Source: Mobula hypostoma
Taxonomy: Eukaryota
Assembly (NCBI RefSeq): GCF_963921235.1
Contig: NC_086097.1
Coordinates: 107,200,001-107,264,000, forward strand
Reading direction: 5' to 3'
Length of the DNA: 64,000 nucleotides
Part shown: positions 1 through 64,000 of the stretch, in pieces
How positions within the stretch are numbered: the stretch's first letter is position 1
How the letters are laid out: each line of letters starts with the position of its first letter
Notes under the pieces: generated by a model
What the model saw: only the letters and a program-made list of their open reading frames with translations
Databases searched by the model: none
Told to the model about the DNA's origin: nothing
Program-made: the position numbers and the translations under genes

Positions 1-94
1 ATAATCTAATCTAATCTAAAAAATATATATCATTTGTCACTAATTGTCATTGGCTATAAATTCTGGAACTTCCAATTTGATCTTCTCATGACCT

Positions 95-632
95 TTGGGG
101 ATTTCTTCTGAGTGCTCTGGTTTCCTGCCACATTCCAAAGACATACAAGTTGGGTTATTCCCCAATCTGAGCTTTTACCTCTTCTCACTTGCCTATTGCA
201 AGCCCCTGGGTCTTCTCCTTCCCTTTCTCCTGTGGCCTTTCTCCTCTCCAGCCCTTAACACTTTCCTACCCACCTGGCATCACCTATCACCTTCCAGCTA
301 GCCTTTTTCCCCCTCTCCCCACCTTTATATTCTGTCATCTTTCCCCTTCCTTCTCAGTCCTGAAGAAGGGTCTCAGCCTGAAACATCGAATGTTTATTTA
401 TTTCCTTAGACACTACTGACCTGGTGAGTTCCTCCAGCACTTTGTGTGTGTTGCTCAGATTTCCAGCATGTGCAGACGTCCTCGTGTTTAAGGTTAGTAA
501 GTTATGGTCATGCTATGTTGGTGGTGGAAGCATGGTGACATCATGGGCTGCCCCCAGCACAGCTTAGTCTGTGGTGGTTGCATCACAGTTTTGATGTTTT
601 GATGTACATATGACAAATAAAGCTAAGCTTTT
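95..632 (+). mobile_element. V-SINE-like fragment (95-151 and 491-632) split by a Penelope 3' fragment
   Basis: Core-like text TGCTCTGGTTTCCTGCCACATTCCAAAGAC continues as AGGTTAGTAAGTT after the insert; ends in GATGTACATATGACAAATAAAGCT. Confidence 0.55.
153..489 (+). mobile_element. Penelope-like element 3' terminal fragment with decayed hammerhead (355-392)
   Basis: Homologous to 11430-11814: pyrimidine-rich tract, CAGTC-CTGAAGA-AGGGTCTCAGCCT-GAAA-CATC, then the TTTCCAGCATGTGCAGA terminus. Confidence 0.75.
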
Positions 633-3600
633 ATAACAGCATTAGGTGTACCTTCACCTGCAGGACTGAAGCACCACCATCTCAAAGGTATTGGGAATGC
701 ATAATAAATAGTAGCCTTGCTATTGAAATGGAAATCCAAGTAAATAAATTAAATTTGACTAAGTGAATTTATATTTTCTCATTGTGTTTGTGGAATTTGA
801 ACGATTCGAGATCATTAGTCCACCTACTCCAGTTATGTACTCAATTTGCCTCTGTTGATTGTCATACTAGTTATCTAATCTCTAGTAGTACTTTCATTTT
901 CTATAACTTTGTGTCAGAACCTTGAAATTGTTTGTCAACAAAAATGTAATAACAACAATGGTTCTCATATTGTTAACCTGATGTTCCTTGAATGCAATGT
1001 TGTGCATGACTTTTAATAATTCTCAGTATTGTCAGCTGGAACATTTTGTTTTGAACTCTATTATTGAACCACTAGCCTTTGCTGGTAATGGAACAATACC
1101 ATTGGTTTAGGAGGCGGTTATTATTATCCTGCAGATTCCTCGCTTACACTGCTTTTTAGTCAGTCTGCTAAACCTCTGCATATCTACACATTTCAAACCT
1201 CCCAGGATATATATTAATTTTCACAATTTTTTCCATCTATTTCTGGAGTGAGGTTAATCTACTGCGCTCTGTGTTCACCTGACTTGCAGCCTTCACAGGC
1301 ATGCCTGCCACTGTTTGATCATCTTGGTGCTGCCACTTTCTTTCCAGCCCCTGGCTGTTCATTTTTATCAACCTCATGCTTGCATGAACTTTCTCTTGCC
1401 TCAAGGTTCAGTTTGCACAATTGCAGCTCTAGCTTTTACCAAGATTCATTTGCTTCCAGTCTGTGAAATTTTTCTTTCTGCTCATTAGGGTGGCAAATTC
1501 ACTTTTTATTTCTCATTGGATTCTTTTTATTGCATTTTAATTTAACTGATTTAATGCAATGCTTTTAATATTCACAAGTAATATATCGCTTCACTATCCA
1601 CTAGTTTTCACATGTTTCCCCTCACTGATTAACAAAGAGGTGGAGCATGCTGGACAAGTCCAGAGCTCCATATGGTAATGACTTAATAACCTGACCTACA
1701 TACTCCTGGAGAAGTCTACAAAATAAAGTAGACTCCAAAAGGCAAGTGGGCATCAGGAAGTGTAACACTGAGGCCAGCCTCCGAACACCTTGATGATTTT
1801 GACAGCTCACCGTCACCAAAGGCTTTTGAATTGTTTTTACTGTTGATGGTATTTGCCAAAGTACTCACTAAGATATTTCAACAACAATATCCACCAACTT
1901 AATAACTAAAAGGTTATGTTTCAAATAACTGCAAAAAATTTGTCCAAATTTCCAAGGTTTGCATTATGTTTCACAGTTGCTGACCTAAATACAATTTGGA
2001 TAATTTCATTGAAAGCAATGTATTCTTTTCCACCCTCTCTTCCATCCTCCTTTTCTGCCACCCCCATCACCCTTTTTCTTCTCCTTCTTCCATCTTCTAG
2101 ATGCTTCCTTCCACTGAGTACCACCCACCTCTTCTCCCATTATCCTCTGACCACTCCATTCCATACCTACTTTTTCCACTGTTCATTCCTCTCATTCTCT
2201 CCTGTCAGCCCCATCCTGTTCTCCTTCCTCCACTTTGCTTGTATTTCCTCTCGTCAACCTTTCTACATTCTTCCTCTATCTACTTCAAATAGAACGATGT
2301 TTCATTAATATAGAACAACTAGACTAGAGTAGGTTTTGGGATGAGACCATCTTCAGGACTGGAAAGGAAGGGGGAAGATGCCAAAATAAAAAGATGGGGG
2401 GAAGGGGAGAAGAATAGCTGGAAGGTTATATGTGAACCCTTGTGGGTGGGAAAGATAGAAGGCTGGAGATGAAGAAATCTGGTAAGAGAGGAGAGTGGAC
2501 CATAAGAGAAAGGAAAGGAAGAGGGGCACGGGGGGGGGGGGAGGAGGTGATAGGCAGGTGAAAAGAGGCAAGAGGCTAGAATGGGAAAGACAAGAAGAGA
2601 GGAGGGGCAGGTATTTTCTTTACAGAGAGGAGTAATCAATATTCATGCCATGAGGTTGGAAGCTCCCCAGGTGGAATATATGGTGCGCTTCCTCCACTCT
2701 GTTCTTCCATTCCACCTGGGTAGCCTCCAACTTGATGGCATGAATATTGATTTCTCCTTCTGGTAAAAAAAACCTCCCCCTCCCCTCTTTTTCTCTTCCC
2801 CACTCTGGCTTCTTACCTCCTGTCACCTGTCTATCACCTCCTTCTCTTTCTCCTATGGTCCACTCTCCTCTCCTTTCAGATTCCTTCATATCCAAAGTTT
2901 AAAGTTCATAGTACATTTATTATCGAAGTACATATATGTCACCATATGCAACCCTGAAATTCATTTTCTTGCAGGCATACTCAATAAAGCCATAATAGAA
3001 CAATGACCATAATAGAATTAGTGAACAACTACACCAACCTAGGCGTTCAAGCAATGTGCAAAAGACAACAAACTGTGCAAATACAATAAGAAAGAAATAA
3101 TAAATAAATCAGCAATAAATTCTGAGAACATGAGAAGAAGAGTCCTTAAAAGTGAGTCCATAGGTTGTGGGAATAGTTCAGTGATGGGACAAGTGGAGCT
3201 CTGTGAAGTTCTCTTCTCTGGTTCAAGAGCCTGATGGTTGAGGGGAAGTAACTATTCCTGAACCTGCTAGTGTGAGTTCTGAGGCTCCTATACCTTCTTC
3301 CTGTTGGCAGCAGTGAGAAGAGAGCATGACCTGGGTGTTAGAGGTTCCTGATGAAGGATGCTGCTTTCCTGCAAAAGCATTTCATGTAGATATGCTCAAT
3401 GGTAGGGAGGGCTTTACTCGTGATGGACTGGGCCACATCCACTATTTTTTGTAGGATTTTCCATTCAAGAGCATTGGTGTTTTCATACCAGGATATGATG
3501 CAGCCAATCAATATACTCTCCACTACACATCTAAAGAAGTTTGTCAAAGTTTTAGATGCCACACCGAATCCTTGCAAACACATAAGGAAGTAGAGGCACT

Positions 3601-3691
3601 GCTGTGCTTTTCGTAATTGCACTTACATGCTGGGCCCAGGAAAGGAACTCTGAAATAATTCACTGAAGAATTTCAAGTTCCTGATCCTCTC

Positions 3692-6600
3692 CATAGAAAC
3701 CATAGAAACTACAGCACAGAAACAGGCCTTTTGGCCCTTCTTGGCTGTGCCGAACCATTTTCTGCCTAGTCCCACTGACCTGCGCACGGATCATATCCCT
3801 CCATACGCCTCCCATCCATGTATCTGTCCAATTTATTCTTAAATGTTAAAAAAGAACCCGCATTTACCACCTCGTCTGGCAGCTCATTCCATACTCCCAC
3901 CACTCTCTGTGTGAAGAAGCCCCCCTTAATGTTCCCTTTAAACTTTTCCCCGCTCACGCTTAACCCATGTCCTCTGGTTTTTTTCTCCCCTTCCCTCAGT
4001 GGAAAAAGCCTGCTTGCATTCACTCTGTCTATACCCATCATAATTTTATATACCTCTATCAAATCTCCCCTCATTCTTCTACGCTCCAGGGAATAAAGTC
4101 CTAACCTATTCAACCTTTCTCTGTAACTGAGTTTCTCAAGTCCCGGCAACATCCTTGTAAACCTTCTTTGCACTCTTTCAACCTTATTTATATCCTTCCT
4201 GTAATTTGGTGACCAAAACTGAACACAATACTCCAGATTCGGCCTCACCAATGCCTTATACAACCTCATCATAACATTCCAGCTCTTATACTCAATACTT
4301 TGATTAATAAAGGCCAATGTACCAAAAGCTCTCTTTATGACCCTATCTACCTGTGATGCCACTTTTAGGGAATTTTGTATCTGTATTCCCAGATCCCTCT
4401 GTTCCACTTCACTCCTCAGTGCCTTACCATTAACCCTGTATGTTCTACCTTGGTTTGTCCTTCCAACGTGCAATACCTCACACTTGTCTGTATTAAACTC
4501 CATCTGCCAATTTTCAGCCCATTTTTCCAGCTGGTCCAAGTCCCTCTGCAGGCTCTGAAAACCTTCCTCACTCTCTACTACACCTCCAATCTTAGTATCA
4601 TGAGTAAATTTGCTGATCCAATTTACCACATTATCATCCAGATCATTGATATAGATGACAAATAACAATGGACCCAGCACTGATCCCTGTGGCACACCAC
4701 TAGTCACAGGCCTCAACTCAGAGAAGCAATTCTCTGCTACCACTCTTTGGCTTCTTCTATTGAGCCAATGTCTAATCCAATTTACCACCTCTCCATGGAT
4801 ACCTAGCGACTGAATTTTCCTAACTAACCTCCCATGCGGGACCTTGTCAAAGGCCTTACTGAAGTCCACGTAGACAATATTGACTGCCTTCCCTTCATCC
4901 ACTTTCCTGGTAACCTCCTCGAAAAACTCCAATAGATTGGTCAAACATGACCTACCATGCACAAAGCCATGTTGACTCTCCCTAATAAGTCCCTGTCTAT
5001 CCAAATGCTTGTAGATTCTGTCTTTTAGTACTCCCTCCAATAACTTACCTACTACCGATGTTAAACTTACTGGCCTATAATTTCCCGGATTACTTTTCGA
5101 TCCTTTTTTAAACAACGGAACAACATGAGCCACTCTCCAATCCTCCGGCACCTCACCTGTAGACAGCGACATTTTAAAGATTTCAGCCAGGGCCCCTGCA
5201 ATTTCAACACTAGTCTCCTTCAAGGTCCGAGGGAACACCCTGTCAGGTCCTGGGGATTTATCTACTTTAATTTTCCTCAAAACAGCAAGGACCTCCTCCT
5301 TTTCGATCTGTACAGTTTCCATGATCTCACTACTTGTTTCCCTTAATTCCATAGACTTCATGCCAGTTTCCTTAGTAAATACAGACGCAAAAAACCTATT
5401 TACGATCTCCCCCATTTCCTTTGGTTTCGCACATAGCCGACCACTCTGATCTTCAAAAGGACCAATTTTATCCCTTACAATCCTTTTGCTCTTAATATAC
5501 CTATAAAAGCTCTTTGGATTATCCTTCACTTTGACTGCGAAGGCAACCTCATGTCTTTTAGCCCTCCTGATTTCTTTCTTAAGTATTTTCTTGCACTTCT
5601 TATACTCCTCAAGTACCTTATTTACTCCCTGCTTCCTATACATGTCATACAACTCCCTCTTCTTCTTTATCAGAGTTGCAATATCCCTTGAGAACCAAGG
5701 TTCCTTATTCCTATTCACTTTGCCTTTAATCCTGACAGGAACATACAAATTCTGCACTCTCAAAATTTCTCCTTTGAAGGTTTCCCACCTACCGATCACA
5801 TCCTTGCCAGAGAACAACCTGTCCCAATCCACGCTTTTTAGATCCTTTCTCATTTCTTCAAATTTGGCCTTCTTCCAGTTAAGAACCTCAACCCTAGGAC
5901 CAGATCTATCCTTGTCCATGATCAAGTTGAAACTAATGGTGTTATGATCACTGGAACCAAAGTGCTCCCCTGCACAGACTTCTGTCACTTGTCCTAACTC
6001 CTGTCCTAACAGGAGATCCAATATTGTATCCCCTCTAGTTGGTCCCTCTATATATTGATTTAGAAAACTTTCCTGAACACATTTTACAAACTCTAAACCA
6101 TTTAGCCCCTAACAGTATGGGAGTCCCAATCAATATATGGAAAATTAAAATCCCCTACCACCACAACTTTATGTTTCCTGCAGTTGCCTGCTATCTCTCT
6201 GCAGATTTACTCTTCCAATTCTCGTTGACTATTGGGTGGTCTGTAATACAATCCCACTAATGTGGCCATACCTTTCCTGTTTCTCAGCTCCACCCATAAG
6301 GACTCAGTAGACAAGCCCTCTAATCTGTCTGAGCACTGCTGTAATATTTTCCCTAACAAGCAATGCTACTCCCCCACCTTTCATTCCTCTGCCTCGATCA
6401 CATCTGAAACATCGGAACCCTGGAATATTAAGCTGCCAGTCCTGCCCCTCCTGTAGCCAAGTTTCACTAATTGCTATAACGTCATAATTCCACGTGTCAA
6501 TCCACGCCCTCAACTCATCCGCCTTCCCCGCAATACTCCTAGCATTGAAATATATACACCTCAGAAGATTTTTACCACCACTCACAACCTTTCTATTAGC

Positions 6601-6764
6601 GGATTTGCTTGAACTTTTAACATCATTTACTTTCACCCCAGCCACACTGTCAGCTCTGGCACTCTGGTTCCCATCCCCCTGCAAATCTAGTTTAAAGCCT
6701 CCCCAATAGCACTAACAAACCTCCCTGAAAGGATATTGGTCCCCCTGTAGTTCAAGTGTAACCC
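3692..6764 (-). mobile_element. CR1-clade LINE, 5'-truncated
   Basis: APE start (LRCIYFNARSI...DVIAISETWL, ORF 6304-6684), RT ORF 3766-6021, 3' hairpin region and (CATAGAAAC)2 tail at 3692. Confidence 0.92.
3766..6021 (-). pseudogene. CR1 ORF2 remnant (APE C-terminus + reverse transcriptase), catalytically defective
   Basis: 751-aa ORF with [31 protein letters not shown]. The FADD motif reads FTHD, and the ORF is disconnected from the APE N-terminus. Confidence 0.88.
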
Positions 6765-8316
6765 CATCTCTGATCCTCCAATGAGGACCTCTGATTTTCT
6801 TCTCTTGAAGTCAATCATCAGCTTGGTCTTTCTGACATTAAGTAAGAGTTTGTTATTATGGCATCACTCAGACATATTTACAATCTTCCTCCTACGTAAT
6901 GATTCATCACCACCTTTGATTTGGCCTGCGACAGCGGTGTCGTCAATAAACTTGAAAATGGCATTGGAGCTGTGTTTAGCCACACAGTCATATGTGTAAA
7001 GTGAATAGAATAGAGGGTTGATCACACAGACCTTTGGTACACCTGTGCTGATGGAGATTATGGAGGGTATGCTGTTGCCAATCTAAACTAACTGGGGTCT
7101 GTAAGTGAGGAAATTGAGGATCCAATTGCATAAGGAGGCATTGAGACCAAGGTGTTGGATTGGTTTTGAGAGGATGATGGTATTGAATGCTGAACTGTAC
7201 TTGATAAAGAGCATCCTGATGTATGCACCTTTGCTGACCAGATGTTCCAGGGTCCACAGCAGGCAAATTGGAGCAGATCCAAGTTGCTTCTCAGGCAGGA
7301 ATTGTTATGTTTCATCACTGGCTTCTCAAATCACTTCATCACAGTGGATGTAAATGCTACTGGATGATAGTCGTTGAGAAAGGTTCTGTGTTCTTCTTAG
7401 GCACTGGTATAATTGAAGCCTGCTTGAAGCAGGTGGATACCTCAGAATGCTGAAGTGTGAGGTTAAGGATCTCAGCGAACACTCCAGCCAGTTGATCAGC
7501 ACAGGTCTTTAGTAATTGGCCAGATACCCCATCTGTGCTGGATGTCTTTTGTGGGATCAGCCTCAGAAACTAAAATCTCAGGACTTTTGGGGGCTGTGAG
7601 AGTTTGTGATGGTTCCTGCATATTTTGACTGTCAAAGTGAGCAAAGAAGACATTGAGCTCATCTGAAAGCGAAGCCTTGCTGTCACCTATATCATGAGAT
7701 TTAACTTTATAAGAGGTGATAGTGTTCAATCCCTACCACTACTGTTGATTATTCTTCATTGGTTCAAGTTTAGAATTCAAGTTAAGAATTGCCACTTCGC
7801 CCATGAGATGGCTTTCTGGTGATCGTACCTGGACCTCTCATAGTTTTCTTGGTCACCAGACTTGAATACCTCAAATATGGTCGTCTGCAGATTCCACATC
7901 TCATGATTCATCCAGGGCTTCCGATTGGGTAAGACTCTGAATGATTTTGTGCGAACACACTTGTCTACAACTGCTTTACCTTTTACCTTTCCCACCACCT
8001 GGTTTCACCTATCACTTCCTAGTTATCCTTCTTTCCCTCCTCGACCTTTTTTATTATGGCATCATCCCACTTCCTTTAGACCTGAAGAAGGGTCTTGACC
8101 TGAAAAGTTGACTGTTTATTTCCATGGATGCTGACAGACCTATTGTGTTCTTTCAGCATTTCGTGTGTGTTGGCTGGGAAAATTGCTTTCTTCAAGACCA
8201 GCAACCCTTCCATGCCTTCTGACCAAAAATTTGCCAAGGATTCAATCTTTGCATGTCAGGTACTTGGGAAAGGAAAACCACGAGGATATAGAATGCCTTT
8301 TACTGATTTTGTACAG

Positions 8317-8376
8317 GACAGACTACATTTAAATTAGATCATGAATATAGACCTGGTGATAACCCTATTGTTTGAG
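8317..8376 (+). other. Candidate 60-nt exon of an unidentified host gene ((G)QTTFKLDHEYRPGDNPIV*)
   Basis: Non-repeat sequence; acceptor-like TTTTACTGATTTTGTACAG and donor-like GAG|GTAGGA; one frame stays open until TGA at 8373-8375. Confidence 0.25.
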
Positions 8377-8650
8377 GTAGGAAAGTAAAATCCCTAACTT
8401 CTGGATACTGATTTCTTTAATTCTTTTTCCCAGCTTCCACTTGGACTATTATCTTCAGCCTGTATCACTAGAAGGCTAAGGGACGCCATCTACTCCAAGC
8501 TTCTAGACTGATTAATTGTTCCATTTATTTGTTTCCCTTTAATATGTGAAGCTTTTTAAGGCATTTTCTTCTTTTCTTCCCTTCTAGCATCTACAATATT
8601 TTGCTTTTGTATCAATAAATTGATCAAAGTGTTCACAGTTCTGCAAAGCA

Positions 8651-9535
8651 GGTGTTGTGGATCGTGTGGAGGGCTGTCAGAAATTACAGCGGGTATTGAT
8701 AGGATGCAAAACTGGACTGAGAAGTGGCAGATGGAGTTCAACCCAGATAAGTGTGAAGTGGTTCATTTTGGTAGGTCAAATATGATGGCAGAATATAGTT
8801 TTAATGATAAGACTCTTGGCAGTGTGGAGGATCAGAGGGATCTTGGGGTCCGAGTCCATAGGAAACTCAAAGCAGCTGTGCAGGTTAACTCTGTGCTTAA
8901 GAAGGCGTACGGTGAATTGGCCTTCGTCAATCGTGGAATTGAATTTAGGAGCCGAGAGGTAATGTTGCAGCTATGAAGGACCCTCCACACTTGGAGTGCT
9001 GTGCTCAGTTTTGGTCACCTCACTACAGGAAGGATGTGGAAACCATTGAAAGGGTGCAGAGGAGATTTACAAGGATGTTGGCTGGATTGGGGAGCATGCC
9101 TTATGAAAATAGGTTGAGTGAACTCGGCCTTTTCTCCTTGGAGCGATGGAGGATGAGAGGTGACCTGATAGAGGTGTATAAGCTCTATCTTATGCATAGA
9201 GGCATTGATCATGTGGATAGTCAGAGGCCTTTTTCCCAGGGCTGAAATGGTTGCCACAAGAGGACACAGGTTTAAGGTGCTGGGGAGTAGGTACAGAGGA
9301 GATGTCCGGGGTAAGTTTTTTACTCAGAGAGTGGTGAGTGCGTGGAAAGGGCTGCCGGCAATGGTGGTGGAGGCGGATATGATAGGGTCTTTTAAGAGAC
9401 TTTTAAATAGGTACATGGAGCTTAGTAAAATAGAGGCTATAGGTAAGCCTAGTAATTTCTAAGGTAGGGACATGTTCAGCACAACTCTGTGGGTTGAAGG
9501 GCCTGTATTGTGCTGTAGGTTTTCTATGTTTCTAT
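8651..9535 (+). mobile_element. CR1 LINE 3' fragment
   Basis: KWQMEFNPDKCEVVHFGR and [15 protein letters not shown] peptides, TTTCTATG tail, 6-bp TSD AAAGCA (8645-8650 / 9536-9541). Confidence 0.9.
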
Positions 9536-9802
9536 AAAGCAACTGTTAGTTATTGAGTCTGTTCACTGATGCTCAGTATAGGTCTTATCAAGATATTTTG
9601 ACCCTATACTTCATTAGAAACATTTACAAAAGAACCCAAATAAAATTGAACTCAGAGGAGATCAAGAGAAAAGCTCTCTACTACGATCAGTCATAACACA
9701 AAGGAAAACAACAGGAATTCTGCAGATGCTGGAAATTCAAGCAACACACATCAAGGTTGCTGGCGAACGCAGCAGGCCAGGTAGCATCTCTAGGAAGAGG
9801 TA

Positions 9803-9838
9803 CAGTCGACGTTTCAGGCCGAGACCCTTCGTCAGGAC
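9803..9838 (-). ncRNA. Minimal hammerhead ribozyme (PLE-associated)
   Basis: Minus strand reads GTC-CTGACGA-AGGGTCTCGGCCT-GAAA-CGTC-GACTG, identical to the copy at 11727. Confidence 0.75.
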
Positions 9839-10136
9839 GAACTGGAGGAAGAGTTAGTAAGAGATTTGAAAGTGGGAGGGGGAGGGGGAGATCCAAAATG
9901 ATAGGAGAACACAGGAGGGGGAGGGATGGAGCCAAGAGCTGGACAGGTGATAGGCAAAGGGGATACGAGAGGATCATGGGACAGGAGGTCCGGGGAGAAA
10001 GACAAGCGGGGGGGGGGTAACCCAGAGGATGGGCAAGGGGTATAGTCAAAGGGACAGAGGGAGAAAAAGGAGAGTGAGAGAAAGAATGTGTGTATAAAAA
10101 TAAATAACGGATGGGGTATGAGGGGGAGGTGGGACA

Positions 10137-10529
10137 TTAGCGGAAGTTAGAAAAGTCGATGTTCATGCCATCAGGTTGGAGGCTACCCAGATGGAATATA
10201 AGGTGTTGTTCCTCCAACCTGAGTGTGGCTTCATCTTTGCAGTAGAGGAGACCGTGGATAGACATGTCAGAATGGGAATGGGATGTGGAATTAAAATGTG
10301 TGGCCACTGGGAGATCCTGCTTTCTCTGGCGGACAGAGTGTAGGTGTTCAGCAAAGCGGTCTCCCAGTCTGCGTTGGGTCTCGCCAATATATAGAAGGCC
10401 ACATCGGGAGCACCGGACGCAATATATCACCCCAGCCGACTCACAGGTGACGTGTTGCCTCACCTGGAAGGACTGTCTGGGGCCCTGAATGGTGGTAAGG
10501 GAGGAAGTGTAAGGGCATGTGTAGCACAT
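10137..10529 (-). pseudogene. PLE GIY-YIG endonuclease domain (inverted copy)
   Basis: C.TC...TCESAGVIYCVRCSRCGLLYIGETQRRLGDRFAEH...HF motifs. Confidence 0.85.
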
Positions 10530-10548
10530 GTTCTGCTTACAAGGATAA

Positions 10549-11432
10549 GTGCCTACTGACTTTCACAGCTATCTGGACTATTCCTCTTCTCACCCTGTCT
10601 CTTGCAAAAATGCCATCCCCTTCTCGCAATTCCTCCGTCTCCGCCGCATCTGCTCTCAGGATGAGGCTTTTCATTCCAGGACGAGGGAGATGTCCTCCTT
10701 TTTTAAAGAAAGGGGCTTCCCTTCCTTCACTGTCAACTCTGCTCTCAACGCATCTCCCCCATTTCATGTACATCTGCTCTCACTCCATCCTCCTGCCACC
10801 CCACTAGGAATAGGGTTCCCCTGGTCCTCACCTACCACCCCACCAGCCTCCGGGTCTAACATATTATTCTCTGTAACTTCCGCCACCTCCAACAGGATCG
10901 CACCACTAAGCCCATCTTTCCCTCCCCCCCTCACTCTGCTTTCCACAGGGATCGCTCCCTACACAACTCCCTTGTCCATTCGTCCCCCCCATCCCTCCCC
11001 ACTGATCTCCCTCCTGGCACTTATCCTTGTAAGCAGAACAAGTGCTACACATGCCCTTTCACTTCCTCCCTTACCACCATTCAGGGCCCCAGACAGTCCT
11101 TCCAGGTGAGGCGACACTTCACCTGTGAGTCGGCTGGGGTGATATACTGTGTCCGGTGCTCCCGATGTGGCCTTCTATATATTGGCGAGACCCGACGCAG
11201 ACTGGGAGACCGCTATGCTGAACACCTACGCTCTGTCTGCCAGAGAAAGCAAGATCTTCCAGTGGCCACACATTTTAATTCCACATCCCATTCCCATTCT
11301 GACATGTCTATCCACGGCCTCCTCTACTGTAAAGATGAAGCCACACTCAGGTTGGAGGAACAACACCTTATATTCCGTCTGGGTAGCCTCCAACCTGATG
11401 GCATGAACATCGACTTCTCTAACTTCCGCTAA
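10549..11432 (+). pseudogene. PLE ORF 3' part: RT C-terminus, Cys linker and GIY-YIG endonuclease, frameshifted
   Basis: PTDFHSYLDYSSSHP..KNAIPFSQFLRLRRICS (ORF 10549-11109) and GVIYCVRCSRCGLLYIGET (ORF 11106-11432). Confidence 0.88.
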
Positions 11433-11726
11433 TGCCCCACCTCCCCCTCGTACCCCATCCGTTATTTATTTTTATACACACATTCTTTCTCTCACTCTCC
11501 TTTTTCTCCCTATGTCCCTCTGACTATACTCCTTGCCCATCCTCTGGGTTACCCCCCGCTTGTCTTTCTCCCCGGACCTCCTGTCCCATGATCCTCTCAT
11601 ATCCCCTTTGCCAATCACCTGTCCAGCTCTTGACTCCATCCCTCCCCCTCCTGTCTTCTCCTATTATTTCGGATCTCCCCCTCCCCCTCCCACTTTCAAA
11701 TCTCTTACTAACTCTTCCTCCAGTTC

Positions 11727-11762
11727 GTCCTGACGAAGGGTCTCGGCCTGAAACGTCGACTG
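11727..11762 (+). ncRNA. Minimal hammerhead ribozyme (PLE-associated)
   Basis: CUGACGA 11730-11736, helix II AGG/CCU, GAAA 11750-11753, palindromic ACGU in place of helix III, GUC triplet ending 11757, helix I GUC/GAC. Confidence 0.75.
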
Positions 11763-12397
11763 TACCTCTTCCTAGAGATGCTGCCTGGCCTGCTGCGTTC
11801 ACCAGCAACTTTGACATAAGACAAAAGAAGGTGGCTCTGGTTATTGTAAAGTCAAATCAATTCAGCCCCAGGACACAGATTCAGGTGTTCCCCAGGGACA
11901 GAGTCCTCAGCCTAATAATCTTCAGCTATGTCATCAATGAGCTGCCCTTTCCCAAAAATTCAGAATGGAGGATGGACACTGCTCATAGTGGCATTGTTTA
12001 GTTCCATTCAGAATTTACACTTAATAACATTATCTGGAACTTGAAAACAAACCAGTGTCAGGAATGGTGACTGATTGTTATAAAAGACTAATTGACTCAC
12101 CAATGTCTTTCAGGGGAGGAGATCTACCTTCTTTGATCTGATCTGCATGTGTCTCCAGACCCATAGCAAGGTGGTTGATTCCGAACTAACTGCTCTCTGA
12201 AATAGTGAGTCGATCTTATAATAGATAGTTGTCTCACAACTTGCAACCAGAAAAAAAGTTAAACCTGATTGACTTCCAGGCATTCATCTTATGTCGAGTT
12301 TGAACAGGAGAACATCACTCTCATTTCAGTTGACCTTATAGAATTCTTCTTGCAAATATCTGGATACTGTTATTGCAATATGGAGAGCTGGCCCACA

Positions 12398-12900
12398 GGT
12401 GACAAAGGGGGTATACTGGAGTGAGATAGATCAGCTGGTTGAATGGTGTCACAACAACCATCTTGCTTTCAAAGTAAATAAGACAAAGGAATTGATTGTG
12501 AACTTCAGGAAGTCAAGGGAACACACACCAGTCCTCAATGTAGAATCCACAGTGGAAAGGGTTAGCAGTTTCAAGTTCCTGGGTGTCAACGTCTCTAAAG
12601 ATCTATCCTGGGCTCAATATTTGATGCAGTTACAAAGAAGGCATGACAGCAGCTATATTTCATTTGAGGGGAATTGATATGACACCAAAGACACTCACAA
12701 ATTTCTACAGATGTATCATGGAAAGCATTTTAATTGGTTGCATCAGCATCTTTATGGAAGGGTTATTGCACAGGATCGGAAAAAGCTGCAGAAAGTTGCA
12801 AACTCAACCAGTTCCATCATCAGACAATGAACCCATATACACTACCTCAATACTTTTTCTTTTTTTTAGTTTTGTTTTGCACTACTTATTTAATTTTTAA

Positions 12901-12950
<50 letters not shown>

Positions 12951-13065
12951 CTTATTGTAATTTATAGTTTCTTTATAATTATATATTGCAATATATTGCT
13001 ATTACAAAACAACAAATTTCACGACAAATAGCACTAATATTAAACCTGATTCTGATTCTGATTCT
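12398..13065 (+). mobile_element. Rex1/Babar LINE 3' fragment with (TG)n at ~12913-12947
   Basis: EWCHNNHLAFKVNKTKELIVNFRK peptide; (TGATTC)n tail. Confidence 0.8.
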
Positions 13066-13404
13066 GAAGTGTTTCAAGGAATAGGCTTACAATTTTCTAA
13101 TCATAGTCACGTGTTATAAGCAATGCCTGAGCTTCCTATCACAACATCTAGCCACATTAAGACTAATTGATGATGGTATCGTGACGTAGAGGGAAGAGGG
13201 AATGGAGTGAAGTCGAAGCCCATGAAGTCCAGTGGCATCAGATCAAAAATGAAGAAGGATTTTCCTGGTTAGCACCTACCATTATCGCTCATCTTCCACT
13301 ACTCAGATCAGTGGTCCCCAATACTTGGAAGAAGCATCTCAGTGCTTCAGTAGTTCTCGGAACTTGGAAGAAGTAGCAAGGGCATAAAATTTATTCTGTC
13401 TATG

Positions 13405-14110
13405 CAGAACATAGAACTTTACAGCACAGTACAGGCCCTTTGATCTACAATGTTGTGCCAACCTTTTAACCTACTCTTAGATTAATATTACTCTTCCTTT
13501 CCACATAGCCCTCCATTTTTCTGTATCCTTATGTCTACCTAAGAGTCTCTTAAATATCCCTAACCTATCTGCCTCTAACACCACCCACAGCAACACATTC
13601 CATGAACTTACCATTCTCTGTGTAAAAAAATCTACCTCTGAAATTTCCCCTTTTACTTTCCTTCAACTACCTTAAAGCAGATGATCCCAACCTGGGGTCC
13701 ACAGACTCCCGTTCACAATGGTGTTGGTCCATGGCATAAAAAATGGCAGGAACCACTGCCTTAAAATTATACCATCTTGTCTTAGTTATTTCTGTCCTGA
13801 GAAGGTCTCTGGATAAGGCAGTATCCTGGTAAGTCTCCTCTGCAGTCTCTCTAAAGCTTCCATATCCTTCCTATAATGAGTCAACCCAAACTGAACACCA
13901 TACTTCAAGTGTGATCCAACCAGAGTTTTATAGAGCTGTAACATGGTTTTTGATCTCAGTCACCTGACTGATAGAGGCCAACACAGCATCCCCCTTCTTA
14001 ACCAATTTGTATGGCAAATTTGAGGGATTTATGGATGTGGACTCCATGATCCTCTGTTCCTCCACATAATTAAGAATCCTGCCTTCAAGTCTGACTTTCC
14101 AACGTGTCTA
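13405..14110 (-). mobile_element. Degenerate CR1 3' fragment
   Basis: AGAACATAGAAC..ACAGCACAGTACAGGCCCTT tail/hairpin; colinear with 3692-4480. Confidence 0.75.
13678..13758. mobile_element. 81-bp hAT (Charlie/MER5-like) MITE
   Basis: Imperfect TIRs CAGATGATCCCAACC / GGCAGGAACCACTG; 8-bp TSD CCTTAAAG / CCTTAAAA. Confidence 0.7.
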
Positions 14111-14352
14111 TGAGCTTGTTAGTTTCACCTTTACAGGAATACAACTTCAACCATATAGATGTATACCATCAGATGAAACAACATCCCTCTGGACCAAGAT
14201 GCACAACCCAGTACATGCAGTGCAACTCATACACAACACATAAAGTAATATTACCACAAATAAATTAACAAATGATAAAATAGAGGTAAATAAAGGTGTA
14301 TTTACTACACAAATTAAAAAGTAAACAGTATAACTCCATTGATTCTTCATAA

Positions 14353-15452
14353 GTGAGAAGGCATGGGATCCAAGGGGACATTGTTTTGTGGATCCAGAAC
14401 TGGCTTGCCCACAGAAGATACAGAGTGGTTGGAGACGGGTCATATTCTGCATGGAGGTCGGTCACCAGTGGTGTGCCTCAGGGATCTGTTCTGGGACCCT
14501 TACTCGTCATGATTTTTATAAATGACCTGGATGGGATGGGTTAGTTTGCTGATGACACGAAGATTGGAGGTGTTGCGGATAGTGTGGAGGGCTGTCAGAG
14601 GTTAAAGCGGGACATTGATAGGCTGCAAAACTATGCTGAAAAGTGGCAGATGGAGTTCAACCCAGATAAGTGTGAAGTGGTTCATTTTGGTAGGTCAAAT
14701 ATGATGGCAGAATACAGTATTAATGGTAAGACACTTGGCAGTGTGGAGGATGAGCAGGATCTTGGGTTCCGAATCCATAGGATGCTCAAAGCAGCTGCAC
14801 AGGTTGACTCTGTGGTTAAGAAGGCGTATGGTGTATTGGCCTTCATCAATTGTGGAATTGAATTTAGGAGCAGAGAGGTAATGTTGCAGCTATATAGGAC
14901 CCTGGTCAGACCACACTTGGACTACTGTGCTCAGTTCTGGTAGCCTCAATACAGGAAGGATGTGGAAACCATAGAAAGGGTGCAGAGGAGATTTACAAGG
15001 ATGTTGCCTGGTTTGGGGAGCATGCCTTATGAGAATAGGTTGAGTGAACTCAGCCTTTTCTCCTTGGAGCGACGGAGGATGAGAGGTGACCTGATAGAGG
15101 TGCATAAGATGATGAGAGGCATTGATCATGTGGATAGTCAGAGGCTTTTTCCCAGGGCTGAAATGGTTGCCACAAGAGGACACAGGTTTAAGGTGCTGGG
15201 GAGTAGGTACAGAGGAGATGTCAGGGGTACATTTTTTACTCAGAGAGTGGTGAGTGCTTGGAATGGGCTGCTGGCAATGGTGGTGGAGACGGATACAAAT
15301 AGGGTCTTTTAAGGGACTTTTGGATAGGTAAGTGGAGCTTAGTAAAACAGAGGGCTATAGGTAAGCCTAGTAATTTCTAAGGTAGGGACATGTTCGGCAC
15401 AACGTTATGGGCCAAAGGGCCTGTATTGTGCTGTATGTTTTTTATGTTTCTA
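14353..15452 (+). mobile_element. CR1 3' fragment, same subfamily as 8651-9535
   Basis: [10 protein letters not shown] and downstream RT peptides in three broken ORFs; 3' UTR nearly identical to 9240-9535. Confidence 0.9.
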
Positions 15453-16310
15453 TATAGGAGGTGAATTAGACCATTTGGCCATTGATTCTGCTCCACTATT
15501 TCATCATGGCAGATCCACTTTTCCTCTGAGCCCCAATCTCCTGCCTTCTCCTTGTACCCCTTCATGACCTGATCAATCAAGAATCTATCAACCTTTGCCT
15601 TAAAAATACATAACCACTTGACCTCCATAGCTGACTGTGGCAAAGGATTCCACAGATTCACCACTCTCTGACTAAAGAAAACTTCTCCTTTTCTCCTTTC
15701 TAAAAGGACACCCTTCTATTCTGAGGCTGTGTCCTCTGGCCTTGGACTCTCCCACCATAGGAAACATCCTCGCCACACCCACTCTATCAAGGCTTTCAAC
15801 ATTGAATAGGTTTCAATAAGGTCACCCCTCATTCTTCTGAATTCCAGCGAATACAGGCTTAGAGCCATCAAATGCTTTACATATAACAAGCCATTCAATC
15901 TTGGAACCATTTTCATAAATCTCCTTTGAATCCTCTCCAGTTTCGGCACATCCTTTCTAAGATAAGGATTGCTCACAATGCTCTAGCTGAGCCATCACCA
16001 GTGCTTTATAAAGTCTCAACATTACATCCTTACTTTTATATTCTAGTCCTCTTGAAATGTATTTGCCTTTGGGGGAACCCTGTACTGACTACTTACTTAC
16101 ACCACGTTGTATTTGCCTTCCTCACCACCGACTCAACCTGCAAATTAACCTTTGGGGAATCCTGCATAAGGATTCCCAAGTTCTTTCCACCTCAGTTTTT
16201 TGTATTTTCTCTCCATTTAGAAAATAGTCAACCTTTTCATTTCTTCTACTAAAGTGCATGACCATAGACTTCCAAACACGTATTCTATCTGCCATTTCTT
16301 TGTACATTCT
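15453..16310 (-). mobile_element. CR1 3' fragment, tail-to-tail with the previous copy
   Basis: [32 protein letters not shown] and VNLWNPLPQ peptides. Confidence 0.85.
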
Positions 16311-17426
16311 CTTTAGAACAGGTAATTTTTTTATGACTGTGAATCCTTCGTCTATAATTCAGTGTTTGCAGGATGGTAGTTAAGGCAATGGAATGCGGTC
16401 CTCCTGTAAGATGTGGGATTTCAGGATACCTAACAGTCTCCTTGATGACTACATCTGTGGGAAATGCACCTAATTTCAACTTCTGATTGACCAACTCCAT
16501 GAACTGGAGCTGGATGAACTTAGCACCATCTGGGAGACTGTAAACCTCATAGTTGAAACTTTTATTGAGGTGGTCACAACCAGAGACCAGACTTCAGATA
16601 GAAGGTGGGTGACCACCTGGAGAGGTAAGAGGAGTAAGCAGTCAGTAGTGAGCTCCCCCATGGCCATTCCCCTCAGCAACAGGTATACCCCTTTGGTACT
16701 ACTCAGGGTAATGACCTATCAGGGCACAGCAGCATTAGCCAGTCTGGTGGCACTGTGACCGGTTCTAAGTCTCAGCAGGGAAGGATAAAGTGAGGCAGAG
16801 CAATAGTGATACGAGACTCAGTAGTTAGGGGTACAGACAGGAGATTTTGTGGCCGCAAAAGAGAAGCTAGGGTGGTGTGTTGCCTCCGAAGTGCTAGAGT
16901 CAAGAAGGTCTCAGAGCGGCTGCAGAATATTCTCAAAAGGGAGACTGAGCAGCCAGAGGTTGTGGTGTACACTGACACAAATGACATAGATAGAAAGGGG
17001 AGGGGGGAGGGGGAAGACGACCTGTCCAGTGAGTATATGAAGTTAGGAAAGAGATTGAAGAGGAGGTTCTTCTTTGGATCACTCCCAGTGCTAGACAGGG
17101 CAGGAAGAGAATAATAGTACAGATGAATGGGTGGCTGAGGAACTGGTGCAGGAGGCAGGGTTTCAGGTTCTTGGATCATTGGAATCTCTCTGGGCCAGGG
17201 GTGACATGTACAAGAGGGATGTGTTGCACCTAAACTGGAGAGGAACCAATATCCTGGCCAGGAGGTATGCTAGTTTGGCAGGGTGATGGAAATCGGAGAT
17301 CCAGGCGATAAAGTGGGGGGATGGAGAGGAAGGTAGCTGTCAGGATAAATGAAAACAGGCAGGAGCAAAGTAATAGATATGATGGGACAGTTTGAATTAT
17401 GTGTATTTTAATGCCAGGAGTATTAT

Positions 17427-17974
17427 ACTTTATAATTTATATTTTATACTTTACACTTTATTGTTGCCAAATAATTGATACTAGAATGTACAATCATCAC
17501 AGCGATATTTGATTCCGCGCTTCCCGCTCCCTGGATTACAAATCAATTGTAAATATTAAAAATTTAAATTATAAATCATAAATAGAAAATAGAAAAATGG
17601 AAAGTAAGGGAGTGCAAAAAATCCGAGAGGCAGGTCCGGATTTTTGGAGGGTACGGCCCAGATCCGGGTCAGGATCCGTTCAGCAGTCTTATCACAGTTG
17701 GAAAGGAGCTGTTCCCAAATCTGGCCGTACGAGTCTTCAAACTCCTGAGCCTTTTCCTGGAGGGAAGAGGGATGAAAAGTGTGTTGGCTGGGTGGGTCGT
17801 GTCCTTGATTATCCTGGCAGCACTGCTCCGACAGTGTGCGGTGTAAAGTGAGTCCAAGGATGGAAGATTGGTTTGTGTGATGTGCTGCGCCGTGTTCACA
17901 ATCTTCTGCAGCTTCTTTCCATCTTGGACAGGAAAGATGACATTCATCTTCCAACCAGGTAAGACTCGTATGCC
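17427..17974 (-). mobile_element. Rex1/Babar 3' fragment inserted into the CR1 APE domain
   Basis: KKLQKIVNTAQHIT..RTARFGNSSFPTVIRLLN peptide; 7-bp TSD GTATTAT (17420-17426 / 17975-17981). Confidence 0.8.
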
Positions 17975-18171
17975 GTATTATGGATAAAGGTGGTGAATTT
18001 AGAGCAAGCATCAATACCTGGAACCTGTTAAGTGCATCCAGGAGGGTCTCTAAAGTCAATATGTAGAGAGTCTAACAAGAGGAGGGCGTGTTGGGTAACA
18101 AACCTGGCCAGCTGACCGACCTTTCAGTGGGTGAGCAGTTAGACAACAACTCCTTAGGCTTTAAAATAGCT

Positions 18172-20679
18172 ATAGAAACATAGAAACATAGAAAATAGGT
18201 GCAGGAGTAGGCCATTCGGCCCTTCGAGCCTGCACCGCCATTTATTATGATCATGGCTGATCATCCAACTCAGAACCCAGCCTTCCCTCCATACCCCCTG
18301 ACCCCTGTAGCCACAAGGGCCATATCTAACTTCCTTTTAAACATAGCTAATGAACTGGCCTCAACAGTTTGCTGTGGCAGAGAATTCCACAGATTCACCA
18401 CTCTCTGTGTGAAGAAGTTTTTCCTAACCTCGGTCCTAAAAGGCTTCCCCTCTATCCTCAAACTGTGACCCCTCGTTCTAGACCTCCCCAACATCGGGAA
18501 CAATCTTCCTGCATCTAGCCTGTCCAATCCCTTTAGGATCTTATACGTTTCAATCAGATCCCCCCTCAATCTTCTAAATTCCAACGAGTACAAGCCCAGT
18601 TCATCCAGTCTTTCTTCATATGAAAGACCTGCCATCCCAGGAATCAATCTGGTGAACCTTCTTTGTACTCCCTCTATGGCAAAGATGTCTTTCCTCAGAT
18701 TAGGGGACCAAAACTGCACACAATACTCCAGGTGTGGTCTCACCAAGGCCTTGTACAACTGCAGTAGTACCTCCCTGCTCCTGTACTCGAATCCTCTCGC
18801 TATAAATGCCAGCATACCGTTCGCCTTTTTCACCGCCTGCTGTACCTGCATGCCCACTTTCAATGACTGGTGTATAATGACACCCAGGTCTCGTTGCACC
18901 TCCCCTTTTCCTAATCGGCCACCATTCAGATAATAATCTGTTTTCCTATTTTTGCCACCAAAGTGGATAACTTCACATTTATCCACATTAAATTGCATCT
19001 GCCATGAGTTTGCCCACTCACCCAACCTATCCAAGTCACCCTGCATCCTCTTAGCATCCTCCTCACTGCTAACACTGCCACCCAGCTTCGTGTCATCCGC
19101 AAACTTGGAGATGCTGCATTTAATTCCCTCATCCAAGTCATTAATATATATTGTAAACAACTGGGGTCCCAGCACTGAGCCTTGCGGTACCCCACTAGTC
19201 ACCGCCTGCCATTCTGAAAAGGTCCCGTTTATTCCCACTCTTTGCTTCCTGTCTGCTAACCAATTCTCCACCCACACCAATACCTTACCCCCAATACCGT
19301 GTGCTTTAAGTTTGCACACTAATCTCCTATGTGGGACCTTGTCAAAAGCCTTTTGAAAATCCAAATATACCACATCCACTGGTTCTCCCCTATCCACTCT
19401 ACTAGTTACATCCTCAAAAAATTCTATGAGATTCGTCAGACATGATTTTCCTTTCACAAATCCATGCTGACTTTGTCCGATCATTTCACCGCTTTCCAAA
19501 TGTGCTGTTATCACATCCTTGATAACTGACTCCAGCAGTTTCCCCACCACCGACGTTAGGCTAACCGGCCTATAATTCCCCGGTTTCTCTCTCCCTCCTT
19601 TTTTAAAAAGTGGGGTTACATTAGCCACCCTCCAATCCTCAGGAACTAGTCCAGAATCTAACGAGTTTTGAAAAATTATCACTAATGCATCCACTATTTC
19701 TTGGGCCACTTCCTTAAGCACTCTGGGATGCAGACCATCTGGCCCTGGGGATTTATCTGCCTTCAATCCCTTCAATTTACCTAACACCACTTCCCTACTA
19801 ACATGTATTTCGCTCAGTTCCTCCATCTCACTGGACCCTCTGTCCCTTACTATTTCTGGAAGATTATTTATGTCCTCCTTAGTGAAGACAGAACCAAAGT
19901 AATTATTCAATTGGTCTGCCATGTCCTTGCTCCCCATAATCAATTCACCTGTTTCTGTTTGCAGGGGACCTACATTTGTCTTTATCAGTCTTTTCCTTTT
20001 TACATATCTATAAAAGCTTTTACAGTCCGTTTTTATGTTCTCTGCCAGTTTTCTCTCATAATCTTTTTTCCCCTTCCTAATTAAGCCCTTTGTCCTCCTC
20101 TGCTGAACTCTGAATTTCTCCCAGTCCTCAGGTGAGCCACTTTCTCTGGCTAATTTGTATGCTACTTCTTTGGAATTGATACTATCCCTAATTTCTCTTG
20201 TCAGCCACGGGTGCACTACCTTCCTTGATTTATTCTTTTGCCAAACTGGGATGAACAATTGTTGTAGTTCATCCATGCAACCTTTAAATGCCTGCCATTG
20301 CATATCCACCGTCAATCCTTGAAGTGTCATTTGCCAGTCTATCTTAGCTAATTCATGTCTCATACCTTCAAAGTTACCCCTCTTTAAGTTCAGAACCTTT
20401 GTTTCTGAATTAACTACGTCACTCTCCATGTTAATGAAGAATTCCACCATATTATGGTCACTCTTACCCAAGGGGCCTCTCACGACAAGATCGCTAATTA
20501 ACCCTTCCTCATTGCTCAAAACCCAGTCCAGAATAGCCTGCTCTCTAGTCGGTTCCTCGACATGTTGGTTCAAAAAACCATCCCGCATACATTCCAAGAA
20601 ATCCTCTTCCTCAGCACCTTTACCAATTTGGTTCACCCAGTCTACATGTAGATTGAAGTCACCCATTATAACTGCTGTA
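18172..20679 (-). mobile_element. Young CR1 (HER1-like) LINE, 5'-truncated
   Basis: Uninterrupted ORF2 segment, 3' hairpin and (TTTCTATG)n tail; near-identical to three other copies in the window. Confidence 0.95.
18270..20666 (-). CDS. CR1 ORF2 (partial APE + intact reverse transcriptase), 798 aa, N-terminally truncated
   Basis: [26 protein letters not shown] and KFADDTK all intact with no stops. Confidence 0.88.
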   Translation of the reverse strand: MGDFNLHVDWVNQIGKGAEEEDFLECMRDGFLNQHVEEPTREQAILDWVLSNEEGLISDLVVRGPLGKSDHNMVEFFINMESDVVNSETKVLNLKRGNFEGMRHELAKIDWQMTLQGLTVDMQWQAFKGCMDELQQLFIPVWQKNKSRKVVHPWLTREIRDSINSKEVAYKLARESGSPEDWEKFRVQQRRTKGLIRKGKKDYERKLAENIKTDCKSFYRYVKRKRLIKTNVGPLQTETGELIMGSKDMADQLNNYFGSVFTKEDINNLPEIVRDRGSSEMEELSEIHVSREVVLGKLKGLKADKSPGPDGLHPRVLKEVAQEIVDALVIIFQNSLDSGLVPEDWRVANVTPLFKKGGREKPGNYRPVSLTSVVGKLLESVIKDVITAHLESGEMIGQSQHGFVKGKSCLTNLIEFFEDVTSRVDRGEPVDVVYLDFQKAFDKVPHRRLVCKLKAHGIGGKVLVWVENWLADRKQRVGINGTFSEWQAVTSGVPQGSVLGPQLFTIYINDLDEGIKCSISKFADDTKLGGSVSSEEDAKRMQGDLDRLGEWANSWQMQFNVDKCEVIHFGGKNRKTDYYLNGGRLGKGEVQRDLGVIIHQSLKVGMQVQQAVKKANGMLAFIARGFEYRSREVLLQLYKALVRPHLEYCVQFWSPNLRKDIFAIEGVQRRFTRLIPGMAGLSYEERLDELGLYSLEFRRLRGDLIETYKILKGLDRLDAGRLFPMLGRSRTRGHSLRIEGKPFRTEVRKNFFTQRVVNLWNSLPQQTVEASSLAMFKRKLDMALVATGVRGYGGKAGF

Positions 20680-21068
20680 TATAAGGATAACTATGGACCT
20701 TGCAGGAGAGTAAACTAGTGCAGGGTAGGAACTAAGGAGAGTTAATTGCGAACAGCTGCTCTTGGCCAAGTCCATAACTGACATGTGGAGAGTGTTTAAA
20801 GACCAACTGCACAAATTACAGGGCAGGGATATTTCAGTGAGAAGGAGGCACAAGGATAGCAAGGTAAGAGAACATTGGATGTTCAGGGAGGTGATAAATT
20901 TAGTCAAGAAGTAAAAGAAAACGTATGTAAAGCTTAGGAAACTAGAATCATATAGGGCCCTTGAAGATTGTAAAGACGCCAGAAAAGTATTCAAGAAGGG
21001 AATTAGGAAAGCAAGGAGGGACCATGAAAAGTTCTTGGCAAGTAGAATTAAAGAAAATACTAAGCATT

Positions 21069-21867
21069 CAAAGATTCAAAGTAGGTTTAATATCAAAGAG
21101 TGTATAAATTATACAACCTTGAAATTTGTCTGCTTACAGACAGTTGCAAAGTAAGAAACCCGGAAGAACCCAATTAAAAAGAAGATCAACACCCAATAGA
21201 CAGAGAAAAAGGGAAAAAAAACACAAATGATGCAAACAGTAGAAGTGAGCAACAGCACTCTTAGCCAAATTGAGTCCTTAGATCCGAATCCCAGAGAAGC
21301 CTGGAGCAGGCCCAAAGTCTTGGTCTCAGTTCATCGTATTAGCAAGGCAAATTGCTATGAAGCATTGCAACTAGGGCAGTCTCACAGTCAAAATGCAAAA
21401 TTGGTCCGTTCCAATACCCTGCCTTTCCAGGTTATCTGGACTGGCATTTAAATTTTCCAAACAGTGGATCATGCCTGACATTAGGACCCAGGCCCCACCG
21501 CAGTGATTTGCTCTGGGCCTAGACCTCGCTGCCCGGCCCAAAGTCATTTTGACCTCTCCAAATTGGCTCAGTGCTTAGAGTGATTCAACTTCACACCGAG
21601 GTTAGTTGCATGGGCATCGAAACACTTCTGACTCAACTCTTCTCCATTTGCTCACTCCAACTCCATCTTTGTCGATTTTGCATTGCTCCAGTATGGCTGA
21701 CCCTCTACTTCGCTTCGCCTTCGCTTACCTCTTCATTGTTTTTGGAGATAGTTTATCACAATTTACTTCAGAAAAGGTGTTATTGATACTGTTTTTACTT
21801 GAATTTCTTGCGTTTTGGACTACCAGTAAGCTGTTGGTTGCCTTCAGTAGCACCATCTTACTGGACA
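21069..21867 (-). mobile_element. Short non-autonomous element with Rex-type 3' tail
   Basis: Interrupts the CR1 sequence GCATTC|TATACATAT; tail TTCAAAGATTCAAAG at left; AAGATGGTGC near the minus-strand 5' end; no RT peptide in the ORF track. Confidence 0.6.
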
Positions 21868-23093
21868 TATACATATATCGAGAGCAAGATTATAAACTAG
21901 AGAGAAGGTAGAATCACTCTAGAGGGAAATATCTGCTTGCATGCAGAATATATGAGTGAGGTCCTTAATGAGTACTTTACATGAGCATCTGCCACAGAAA
22001 AGGTTAAGGATAGGGAGATCAGTGCTGAGTGTATTAATATGATAGGGCATTTTGAGATAAAGGAGGAGGCAGTGTTGGGTCTTTTAAGGAGCATTAAGGT
22101 GGATGTTCCCAGGACCTGATGGGATATACCTGAGGTTATGAGAAAGGCAAGAAATGAGATTGCTGGGACTTTGACCAATATCTTCATGTCTTCTCTAGGC
22201 ACAGGTGAGGTCCTAAAGGACTGGTGAGTAGCTAATGTTGTTCCATTATTCAAGAATGGAACTAGGGATAATCCTGGAAACTATAGACTGGTAATTCTCA
22301 CAAGTCATAGAAAAGTTACTGGAGAGAATTCTTAGGGAGAAGATTTATGAACATATGGAGAACTATGGCCTAACTATGAAGAGCCAACCTGGCTTTGTGT
22401 GGGGCAAATCATGTCTTAACAAATGATTGAGATTTTTGATGAAGTGGTGAGGGTGATTGGTGAAGGTGGAGCTGTGGATGTTGTCTACATGGATTTTAGT
22501 ATGGTGTTTGACAAACTCCATCATGAGAGGCTCATCCGGATGATTAAGATGTATGGGATCCATAGTGATTTGGCCTTTTGGATTCAAAACTGGCTTACTC
22601 CCATAGACAGAGGGTAGTGGTCAATGGAACTTATTCTCCCTGGAAGCCTGTGGTTAGCAGTGTTCCATAAGGATCTGTACAGGGAACTATGCTGTTTGAT
22701 GTATGTAAATGACCTGGATGAAAATGTAGATGGGTGTGTTAGTAAGTTTGCGGATGATACCACGATTGGAGGTGTTGTGGATAGTGTAGATGACTGCCAA
22801 AGGGTACAGCAGGATGTAGATCAGTTGCAGATATGGGTGTAGAAGTGGTATATGGAGCTTAACTCGGATAAATGTGAAGTTTTGCACCTTGGTAGGTCAA
22901 ATGTTGATGAACAGGGGGCTCTTGGGGGCCACTTCATAGCTCCTTGAAAGCATATGACATACTTACTTTTATTAATCGAGGCATTGAGTTCAAAAGTGAG
23001 GATGTTATGTTGCAGCTTTTTAAAAATCTAGTTAGGCCTGATCTGGAGTATTGCATACTGTTCTGATCACCCCATAATAGGAAAGATGTCAAA

Positions 23094-24000
23094 GCAGTGT
23101 TGGCAGTGAGGAGGATGCTAAGAGGATGCAGGGTGACTTGGATAGGTTGGGTGAGTGGGCAAACTCATGGCAGATGCAATTTAATGTGGATAAATGTGAA
23201 GTTATCCACTTTGGTGGCAAAAATAGGAAAACAGATTATTATCTGAATGGTGGCCGATTAGGAAAAGGGGAGGTGCAACGAGACCTGGGTGTCATTATAC
23301 ACCAGTCATTGAAAGTGGGCATGCAGGTACAGCAGGCGGTGAAAAAGGCGAATGGTATGCTGGCATTTATAGCGAGAGGATTCGAGTACAGGAGCAGGGA
23401 GGTACTACTGCAGTTGTACAAGGCCTTGGTGAGACCACACCTGGAGTATTGTGTGCAGTTTTGGTCCCATAATCTGAGGAAAGACATCTTTGCCATAGAG
23501 GGAGTACAAAGAAGGTTCACCAGATTGATTCCTGGGATGGCAGGTCTTTCATATGAAGAAAGACTGGATGAACTGGGCTTGTACTCGTTGGAATTTAGAA
23601 GATTGAGGGGGGATCTGATTGAAACGTATAAGATCCTAAAGGGATTGGACAGGCTAGATGCGGGAAGATTGTTCCCGATGTTGGGGAGGTCCAGAACGAG
23701 GGGTCACAGTTTGAGGATAGAGGGGAAGCCTTTTAGGACCGAGATGAGGAAAAACTTCTTCACACAGAGAGTGGTGAATCTGTGGAATTCTCTGCCACAG
23801 CAAACTGTTGAGGCCAGTTCATTGGCTATGTTTAAAAGGAAGTTAGATATGGCCCTTGTGGCTACAGGGGTCAGGGGGTATGGAGGGAAGGCTGGGTTCT
23901 GAGTTGGATGATCAGCCATGATCATAATAAATGGCGGTGCAGGCTCGAAGGGCCAAATGGCCTACTCCTGCACCTATTTTCTATGTTTCTATGTTTCTAT
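23094..24000 (+). mobile_element. Young CR1 3' fragment (ORF 23126-23902)
   Basis: Protein nearly identical to the C-terminal 258 aa of ORF 18270-20666; (TTTCTATG)n tail. Confidence 0.95.
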
Positions 24001-24549
24001 ATAGAGGTTTATCAGAATGCTGTCTAGACCAGAGGGCATGTGCTATAACAAGAGGTAGGATAACCTTTATCTGGAGCAGCTGAGAGGAGGTCTGCTAAAG
24101 TGTTATAAGGTTATGAGAGGCATAGAACGAATAGACAGACATTATCTTTTTCCAGGGTTGAAGTGAAGTGTCTAACACTGGATGGCATGCACTTAAGGTG
24201 AAAGGGGATAGGTTCAAAGAAGATGTGGGGGGCATGTTTTTTTTTACACAGAGTGCTGGGTGCCTGGAACCTCCTGCCCCAGTGGTGGTAGTGGCAGATA
24301 TTTTAAGGACTTTTAAGAAACACTTAGCTAGTAGACAAATGTAAATAAAATGGGAGGATGTGGACATTGTGCAGGAAGAAGGGATTAATTTTAGTTGGAC
24401 ATTTGATTACTAATTCAATTGTTCTGGCACAACATAGTGCGCCAAAGGGCCTGTGCCTGTGCTCTACTGTTCTATGTTCTTGTATCACTTCAAACGTTTC
24501 TGGATTGATATGAACTTGCAACTTCTTAGCTCTTATTGTGACCTACAAC

Positions 24550-27500
24550 ATTGTGTCTCATTGTGGGGAGTGCATCCCCACAAAATTATTCAGAAGCATT
24601 CCCAACCAGATGTCCTGGGTGAAACATGAGATCCTCAATCTGTTGAGGGCCAGATCAGTGGCATTCAGGTCTAGCAAACAAGTATGTTACAAGCAGTCCA
24701 GGTACAATCTCCGGAAAGCCATCTCGCATACTAAGTGGCAAATCGGACTAAACTTGAATCACTGATGGATGCTTGAAAGCTGTGGCAGAGCTAGAATGCT
24801 ATCACCTTCTACCAAGTGAAACCAAGCAACATAGGTGACAACAAGGTTTTCCTCCCCGATGAGCTCAATGAGTCTTGCTCTCACTTTGACCATCAAAATA
24901 GGCACCTTCACAAACTTCCATAGCCCCCAAAGATCCTGCGATTTCAGTCACTGAGATTGACGTGAAAGCTCCTTCAGGAGGGTAAACCCACGGAAAGCAT
25001 TCAGCCCAGAGAGGGTACTTGACTGAGTACTAAAGACTACCTCAAAGGCTATCATCCAGCAGCACTTGCATCCACTGTGATTAAGTGCTTTGAGAGGTTG
25101 GTGAAACATATCAACTTCTGCCTGAGAATTGACTTGGATCTGCTGCAATTTGGCTACCATCACAATAAGTCAATAGCAGATACCACTTCATTGGCTCAAC
25201 CCTAGAACATCTGGACAGCGAAGGTACAAACATCAGGATGTTCTTCATTGACTACAGCTTAGCATTCACTACTATCATCCCCTCAAAACTAATCAATAAG
25301 TTTCAAGTCCTAGGCTTCAATACCTCCTTGTGCAACTGGATCCTTGATTTACTCACGGACGCCAGACAGTTCAGATCAGCAACAATGTCTCTTCCACAAT
25401 TACCATCAGCACAGGTGCACCACAACTGGGCTTAACTCACTTTATACTTATAACTGTAAGGCTAAGCACATCTCCTACGCCATACCTAAGTTTACTGACA
25501 TCACTGTTGTTGGCTGAATCAAGGGTAGTTATGATTCAGCATTATAGGAAGGAGACTGGAAATCTGGCTGAGTGGTGCCACAACAGCAACCTCTCACTCT
25601 GTCAGCAAACCAAGGAGCTGATTAGTAACCTGAAGAGGTTCCCAGAGGTCCATGAGCCAGTCCTCATCGAGGGATCAAAGATTGAGAGGGTTAACCACTT
25701 AAAATTCCCCAGTGTTATCATTTTAGATGACTGTCTTGCATCCAGCACTTAAGTGAAATTACAAAGAAGGTACAGTGCCTCTACTTAGACAAACTCCTAT
25801 AGATGTACAGTGGAGAGAATATTGATTGGTTGCATTACAGCCTGGTATGGAAACACTAATGCCCTGGAATGGAAAAGGACACAACATGTAGTGGATAGAG
25901 CAGCGGTCCCCAACCACCGGGCCGCAAAGCATGTGCTACCGGGCCGCGAGGAAACGATATGAGTCAGCTGCACCTTTCCTCATTCCCTGTCACGCCCACT
26001 GTTGAGCTTGAACGCATGCAAGGTCATTACGCACGCGTCATCCATGGCAGCGCGGGAAGGAGATCAACTCCTGGAGCTTGCAAATGACGGCGGGCTGAAA
26101 AGTATGTTTGACATAACATCGCTGCCGGCATTCCGGATCTCAAAGTCAAGGCTAAATATCCTGATATAGCCATGAAAGCACTGAAAACGTTGCTTCCATT
26201 TCCAACATATCTCTGCAATGAATGCAACGAAAACCAAACTGCGGAATAGACTGACATAAGGAACCCCGTTCGAGTATCGCTGTCTCCCATCACCCCTCGA
26301 TAGGACCGTCTTGTTGTAGGAAACAAGTATTCAGCCCAGGGCTCCCACCGATTCAGCGCTATTGGTGTGTTGCCATGATTTTATATGTTCATACGGGGAA
26401 AATATGTGTTGTGTGTTTAATATCCAAACGTTACTTAAAATGTTATGATGCTATTGACTTACTTATATAACCATATAACAATTACAGCACGGAAACAGGC
26501 CATCTCTGCCCTTCTAGTCCGTGCCGAACGCTACTCTCACCTAGTCCCGCCGACCTGCACTCAGCCCATAACCCTCCATTCCTTTCCTGTCCATATACCT
26601 ATCCAAATTTTCTTTAAATGATAATATCCAACCTGCCTCTACCACTTCTACTGGAAGTTCGTTCAACACTTAACTTCAAGTTCCACTGTCCTCCCCGATA
26701 ATTGACTTATCGCTATATTCATGTGAGGAAAATATGCGCTGTGTGTTTAATATTAAATTCGTTAGATAAACCCTTTTAGAAACGAAATTGAGTGTATTAG
26801 CCACTTATTACCAATATTCCGGTCGTGATTGCCCCGCCCCCGTACCCGTACCCGTACAGTATCACCAAAAACTATTTGTAGAATGAAATCGGCGCGTACA
26901 CGCATGCGCACTGGTGCTCGCGCAAGGCTTCATGGTCATTGTAGTCTATCGGGGTAAACAACGTATTTGACTGCTACTCTTGTCCGTTGGCAACCCTACC
27001 GCCCCCCTCCCCCCGGTCGGCCGGTCCGCAAGAATATTGTCAATATGAAACCGGTCCGCAGTGCAAAAAAGGTTGGGGACCCCTGGGATAGACCTCTAGC
27101 CCAGCCCATCATGGGTAAAGCACCTCCCTACCATTCAGCACATCTATATTGAGTGCTGTCACAAGAAAGCAACATCCATTATCAAGGACCCTTGCCACCC
27201 AGGTTATGCTCTCTTCTTGCTGCTGCCATCAGGAAGGAGGTACAGGAGCCTGAGGTACACCATCAGATTCAAGAACAGTTATTACCCCTTAACCATCAGG
27301 CTTCTGAACCTGAGGGGATAACTTCAGTCAACTGCACTTGCCCCAGCACAGAATTGTTCTCACAACCAGTGGATCACTTTCAAGGACTCTTCATCTCAAG
27401 TTCTTAATATTTTTTGCTTATTTATTTATTTATTTATTTATTATTTTTTAAAAATTATTTTTGCATTTTCACATTTTGGTGTCTTTTGCACATTGGCTGT

Positions 27501-27640
27501 TTGTCTGTCCTGTTGGGTGTGGCCTTTCATTGTGTTTCTTGTATTTACTGTGGATGTCTACAAGAAAATTAATCTCAGGGTTGTACATGATGACATATAT
27601 ATACTTAAATAATAAACTTACTTTGAATTTTTTGACAACC
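24550..27640 (+). mobile_element. Degenerate Rex1/Babar LINE split by a hAT element
   Basis: [28 protein letters not shown] peptide; AATAAACTTACTTTGA tail; (TTTA)n at ~27417-27443. Confidence 0.8.
25901..27085 (+). mobile_element. Non-autonomous hAT-Charlie DNA transposon with transposase C-terminal remnant
   Basis: TIRs CAGCGGTCCCCAACC / GGTTGGGGACCCCTG; 8-bp TSD GGATAGAG / GGATAGAC; ~26085-26350 encodes broken KYPDIAMKALKTLLPFPTYLC..TKTKLRNRL..RVSLSPITPR (hAT dimerisation region). Confidence 0.9.
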
Positions 27641-27699
27641 TTCTACCCTTATGCACGACAGCACCAGCCTTTTTTGTCACCTACAAACTTACTAACCCA

Positions 27700-28330
27700 C
27701 ACCTTCACTTCCAAATCCAAATGAGTTCCTATTTCCTTGTCAGGTTAGTTTAAAACCTCCCAACAGTTCTAGCAAACATGCCCCAAGGGCATTGGAACGG
27801 CTTCAGTTCTCGTGTAACCTATCCCTTTTGTACAGATCATACGTTCCCCAGAAGAGATCCCAAACGTCCACAAATCTGAAACTCTGCCCTCTGCACCAAT
27901 TCTTGAGCCACATGTTCAACTGCCAAATCATCCTTATCCTCACAGATGCATTCACAGACAGCAATATGGAGATCATTACCATTGGGGTCCAGTTTCTCAG
28001 CTTTCCACTTAACTCTTTATATTCTGACTTCAGGAACTCATCCCTTTTCTGACCTATGTTATTAGTGCTAACATGTGCCACCACTTCTGTCAGCTTCCCT
28101 ACCCGCCACCCTTAGGAATGCTGTGGTCACTGGCTCCAGAAGCTGATAGGTTCTTGATTAGTAAGGGTGTTAAAGGTGATAAGGGTGAAGGCAGGAGAAT
28201 TGGGCTGAGAGGCATAATAAATCAGCTGTGATGGAATGGCAGAGTAGACTTGATAGGCTGAGTGGTCCTATGGTCTCATCGACTAGATCTGAGACGTCCC
28301 TGACCCTGGCACCTGTGAAGGGAAATAGCA
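27700..28330 (-). mobile_element. CR1 ORF1 esterase fragment, with a small plus-strand CR1 tail inside (~28135-28280)
   Basis: ORF 27803-28084: VAHVSTNNIG...QLNMWLKNWCRGQSFRFVDVWDLFWG..YKRDRLH. Confidence 0.7.
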
Positions 28331-28339
28331 TCTGGGAGT

Positions 28340-31300
28340 ATCTTTAAGTGTAATGAACTTTAATGTCAGTCACTAGGACTAGTGTAGTAAGTCCATCACT
28401 GACTGAGACATGGTCTGCAATGGTAGTAAGCAAATCATCACGAGGCCTCGTCCTTATCAAGCTACCTGTTACAAATGTGTCCAGAACAGAATATAGAGCA
28501 GTAAACATTATACAATGGTTATGAAGAAAAGTCACATCTTGATGCCACAGATATTCTCCATCATGTTGCATAGCACCACCCTACTTCAGAAAGGAACAGA
28601 CTCAAAACAGAACTGATAGTTCAAACTCAGGAATCGAGTGGAGCATCAGTGGAAATTTCTTCCAGCAAACTGCAACCCTCTGGCCTGAAAAATTCCTTAT
28701 TCTACAATTATAATCAAGTCAGAGATCAACCCTGTTTCACTGCAAGGTGCAGAAGAGAATGCTAGGAGCATCAATCAATAAACCCAAGGATGAGATATCA
28801 GCCTGGGGAAGCTGCAGAGCAACTCTGCATGCTTGTTAAATAGCAAAAAGGGCATGTCATACACAGATCCCACAACCACATAACAGATCCAAAATATGCA
28901 CCTCTAAGCTACAATCATATATCGAGGGATGTTGCATAGCTGATGAAAGGAGGCTCTAAGAAAAATTGTCATCCTCAGAACTGGCAACTGGCAGGTGGGC
29001 ATTGAAGACAAGGCTGAACCATGTATAATTAAATTAGCTAAGTGTAAGATTCTCCCTGAGGCACTCACTACTTTCGGTCAAGTTAATTTTTTTCAAGTGA
29101 TGCAAATAAAAGACAGGTCATTGGATATAGCAAAGGCATTGCCATTAGACAGTATCTCAGGCGTAATATGGCAGACTTCAGCCTCCAGCTCAACAATATA
29201 GAAAATCGCTCAGATATGTAATGCGCATGAAGGGCAAATCCAGTCCATTTAATTATCATCAATCAGTCTACTGCTATTCATCAACAAAGTCTTGATGGTA
29301 TTGTCAATGGTATAATTGGGTGGCACTTACTACCCACTAATGCTGTAGTTACTAGGACAAATCAGCTCGAGACCATATCATAGCCCAAATCCACACGTGG
29401 ACAAAAGATCTGACTTTTAGAGATGAGAGTGAGAGGACAATATATAACTAACTTTGACAAGAAAGAGCCCTAGTACAGCTAAAATCAATGGACTTCAAGG
29501 GGGAAAAACTCTAATTTTGGAATCTGCTGCAAAGGTAAAACGGCTTCCGTGGGGGAGGAGTTGGTGGGGGAGGAATTATTGAAGTTCAGACCAAGACCCT
29601 GCATCAGAACTGAGATAGGAGAAGGCAAATAGCCGGTCTAAAGGGGAGAGCAGGTTAAGAGTAGATCAATGCGAGTAGGTGAAGGACAAGCAGGAGTGAA
29701 GGATAATGGGCAGATGGAGCCAGGTGGGTGAAAAAAAGAGAAAGGTGGAGACTGATAAGTGGGAACACAAAGACAGCTGGAGTCTGATAAGTGAGGAAGG
29801 TGATAATGGGAACCATTAGGTGAGAGAGGGAGAGATGAGTGACAGGTGAATCTGTTGAGTGAATTAGTGAGTAGGGAGAAGATGGAATTAGGAAAGGGAG
29901 CTGGTGAAAATGGCTGATGGGGGGGAGTTGGCTGGAGAGGTTTATGGGAAAAGAATCAGATATGGAAAAACTGATATAGACCAGAAGGAAAATGAGAGGG
30001 GGAATGCAGGAGGTAGGTGTTACTTGAAGTTGGAAAATTCAATGTTCTTATAATTGAGTTGTAGACTATCCAGTGGAAGAAAGTCTAGGTTGGGCTGACA
30101 ATGGAGAGTGTGAGAATGGTAAGGGGAATTGAAATAACATGCAAATGGAAGCTCAGAAAAGGAATTGTGGAGAAAGAATAAGTGCTCTGCAAATCAGTTA
30201 GCTAGCCTCACTTAGTCTCACTGATATAGAGACCACATTGGGAACACTGAATACAGTAGATAAGATTAGTGGACGTGCACGTAAATTTTTGCTTCATCTG
30301 GAAGGTCTGTTTAGGACCCTGGATGAAGATGAATGAAGAGGTGCAGGACCAAGTGTTGTCCCTCCTGCAGTTGCAGGGATAAAAGCCAGAGGTCAGTGAG
30401 GGATGAGTGAACCAGGGAATCATGGAGGGAGTGGTCCCTTAGAAGGAAAAAGAGAGGGTAGTGGGAGAATTACATTCAAAGTTCAAAGTAAATTTATCAT
30501 CAAAAGTATGTATAGTTCACCATATACTACCTTGAGATTCATTTTCTTGCAGACATTTACAGAAAAATAAAGATATACAATAAAACTTATGAAAAATAAT
30601 AAATAACTGTGCAAAAGAAGACAAATCATGTATATATTAAAATGTAACTAAATAGCATTGAGAACATGAGTTGTAGAGTTCTTGAAACTTAGTCTATATG
30701 TTGTGGAGTTATCCACACTAGTTCAGGAGCCTGATCATTGTAGGGCAATAACGGTCTTGAACCTGGTGGTGTGGAACTTAAGATTCCTGTACCTCCTGCT
30801 CAGTGGTTGAAGCTACTGATGGGATCATTGACAGAAATTACAAGGGATGATGTGATGGATGAGGAAGCTAGTATCCCTGGGGTCATACCTTGCTCAAAGC
30901 AGCTGTTTGTGGAGGTCAATTAACCAGTGCTAGGCCGCTGTTACTGGAATTTCTCAGGATAGTGTCTGGGTCCGACCATCTTCTGGTACTTTACTAATGG
31001 CCTTCCTTCCATCACAAGGTCGTAAGTTCACTGATGATTGCACCATGTAAAATTGCATTTATGATTCCTTTACATTAAAGCAGTCCATACCTGCATGCAG
31101 CAAGACTCAAACAACCTCATTGCATATTGCAAGTACCATTTGTGACACAGAGGGCCTGGCCATAAACTTCTCCAAAAAGGGAGCAAATAACCACCCACAC
31201 TTGACATTGTCACATTAGCACTGCTGAGTCTTCCATCATTGCTACTGCAAGGGGTCACAGTTGATTAGAAACTGAATCGGATCAGACAGTTGTCTACTAC

Positions 31301-31760
31301 AGTAAAGGAACATATCAGAGGTGTGTATCCTGCAGCAAATATCTTATCTCATCATACCCCAAAGCCTTTTCTCCACTTACAAGAAACAAGTTATGATAGG
31401 GTGCTCTCCACTCATCTGGACCGGTCAGCGTCAAAAACACTAGAGAAGCTCAGCAAATTCCAGAGCAAAATAACTTTGTTTGGTTGGTATTCCTGAAACA
31501 CTCATTCCATTTATCAATAGTACCAATAGCACCTACTAAACCTGCAATTTTCACTGCCATGTACAGGTTCCTCTCTAAGTGGCACACCATCCTGATTGGG
31601 AAAGATTCTTGTTCCTTCATAATTGCTGGGTGTAAATTCTGGAACTATCTACCCAATAGTATTATTGATGTAAAAGGACTCCAGCAATCCAAGAAGGTGA
31701 CTCAACATTGCTTTCTTGAGAGCAATTAGTGAAGGCCAATAAACACTTATGGCCATTCCC
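28340..31760 (+). mobile_element. Highly decayed ancient LINE (CR1/L2 group), interrupted at ~29520-30870
   Basis: Residual RT-like text (AAGTTCACTGATGATTGCAC) and a 3' end AAGGACTCCAGCAATCCAAGAAGG..CAATAAA resembling 650-750; related pieces at 11830-12010 and 50940-51400. Confidence 0.5.
29520..30470 (-). mobile_element. Old Penelope-like fragment
   Basis: ORF 30208-30423 FTCTSTNLIYCIQCSQCGLYISETK (GIY-YIG); decayed hammerhead at ~29583-29612. Confidence 0.75.
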
Positions 31761-31827
31761 AAACACTGACTAAGAGTGATCATACTATGATATACATCGT
31801 ATATCATGATACTACAATGATATCTCC

Positions 31828-32290
31828 CGTACGTAATTAGGTGGCCACTAAATGTATGCTTGTTGTCTTCTGCTGCTCTAGTTTTTTGACTTCAAGGTTT
31901 CATGTGTTCTGCATTCAGAGATGCTCTTCTGTACATCCAGGTTGTAACGTGCGGGTATCTAAGTTACTGTCACCTTCCTGTCAGCTTGAACTAGTCTGGC
32001 CATACTTCTCTGAGCTCTCCCATTAACAAGGCATTTTCACATACAGATCTGCCACTCACTGGATGGTTTTGTTTTTTACACCATTATCTGTAAACTCTAA
32101 AGACTGTGGTATGTGAAAATCCCAGGAGATCAACAGTTTCTGAGATACTCAAATCACCCTGTATGGCACCAACAATCATTCCACAGGTAAGTCAGTTCGA
32201 TCACGTTTCTTCCCCATTCTTATGTTTGGTCTGAATAACAACTGAGCCTCTTCACCACATCTGCATGCTTTTATGCATTGAGTTGTTGCG
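31828..32290. mobile_element. Tc1-like DNA transposon relic
   Basis: TIR-like GTACGTAATTAGGTGGCCACTAAATGTA and body text recalled from fish non-autonomous Tc1 elements. Confidence 0.5.
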
Positions 32291-33364
32291 GAGAAAGGTG
32301 TCTACATATGACTCTCCCTCTCCTTCTCCCCCCGCAAAGAAGTCCCTGAAATCAAATGATCCCTCTCTCCCTCAATGCTGTCAGAGGATAATGCCAGATT
32401 TCTAGGTCTTGGAAAAAGTTTAATCGACAAGGTTTGTGAATTGATCTCTGTGGTTTCTGGTCACTACTTTTTTGTTGCTCTTTTGAGTGATTTTGGATCA
32501 GGGCAGCCTGCAGATAATGGACACTGAGCTGATCTGATATGCCTACACTCTTTTGTTTATGTGTTTCATATTCTGTGCACATCGCTCATCTTTTTGGTTG
32601 CCATTTGCACAATTTTTTTCCACATGGGGGGTTGATGTTTTTCTTTGAATGAGTTCCATGGTTTTCTTTGTTTCATGGCTGACTGTGGGGATGACAAATC
32701 TCAAGGTTGTATATTGCATTCATACTTTGATAAAAAATGTACTTTCAACTTTGAATCTTTGAAGCAGTAGTACATTTTAAAGAAATATTTGAAAATTCTC
32801 AATGAACTTACATTCCATTGAGAAGTCTAAAACTCCACAGGACAATTGTTCTACTCATTGCTTTACGTAAAACAATTAGAGTGCTATTCAGCATCTACAA
32901 TAGTTAATTTAAAAAATAATAAAGGGTGACTAAAAGGTGATTAAAAAAAGACAGAATGAAACTTAAAATGACAAATCTTAATGCCCATTTACATTCTGCA
33001 GTGTTTCCAAAAAAGACATTTGATCGTGGTTAGTCCATATTTATATTTGATTCTCAGTGAAATCACCCTTAATCACCCATATTGGCCTTGTGATTTCCAT
33101 GCCCAGTTCCTGACCTGGCATCAGATACAAGCCTGATGGTATCACGAACCATTAATCACACATTTCTTCCATTTTTAACGTGACTTACAGCCTCTGAGTG
33201 TAACTTCTGATCTTGAATGAATACCTACAAAGAACACATTTGGATGAAACTTCAATTAAAGGATCTGCACCATGTCACTGACATTCTGCCATAAAGCATC
33301 TCAGTCATCAGTGCTCAGAATATTGGTTTTCCTTTTAATTACCACAGCCTTTTCATGCAGTTCA

Positions 33365-33798
33365 GCTTCTCATCATCATTATTATGCACCATGTTGTATG
33401 ATGTGGGCAATCATGGTCTTCTATCTGTTTTCATTGCCTGTGGGGAAGACCCTCTCAAGCAGTTGTTCTTATTCATTTCTCTATCCATGACCATGATTGT
33501 TCTTGGCAAATTTTTCTACAGAAGTCGTTTACCATTGCCTTCTTCTGGGCTGTGTCTTTACCTCAACCATTATCAATACTCTTCAGAGACTGTCTGCCTG
33601 GTGTCAGTGGTTGCATAGCCAAGACTTGTGATATACAGCAGCTGCTCATACACTCATCCCCCACCTGCTCCCATAGATCAGGGGAGAGGGGGTTGCCAAG
33701 CAGGTGCTACTCTAGGCCAAATGGTGACCTGTAGGCTAGCAGAGGGAAGGAGCCGCTTGCACCTCCTTTGGTAGAGACATATCTCCACCCCGTCGCCC
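33365..33798 (-). mobile_element. RTE-related SINE
   Basis: Minus strand has AGAAGGCAATGGTAAACGACTTCTGTAG (RTE/BovA-like motif) and an (ATG)n tail; the same motif occurs at ~55756-55780 (+). Confidence 0.55.
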
Positions 33799-34131
33799 TT
33801 TCAGTTTTTATCATGTTAATTATCTCATATTGGTGTGAGGCAGTTCTTGTGCTGATACGGGGAGAGTATCTCTGATTCTTTTATAAGTGAACAGTACATT
33901 AATGACAGGAGTGCTGTGAAATTTTCAAGCAGCTCAATGAACATGAGAGTGCACAGGTTTCTTTGTAGCAAGCCATCACAGCACTTTTTCTAATATATTG
34001 TTGCATAATTTTATGATTTCAGCAATAGTATATATGCAGCATATGATTTGGCCACAAACGGTAAAATTCAATTTGTAGGCAATGAAAACAGATAGTAGAA
34101 TTGCAAGAAAATAAACAAGTTTAATAGTAAT

Positions 34132-35318
34132 CCAATCATAAACAAAAAAAAAATCTGCAGATGCTGGAAATCCAAGCAACACACACAAAATGCTAGAGGA
34201 ACTCAGCAGGCCAGACAGCATCTATGGAAAAGAGTACAGTCAACGTTTCAGGCCGAGGTTCTTCATCAGGACTGGAGAAAAAAAAGATGAAAGAGCCAGA
34301 GTAAGAAGGTGGGGGGAGGCAAGGAAGAAACACAAGGTTATAGGTGAAACCAGGAGCGGGGGGGCGGGGGTCAATGTCTTCCTTCTTCAAAGAAAGGGGC
34401 TTCCCTTCTTCCACTTTCAATGCTGCCCTCAACCACATCTCTTCCATTTTGGGCACATCTGCCCTTACCCCACCCTCCCACCACCCCACCAAGTAGACTG
34501 TTCCTCTTGTCTTCACCTACCACCTCACCAGCCTCCACGTCCAGCACATAATTCTCTGTAACATCCTCCATCTCCAATAGGATCCCACCACATCTTTCCC
34601 TCCCACTTTCTGCTTTCTGCAGTGATTGGTCCCTATGCAACTCCCTTGTCTATTTGTCCCTCCCCCACTGATCTCCCTCCTGGCACTTATCCTTGCAAGT
34701 GGAACAAGTGCTACACCTGCCCTACACCTTCTGCCTCTCTATCATTCAGGACTCTAAACAGTCCTTCCAGGTGACATGACACATCACCTGTGAGTCTGTT
34801 GGAGTCTGTGGTATCCGGTGCTCCTGGCGTGGCCTCCTGTATGTCAGTGAAACCTGACATAGATAGGGAGACTGCCTTGCTGAACACCTATGCTCCATCC
34901 ACCAGAAAAAAAATGGGATCTCCCAGTGGACACCCATTGTAATTCCACTTTCCATTCCCATTCTGACATGTTAGTCCATGGCCTTCTCTACTGTCATGAA
35001 GAGGCCACATCAGTTTGGAGGAGCAACACCTTATATTCCATTTGGGTAACCTCCAAACTGATGGCATGAACATAGATATCTCGATCTTCTGGTTATGCCT
35101 CCAGCCCCCGCCCGCAACTTCACTATTCCACGTTCCCATTTCCCTCTCTCACCTTATCTCCTTACCTGCCCATCACTTCTGGTGCTCCTTCTTTTCTTTC
35201 GTCCATAGCCTTCTGTCCTCTCCTATCAGATTCCCCCTTCTCTAGCCCAGTCGACTGTTTACTCTTTTCCATAGATGCTGCCTGCCCTGCTGAGTTCCTC
35301 CAGCATTTTGTGTGTGTT
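34132..35318. mobile_element. Penelope-like element with short inverted arm (34132-~34370 minus; ~34371-35318 plus)
   Basis: EEQHLIFHLGNLQTDGMNIDI peptide; 14-bp TSD AGTTTaATAGTAAT / AGTTTgATAGTAAT (34118-34131 / 35319-35332). Confidence 0.85.
34237..34274 (-). ncRNA. Minimal hammerhead ribozyme with weakened helix II
   Basis: Minus strand: CAGTC-CTGATGA-AGAACCTCGGCCT-GAAA-CGTT-GACTG; perfect 5-bp helix I. Confidence 0.6.
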
Positions 35319-35985
35319 AGTTTGATAGTAATGTTAACTATAAGGCTGAAGTTTCAAAAATTATATTGAAGGACAAGGAAATGTTGCAGTAGTGTTTATG
35401 AGTTCAATGTCCATTCAGAAATCTGATGGCCCAAGGGCAAAAACTGTTCCAAAATCATTGAGTATGTGCCTTCAGGCTCCTGTACCTCCTCCCTGATGGT
35501 AGCAATGAGAAGACGGCATGTCCTGGTTGATGGAGGTCCTTAATGACGGATGCCGCCTTTTTGAGGCATTGGCTCCATGAAGATCTCCTGGATGCTGGGG
35601 AGGCTAGTGCCCATGATAGAGCTGACAGAGCTTACAACTTTCTACTACTTATTTTGATCTTGTGTAGTTGCTCCCCCCGCCATACCAGATGATGATGCAG
35701 CCAGTCAAAATGCTCTCCAACCGTAAATATTTGCTGGTGTCTTTGGTGACATATCAAATCTCCTCAAACTCCCTATGATATATAGCTACTGTCATGCCTT
35801 CGTTGTAGCTGCATCAATATGATTGGCCCAGGATAGATCCTCAGAGAGCTTAACACCCTGGAGCTTCAAATTACTCACCCTTTCCACTTCTGATCCCTCA
35901 GTGAGTTGGTATGTTTTCCCTCATCTTCCCCTTTCTGAGGTCTACAATCAATTCGTTGGTCTTATTGACATTGAGTACAAGGTTG

Positions 35986-36104
35986 AATCCTGCTGAAGGG
36001 TCTCAGCCCGAAATCCTGACGGTACTTTTTCCATAGATGCTGCCTGGCCTGCTGAGTGTGTGTTGCTTGGATTTCCAGAATCTGCAGATTTTCTCTTGTT
36101 TGTG
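35986..36104 (+). mobile_element. 119-bp PLE mini-insertion (decayed hammerhead + 3' terminus)
   Basis: Perfect 16-bp TSD ATTGAGTACAAGGTTG (35970-35985 / 36105-36120). Confidence 0.85.
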
Positions 36105-36228
36105 ATTGAGTACAAGGTTGTAGCTGCGACAGTGCTCAACCAGCTGATCCTTTTCACTCCTGTACACTTTCTCGTCACCATCTGAAATTCTGCCAACAAT
36201 TGTTATGCCATCTATATTTGGTATGTAT

Positions 36229-36413
36229 GGGGTGTCAGGGAAGGGTAGCACCTCTGGTGGGGGGACATGTCGCATCCTTTTCAGGGTGGTTTGTCCACCT
36301 TTGGTCCCAACCTAGGACTCAGCTCTCACCTGTGGCTCCCCATAGCTGTTTGCATGCGACAGCGGCTACACCCCGGGTAACAGCTTCAACAAGCCGGCTA
36401 AACCAGGTGAGGG
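36229..36413 (+). ncRNA. HDV-like self-cleaving ribozyme fold
   Basis: P1 GGGGUGU/ACACCCC, P2 CUCUCACCUGU/AC(C)AGGUGAGGG, P3 GGC/GCU, L3 starting UCC, P1.1 CC/GG, P4 hairpin and J4/2 GCUAA, all in the canonical order. Confidence 0.75.
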
Positions 36414-36693
36414 TAGCCGACGGGTCTCAAACCCCCGGTGGACTGAGCGGATGAGACCAAAGGAAGATCCAACGGTCAAGAAGGCGGTCTCTGCAAGCGT
36501 CGTGGAACACGTAGAGCAGGACAAGACACAGAAGATATCCTGGTCATTCACTGCACCTAGTCCCATCTCCACCCGTCTCAACTCTTGTCTTGCCACTGGA
36601 TCCAGATGGGAATTGGGAAGAGAGAGTGAGGCTGACGCTGTGTAACTCTCCCTCACTTAAATCCAAATCAAGCGCTAGTCTCGACACCATCTA

Positions 36694-37472
36694 GCCAGCT
36701 GGTGGCACAGTGACATCAGCGCCGGACTCCAGGAGCGAAGGTTCCCGAGTTCGAATCCAGTCCATCCGCTCCGGGGCATGCTTGTGATTATGATTATTAT
36801 GATTATGAGGACATTTAGTAATGCAGGCATTAAGAAATGATAAAAATGTTTTTCCAGAATGATATCACGAAAACACATGACAAACCGACTTAAAAACTAA
36901 CAAAAACCACATAATTATAACATATGGTTACAACAGTGCAAAGCAATACCGTAATTTGATAAGAACAGACCATGACACAGTAAAAATCTCAGAGTCTCTC
37001 GAAAGTTCCATCATCTCACGCAGATGATAAACCTCCAGTGCTGCCAACTTTCCGATACAGCATCCCGGAAGCATCCGACCATAGTCCGACTCAGAGTCCA
37101 CCCAAAAAACTCCGAGCCTCCGATCAGCTCTCCGACACCGATGCACCGAGCACCATCTCTACCGAGCATTTCGACCCCAGCCCCGGCAACAGGCAATAGG
37201 CAAAGCCGAGGATTTGGGGCCTTCCCCTCCTGAGATTCTCGATCGTACAGTAGCAGCGGCAGCGAAGCAGGCATTTCAGAAGTTTCTCCAGAAGCTCCTC
37301 TGCGCTTCATGGCTGTCCCCATCAAATCCGCATTGATGCACAGCCCCAGTTACACATATTGATATTCATTCGGAACGGCCACGCGCGCTGTGTCACGCCG
37401 CCATCTTCTCCTCCCTCCCTTTCCATCTGTGCTGGGTTGAGTGTCGAGCTAGCAACTCGACCGCATAAAAAG
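36694..37472 (+). mobile_element. tRNA-derived SINE (36694-36783 and 37420-37472)
   Basis: Pol III box A TGGCACAGTGA (36703-36713) and box B GAGTTCGAATCC (36747-36758); A-rich end at ~37465-37471. Confidence 0.65.
36784..37419 (-). mobile_element. Short non-autonomous element with (TCATAA)-type tail and AAGATGGCGGC head
   Basis: Tail TGATTATGATTATTATGATTATGA at left; GCCGCCATCTT at 37397-37407; CpG-rich, so probably young. Confidence 0.6.
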
Positions 37473-37999
37473 TACTACTGGTGTCGAGGTCTTCATCAAT
37501 AACGATGGACGAACCTTAGCCACACAGACATGGGGTACAGAGAGTAGAGCAGTGGGCTAAGCTCACATCCTTGAGGAGTGCCAGTGTTGATCATCAGCAT
37601 GGTGGAGATGTTACCTCCAATCCACACAGACTGTCATCTTCCAGTGAGGAAGTCAAGGATCCATTTATGGAGAGAGGTACAGAGGCTCAGGTTTTGGAGC
37701 TTTTTGAACTGAACTGTAGAAATAAATTGTGGTTTCTCCATCTCAGTTGAATATGTTGGGTCAGTTGAGTCTTGAAACTACAATTTGGCCCAGCTGATGT
37801 TAAGTAGAACACTACAATCTAATTAGACTACACACAAGCAAGTCCTTCAGCCCATCTAGTTCATGCCAAACAATTCTGAAGTGCATGTTGATTGATCTCG
37901 CAATGATATCATAAAGCATAAAGTAAGTATTCAGGGCCAGATTGGTTCTAAGATATCTGGTGACCATGTGATATCTGGCTCGGAGGCCAGTGTCAAAAC

Positions 38000-39376
38000 A
38001 TCCTTCTAGACGATGTAACCTCACCAGGTATCAGGCACTGACTGTGCACCAGGCTGGGTACTGAAAATTTGTGCCAACCAATAGGTTGGAGTGTTCAAAG
38101 ACATCTTCACCCTCTCATTGCGGTGATCGGAGATTCCCACCTCTTTCAAAATGGCAGTAATCATACTGATGCCCAAGAACAGCAAGGTAGCATTCGTCCA
38201 GTAGTACTCACATCTACTCTGATGAAGTGCTTTTCTAGTCATATCTAACATAAACTCCTGCCTGAGCATGGACTTGGACCCACTGCAATTTGCATGCTGC
38301 TGCAACAAGTCCACAGTGGAGGTAGTCTCACTGGCTCTCCACTCTGCTTTGGAGCATCTGGATAACAGCAAAGCAAAACATCCAGCTGCTGCTTATCAGT
38401 TATAGCTGGGGGATTCAACATTATCATCTCCTCAGTATTAATTACTAAGCTTCTGAATCCTTCCTTCTGCAATTGGATCCTTGACTTCCTCATCAGAAAA
38501 CCACAGTCAGTATGGATTGGTGATAACATCTCCTCGCTCCTCAAGGATATGTGCTTAGCCCACTGCACTACTTCCTCTACACTCAGAACTATGTGGCTGA
38601 GGGCAGTTCGGACACCAATTATACATTTCCAGAGGACATCACTGTTGTTGGTAAAATCTTTGATGGCAATGAAGAGACGTAAATGGATGAAATAGACTGG
38701 CTTGGCTGAATAATGCTACAACAGCAACCTTGATATTTAACGTCAGCAAGACCAAGGAATTGATTCTGGACTTCAGAAAGGGGAAATCAGGAAAATACAC
38801 CAGAACTTATGGAGAGGTCAATAGTAACAGAGCATTAACTTCTCAGAACAAAGCACACTAGCAGTTATATTTCGTTAGGTGTTTGAGGAGGTGTATGTCA
38901 TTAAAGGCTCTAGCAAATTTCTATAGACATACAGAGGAGATCATTTTGACTGGTGGCAAAGCCACCTGATATGGAGGCTCCGATGCACAGGATCACAAGT
39001 GGCTGTAGAAGGTTGTAGACTCATCAGCTTCATCATTGGCACAACCCTCCCCAATATCGAGGACACCTTCATGAGGTGATGGCCTCAAGAAGGCAGCATC
39101 TATCATTATGGACCCTCATCATGTCCTCGTCTCCTTACAGATATCAGGGTGGAGGGAGGGAGCCTGAAGAACACACTCGATAATTCAGGAACAACTTCTT
39201 CTTCTCCATCATCAAATTTCTGAATCGTCCCTGAATCCATGAACACTACCTCATTATTTCTTCTGCTTTACATTATTTATTCATCTTGTAATTTATAGTA
39301 ATTTGATGTCTTTGCAGTGTAACCACATCAAATTTTACATCATACAAGGCAGTGATAATAAACTTGATTCTGATTT
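38000..39376 (+). mobile_element. Degenerate Rex1/Babar RT and 3' end
   Basis: TTGGACCCACTGCAATTTGCA (LDPLQFA), AAGACCAAGGAATTGATT, and tail AATAAACTTGATTCTGATT. Confidence 0.75.
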
Positions 39377-39744
39377 TGAAGCATAGACCACATTAGTCTT
39401 AGTCTTTCACTGAGACCACATTCAACAAAATATAAAATTTTCAGGGAATTATTTTACAGCGGGACAAGTTTGTAAATAGGTTAAATTCATTCCACTTCTG
39501 AAGGTTTACCTCAACTGTGTTGAAAATGTGAAGTATTGTTATCTATGGAGGTATGCTGAATGAGTAGCAACAAACTTCAGCATTTTCACATTAACCTAAA
39601 TATTCACTAAAATTGCAAGTTACCTTGTTTTGTCAGCATAATGAGAATATTGTTAATTTCACCATCAGTATTGCTACAAAATCCAGTCCTTCAGTCTTCC
39701 GGATCAGCATTATGGGAAAATTGAAATAATAAATGGCAATGTTG

Positions 39745-40452
39745 GGAGTCCTTTGCAGGATTCCCGAGGTTAAAATGCAGGTTGAATCTGTGGTGAGGAA
39801 TGCAATGTTAGCATTCACTTCAAGAGGACTAGAATATAAAGCAAGGATGTAATGTTGAGGTTTTATAAGGCATGAGTGAGGCTTCACTGGGAGTATTGTG
39901 AATAGTTTTAAGATCCTTATCTAAGAAAGGATGTGCTGACATTGGGGAGGGTTCAAAGGAGGTTCACAAAAATGATTCTGGGATTGAAAGCTTGTCATAT
40001 GAGAAGCATTTGATGGCTCTGGGCCTCTACTCACTGGAATTCAGAAGAATGAGGGGTGACCTCAATGAATCCTATAAAATGTTGAGAGACTTCGATAGAG
40101 TGGATGTGGAGAGGATGTTTTATATGGTGGGGAAGTCTAAGACCAAAGGGCATAGCCTCAGAATAGAGGGACACCTTTTTAGAATGGAGATAAGGAGGAA
40201 TTTCTTTAGCCAGAGAGTGGTGAATCTTTGGAATTCATTGCCACAGGTGGCTGTGGAGGCCAAGTCATTGCGTCTATTTAAGGGAGAGGTTGATAGATTC
40301 TTGATTAGTCAGGGTATGAAGGGATACGGGGTGAAGGCAGGAGATTGGGTCTGAGAGGGAAAATGGATCAGCCATGATAAAATGGTGGAGCAGACTCAAT
40401 GGGCCAAATGGCCTAATTCTGCTCCTATATCTTATGGTCTTGTGGTCTTATG
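39745..40452 (+). mobile_element. CR1 3' fragment
   Basis: ORF 39992-40354 LGLYSLEFRRMRGDL..FFSQRVVNLWNSLPQ; (TCTTATGG)-type tail. Confidence 0.88.
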
Positions 40453-41915
40453 ATTGGAAAAAAAGCAAACATAGGCAGAACCAGTGAGCTCTTCCAAAAC
40501 AAAGACATAACCTGTAGATTTGGTAGCATCATTTTAAATTGATTATCAACAATAGCACTGACCATAAGGCCTAAAGGACCCTTAGATAAGATTTGTTTAT
40601 TAATTTAAAGAATTAGCAACTCATTCTTTCCAATTTCTGAATAACCTGACAATTTCTCCATTTGTCATTTTCTCGTTAAAAATCCATTTATCTCAAAACG
40701 TATTTTGAGTGATTTCATGGGTGGGTCCAAAATTTATTTTATTGCCATCTAGCATATAGAACCTAGGAAGTGAATTTATAAGATGTTCATGTATAAGTAA
40801 GAATTCAAAAGAACCAAGGTGCAAGATTGCACTGAAAAAAATATTGGAGTACGGCATTTCTACGGACAATGTCAAGAAGAGTGCAAACTGCATTCTCCTC
40901 TTAAACCACAGTACTTTCCTTCTCACTGTGGTAGAGTCGTGTGACTGTCAATACAGTGTTCACTTGCCAGCAACGGCACTTCTCAGGATAAACAACTTAA
41001 CCTCTGGAATGTTGATTTCCCTCCAAGATTCTTCCGCTGGGTGTCCACTGTATGTGATGATTTGGATTACATATGAAAAATGTACGAGCCATTGTGAGCA
41101 GACGCTATACATGAAGTGTTATACTGAGATTAGGAAGTTCTGTGCAATAGACAAAGAATTGGTTTATTTCAAAAGGAAACATTTTAAAATAAAAGTGATG
41201 TTCGAAAGTATTTATCATTGAATTATATATGTTTGTGGTAGATAAAGGATTAATTTGAAATCTGTGAATCAACAAAATTATTTGTGTTTTGGCACAGAAA
41301 TATGGCAATTACAATGATTACAGTGGTGCTTAAGAGTTGCAATATTAATTTGATGATACTAATTTTGTATCAAAGCTTAAATTTGTGACAAAGTACGGAT
41401 TTTCAATCCTTGCCTTTCCCAATTGTAAGTCTAATGTTGTAGTGAGGCTGTTATATCTTTCCCTACTAGAACAGAAGATTTATCAGGTTAGTGGCATTGT
41501 TGGGCAAATGATGATTTAACAAATCTCAGCTGGCATGAAAATTGGACATTATATTTGGTTTCAGCAGCACAATGTTAGTCTGGGGGAAAGAAGTCTGTTT
41601 TTTTTCTTTGTTATAAGTTCCCTCGCCAATATTGGAAATAGGCATGTGTTGATTCTAATGAAGGTGAGAGTGGGTTTTGCTGTTAAGGGCAAGGCCATTG
41701 ATCGCCTGTTCACTGAACACTTGTAAGGCTAAATAGAGGGCACTTCATCTTGGACATAATACCCTCAAACAAGTATAAAGAACATGGGGGATTTCTACTG
41801 TTCAGATAAAAAAGAAAAAACACAGATTTTTACAGATTACATGTTTTTTTTGTTTCAGTATATTGGCATCCACATTGTGTTTCACGATGTCAAAAATGAG
41901 TCACTTTATTCAGAA

Positions 41916-42078
41916 ACACGAGAAAGTCTGCAGATGCTGGAAATCCAAAGCAACTCGCACAAAATAATGGAGGAACTCAGCAGGTCAGGCAGCATCTATG
42001 GAAATGAATAGATGCTTCGGGCCAAGACCCTTCATCAGGACTGAGAAGGAAGGGGGATGATGCCAGAATAAAAAGGCA
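41916..42078 (-). mobile_element. 163-bp PLE 3' mini-insertion with decayed hammerhead (GAAG for GAAA)
   Basis: 11-bp TSD TTTATTCAGAA (41905-41915 / 42079-42089). Confidence 0.8.
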
Positions 42079-44404
42079 TTTATTCAGAACACCTTTGTAC
42101 TACTAATTAAATGAGAGCATTTGAAACTGCTTTTCATACACTTTCATGTTGCCACACTGGAATTTTGTTCTGATTCTCTGTGGGGCAAAAATGAATTTGT
42201 ATCACTCTAAATGCCACCCCACCTAATGGCAGCTGGTTTTATTATAACACATTGACTACATATAGCATCGCTGCTAGGTCAAAGGGCATTGTGTTGCAAA
42301 CCAAAATATAATTTGTTTCTCTGAATTTTAAGTGAGCCATAGGCTATCCAAGTCATACTTTAGAAAATGTTAAGTATATTCAAATGAAGAAAATCACATT
42401 ACAATGTCATTTCTTTCTTTATTGTGTGGTCATCAAATCCATAAAGTAGAACATCTAGATTTTTAAGCTATTTTCGGGTTCCAGATATTGCTTGATGGAT
42501 GGTTAGGAAACCTCTGGCAAACATCTATTTTGGGCAGTGATTTATGTGTTCCACTCTCTGATCTTTATGCCAGCAATCTCTTCAGGGGATTGATTTTATT
42601 TTCCAACAGTGAAGGAGGTGGTTGCTGCCACCTTGCATGGTTCTGCATCGGATGATAGCTTTTTGTATTCTCCTCGTCATGTCTGAACCTGGTGGCATTT
42701 TCATGGGATCATTGATGAGGTGTGGTTTATTTTATAAAGCTTAACTGAACATTAAAAATGCTCTAACTACAAGTTAAATAGTTACTTCCAAAATCACACC
42801 ATTAAATCTGTCATCTTGTGTTTCTCTGCTTGTAACAAGGAAGCATAATTTTTAATAGTAATATTTTATTAATTTTTTAAAAAGATGATAAAATCATTAA
42901 GGAATAACTTCAAGTGCTTCATACAAAGGTCTGGAAAGTAGTAAATGCCATCTAATAACTTGGAGCAGTGTGCAGTTGATATTGAAATAAAACTAAATAG
43001 AACATAGAACATAGAACATAGAAAATTATACACAATATTCTTATATTCTCCCACCAAGGCAAAACAGTGTTTAATAATTCAATTATGTATTTTGAATTTT
43101 ACTGTACACAACATATAAACAAATTTATTTCCTTATTATTCATCGTTTAATGCATTAAAATATGGTTGATTAAATTCAGGAAGTCAAAATACCAGATTCA
43201 AAATACTTCCAATACTCTTCACCTTGAAATTGACACAATTGTGTTACTTTCAAACTGAAAATGTATGCTCCCTTTATAAAGGGAAGCAATCATAATTTAT
43301 AATCAAATAAGAAGCCAGTTGTTGAATTGGAAGTATTGTCTAATCTTTAGATTCACATTTTTTTTATGAAACAATCAAACTACAATCTTACCTGTTATCA
43401 ACTCCAGCTAAACTAGTGTTTGCATTGCAATTTTATAATTATGTTTGAGTAAATAATTAAGTATTTTTTTTAAAAAACTACAGTACTTTAAGAAAAGACT
43501 AAATGTGTTAATTCAGATAATTTTGAACAGCAGCTTTTTGTCTGTATTTTGAATTACTGGTATTTACATGCATTCAAGTTTTATCTTTGACATGGTTCTG
43601 TGCTAAAAAAGCCTGTTTGACATGCAATGATTTAAATTTCAAACATTAACCATGTATTATTCTTTAAATATCCATCACCCTTCGCTGACTGTAGACTGAA
43701 ACATTAGAGTCTGCCCATAAACTTAAAAAATGCATACTTTGTCAGCACTTTTAAACTGCTGTGTACCAGGACAAGTTTCAGGATACTCACAATATCAGTG
43801 ATTTACCATTGCAAATATGATTATTCTGCCAAAATGGAGAAAAATCTTCCAGAGAACAAAGTCACTCTAAGAAGCTTGATCAGTGTGGAAAGATTTTTCT
43901 GTCCTTCTCATGGATTAGGTGTCATTCTACTCCCTTGAGCTGAAGCATGGATTTGCAGTTCAGTCCATTTGCAGAGTCTATATATGCTCGTGTAATGGAC
44001 AAGCACCAAGGGAGTACATGTTACCAAAGAAATTCCATTGAAGAATAAAGGCTTGACACTGGCAAGTTGTAATTACAGAATATGTATAGTTGTCTAACAT
44101 AATGTGTCAATTAAATATTAAATCAGTGTTGGTAAACAACTAAAGCCTTCTATCAAAATAATTATTTATAAAAACATAAAATTTTACAATTTTTTTTCAT
44201 AGTAATAGGATTGCAGTTTCAGTGTTGAAATGCTTTGTCCTATTGTTGAAGTATTTTTTGATTTTTGTGATTGTTTTCTATGTATAAATATTATATTCTC
44301 ATAAAGACATCAGAAATAATCATAACATTAGATGGGCTGTTTTATTAAGATGTAAACTGGATACCTTTTGTACTCAATCATTTTTATGTAAACAAACTTT
44401 GTAA

Positions 44405-44410
44405 AATAAA
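44405..44410 (+). promoter_or_regulatory. Candidate polyadenylation signal
   Basis: AATAAA preceded by several TGTA motifs and followed by a T/GT-rich tract, near the end of a repeat-poor AT-rich stretch. Confidence 0.3.
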
Positions 44411-44680
44411 ATTTATATTTGTCCTGGCCTTTTGCTAAAATTATTGATGACAATGAAAAAATACTCGCCAAAAATAGCTGAAGAAAATTATATTTCCTAA
44501 TTATATTTTAACAGTACAATTACCTATACACCTGTAAAATTATGATGAAATACTCAACTGACATGTACCTATATCTGTCTTTAAAGGTGAAAGACATTGA
44601 GAGAACTCGGAGAATATTAAAATATCATTCGATAGCCTGCCTTACTAAGTGCATTAATATAAGTGCATACCACTTAAAAA

Positions 44681-44691
44681 TAAATAAATAA

Positions 44692-44744
<53 letters not shown>
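44681..44744. repeat. (TAAA)n(TA)n microsatellite
   Basis: Directly visible. Confidence 0.95.
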
Positions 44745-44749
<5 letters not shown>

Positions 44750-45897
44750 CAAGAAATAACTTCTATTGTGACAATTATAGGTAAGGTTTTTTTAGTGTTA
44801 TCTTGGGCAAAATAGCTGCTGTATTCTTAAAATATAGCTGATACTTTTTATTTCATAAGTTTAACCTGCAAGTAGATTTTATTTTTAGAGGTCTTAGAAG
44901 ACTATACAGTGCTATGCACTGAAAATCTAAAAGTAATCAAGTAGGTATAAGTTCTACATGATATTAAATCATTTTATATAGATATTCATTCTGATTCTTT
45001 TGCATGTTAAAACAGTAATGCATTGTGATAGTCACATTAGAATGTGAACACAGATGAAAGTCATGGTTTCCATTTAATTTTATAACCCATTCTGATATCT
45101 TTAAGATGCGGATATAAATTTGTGTGATTTTTAGTTGTGCATAAACGATCTCATTAAAATTATTATGGTGTCATAAATCTTCCAACAAAATGATGCTGAA
45201 CAGTACAGTAGAAATTTTATGGAATCAGTTCATATCAAATGCAATTAAGTGTGCTTGGAAGTTTATTTGTGCAAATCTAGATGAAGTAAATTGAATATTA
45301 AAAAATAATAGTTCTCACCAGAAAGAGTAAGTACTGTGGTCGATGCATATATGTGTGAGCAGCTTATGCTGAAAGAGCTATAATTAAGAGTTACTATAAC
45401 AATGCCTACTGTATCCAAACTACGGTCTTTGAAAAAAAATCTCCATAAAATATTTGCTGTGAAATGCAGTGATAGTGAAAGATTCCACGTGCAATTCTCA
45501 AGGGGTTGGTGTGCAGTAAAAGAGATTATTGGGATAATACTTCCAGTATTTCTACCTAAACAGAACACTTAAGTGTCAGCTTAGAAAATACATTTATTTG
45601 TAAAAATAATTTCTAAAAAAAATATGATTAATCTTCCACCTTAGGCAATTCCTCAAATTAATAACTGTCTCTTGATTTCTACATCCCAATCATCACCCAG
45701 TATGATTCTCAAAATTCAGTATTGTACTACTTTGGTACTTACCGCTTTGCAATGCATGAAAGAATTACTTACATTAAAATGCTTTACATAACCTCATGGT
45801 GCCTCATATGCTTTAGAGCCAATAATTTAGCTTTGAAGTGTAACTGTCGCAATATGAATTAAGTATCAGCCAATTTGCACAAGCAAACTCCCATAAC

Positions 45898-46448
45898 CAG
45901 AATCAGAATCAGGTTTAATATCACTGGCAAGTGTCATGAAATGTGTTGCTTTGTGGCAGCAATATGTTGCAATATATAATAATAGAAAAAAAGGTGAATT
46001 ACAATAAGTATATATGAATCTATATGTATAGTTATATTAAATAAGTAGAGCAAAAATAAAAATTTCAAATAGTGGTAAGGTAGTGTTCATGGGTTCAATG
46101 TCCATTCAGAAATCAGACAGTAGAAGGGAAGAAGCTGTTCCTGAATCATTGAGTGTGTGCCTTCAGGCTTCTGTACCTCCTTCCTGATGGTAGCAATGAG
46201 AAGAGGGTATATCCAGGGTGATGGGGGTATGGGGGTCCTTAATGATAGATGCCACCTTTTTGAGGCATCGCTCCTTGAAGATGTCCCGGATACTATGGAG
46301 ACCAGTGCCCATGATGGAGCTGTCTAAGTTTATAACTCTCTGCGGCTTATTTCAATCCTGTGCAGTAGCCACCCCTCACCCCGCCCATACCAGACAGTGA
46401 TGCAGCCAGTTAGAATGCTCTCCACGGTACATCTTAGAAATTTGTAGA
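45898..46448 (-). mobile_element. Rex1/Babar 3' fragment
   Basis: (CAGAAT)n tail; FLRCTVESILTGCITVWYG peptide. Confidence 0.8.
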
Positions 46449-46529
46449 AACAGAATTGTAGAAATGATTGTTTAATGAGTATTATTATTGACAAGGTCAT
46501 CAAAGATGACAATTCTTTATAAGTATATA

Positions 46530-47410
46530 TTAAGTTTTAATGAATGCAGAAAGTTGGGATAAACGAGTCACTTTCTGATTGGTGAAGTACTATGAAAAGG
46601 GATCGGTGCTGGGCCTCTGCCATATGCAATTTTTCAATAACTTAGGTGAAGGCGCTGATGGATTTACATTCAAGTTTTTTTAATGATACAGAGATTGGTT
46701 AGAAAGTAAATTTAATGAAACGCCATTAAATATGCCAAGTAGTTGGGAAGAAGTGAGGCTATCTATTTGGTTCAGAAGATTATACAAGCAGATTATCGGT
46801 GTTTAGAGTAACCTGCTGTTGATGTACATGTAACAGAGAAAGTTAACATCCAGGTACTGGAAATAATTACGAATGCAAGCAGATTATTGTCCTTTTTAAT
46901 ACAAAGATGATGAATCAGGGCTTTGACTGTACCTGGACTTCTCAAATAGTTTTGGTCTCCTTATTTAAGAAGAGACACATTTAACTTGGAAGCAGTGCAG
47001 AGAAGCTTTGTGATATTGATTCTTGGATTAAAAGGTTTTCTGATGAGGTGAGATAGATATCATTAGCCCTATACGCTCTATAGGTAAGAAGAAAGATTTT
47101 GTGTATCATGTTACCAGTGTGACTAAGATTATGAGGGGTCCTTACAGCATGATTTCCCACATATGAGTTATCTAGAACCAGGGAGTTTATTCTCTCAGCA
47201 TGTTTTGAATCTTTGCAACACTCTAAGGGCTGAGGAAGCTGAATCATGAAACACGTTCAAAACTGAGACAGGGAGATTTTCAAATTTTACAGGGATCAAA
47301 GGAAGTGGAGCTGAGAACAAAATCAGATCAGTTGTAATCTTAATAAATGGCAAGATGGTCTCTAGAAGCCATATGGTCTACTCCTTCTCTTATTTATTTT
47401 GCCCTTATGT
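46530..47410 (+). mobile_element. Very old CR1 3' fragment
   Basis: TTTTGGTCTCCTTATTTAAGAAG (FWSPYLR) and a CR1-like terminal hairpin at ~47345-47405. Confidence 0.55.
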
Positions 47411-49334
47411 TTGGAAAGGTGACAGGCTCTCAGTTCTCTAATGGAGTGACAACCTATGGTACTGTGCTCAGTTCTCTAGAGTGGGATTTAAGTGCACAAT
47501 ATTGTGATTCAAGCAAGTGTACCACTCATTAAATGATTACTGACACTCATAACTGTACTCACTATCTTTTAATAGAGTATACTTATTGTTGTGTTACCAT
47601 TAAAGTTTTTACTTATACAAAAATATTTTCTAATATTTTTGTGTTTTGTAGACAACCAGAGCTATTGGCTCATGTAAAACATGATAATTACTGTGATCAT
47701 TGTCCTTGATACACAAATACTTCTTTTCATCTTTTAATTTTAATTACTGTTTTATTGGCATTAGTTAAAGATCATCACCAAACATCAATGTTATGACTAG
47801 GCTGAATGCATCAAGAATACTATGTTGCAAAAACACAATCAAAATATTGCTGCAACACTTGTGAAACCTGTTGTGTGTATTTAATGTTTTCATTTATTAG
47901 AAAACAAAAGCATAGAAGGGAAAATTAGAAATTGATATTGATGTATTCCAACGAAAATTATAACAATTCCATGAAAGGGATTGTATGTTGTTTAGATATT
48001 TGGAAAATTGTCGACACTGTTCTGTAGGAATAATGAACAATAGTATTAGAAGTAAACATACTTCAATGATTGAAATGTATCATCTTGAATTTTAGGATAA
48101 AAAAATTCTCACACTATTTAGCAATAGGAGAAGCTGAATATTTTTGTATACTGCTGTTAGATTTAAATTAAATTCCTACCAAGTTTAATTAATTGTGACT
48201 AAGCAGAGAAAAGGGCAGTAAAATTCAGCTTAATTCTGTAGATATTACCATGATATAGGAGCCATAGGTGAATTTTTGCAATTTTTCTACTCTCGACAAG
48301 TTACTGATTTTGGATACTGTGCACTGCAATCTTTGATAATATGAGATAAGCATTCATATTAATAATCTGAACTCAGTGATCGGCTTATATCAAAGCCTGT
48401 ATTGTAGTAAGAAATTTGGAATTGTTATCATTCCTCAGCAGGCATCTTCTGAGCAACTCATTTAATTTTTCACGATGATAAGTTCTTTTACATGATGCAA
48501 ATGCATGGTAATTTCATTGGAAAAGGGTTGCCAATTACTGCCTTGTAAACTCCAGTCCTCCGGAGTGATCTATGCAAACAGGAAGCACTTTCAATTTGCT
48601 GCGGCTGTCCTACTGTCTTAGATCAAGGAGCTGATTGCTGGTGTTTGCAAGAAAAAAATTAATCCATTTAACAATCTGTGGCTTAAACTTAAGGATTTTC
48701 AGGGTTTTTTTCAGAATATCAATATGTTCCAATTCAAGAGCGGATTCCTTGCATTCAGGCATCCGCTGGTGATAACAGACGAGTTGGCATGAAGAGAGGC
48801 AGAGATGGATTAATTATGCAGAGAACATGGAAATTTCAGCTTATCATCGACCAGCAAAGGAGCCGAGCTCACATAATCAGCAAACGAGAAACACAATGCA
48901 ATGGCACGTTCAAGGCAACCAGAGAGCATATTACACATTAGATTCTTCCTGAAATTAAAAAATATATAGATAAATGGCAAAGGGAACTAAACGATGTTAA
49001 AATAAATTAATGAGAAGTGTTTCTTCAAGATATATTCTCTCCAAAATCAATTTCTTATTAACAAATGTGGGGAATTTTTAAAACGTATATACAATGCAGC
49101 ATGTTAAATCACCATTAAGTACAGGAAAAAATGCTTCTGCCACATATTATTGTGTAGCACAAATATGCCTAAGAAAGTGACGACATTCAGCTTTCTGTAA
49201 ACTCATTCATCTCATCTGAGAGTTGGGAGAGGGTTTTTGTAGTGGTGGGGATAGCTGTTTTATATAGCAGATAATAATTAGCATAAGGGGGGAAGTGCAC
49301 AAAATGTCACCGTGTATTGCCAGTGCCATCTTAG

Positions 49335-49940
49335 AAAGTTTGGAAAGGGTCAGCAACTTTAAATTCCTCAGTGTTATCATTTCAGAGGATCTGTCCTGGG
49401 CCCAGCATGTAAGTGGCATCACAAAGAAAACATGGCAGCATCTCTACTTTCTTAAAAGTTTATGAAAATTCGGTATGTCATCTAAAGCTTTGGCAAACTT
49501 CTATAGATGCTCAATGGAGAGTACACTAACCGGTTGCATCACAGCCCGGTAAGGAAACACCCTCAAAAAGTCGTGGATCTCGGGACTGGGTTTACTCAGT
49601 CCATCACGGGTAAAGCTCTCCCCATCACTGAGCCTACCTCCAAGAGGTGCTGTCGCAGGAAAACAGCATCCATCATCAAGGACCCTTACCATTCAGACAT
49701 GTTTTCATCTCACCGCTGCCATCAGGAAGTTGCTACAGGAGCCTCAGGACACACAGCAACAGGTCCAGGAATTACTCCTCAACAATCAGACTCTTGAACA
49801 GAGGAAATAACTTCACCCAACCACACTCACCCCATTCACTTTCAAGGACTCTTTGTCTCATGTTCATAATATTTATTGCTTATTTATTTATTACTTTTTT
49901 TTTTCTTTTTGTATTTGCACAGTTTGTTGTCTTTTGTTAT
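49335..49940 (+). mobile_element. Rex1/Babar 3' fragment
   Basis: AACTTTAAATTCCTC..GAGGATCTGTCCTGGGCCCAGCA; RKTASIIKDPYH peptide. Confidence 0.8.
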
Positions 49941-51545
49941 CCTTGTAAAGGAGTGGCTGAGTCGATTGTTGCTAATGGACGTTTAATTTAAATCTTTTCA
50001 AACACAAATGTAAAATTTAAAACAATTCAAACAAACAGTACTTTGAAATAATCCACTAGACATTTTCACAAAGAAAAATTTCTCATTGACTTAATATTAC
50101 AGGTTTGGATAAAATTGAATTTGTTTTGATATTGGATAAAAATCCAGATTCTTTTAGGAGCAAATCTTCTAATTTCTTAGCAGTTTTCCGTTTTGCAATA
50201 AAAGACTTTGCTGCAAAGTTTTAATTTCTGCCACTTCCTAGGGGAAGATTGTATGTTAACATAATATTATTCTTCTCTGGATGGTTGAAGGTACGCCTGA
50301 AGGAAGTAAATGGCCTATGTGTTGCATGTAATTATAATTTGGAGCACTGTTTGTATTTGCTGTAGGTCAGGTACATTTTCAATCATTGGCTGTGTGGACA
50401 CCCAGACAAGGGATGATATGGTTTGGGAAAATATTACAGAATATGTACTACATTTTTGGAGATTTTAAAATATTCATCACTGACTTAATGTACAAAGCTT
50501 ATCCTGGTATTTTCCTGTTACTATTCTCAGTACCTATTAGCAGAAATGATATTGACTATTTGTATATTTTTCTCTTACACTGGCATGGTGCTCATAGATT
50601 TACAAGTAACACAATTCAAACATTAGTTTTGTCGGTGATATTTTACATATTTTACATCATCTAAATGTTCACCGATGATGCAGATACTTCTGTACATTCT
50701 TGTATATTTTGACACCATTTTTGATGGAAAGTTGTCTATGTATGTTTTGTTTGCAAACAGCAAGACACATTCAGTCTAGCAAATTACTGCTTATTGATAT
50801 TACCATTAATTATCTGCAAAGTGATGAAAGATGTTATTGATAATGCAATAAAACAGAATTTATTCCCCAATAACCAATGCTCACTTTGGGTTTTGTCAGG
50901 AACATTTTGCTCCAGACCTCATTAAACCTTGATGAAAACATGAAGCAAAGAGCTGCATTTGGAGAAGTGATGTGAGAGTGATTGTTCTGGATACCAAGTA
51001 AGAACTTGACTGTGCGCTGTCAAGGAGTCCTAATATGATAGAAGTTCATGGACTTCAGGGGAAAATACTCCTACAGATGGAGTCATAATCTCATTCATGG
51101 CAAGATGATCGTGATTGCGGAAATTCACCACACCAGTTACTGGGCATCAATGCAAAATTTCATCAGGGAAGTTTCCTTGTTGCTTCATCAATAACATTTC
51201 TTCTATGTACACTGATGATCATGCAGTGACCTATTTAATTTGCTGCTGTCCAGGTTCATGTCTCAAGACAAAGCAATGTTGAGGCAGGGATTGATAAGTG
51301 GCATGGCAAATTCATGCAACAAAGATGTACTTTGTCCATCTCTGGCAAGAAACATTACCATCTCAATGGTCAATATTCTTGGAATCACCATTGACCAGAA
51401 ACCCAGAAAAAACAACTCACATAAAATTTCAGGTTACAAAAATCAGATCAGAATCAGGTTTAATATCACTGGCATATGTTGTAAAATCTGTTGTCTTTGC
51501 GGCAGTGATACAATGCAGTACATAATAGAGAAAAGAAAACCGAAT

Positions 51546-51548
<3 letters not shown>

Positions 51549-51599
<51 letters not shown>
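51549..51599. repeat. (CA)n microsatellite in a Rex 3' tail fragment (51445-51548)
   Basis: Directly visible. Confidence 0.95.
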
Positions 51600-51603
<4 letters not shown>

Positions 51604-51721
51604 TATACAATTGAAGTCAGAAGTTTACATACACCTTAGCCAAATACACTTAAACTCAGTTTTTCTACAATTCCTGACATTTAATCCTAGAAAACATCCC
51701 CTATCTTAGGTCAGTTAGGAT

Positions 51722-53878
51722 CATAGAAACATAGAAACATAGAAAATAGGTGCAGGAGTAGGCCATTCGGCCCTTCGAGCCTGCACCGCCATTTATTATG
51801 ATCATGGCTGATCATCCAACTCAGAACCCAGCCTTCCCTCCATAGCCCCTGACCCCTGTAGCCACAAGGGCCATATCTAACTTCCTTTTAAACATAGCTA
51901 ATGAACTGGCCTCAACAGTTTGCTGTGGCAGAGAATTCCACAGATTCACCACTCTCTGTGTGAAGAAGTTTTTCCTACTCTCGGTCCTAAAAGGCTTCCC
52001 CTCTATCCTCAAACTGTGACCCCTCGTTCTGGACCTCCCCAACATCGGGAACAATCTTCCCGCATCTAGCCTGTCCAATCCCTTTAGGATCTTATACGTT
52101 TCAATCAGATCCCCCCTCAATCTTCTAAATTCCAACGAGTACAAGCCCAGTTCATCCAGTCTTTCTTCATATGAAAGTCCTGCCATCCCAGGAATCAATC
52201 TGGTGAACCTTCTTTGTACTCCCTCTATGGCAAAGATGTCTTTCCTCAGATTAGGGGACCAAAACTGCACACAATACTCCAGGTGTGGTCTCACCAAGGC
52301 CTTGTACAACTGCAGTAGTACCTCCCTGCTCCTGTACTCGAATCCTCTCGCTATAAATGCCAGCATACCGTTCGCCTTTTTCACCGCCTGCTGTACCTGC
52401 ATGCCCACTTTCAATGACTGGTGTATAATGACACCCAGGTCTCGTTGCACCTCCCCTTTTCCTAATCGGCCACCATTCAGATAATAATCTGTTTTCCTAT
52501 TTTTGCCACCAAAGTGGATAACTTCACATTTATCCACATTAAATTGCATCTGCCATGAGTTTGCCCACTCACCCAACCTATCCAAGTCACCCTGCATCCT
52601 CTTAGCATCCTCCTCACTGCTAACACTGCCACCCAGCTTCGTGTCATCCGCAAACTTGGAGATGCTGCATTTAATTCCCTCATCCAAGTCATTAATATAT
52701 ATTGTAAACAACTGGGGTCCCAGCACTGAGCCTTGCAGTACCCCACTAGTCACCGCCTGCCATTCTGAAAAGGTCCCGTTTATTCCCACTCTTTGCTTCC
52801 TGTCTGCTAACCAATTCTCCACCCACACCAATACCTTACCCCCAATACCGTGTGCTTTAAGTTTGCACACTAATCTCCTGTGTGGGACCTTGTCAAAAGC
52901 CTTTTGAAAATCCAAATATACCACATCCACTGGTTCTCCCCTATCCACTCTACTAGTTACATCCTCAAAAAATTCTATGAGATTCGTCAGACATGATTTT
53001 CCTTTCACAAATCCATGCTGACTTTGTCCGATCATTTCACCACTTTCCAAATGTGCTGTTATCACATCCTTGATAACTGACTCCAGCAGTTTCCCCACCA
53101 CCGACGTTAGGCTAACCGGCCTATAATTCCCCGGTTTCTCTCTCCCTCCTTTTTTAAAAAGTGGGGTTACATTAGCCACCCTCCAATCCTCAGGAACTAG
53201 TCCAGAATCTAACGAGTTTTGAAAAATTATCACTAATGCATCCACTATTTCTTGGGCTACTTCCTTAAGCACTCTGGGATGCAGACCATCTGGCCCTGGG
53301 GATTTATCTGCCTTCAATCCCTTCAATTTACCTAACACCACTTCCCTACTAACATGTATTTCGCTCAGTTCCTCCATCTCACTGGACCCTCTGTCCCTTA
53401 CTATTTCTGGAAGATTATTTATGTCCTCCTTAGTGAAGACAGAACCAAAGTAATTATTCAATTGGTCTGCCATGTCCTTGCTCCCCATAATCAATTCACC
53501 TGTTTCTGTCTGCAGGGGACCTACATTTGTCTTTATCAGTCTTTTCCTTTTTACATATCTATAAAAGCTTTTACAGTCCGTTTTTATGTTCTCTGCCAGT
53601 TTTCTCTCATAATCTTTTTTCCCCTTCCTAATTAAGCCCTTTGTCCTCCTCTGCTGAACTCTGAATTTCTCCCAGTCCTCAGGTGAGCCACTTTCTCTGG
53701 CTAATTTGTATGCTACTTCTTTGGAATTGATACTATCCCTAATTTCTCTTGTCAGCCACGGGTGCACTACCTTCCTTGATTTATTCTTTTGCCAAACTGG
53801 GATGAACAATTGTTGTAGTTCATCCATGCGATCTTTAAATGCTTGCCATTGCATATCCACCGTCAATCCTTTAAGTGT
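51722..53878 (-). mobile_element. Young CR1 LINE inserted inside the Tc1 inverted repeat
   Basis: Near-identical to 18172-20330; (TTTCTATG)n tail. Confidence 0.95.
51821..53866 (-). CDS. CR1 ORF2 reverse transcriptase region, 681 aa, 5'-truncated
   Basis: Open frame with KFADDTK; GVPQG reads GVLQG. Confidence 0.85.
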   Translation of the reverse strand: MTVDMQWQAFKDRMDELQQLFIPVWQKNKSRKVVHPWLTREIRDSINSKEVAYKLARESGSPEDWEKFRVQQRRTKGLIRKGKKDYERKLAENIKTDCKSFYRYVKRKRLIKTNVGPLQTETGELIMGSKDMADQLNNYFGSVFTKEDINNLPEIVRDRGSSEMEELSEIHVSREVVLGKLKGLKADKSPGPDGLHPRVLKEVAQEIVDALVIIFQNSLDSGLVPEDWRVANVTPLFKKGGREKPGNYRPVSLTSVVGKLLESVIKDVITAHLESGEMIGQSQHGFVKGKSCLTNLIEFFEDVTSRVDRGEPVDVVYLDFQKAFDKVPHRRLVCKLKAHGIGGKVLVWVENWLADRKQRVGINGTFSEWQAVTSGVLQGSVLGPQLFTIYINDLDEGIKCSISKFADDTKLGGSVSSEEDAKRMQGDLDRLGEWANSWQMQFNVDKCEVIHFGGKNRKTDYYLNGGRLGKGEVQRDLGVIIHQSLKVGMQVQQAVKKANGMLAFIARGFEYRSREVLLQLYKALVRPHLEYCVQFWSPNLRKDIFAIEGVQRRFTRLIPGMAGLSYEERLDELGLYSLEFRRLRGDLIETYKILKGLDRLDAGRLFPMLGRSRTRGHSLRIEGKPFRTESRKNFFTQRVVNLWNSLPQQTVEASSLAMFKRKLDMALVATGVRGYGGKAGF

Positions 53879-53952
53879 AGAGAGAATGATTTATTTAACC
53901 TTTTATTTCTTTCATCACTTTCCCAGTGGGTCAGAAGTTTACATACACTTTG

Positions 53953-54135
53953 TTAGTATTCAGTAGCATTGCCTTTAAATTGTTTAACTTGGGTCAAACA
54001 TTTTGGGTAGCTTTCCACAAGCTTCTTACAGTAAGCTGCTGGAATTTTGTTCCATTCCTCCAGACAGAACTGATGTAACTGAGTCAGGTTTGTAGGCCTC
54101 CTTGCTCGCACACGCTTTTTCAGTTCTGTCCACAA
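53953..54135 (-). pseudogene. Tc1 transposase C-terminal 60 aa
   Basis: WTELKKRVRARRPTNLTQLHQFCLEEWNKI...LTQVKQFKGNATEY*, matching the Sleeping Beauty C-terminus as recalled. Confidence 0.9.
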
Positions 54136-54152
54136 ATTTTCTATCTGGATAT

Positions 54153-54380
54153 TTCTGTGGAGTTTGCATGTTCTTACCTTGAGCTTGTTTCCTGTTTTGT
54201 CCCAAAGACGTACTGGTAAATAGGCTGCGATAAATTATCCCTTATCATCAGTAAATGACAAAATATAAAAAGGATTATGGGTTGATAGGCGTGTGCGAGA
54301 GAATAAATAGAACCAGTTTAGATAGGAAGCTTGGTTGGTATGGATGAGTTTGGCCGTTTTTCCATGCTGTGTGACTCTAC
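54153..54380 (+). mobile_element. Decayed V-SINE-like fragment
   Basis: TCTGTGGAGTTTGCATGTTCT core; CR1-like end TTCCATGCTGTGTGACTCTA. Confidence 0.5.
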
Positions 54381-54748
54381 GGATCTCATATTACAGATTC
54401 CTGCTTTGTGCATAGTCAGACACAATTATCTGAGATGGCCTGATGGTCATCTGCTGGCATATTTCACCACTGAATCGAGCAGTGAAGCAGTACTCCCAAG
54501 GGAGTATTGAAGGCACTTTGCATCCATCTCTCAGTTTTTCACCGGGGACAGCTGGTGTACTTAGATTTGTTTTGGTATGAAAAAATTACCAGAGGCACTT
54601 AAATGTTGATAAAAATCCTTTGATAATTAATCAGCTGCTGGGTCTTTTTGGTCGCACAGTCTCAGGAACTGCTGCACTTTGATAGCTGACTCATAAGTGG
54701 AAAGAGTCAGCTTGTTGAGCATCTGGAAGAACTATATGTGAGTATATG

Positions 54749-55609
54749 TGGGTGAGTGGGCAAACTCATGGCAGATGCAATTTAATGTGGATAAATGTGA
54801 AGTTATCCACTTTGGTGGCAAAAATAGGAAAACAGATTATTATCTGAATGGTGGCCGATTAGGAAAAGGGGAGGTGCAACGAGACCTGGGTGTCATTATA
54901 CACCAGTCATTGAAAGTGGGCATGCAGGTACAGCAGGCGGTGAAAAAGGCGAACGGTATGCTGGCATTTATAGCGAGAGGATTCGAGTACAGGAGCAGGG
55001 AGGTACTACTGCAGTTGTACAAGGCCTTGGTGAGACCACACCTGGAGTATTGTGTGCAGTTTTGGTCCCCTAATCTGAGGAAAGACATCTTTGCCATAGA
55101 GGGAGTACAAAGAAGGTTCACCAGATTGATTCCTGGGATGGCAGGACTTTCATATGAAGAAAGACTGGATGAACTGGGCTTGTACTCGTTGGAATTTAGA
55201 AGATTGAGGGGGGATCTGATTGAAACGTATAAGATCCTAAAGGGATTGGACAGGCTAGATGCGGGAAGATTGTTCCCGATGTTGGGGAGGTCTAGAACGA
55301 GGGGTCACAGTTTGAGGATAGAGGGGAAGCCTTTTAGGACCGAGGTTAGGAAAAACTTCTTCACACAGAGAGTGGTGAATCTGTGGAATTCTCTGCCACA
55401 GCAAACTGTTGAGGCCAGTTCATTAGCTATGTTTAAAAGGAAGTTAGATATGGCCCTTGTGGCTACAGGGGTCAGGGGGTATGGAGGGAAGGCTGGGTTC
55501 TGAGTTGGATGATCAGCCATGATCATAATAAATGGCGGTGCAGGCTCGAAGGGCCGAATGGCCTACTCCTGCACCTATTTTCTATGTTTCTATGTTTCTA
55601 TGTTTCTAT
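54749..55609 (+). mobile_element. Young CR1 3' fragment (ORF 54748-55503)
   Basis: Protein matches the C-terminus of ORF 18270-20666; (TTTCTATG)n tail. Confidence 0.95.
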
Positions 55610-56974
55610 TCAGGAACTGTACACTACAAGACTGGGCAGTGGTCTATGTGGAGGATGTCACGGTCTAATACATTGTTAGGGCCCAGTGCACTTGATATGC
55701 ATGATTTCTTTCACAAAATTAGATGGGCCTTAATATACCTTCTTTTGCCTTATCAGAAGGCAATGGCAAACCACTGCTGTAACTTGCCTCGTACGCAGTT
55801 CCCCACTATGGCAGAGAGGCGTGGAGGGGAATCGTCTGCTAACCGGAGAAACTCTGGATGCAAAGTTACTTTCCCTTCCTTTTTTGCCTTATGGCTGAGA
55901 TTGAGCTAACTATTTCTTTCAGTTGAATACTATCCATAGCTTCTTCAGTTAACCGCAGATGGATCAAATTTTCTTTGGACTCTGTATTTCTTAATGGAAT
56001 GCATGTTCTACAGTATGTTTCAAGACTGATAGGGAAGAATTATATTTTCCTTAGTGTTATTAAACTATATTTTCCTCAGTGTTATTAACATTTAGCCAGC
56101 TGTAAATGTAATGTATCTCTTAAAATCATTATAGTGTAGCTACATGAAAGTTTGTCTTAACTATGTCTACAGGTAGGTCATATTGTATAGGGGTACCAAT
56201 TATTTTGATCCATTATATTTAATTTATTGAAGGCAGAGATATTAGAATTTTGCAGCTCCTCGATGTTGATTTCTGGAAGAAAGCTGAGAAATCTTTGCAA
56301 CAAGAAATGAAGATTCTAAGTACGTCCATTCAGGTTTTGTAATGTATAATCAAGAGTGCTAAATATTCCAGTGGGAGATTAGAGTCAAGGGAATTTTTGG
56401 AACATTGAAATGGCACACATGCAAATTTGAACTGTATTAAAGAGGCTAGAGGGCCATTGTAAAGACTGGAGCAGAGATCAGAATATTTTATTTATTTTAA
56501 AGATCAGTTATAACATTTGGCCCTACATTGGCATTACTATGTCCAGTAGCATGAGGAAATGTGATAAGAATTAAGCTGAAATAAGTGGGTTAGAAGAGCC
56601 AGAACCTATGGGTTGAGCTTTAAAACTTGCCTTTTGGCGCCTTACATTGAAAATCACAGCCTAGTTTAAGAACTGCTTAAAGATCCCAGAGAAAGAATTC
56701 AGAATGGCAAATAATTTGCTTTGGAGTGCATGATTAGCTTCTGGTTAGAGCTGGCTTTCAGTGAGATTCTTTAAATAAAAAGGACATTGGCTTGTGAAAA
56801 CCCAATTGACAGTTGCCAAGCTTACAATAAATCATTTTCTTTTGCACTGATTTGAAATATTTAAGATCAATTGCATGCTGCTGCCAGCTTGCATCTGCGA
56901 AGATACAAATCCAATCCTGAGAATTACCAGAAGTTGAAAGGGTAACAGGAAACGACGATCAGGATTTACCTCCC

Positions 56975-57180
56975 ACCACTGTTTGTACATTCTTCCCGTG
57001 ACCGCATGGGTTTCCTCAGGGTCCTACAGTTTCCTCCCATAGTCCAAACACATACTGGTTCTAGGTTAATTGGTCCTTGTATATAGTCCCACGATTAAGC
57101 TGATGTTAAATTGGGGGATTGCTGGGTAGTGTGGCTTGAAAGGCCAGGAAGGACTACTCCGTGTTGTATCTCTATAAATT
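56975..57180 (+). mobile_element. HE1/V-SINE-like fragment
   Basis: TTTGTACATTCTTCCCGTGACCGCATGGGTTTCCTC core and a CR1-like 3' hairpin. Confidence 0.6.
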
Positions 57181-57703
57181 CATTTTTAAATAACACAGGA
57201 CTTAGACTGATGGGATTGCTATTGTTGAGAGTTGAAAATGGGCCAAATGCCTTCTTTCTTTGTGGTAATTTGTAAGATAAAAAGAGCACACAACCTTGCT
57301 GAAATTCTAGCACAGTACTTTAATGTTATTTATTTACTACCAAAAACCATGTTGCTCTGCCATCTTTTCTTCAACCCAGTAATCAGTTGGCCTATCCATT
57401 TGACGGTCTGCTGAGTGAGAAACAGAATACAAGAAATGATAATATTACCATCCCTGGAACTTCCATTGACATTAGATGGTTGTCACTAATTTTTAACCAT
57501 CAAGTTGTTGTAGCTCTGTAAGATAAAGTGCAAATTGTCCAAGCATCCATTAATCTCTGGGACCAGGCATGTCCATGCTGTCATTGCTTCGTGTTGCCTT
57601 TATTGCCAGCAACTGATTATCTTTGCAATATACAGTATGTTCATTTTAATTAGGTAAAATGTTAAAAATTCTTCTTCTGCCCTATAAATTCCAAGTGTGC
57701 ACT

Positions 57704-59050
57704 TCAAAGTTCAAAGTAAATTTATTTTCAAAGTACACATATGTCACCATATACAATTCTGAGATTCATTTTCTTGTGGCACACTCAATAGGTACATTTA
57801 ATGTCAGAGAAATGTATGCAATACTGTATACATCCTGAAATTCTTTTTCTTTGCAAACATCTATGAAAACAGAGAAGTGCCCCAAAGAATGAATGGCAGT
57901 TAAAACGTTAGAACCCCAAGTCCCCCCAGCTCCCCCTCCCATACACAAACAGCAAGGCAATGACCCCCCCACCCCCCACCAGCAAAAAGCATCAACACCC
58001 TCCACCGAGCACTCAAACGTGCAGCAAAACTTCAGTAAAGACACAGACTTGCAGTACCCCAAAGACTACTCGTTCACCCAGTAATTCGGCATACCACAGG
58101 CTCTCTCTCTCTCCCTAATAAAGGAAAAAGAGGTGTCCCCGTTTCACAGCGAGAGGAGAGACATAACAAACAACTCGCTGATTTATGATGTTAAAAGTCT
58201 GTTGCGTCACTTTTTTCAAGCTCTGCACCCAGAGAGTTGGCCCCAGAAAGGTTCAGGTCTCTGGACGCACCACCCACGGCAGCCAACCCACTGCTCCCGA
58301 TGTTCCCTGTTCTCCCGCGATACCTCAGTCAGGGGCACCGGCCTAGAAACAGCCCTTCTCCAGAGCCATGAAAATCCAGTACCCTGAAGGCACGGTTGCC
58401 TTCCAGTTTGTTGGGATATCAAAAAGCGGCTGATCATGAGGCCTTGAAAGCAGGTTCCATTCCCGCAAAGGACTGAAGTCAGAGTATAATTCCAGGTCAA
58501 GGTCTTCAAAAGAACCTTGAAAAGGAGAAAAAGAGATATCAAAGATAGAAATAGAGCTGTTTCTGAGGATGTAAGCAAAGGAGTCGTCATTTAGTGCCAT
58601 CTTAGCTTCACTCTGCCTTCAGAAGTCCACAATAGAATAACCATAATAGAATCAATCCACCAACAAACTGTGCAAGTGTGAAAAGAAGTAAATAACAATA
58701 TAAATAGATAAGCAAGAATTATTGAAAAATGAGATGGCGCGTCCTTGAAAGTGAGTCCATAGGCTGTGGGAACATTTCAGTGATTAGGCAAGTGAAGTTG
58801 AGTGAAGTTACTTCCTTTGGTTGAAGATCCTTATGGTTGAGGGGTAATAATTATTCCTGAACCTAGCAGTGTGGGTCCTGAGGCACCTGTACCCTCTTCC
58901 TGATGGCAGCAGCAAGAGGAAAGCATGCCTTGGGTGGTGGTGTCCCTGATGATAGATGTTGCTTTTCTGCGACAATGTTTCATATAGATGTGTTCAATAG
59001 TGGAGAGGGCTTTACCTGTGAATGACTGGACCATATCCACTACTTTCTGG
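57704..59050 (-). mobile_element. Rex1/Babar 3' fragment containing a non-autonomous insertion (~57791-58622)
   Basis: TTCAAAGTTCAAAG tail; QKVVDMVQSFTGKALSTIEHIYMKHC peptide; the insert has GTGCCATCTT at 58594-58603. Confidence 0.75.
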
Positions 59051-59239
59051 GACCTGCGTTGCTGCGGGTTATATGCTGATGGTAATTGGGCAGTGTCTTC
59101 TTCAAGCAAGTTTGTTTGAAGCCTATGTTTGTTTGACTATGATCTGAAATGCATTGGGATGGACTATTGCTTGATTGGAGACAGCATCATGCATATCTCA
59201 GACGCTAGATTATAGATGGCCGCTGGTGGTATTGCTTAC

Positions 59240-62200
59240 CAAGATGGCGCTGTGTACGGAGGCCGTGTTGTGAGCTCTGTTCCAACTGTACAGTATACTG
59301 TTAATTTCTGCAATTTCTTTCATATTTCTTGTTTAAGTAGCTGATAGTCACATCAGATACGATCGATTGACCCTTCTGAACATCGGGAAGACAGCATTTA
59401 TCCATTATGTGCTGCCTTTTCTATTCTGGGATTCCCCTGTTTGCGTGATCAATGGGAGACTCACCTACTGCACCGCCGCTACCTGGAAGCGGTGTCAGAG
59501 GCAAGGGAGAAGGGCCAGTGTTGTGGTTAGTTGAAATGGCGTGCTAATCGGCTGCTGCTCCCTAGCATACTCCTGGCTAACATTCAGTCCCTGGACAACA
59601 GGCTGTGTAAACTGAGAGCCAGAATCTCCTACCAGTGGGAAACAAAGGAATGTAGCGTTTTGTGTTTTGTGGAGACCTGGCTGATGGATGAGATATTGGA
59701 TCATGCTATTGAGCCCTCTGGGTTCTCCCTGTTCCGCGGATAGGTCAAAAAACCTCTCTGGTCAGAGTAAAGGAGGTGGGGCATTCTTCATGGTCAATAT
59801 TCTTGGTGTGACCCCAGGAGCATGCATGTCCTCAAATCCTTTTGTCCCTGGATCTGGAGTACCTGCTGCTGCTGTGTAGATCTTTCTGGCTGCCTAGGGA
59901 GTTCATGGCTGTTATTATCACCGCTGTGTATATTCCGCCGCAGGCTGATACTGACCTGGCTCTCAAAGAACTGTACGAGACCATCAGCACCCTGGAGACT
60001 GCACACCCTTCATCGTCGTCAGTGACTTTAACTGAGTATCGCTGACTAAAGTCTCTCCAAAGTTTTGTCAACACATCCAGATGAGCACACAGCGAGATAG
60101 CACACTCGACCACTGCTACTCTCCCTTCTGCAACACTTACAAAGCATTCCTTCGCCCCCTACCCCCCATTTGGAAAATCAGATCACTCTTCCATTTTTCT
60201 GCTGCCAAAATACAAGCAGAAGCTGAAACAAGAGGTGGCCATAGTTAAAAGTGTCCACTGTTGGTCTGCCCAATTGGCCTCAATGCTGCAGGACTGCTTT
60301 GATTACATCAACTTCCATGATGAGGATGTCTCCGAGTTCATGGATGGGGTCATGAGTTTCATCCGGAAGTGAATTGAGGATGTTGTCCCCCAGAAATTGG
60401 TCAAGATCTTTCCAAACCAGAAACCCTGGATCAACAGTTCTGTGTGAACAGCACTTACCGCACAACACAGAGCTTACATTGCCGGTGATCAGCAGGAGCT
60501 CAAGAAATGCAGCTACGATCAGCGCAAAGTCATCAAGGCAGTGAAACAACAATACAGGGACAAGATTCAGAGTCAACTCTCCACCAACAGCACATGCACT
60601 TATGGCAAGGTCTGCACACCATCATAGACTTCAAAGCTAAACGCAGTGGAGTTTCCAATATTGCTGCCTCTCTCCCAGACGAGCTGTATCTTCTTTATGC
60701 TCGATTCGATGTTGCCAATACTGAGCCCCTGAGGAGACCTACAGCTGATGTGACCTGCAGTTTGCTCATCTCTGAGGCTGAAGTACGCATGTGTTTCCAA
60801 CAAGTGGACGGTTGCAAGACTGCAGGACCAGATGGCATCCCAGGGCGAGTACTCAGGATGTATTTACAAACATTTTTAATCTCTCCCTCTCCCAGTGTAG
60901 AGTGCCCTCCTGCTTCAAAACATCCACCGTTGTTCCTGTACCTAAAAAGACCAAGGTAAAATGTCTAAACAACTAGCGTCCTGTCACACTCACCTCAATA
61001 ATAAGCAAATACTTTGAGAGTCTTGTCAGGGACTACACCGGCAGCATGCTACCATCCCCTACAATTCGCCTATTGACACAACCGATCGACTGATGTAATA
61101 GCCACTGCTCTACACAACGTCCTTACACATCTGGAGAAGAATGATGCTTATGTGAGAATGCTGGTTTTGGACTACAGTTCAGCATTCAACACCATAATTC
61201 CCTCCAGGCTCGACAAGAAGCTCAAAGACCTTGGACAACACCCTGCCTTGTGTAGCTGATCCTGGACTTCCTGTCAGATTGCTGGCAGGTGGTAAGAGTG
61301 GGCTCCCTCACCTCTGCCCCTCTGACCCTCAGCACAGGTGCCCCTCAGGGTTGTGTGTTAAGCCCCCTCCTTTACTCTCTGTATACCCATGTCTGTGTTG
61401 CCACCCACAGCTCCAATCTGCTAATTAAATTTGCTGCGACACTACATTGATTGACCTAATCTCAAATAATAATGAGGCAGCCTACAGTGAAGAAGTCATC
61501 ACCCTGACACAGTGGTGTCAAGAAAACAACCTCTCCTTCAATGTCGTAAAAACAAAGGAGCTGGTTGTGGATTACAGGAGGAATGGAGACAGGCTAGCCT
61601 CTATTGACATCAATGGATCTGGGGTTGAGAGGGTGAACAGCTTTAAGTTCCTCAGTATAAACATCACCAAGAATCCCAAGTGGTCTGTACAAACCAGCTG
61701 TGTAGTGAAAAGGGCACAACAGTGCCTCTTTAACCTCAGACAGTTGAAGAAGTTTGGTGTGGGCCCCCAAATCCTAAGAACTTTCTACAGGGGCATAATT
61801 GAGAGCATCCTGACTGGCTGCATCACTGCCTGGTATGGGAACTGCACCTCCCTTAATCGCAGGATTCTGCAGAGAGTGGTGCGGACAGCCCAGCATATCT
61901 GTAGTTGTGAACTTCCCACTATTCAGGACATTTACAAAGACAGGTGTGTAAAAAGGGCCCGTAGGATCATTGGGAACCCAAGTCACCCCAACCACAATTT
62001 GTTCCAGCTGCTACCATCCGGGAAACGATACCACAGCAGAAAAGCCAGGACCAACAGGCTTCGGGACAGCTTCTTCCACCAGGCCATCAGACCACTTAAC
62101 TCATGCTGACATAACTGTATTTCTATGTTATATTGACTATCCTGTTGTACATACTATTTATTATAAATTACTATAAATTGCACATTGCATATTTAGATGA

Positions 62201-62273
62201 CGGCGTAACGTAAAGATTTTTACTACTCGTGTATATGAAGGATGTAAGTAATAAAGTCAATTCAATTCAATTC
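59240..62273 (+). mobile_element. Near full-length Rex1/Babar LINE, single APE-RT ORF broken by stops and frameshifts
   Basis: [55 protein letters not shown]-encoding DNA, ORF 61447-62109, (TTCAA)n tail. Confidence 0.9.
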
Positions 62274-64000
62274 AGCAATGGTCAGGATTATGGAGGAAAA
62301 CACCCTGGGTGAATATAAGTGGACAGCATTTGACTGTTAGGTGTTCAAGGTCAGGGAAACATGAGTTAGACAAAACTGCCACACTGGAGAACCACTGAGA
62401 GTTTATCATGAAACACGCATCTCCACCTTTTCAGAATGCCTTTTCTGAATCAGCATTTTGGTGCATTCGATAAATCAAGAAGCCTTGGGGTCTGACTACA
62501 GTATCTGGCATGCCGTGAGAAAGCCATGTCTCACTCAGACATAGAACAGAGCTATCTCTCACCTCCCAGTCTTGTCCTCAGGCCCTCAGTTTTGATCTCC
62601 AGTGATTATACATTTGCTGACAAGATGCTGGGTAGAGGAGACCTCATCCGTCTACTTTTCCGCCTGGCTTGGAGTCTTCCCAACCCCCACCCCCCCAACC
62701 CGCCTCACTTCTGGCCATGGCAATGAACCTTCACCTGTTTAAAGGTTCCGTACCTGCCTGAACATCATGCAATCCATAGATCATTAAGTTGATTTAAAAG
62801 TACATTGCTTAAAGGGAAATTACATGCTGCAGATTGCAGTGAGAGTAATTCAGAAGAGGGATATGTTTACATAGCCTGCAGAACGACACAGTGGTTCACT
62901 GGCGCTATCTTGTTTAAAACTGTGCTAGTTGAGAATCTAGAAGCCTGGGATATGCCTATAGAGCTGGCAATTATGAGATTTTCCTTCCAGTAGAATCAGA
63001 GAGTATACAGCACTGACACAGACCCTTAATCCCACCCTCCCATCAGACACCCAGCATTTCCATTTACAAACATTTAGCAATTTAAGTGGTCATTCAAATA
63101 TTTCTTTATTGTTGAAGTACCTGCTTTCTCCACTGCTTTTTCCACTCACTCAAGTACTGTCATCCAGATTCTAGCCACCTTCTGGCTGAAAATTCCTCCC
63201 TCAGCTTCTTGATATATTTTTTTAGAAATATTATTAATATCCAGACACTTCCTAACTTTGTACCCCATCACGAAATCTCACTTCTATCTCCTCTATTCCA
63301 AAGGGGTGAGCCCTATCTTATTCAGCTTTTCCTCATACACACAATTTTCCAGTCGCGTCAACAATAGCTTTAGTGATAGGTAGAGAAGGGAGTGATGGGT
63401 GTCTGTATAATTTTCACCGGAAGTCTGTAACAAGTGATGTACCACAGGGATCGATACTAATACCTTTGATATTTGTGTAATCCTCTCACTGTAGCTCGTA
63501 ACAAACTTGGGTCATTAGCTAACTCTGCTAACAGCCACATGACTCGGTGTTGCATGGGTAATGGTGAGAAGGTCACCCTTAATAAGCAACACATGTCCGA
63601 TTTGGGTGCAACCTAACAGGAAAGTGGTAATGTTCCGATGAAAGAATGAAAATTGTGATAAGTACTGTGTAAATACTGCTCCATACAAAATGATCATTCA
63701 CCAGGAAATAACAGATTATACACCAGAATAAAATTACATGGAAGTATATTTACCAAAATTTCAATTTTAACAAACAATTAACAGAGAAAAGGACAAAGAA
63801 AAAAAGGCCCGTTACAGTTAAACCTGTCTAAATGTGCACAGAAACATTGGAGCACGTTTCTGTAGTTTTTGGCTGAATCGTTTTACTCATGGTGCTGAGC
63901 TCCCATCACCAGCCACAGGTTGAACTTTCCTTAAAGAACATCACAAACAAACTGGCTAACTCAGAAATTTTGGCACTTTCTTCTTGAAACCGTTCGTCCA

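Follow-up and report, generated by a model that had tools for sequence, protein, structure and literature searches.

In HDV-like ribozymes a cytidine in J4/2 acts as the general acid (C75 in HDV numbering), and L3 is usually a short closed loop of about 7-8 nt. One class of these ribozymes, drz-Agam-2, belongs to the RTE elements of mosquitoes. That HDV-like ribozymes head non-LTR retrotransposons, non-autonomous ones included, is established (PMC6765202). The R2 ribozymes lie at the 5′ end of such an element and free it from its co-transcript; the distance between the two strands of P1 ranges from 23 to over 700 nt, and duplicated P1 strands have been discussed as a route to a shifted cleavage site (PMC3774820). 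In large HDV-like ribozymes, a helix in J1/2 is reported to raise activity by nearly three orders of magnitude (PMC4908430). The Pr77 ribozyme of trypanosomes heads both an autonomous LINE, L1Tc, and its non-autonomous partner, NARTc (PMC3185411, PMC3383444), and R2-derived SIDEs combine a 5′ ribozyme with a 3′ recognition end in a short, non-coding element that relies on LINE machinery (PMC3414825).

Here we analyze a 64,000-nt stretch of the Mobula hypostoma genome (NC_086097.1:107,200,001-107,264,000, forward strand; hereafter the window), in which a candidate HDV-like ribozyme heads a short repeat that we call family A. As in R2, the ribozyme would stand at the 5′ end of a non-LTR element, with a P1 in the 6-7 bp range, a P1-P1′ distance that is variable and can be long, and variable 5′ junctions bearing microhomology and added bases (PMC3774820). 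R2 is autonomous, inserts only in 28S rDNA and often uses 28S sequence for P1 (PMC3774820), whereas the elements described here are non-coding and dispersed, encode P1 wholly within themselves and carry a hairpin in L3. They resemble the drz-Agam-2 class in that a structured helix (P1.2) closes J1/2 beside P1 and P2 (PMC4908430), and they depart from it in the size of the J1/2 domain, ~94 nt, and in the basal 5′ strand of J1/2, which in family A and its relative A′ exactly repeats the P1 strand and creates a competing register. They share with Pr77 an HDV-like ribozyme in the first bases of the element; Pr77 is compact at 77 nt, doubles as an internal promoter and belongs to a protist (PMC3185411, PMC3383444). 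The likeness to SIDEs extends to the short non-coding plan, while SIDEs are internal-deletion derivatives of a known rDNA parent (PMC3414825) and the elements here number thousands of copies. The kind of element is therefore already known, and the L3 hairpin and the doubled P1 strand are what is new, if they hold.

The HDV-type fold in the window

Direct reading of the sequence places every helix of the original prediction where that prediction had put it (Table 1). The strands run in the order P1, J1/2, P2, P3, L3, P3′, P1′, P1.1, P4, J4/2 and P2′, the order of a nested double pseudoknot. For P1, GGGGTGT at 36229-35 had been paired with ACACCCC at 36368-74, a duplex of seven Watson-Crick pairs out of seven.

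Table 1. Features of the family A copy in the window (positions counted from the first nucleotide of the window).
Feature	Position	Strand	Basis or remark
Leader heptamer, probable true P1 5′ strand	36220-26	+	homologous to family B P1
J1/2 peripheral domain, long end-to-end hairpin, P1.2-like	36227-36322	+	fold and covariation
J1/2 basal helix	36230-39 paired with 36311-20		overlaps the originally predicted P1 strand, 36229-35
P2 5′ strand	36323-36333	+	read directly; covariation; one G.U in P2
P3 5′ strand, GGC	36334-36336	+	intact in 46/47 family A copies; one G.U in P3
L3, 28 nt	36337-36364	+	TCC CCA (family: TCCCCG), then 6-bp hairpin 36345-63 (U.G included), then G
P1.1	CC 36338-39 (in L3) with GG 36375-76	+	read directly
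P3 3′ strand	36365-36367	+	GCT here, GCC in family
P1 3′ strand, ACACCCC	36368-36374	+	covaries with leader across families
P4 hairpin	36381-36396	+	A36382.C36395 mismatch private to window copy
J4/2, GCTAA	36397-36401	+	putative catalytic C36398
P2 3′ strand	36402-36413	+	C36404 bulged
Non-coding body of family A element	36414-36691	+	~45 nt missing after 36446 in window copy
Nested second short repeat, first part	36692-36783	+	tRNA-like by eye only
Unrelated later insertion, ~630 nt, splitting the nested repeat	36784-37419		boundaries good to a few bases
Nested repeat, remainder	37420-37478	+	alignment
Family A 3′ tail, ending GGACGAAC	37479-37514	+	BLAST of canonical copy against window

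The fold was set against chance with a loose descriptor, in which P1 must be 7 bp without a mismatch and have GG after it, L3 must measure 6-30 nt and open with TCC, P3 must be 3 bp, CNAA must lead into a P2 of at least 7 bp, a P4 must be present, and J1/2 may reach ~200 nt. On both strands of the window it matched this single site; in 755 dinucleotide-preserving shuffles, again on both strands, it matched 16 times, or 0.021 per window. A chance match is improbable for one window, and across a scan of many windows the figure is insufficient alone. Among near-consensus natural copies, the descriptor was matched by three of three from family A, two of four from A′ and two of ten from a further relative, family B.

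Existing covariance models do not recognize the fold. Rfam returned nothing for the whole window at gathering score, and a scan of 36229 and its surroundings (35900-36900) at E up to 10 gave a chance snoRNA match and no HDV-type match. The best score, 13.2 bits to RF02682 (HDV-F-prausnitzii; gathering score 44, E=1.7), arose only when the core of a near-consensus family A copy was given alone, and it aligned GGCAAC, P4 and GGCUAA. Family B loci and the family B core likewise produced no HDV match in Rfam. A resemblance of GGGCAAC after P1′ to HDV was set aside as evidence, because A′ and B do not keep this segment (J1.1/4 identity 1/4 and 2/4).

Among 47 family A copies, the C in J4/2, the putative catalytic residue, and the U of L3 are kept in all 47 and the L3 G in 37; at this point of L3 the families have TCCCCG or TCCAAG. 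In R2 ribozymes, the G in L3 is described as essential (PMC3774820). By its sequence and by comparison among families, the locus carries a genuine HDV-type ribozyme fold at the head of a high-copy retroposon.

The copy in the window has itself decayed. A36342 (at the L3 G position), T36367 and A36382 are private to it, and seven full-length relatives of the same subfamily nearly always have G, C and G at these positions. The earlier suspicion that A36342 and A36382 reflect CpG decay was sound, as both are private CG>CA changes at which the relatives have G. The damage comprises a broken leader, the L3 G>A change and the P4 mismatch; the copy also carries a nested SINE and a further insertion. 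The leader heptamer reads GGTATGT here, against GGGGTGT or GGGGTAT in family A, which leaves the internal heptamer as the one strand still able to pair with P1′. Cleavage of a Nasonia R2 was abolished when G was replaced by A at the L3 position (PMC3774820). The window copy itself is probably dead.

The nested repeat marks a composite subfamily. Sequence across its junction (window:36630-36783) matched at 39 other places with 89-94% identity, and in this subfamily the repeat sits between ...CACCATC and the tail. A tRNA identity for the repeat was dropped after ARAGORN found no tRNA in it and Rfam nothing either. The insertion that splits it has (GATTAT)n at its left end. Tentatively, TTATGCCA at 36203-10 and TTAGCCA at 37516-22 may be the decayed target-site duplication (TSD) of the window copy.

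Family A and its relatives

Alignment of 30 loci delimits family A as a non-coding element of ~570 nt, whose 5′ limit lies a few bases upstream of 36229 and whose tail ends in GGACGAAC(AAC)n. The 185-nt query gave 2204 first-look candidates in the 3.48-Gb genome, and the 40 matches that were scored were all 93-100% identical. An exact 24-mer from the family A head occurs 1693 times in the genome; its reversed control occurs 0 times. A second sample of 29 new loci was drawn by the 3′ end and is for that reason unbiased as to the 5′ end. Of these, 21 reach the 5′ region and eight were called truncated, one of which (L037) kept its 5′ end and has an internal deletion instead. TSDs of 8-15 nt abut the (AAC)n tail. 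The hallmarks of target-primed reverse transcription, namely TSDs, a 3′ simple-repeat tail and 5′ truncation, are thus present in family A, and they are present in family B as well. By these marks, family A is a SINE-like non-LTR retroposon made by target-primed reverse transcription. The TSDs, the (AAC)n tail and the 5′ truncations also bear out the original view of the fold as the head of a short non-coding mobile element.

A query with the 3′ end, used to look for a partner LINE, recovered only the short family among the 40 matches scored of 994 candidates. Matches confined to the first 130 nt of an A′ query were considered as a possible partner LINE and rejected, being ordinary A′ copies with the hairpin.

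Two sister families carry related heads. Related species, 15 organisms in all, also carry parts of this sequence, and a contig of another organism hinted at a relative with a short L3. A motif search for short-L3 relatives turned up seven places in this genome, with 0 in the control, and from these the two families were reached. Of the two, A′ is the old one, with 74-79% identity and 2686 first-look candidates; it has the same leader, internal heptamer and L3 hairpin as family A. Three A′ copies with a short L3 (L066, L067 and L080) were considered as an ancestral form, and this was rejected because L078, the segmental duplicate of L067, keeps the hairpin; the loop is 8 nt in L066 and L067. 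In three of ten A′ copies fetched, the same 10-nt deletion removes P1′; if these copies form a subfamily, they would have spread without a ribozyme.

Family B is ~470 nt long, with an (AAG)n tail, 750 candidates and 92-96% identity. Its L3 is a canonical 7 nt (TCCAAGC) with no hairpin. It starts with GGGGTAT and has ATACCCC as P1′, and its P1 strand is formed by the first 7 nt of the element. Of its matches, 17 of 39 start exactly at the first G and 39 of 39 within -4 to +7. Eleven B copies were examined for TSDs, seven of them with a readable one. By our reading of the alignment, the TSD abuts the first G in four (L099, L102, L106 and L107), is off by one G in L103, and leaves 4 extra bases in L101 and 7 in L098; the remaining four are unreadable. 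A 5′ terminus that coincides with the base of P1 holds in family B and for the leader heptamer of family A, and fails for 36229-35.

The 5′ end, the J1/2 domain and the P1 register

The original prediction had the insert start at G36229 (G1), with cleavage immediately 5′ of it. Family A extends 9 nt further upstream. These nine extra bases, GGGGTGTAT or GGGGTATAT, form a leader that consists of a second P1 5′ strand followed by AT. The AT stands directly upstream of the internal heptamer in 1554 of 1693 copies (92%), and the full leader, GGGGTRTAT, in 842 of 1693 (50%); among 100 leader copies listed, 82 read GTGT and 18 GTAT.

The 5′ ends defined by TSDs tell the same way. Among 18 copies with a TSD of at least 8 nt, nine start at -7 to -11 relative to the equivalent of G36229, three lie further upstream with extra bases, five start inside the leader and one at +2. 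None starts at G1, where the 5′ ends of family A had been expected to pile up. Each of the five copies that start inside the leader shows microhomology to it. The G/A state of the leader, which is split 23/23 among 47 full-length copies, is linked to an internal T/C marker (p=0.0008, 43 sites tested). The leader state is inherited, and the propagating RNA therefore contains the leader. An alternative origin, in which the reverse transcriptase rebuilds the leader at each insertion by re-copying or snap-back, was rejected because it offers no template for the constant AT spacer and because the G/A state is linked to the internal marker. Together, the upstream AT, the TSD-defined ends and the inheritance of the leader speak against cleavage 5′ of G36229. 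Copies extending upstream of G36229 with unconserved helices had been named as grounds for giving up the ribozyme altogether; the extension is real, yet conservation of the helices holds, and the added bases themselves supply a P1 strand.

Pairing of the leader with P1′ is less regular than that of the internal heptamer. Among the 47 full-length A copies, pairing with P1′ is perfect for the leader in 14 and for the internal heptamer in 40. The low count for the leader arises from loss at the 5′ junction and from the GTAT variant, carried by 23 of 47 copies, in which P1 position 6 becomes an A.C mismatch. In R2, about a quarter of elements have one or two mismatches at the top of P1, and P1 mismatches are linked to loss of activity in vitro (PMC3774820).

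With the leader heptamer as P1, the 96 nt between P1 and P2 fold into one end-to-end hairpin of 94 nt, which starts two nucleotides after the leader heptamer and in which the internal heptamer and the 3′ end of J1/2 form the basal helix. The fold reaches -43.2 kcal/mol (z -2.29) in family A, taken from the near-consensus copy L022:1499-1594, -42.4 kcal/mol (z -2.04) in A′ and -38.3 kcal/mol (z -1.81) in B. J1/2 as originally drawn, lacking the heptamer, reaches -31.2 kcal/mol (z -0.33), no better than shuffles. Because the P1 duplexes of the two registers are identical, the folds imply that the leader register would keep ~12 kcal/mol more structure.

Covariation was assessed in a main alignment of 12 A, 10 A′ and 9 B copies. 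The J1/2 hairpin comprises 30 pairs, 11 of them with two-sided changes; 90.2% of its cells are paired, against 36-53% with the partners slid, and its covariation score is 0.377, against 0.04-0.16. For the structure in the leader register, 90.0% of cells are paired against 34-54% with partners slid, and for P2 in the core alignment 96.3% against 38-56%. In family B the internal heptamer fails as P1: column 15 has nine unpaired cells, and column 16 has gaps.

In the ribozyme helices, two-sided changes are seen at four pairs, namely P1 pair 7-158 in the leader register (GC 15, AU 7, other 6), P2 pair 8-86 of the core alignment (CG 17, GC 8, GU 1), and P4 pairs 171-184 (CG 12, GC 10, UA 2) and 172-183 (GC 25, AU 2, GU 2). 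Covariation in P1, P2 and P4 accordingly rests on few events, one or two per helix in three related families. Of the four helices P1-P4 put forward for this check, P3 is the one that shows no two-sided change across the A, A′ and B alignment. Nor do the P1.1 pairs, which are CG in 29 and 19 cells with losses of the CG>CA type. In the L3 hairpin, variation comes down to CG>TG decay; the first pair is GC in 13 cells and GU in 5, and in two cells another pair is unpaired. Thus, P3, P1.1 and the L3 hairpin offer no covariation evidence.

Conservation among the majority sequences of the families is uneven. J4/2 is identical at five of five positions in all three family comparisons, and P2′ at 11-12 of 12. 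The rest of J1/2 is identical at 69 of 88 positions between A and A′ and at 39 of 89 between A and B, and J1.1/4 at 1/4, 2/4 and 3/4 across the three comparisons. Conservation peaks at the sites that an HDV ribozyme needs, which is the expected pattern.

The case for the leader heptamer, at 36220-26 in the window, as the P1 strand rests on its homology to P1 in family B, on the 5′-end pile-up and on the fold of J1/2. The true cut most likely lies 9 nt upstream of the site first proposed, which places the predicted cleavage site in the window 5′ of 36220, and the strand originally assigned to P1 is better read as the 5′ strand of the J1/2 basal helix.

Competing readings, the L3 hairpin and significance

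We consider it probable that the first ~195 nt act as an HDV-like self-cleaving ribozyme of the ~570-nt non-coding retroposons, with the leader heptamer as P1. In family A, P1 would be formed by the leader heptamer, the first 7 nt of the element, with ACACCCC, followed by the 94-nt hairpin with the second heptamer at its base. P2, P3, L3 with its hairpin, P1′, P1.1, P4, J4/2 with the putative catalytic C, and P2′ would complete the fold. The elements, which have no evident promoter, would be transcribed inside longer host transcripts. The ribozyme would cut just 5′ of the element's first nucleotide and release an RNA whose 5′ end is defined. The reverse transcriptase of a LINE would then recognize the 3′ stem-loops and the (AAC)n tail and copy the RNA into new sites.

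Two other readings concern which heptamer forms P1. We think it unlikely that the register first proposed is the working one, with P1 at 36229-35, a cut 5′ of G36229 and the upstream 9 nt as junction debris or sequence that is removed. In favor of this register, complementarity to P1′ is perfect for the internal heptamer in 40 of 47 A copies and for the leader in 14 of 47, and in the window copy the internal strand alone still pairs. The internal heptamer is also always preceded by U, and U at -1 is reported as best for HDV cleavage (PMC1874588); moreover, a few copies (L019, L039, L035 and L052) begin at -1 to +2. Against this stand the 92% of 1693 copies that keep the upstream AT and the 50% that keep the whole leader, the inherited leader state, by which the propagating RNA includes the leader, and the 0 of 18 TSD-defined copies that start at G1. 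The segment of family B homologous to the internal heptamer, GGGGGCT, cannot pair with the P1′ of family B, and this register leaves the 3′ end of J1/2 unpaired (z -0.33, compared with -2.29). More improbable still is the use of both registers, in which the two heptamers compete for P1′, cleavage falls at -9 or at G1, and only RNAs cut at -9, which keep both P1 and the basal J1/2 helix, found lineages. Most complete A copies, and A′ copies too, do hold two perfect alternative P1 strands; cleavage at either of duplicated P1 strands has been proposed for R2 (PMC3774820), and a minority of copies start at -1 to +2. However, the near-G1 copies have junction microhomology to the leader, such that ordinary 5′ junction formation explains them equally well, and the fold energies favor the leader register by ~12 kcal/mol.

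A different objection is that the head forms a structured 5′ module without catalytic activity, whether it never had any or has lost it. Such a module could serve as a platform for binding by the partner's reverse transcriptase or as an element of transcription or stability, with the 5′ end set by transcription initiation and the HDV likeness surviving as a relic or inactivated in family A by the L3 hairpin. The failure of Rfam models to recognize the A, A′ or B heads fits this account, as does an L3 in A and A′ that departs from the customary 7-8-nt loop. Both the GTAT leader and the A′ copies lacking P1′ suggest that spread tolerates a weak P1, and covariation is strongest in the J1/2 hairpin, a structure with no particular tie to ribozymes. 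The R2 protein is moreover reported to bind the 5′ pseudoknot of its RNA (PMC6765202). Yet two-sided changes occur in the long-range pairs of the double pseudoknot, in P1 and P2, and three families share an unchanged J4/2, its C included, whereas the nearby J1.1/4 varies. In family B the 5′ terminus coincides with the base of P1, and a transcription start would not be expected to track a covarying helix. We therefore regard a non-catalytic module as improbable, and return to the ribozyme with the leader heptamer as P1.

The L3 hairpin sets this ribozyme apart from the usual form. It had been singled out in the original prediction at 36345-63 as an extra 6-bp helix, and it proved to be genuine. 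The 28-nt L3 that holds it is kept in both A and A′; all 47 A copies have the hairpin intact, 17 of its 19 positions agree between A and A′, and B lacks it. Families A and A′ (28 nt with a 6-bp hairpin) therefore depart from the short closed L3 loop, to which B conforms with 7 nt. A helix in L3 is not known to us from any HDV-like ribozyme, and the titles and abstract openings of the papers listed on HDV-like ribozymes hold no account of this family or of an L3 helix. As the helix has no precedent that we found, the family A ribozyme may be slower or inactive.

A bolder possibility, to which we give limited credence, is that the version with the hairpin in L3 is fully active and forms a new structural subclass, with the P1 repeat acting as a two-register switch. 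If so, L3 would be an internal loop capped by a helix. The switch would decide between a cut at the true 5′ end, which keeps P1 together with the activating helix, and a cut 9 nt inside, which yields a crippled product. The hairpin or the switch could also serve as a handle for a protein, for example the reverse transcriptase of the partner.

Should these readings hold, three things would be new: a vertebrate genome with thousands of copies of several related ribozyme-headed short retroposons, a conserved helix inside L3 beside the active site, and a doubled P1 strand of which the second copy takes part in the activating J1/2 helix as well. Ribozymes with the L3 helix escape the usual descriptors and every Rfam model, and may consequently be under-counted. 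The genome also contains natural controls: neither the hairpin nor the doubled strand is present in family B, and in some A′ copies the hairpin alone has been lost. Hence, the effect of each feature on cleavage would be testable with natural sequences.

Sequence around and within the window element

The window copy belongs to family A, a non-coding retroposon headed by an HDV-like ribozyme fold, and contains a second, nested repeat split by a later insertion (table below). By eye the nested repeat looks tRNA-like; neither ARAGORN nor Rfam supported this. Its junction with the family A element recurs at no fewer than 39 further places; the composite of the two has thus itself been retrotransposed as a subfamily. 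The later insertion has a (GATTAT)n run at its left end and is probably a minus-strand retroposon. Around the element, an open frame carries a LINE reverse-transcriptase-like motif (…DGITIVGRISDGDEKVYRSE…). As read from the sequence, this motif would fit the host LINE named in the original prediction.

Features in and around the window copy (window positions)
Feature	Position	Strand	Remark
Open frame	36003-36219	minus	around the element
Nested short repeat	36692-36783 and 37420-37478		inside the family A element
Unrelated insertion, ~630 nt	36784-37419		interrupts the nested repeat

5' ends of family A copies

Among 5'-truncated copies in a sample selected by the 3' end, three (L046, L056 and L059) share a start, TTAGTCCA..., at +62/+63 from G1, the base equivalent to window G36229. 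This point falls within the J1/2 hairpin, the peripheral domain between P1 and P2. Reverse transcription may have stopped there on meeting a stable helix, or the three copies may form a small subfamily. At the 5' junctions of four other loci (L003, L027, L045 and L034), additional bases lie between the target-site duplication and the leader, the 9 nt upstream of G1. These bases partially repeat the target sequence, as an inverted piece in L034, and the additions resemble those described for R2.

Helix losses in the sister family A'

In A', an old sister family with the same L3 hairpin, the P1 3' strand is missing from 3 of the 10 copies fetched as search matches (L079, L084 and L086). All three carry an identical 10-nt deletion between ACAC repeats, reflecting either recurrent slippage or the spread of a subfamily without a working P1. 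In three further A' copies (L066, L067 and L080), precisely the L3 hairpin has been lost and a loop of 8 nt remains. L067 shares its flanks with L078 and is therefore its segmental duplicate; because L078 retains the hairpin, the loss in L067 postdates insertion.

Related families in other organisms

Parts of the element were present in 15 organisms. Against positions 1401-2100 of L022, a near-consensus family A copy, contigs of another organism (X15) contain a joint that links the 3' part of the element (1986) back to position 1514, with 34 other letters in between. The same contigs hold a very deep C>A variant at 1612/1613, giving an L3 of TCCAAG. Together, the joint and the depth of this variant indicate that other species carry related families in abundance.

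Follow-up and report, generated by a model that had tools for sequence, protein, structure and literature searches.

The locus described here raises the question of how one end of a Tc1 transposon closely resembling Sleeping Beauty (SB) came to lie in the DNA of a probable ray, and whether it got there by descent or by horizontal transfer. It lies in a stretch of 64 kb, called the window below, which was analysed at its full length. A first-pass annotation had proposed it as a candidate for horizontal transfer in a probable cartilaginous fish.

The locus is a real, dead SB-clade Tc1 fragment, made up of the right IR/DR and the final 63 codons of the transposase (table 1). The TA target and the outer and inner direct repeats (DRs) sharing a core, all pointed out at first pass, are present, and a search of both strands of the 64-kb window finds the 19-mer forming the DR core, GTCAGAAGTTTACATACAC, at two places only, 51616 and 53930. 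The outer 116 bp, 37 bp now missing (a length inferred from the reference element L001, below) and a further 72 bp, up to where the inner DR core ends, add up to a right TIR of 225 bp. In Tc1/DD34E elements of the IR/DR type the TIR is described as about 220 bp long and as holding two DRs, outer and inner (PMC7827188), and the window copy, with 225 bp and both cores, has this architecture. The transposase frame runs from 54144 to 53956 on the minus strand and encodes 63 residues, where 60 had been counted at first, followed by a stop codon at 53955–53953. Of the span originally given to the element, 51608–54146, the start stands, whereas homology ceases at 54144 and the 2.15 kb between the two pieces belongs to a CR1 LINE. 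A TA is seen at the one surviving end, and the other end of the element is absent from the window; the element on the second reference, L002, likewise terminates on TA. No further piece of the 1646-bp element (its left 1.2 kb) was found anywhere in the 64-kb window. Only SB residues 278–340 are left: the peptide keeps E279, which we take to be catalytic in the SB transposase, while both aspartates and the DNA-binding domain are deleted. SB transposition is reported to require all four DRs (PMC7827188), so a copy with one end is immobile, and judged from its sequence the window copy can neither make transposase nor be mobilised.

Table 1. Features of the transposon relic and its surroundings (window coordinates).
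Feature	Position	Strand	Evidence and remarks
Landing site of the transposon: an older host repeat with a (CA)n tract at its end	51441..51605	.	77–79% identity to window 12914–13063 and 45902–46001
TA target dinucleotide	51606..51607	.	ATATA context; read directly; partner TA at the opposite end lost
Element terminus CAATTGAAG	starts 51608	right end of a minus-strand element	Read from the sequence
Right IR/DR, outer 116 bp (terminus and outer DR, core 51616–51634)	51608..51723	-	Aligned to L001 over 116 columns with 7 mismatches and 1 gap
5'-truncated CR1 LINE inside the IR	51723..53878	-	Reverse transcriptase frame 51821–53890; 3' tail of 8-bp units 51723–51745
Right IR/DR, inner part with inner DR (core 53930–53948)	53877..53952	-	73/79 bases identical to L001 over 53877–53955
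SB-clade transposase end, 63 codons and stop (SB residues 278–340), dead fragment	53953..54144	-	Identity to L001 171/189 bases and 52/63 residues; to P0002 55/63 residues
Unrelated DNA past the break	54145..54330	.	Unlike the L001 upstream transposase; single copy in the window; resembles, we assume, a decayed V-SINE/HE1-type core

The fragment's identity as SB is evident in both protein and DNA. The window peptide matches SB100X (PDB 5CR4, residues 168–230) with E = 1.3e-29 and 52 of 63 residues identical (82.5%, counted from the alignment), which agrees with the four-fifths proposed at first pass, and SB100X is the sole distinct PDB sequence matched among 177,635. A metagenome scan gave at least five loci from 591 stretches; among the loci listed, the SB-type ones were the contigs L001 and L002 only, which served as DNA references, their tie to salmonids running through near-identical named proteins. 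L001 carries a full-length element (1609–3254, 1646 bp) with both IR/DRs and a 340-codon frame that corresponds almost letter for letter to four SB structure entries. Proteins identical or nearly identical to those of L001 and L002 are named from the SB vector, Salmo, Oncorhynchus and Coregonus. The two references differ by 0.8%, which indicates that the SB-type family is young in their host. On L001 (1–3297) the intact SB-type element adjoins another Tc1-like element (approx. 41–1608, opposite strand) with short terminal repeats.

Aligned separately to L001 by blastn, the two window pieces gave 244/268 (E 2e-107) and 111/119 (E 2e-47) identical positions, approximately 92% overall. The outer piece is 93% identical to the right IR of L001 and 74% to its left IR. 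K2P distances from L001 are 0.103 for the coding part (189 bases), 0.080 for the inner non-coding part (79 bases) and 0.064 for the outer IR (115 bases); dS and dN are 0.115 and 0.098 against L001, and 0.089 and 0.113 against L002 (approx. 42 synonymous sites with 3.5–4.5 changes). The IR spacer and synonymous sites are therefore as close to L001 as the coding sites. Of the non-coding IR columns, 181/195 are identical to L001, or 144/157 once the two DR cores are removed (counted from the alignment), so binding-site constraint does not explain the likeness of the IR. The closeness of the right IR/DR to SB, proposed at first pass, is thus borne out on alignment: the DNA is 91–93% identical, the IR is as conserved as the coding part, and low identity is ruled out.

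SB10, SB100X and the salmonid-type elements (L001 and L002; Salmo, Oncorhynchus, Coregonus) share with the window the right end of about 225 bp with its IR/DR architecture, the DR cores and the TA target; the window copy differs in being one-ended, dead and in a probable ray, and also in its peptide. Residues 26, 28, 32, 35, 36, 37 and 40 of the 63-residue stretch were taken as diagnostic. The commonest pattern there among the aligned matches at 65% identity or more, seen in 141 of them, is L-Q-A-H-P-T-G, which is that of SB, whereas the window has F-L-N-P-A-A-K. It shares F26, P35 and A36 with elements of Prochilodus, Sparus and Sander; K10, T21 and K54 are among the residues it has in common with salmonid SB. 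On these residues the copy is assigned to a sister subfamily of salmonid SB, so that the salmonid-derived match first proposed does not establish a salmonid donor. A copy of salmonid SB proper was considered and rejected, as F26/P35/A36 are shared with non-salmonid teleost elements and the L-Q-A-H-P-T-G pattern is absent.

The top-identity match to the peptide is a protein of Mobula hypostoma, P0002 (XP_062905703.1), with 55/63 residues identical (87%), and it alone among 418 aligned proteins shares F26, L28, N32, P35 and A36 with the window; the subfamily is shared with Mobula. The record is TTC33 isoform X3; the last exon predicted for it consists of this transposase end and carries the same diagnostics. 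The record is labelled in the database as a host protein, not a transposon, and represents a locus different from that of the window, where no TTC33 exons were found in the 64 kb. Its tail, KVYVNF, is encodable by the window bases after the stop; L001 gives a stop there. The TTC33 model with its transposase-end exon could reflect exonisation or an annotation artefact. The shared diagnostics point to a ray-associated subfamily in at least two loci, the ray copies seen being two, the window and P0002, the latter as a protein only. A further protein, P0308, is also close to the window peptide (86%). In a tree of the 63 residues (23 rows), the window and Mobula group at 85/74 and the salmonid-type rows separate at 94/93, in a topology that is mostly unresolved. 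In a 'fibrillin-2' model of Trichomycterus rosablanca (P0243, XP_062858538.1), a nearly complete SB-clade transposase forms the start and is joined to EGF-like repeats; the model is likely to be a chimera, and possibly a real fusion.

The surroundings of the copy bear on whether it belongs to the genome in which it was assembled. Its terminus lies on a TA just behind the (CA)n tract of the older host repeat, and in the relative of that repeat at 12.9 kb (CA)n is followed by (TA)n at the corresponding place. This position fits the reported preference of SB for insertion into AT repeats (PMC9777934). Beyond the break, past 54144, no continuation of the host repeat was detected in the window. The CR1 nested in the IR is 99.3% identical over 2156 bp to window 18172–20327. 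At its insertion site 37 bp of the IR are gone, there is no target duplication, and the 5' junction has a 2-bp overlap. L001 carries 37 bases between the counterparts of the two window pieces, and contigs from four sequencing runs join 51723 to 53877–53883 with other letters between; both indicate that the CR1 replaced 37 bp. At positions 6, 37, 40, 45, 49 and 62 the window peptide has residues seen in neither L001 nor the Mobula copy (those two agreeing or also differing), and these six private residues suggest that decay of the copy predated the CR1.

Four copies of the CR1 family are present within 38 kb (18172–20690, 23094–24001, 51723–53878 and 54749–55608), with ORFs of up to 806 codons. 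They differ from one another at 2–8 of 853 sites, which marks the CR1 as young, and by this measure its burst is probably very recent or ongoing. The copies at 51723–53878 and 54749–55608 form an 860-bp inverted pair flanking the transposase fragment.

Contamination or chimerism could in principle have brought salmonid or vector DNA into the contig, and the best-matching sequencing runs do come from other organisms rich in SB proper, although none holds half of the sampled words. We nevertheless regard such an assembly artefact as very improbable, as the piece lies 7–9% from SB, against a difference of 0.8% between SB-type copies, is interrupted by a CR1 with three near-identical copies elsewhere in the window, ends on a TA within a host repeat and shares its diagnostics with an independent Mobula record. 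Of the 24 sequencing runs listed, none contains half of the words and none is from a ray. The four that were examined cover the transposon parts only (6–8 of 30 bins), with the flanks uncovered, and their variant letters follow L001, so that they represent other organisms and are uninformative on the host. The plasmid collection gave no match to the element, there were no relatives among 475 and 25 pattern matches from prokaryote and viral contigs, respectively, and Rfam yielded no match in the window.

The cartilaginous-fish origin of the DNA, only probable at first pass, is supported indirectly by chondrichthyan relatives of the CR1 together with the subfamily shared with Mobula hypostoma; a bony-fish host, which would have refuted the first-pass reading, is not indicated. 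Among the best 120 of 6,982 CR1 protein matches, the species-assigned ones above 70% identity are from Leucoraja (79%), Hypanus (76% and 71%) and Chiloscyllium (75%), and other database CR1 proteins are closer to the window CR1 (82–89%). Within the same 120, a Mobula birostris protein reaches only 58%, and bird and turtle proteins lie mostly at 40–57%, with 54–55% at best on comparable long stretches among those checked. Chondrichthyan CR1s are reported to form one clade and CR1 transfer to be rare, and CR1s are present in ray-finned fishes too (PMC13343379). The DNA could instead come from some other CR1-rich vertebrate, for instance a ray-finned fish outside the teleosts, in which case the transfer would span a shorter distance or belong to a type already catalogued; in view of the chondrichthyan CR1 matches and the subfamily shared with Mobula, we consider this very unlikely. 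Two CR1 reverse transcriptases labelled bacterial (P0156 and P0218; Carnobacterium, Symploca) probably reflect animal DNA in those assemblies.

Elsewhere in the window, no host exons were evident on inspection among 121 short frames listed in 40400–51600. The segment 40500–48600 is AT-rich (28–37% GC) and repeat-poor; host exons or conserved non-coding sequence may lie in it. An 800-bp inverted pair (9751–10553 and 11016–11814, 95.8%), which we presume to carry Penelope-like GIY-YIG frames, has a third relative at 34374–35109, and a 430-bp imperfect palindrome at 2464–2894 (71% self-complementary) is possibly a MITE.

With the host probably a ray and the DNA references of salmonid type, a DNA identity of about 92% is far too close for shared descent, which makes a crossing between bony fishes and rays very likely. 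The split between bony and cartilaginous fishes is placed at 473 My (supplement tree, PMC7070016), and at the vertebrate synonymous rate of 3.1e-9 per site per year given in the same study, neutral sequence would have accumulated about 2.9 changes per site over that time, that is, reached saturation. The observed distance of about 0.085 would need a rate of 9e-11 per site per year on both branches. Set against the quoted rate, this makes horizontal transfer the best reading, and the earlier argument that conservation of neutral IR DNA is hard to square with vertical descent holds up, given non-coding K2P distances of 0.064–0.080 and the rate they would need. Published criteria for transfer demand a TE Ks below 99.5% of core-gene Ks, a split of more than 120 My and an alignment of at least 300 bp at 75% or more (Zhang et al. 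2020, PMC7070016). The split, the identity and the total length (384 columns, in two pieces) lie within these limits, and the rate calculation was used in place of the core-gene Ks distribution.

Vertical descent with very slow divergence and no transfer would draw on the very low shark mutation rate (7e-10 per generation, PMC10587355), under which the ray branch could be short. The teleost branch could not, and the argument leans on that branch: at the quoted rate it alone would be expected to carry about 1.5 changes per site. Zhang et al. (PMC7070016) caution that slow divergence can make some TE copies look like transfers and for this reason disregarded splits under 120 My, but the present split is about four times that cut-off. 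A second 63-residue tree, a 14-row subset of the first tree's 23 with the unnamed SB-clade rows left out, leaves the placement open and does not reject teleost monophyly (p-AU 0.336), as descent would allow. Against it stand the IR spacer and synonymous sites, which are as close as coding sites, and the 0.8% difference between L001 and L002, which marks a young family in its host. TcMar elements, moreover, are nearly missing from sharks and the chimaera (0.14% and 0.03% of the genome, compared with 3.28% for skates and 2.30% for rays; PMC12361510), a distribution among cartilaginous fishes that is patchy at the level of the superfamily. Taken with these observations, unbroken descent appears extremely unlikely, and we hold with considerable confidence that an SB-clade element moved horizontally between bony-fish and ray lineages. 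With the general rate its split from SB would fall at 14 My, with 1e-9 at 43 My and with 3e-10 at 142 My; these are dates of the split, not of the transfer, and the slow shark clock widens the range.

The survey of Jia et al. (2022) assigns SB to 107 ray-finned species and a single mollusc; for Chondrichthyes it lists only a ZB-like element, in one species, and neither SB nor SB-like (PMC9777934). In its figure list, eels, tarpon and tunas are placed close to the salmonids. In that survey coding identity exceeds 80% within SB, compared with 61% to SB-like elements, and TIR identity is 65% within SB and 33% to SB-like (PMC9777934). The window copy falls inside both SB ranges, with 171/189 coding bases (90.5%, 3' end only) and 181/195 non-coding columns identical to L001, and differs from the surveyed members in having a probable ray as host. 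The 975 transfers of Zhang et al. (2020) involve ray-finned fishes in 93.7% of cases; of five cartilaginous names sought among their 307 genomes, only Callorhinchus and Rhincodon appear in the available part of the source, so rays look like a blind spot of that screen (PMC7070016). The TcMar excess of skates and rays is described in PMC12361510 and its preprint, where SB, in the portions available, is named only as a TcMar subtype; the word 'horizontal' is absent from the corresponding text of the journal version. The terms sought are absent from the text of PMC12400950 and the genus names sought from its supplements, and Tc1 goes unmentioned in the available text of PMC12946260. We found no account of SB or Tc1 elements entering sharks or rays by transfer in the open-access literature; repeat libraries such as Repbase and Dfam may already contain the window's SB family.

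Tc1 transfer among fishes is already well known, and the present case adds a host range. The DTSsa1-like Tc1 element shared by teleosts and lampreys (Kuraku et al. 2012, PMC3516227) similarly crossed a deep split between aquatic vertebrates. That case differs in concerning another Tc1 family, in its identity of 95–99% and in a parasite–host link, whereas no vector is evident here.

A history consistent with these observations would begin with an SB-clade Tc1/DD34E element crossing between bony-fish and ray lineages long after their split, directly or via a third carrier. It would then have spread in the ray lineage by cut-and-paste, with the transposase binding each IR at its inner and its outer DR, excising the element and inserting it at TA. 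The window copy would have inserted at a TA next to the (CA)n tract that ends an older repeat; a deletion would have taken away its left 1.2 kb, and the copy would have decayed; a young CR1 LINE would later have entered the right IR and removed 37 bp. We infer that the deletion of the left end preceded the CR1 insertion.

The locus itself is ordinary debris. Its significance is that it adds cartilaginous fishes, for which the dedicated 2022 survey lists none (PMC9777934), to the hosts of the best-known transposon tool for vertebrates, and that it offers a testable origin for the TcMar excess of skates and rays, which PMC12361510, in the text available, does not treat as transfer. It also points to a natural sister of the SB transposase that would be worth mining. 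As a tentative proposal, and one we think rather less probable than its negation, the TcMar burst of skates and rays (2–3% of the genome) could go back to horizontal invasions by bony-fish elements, among them the one that became the distinct ray SB subfamily; ray genomes, being slow to decay, may then still hold intact or near-intact natural SB-type transposases, or might even be the reservoir from which teleosts acquired theirs.
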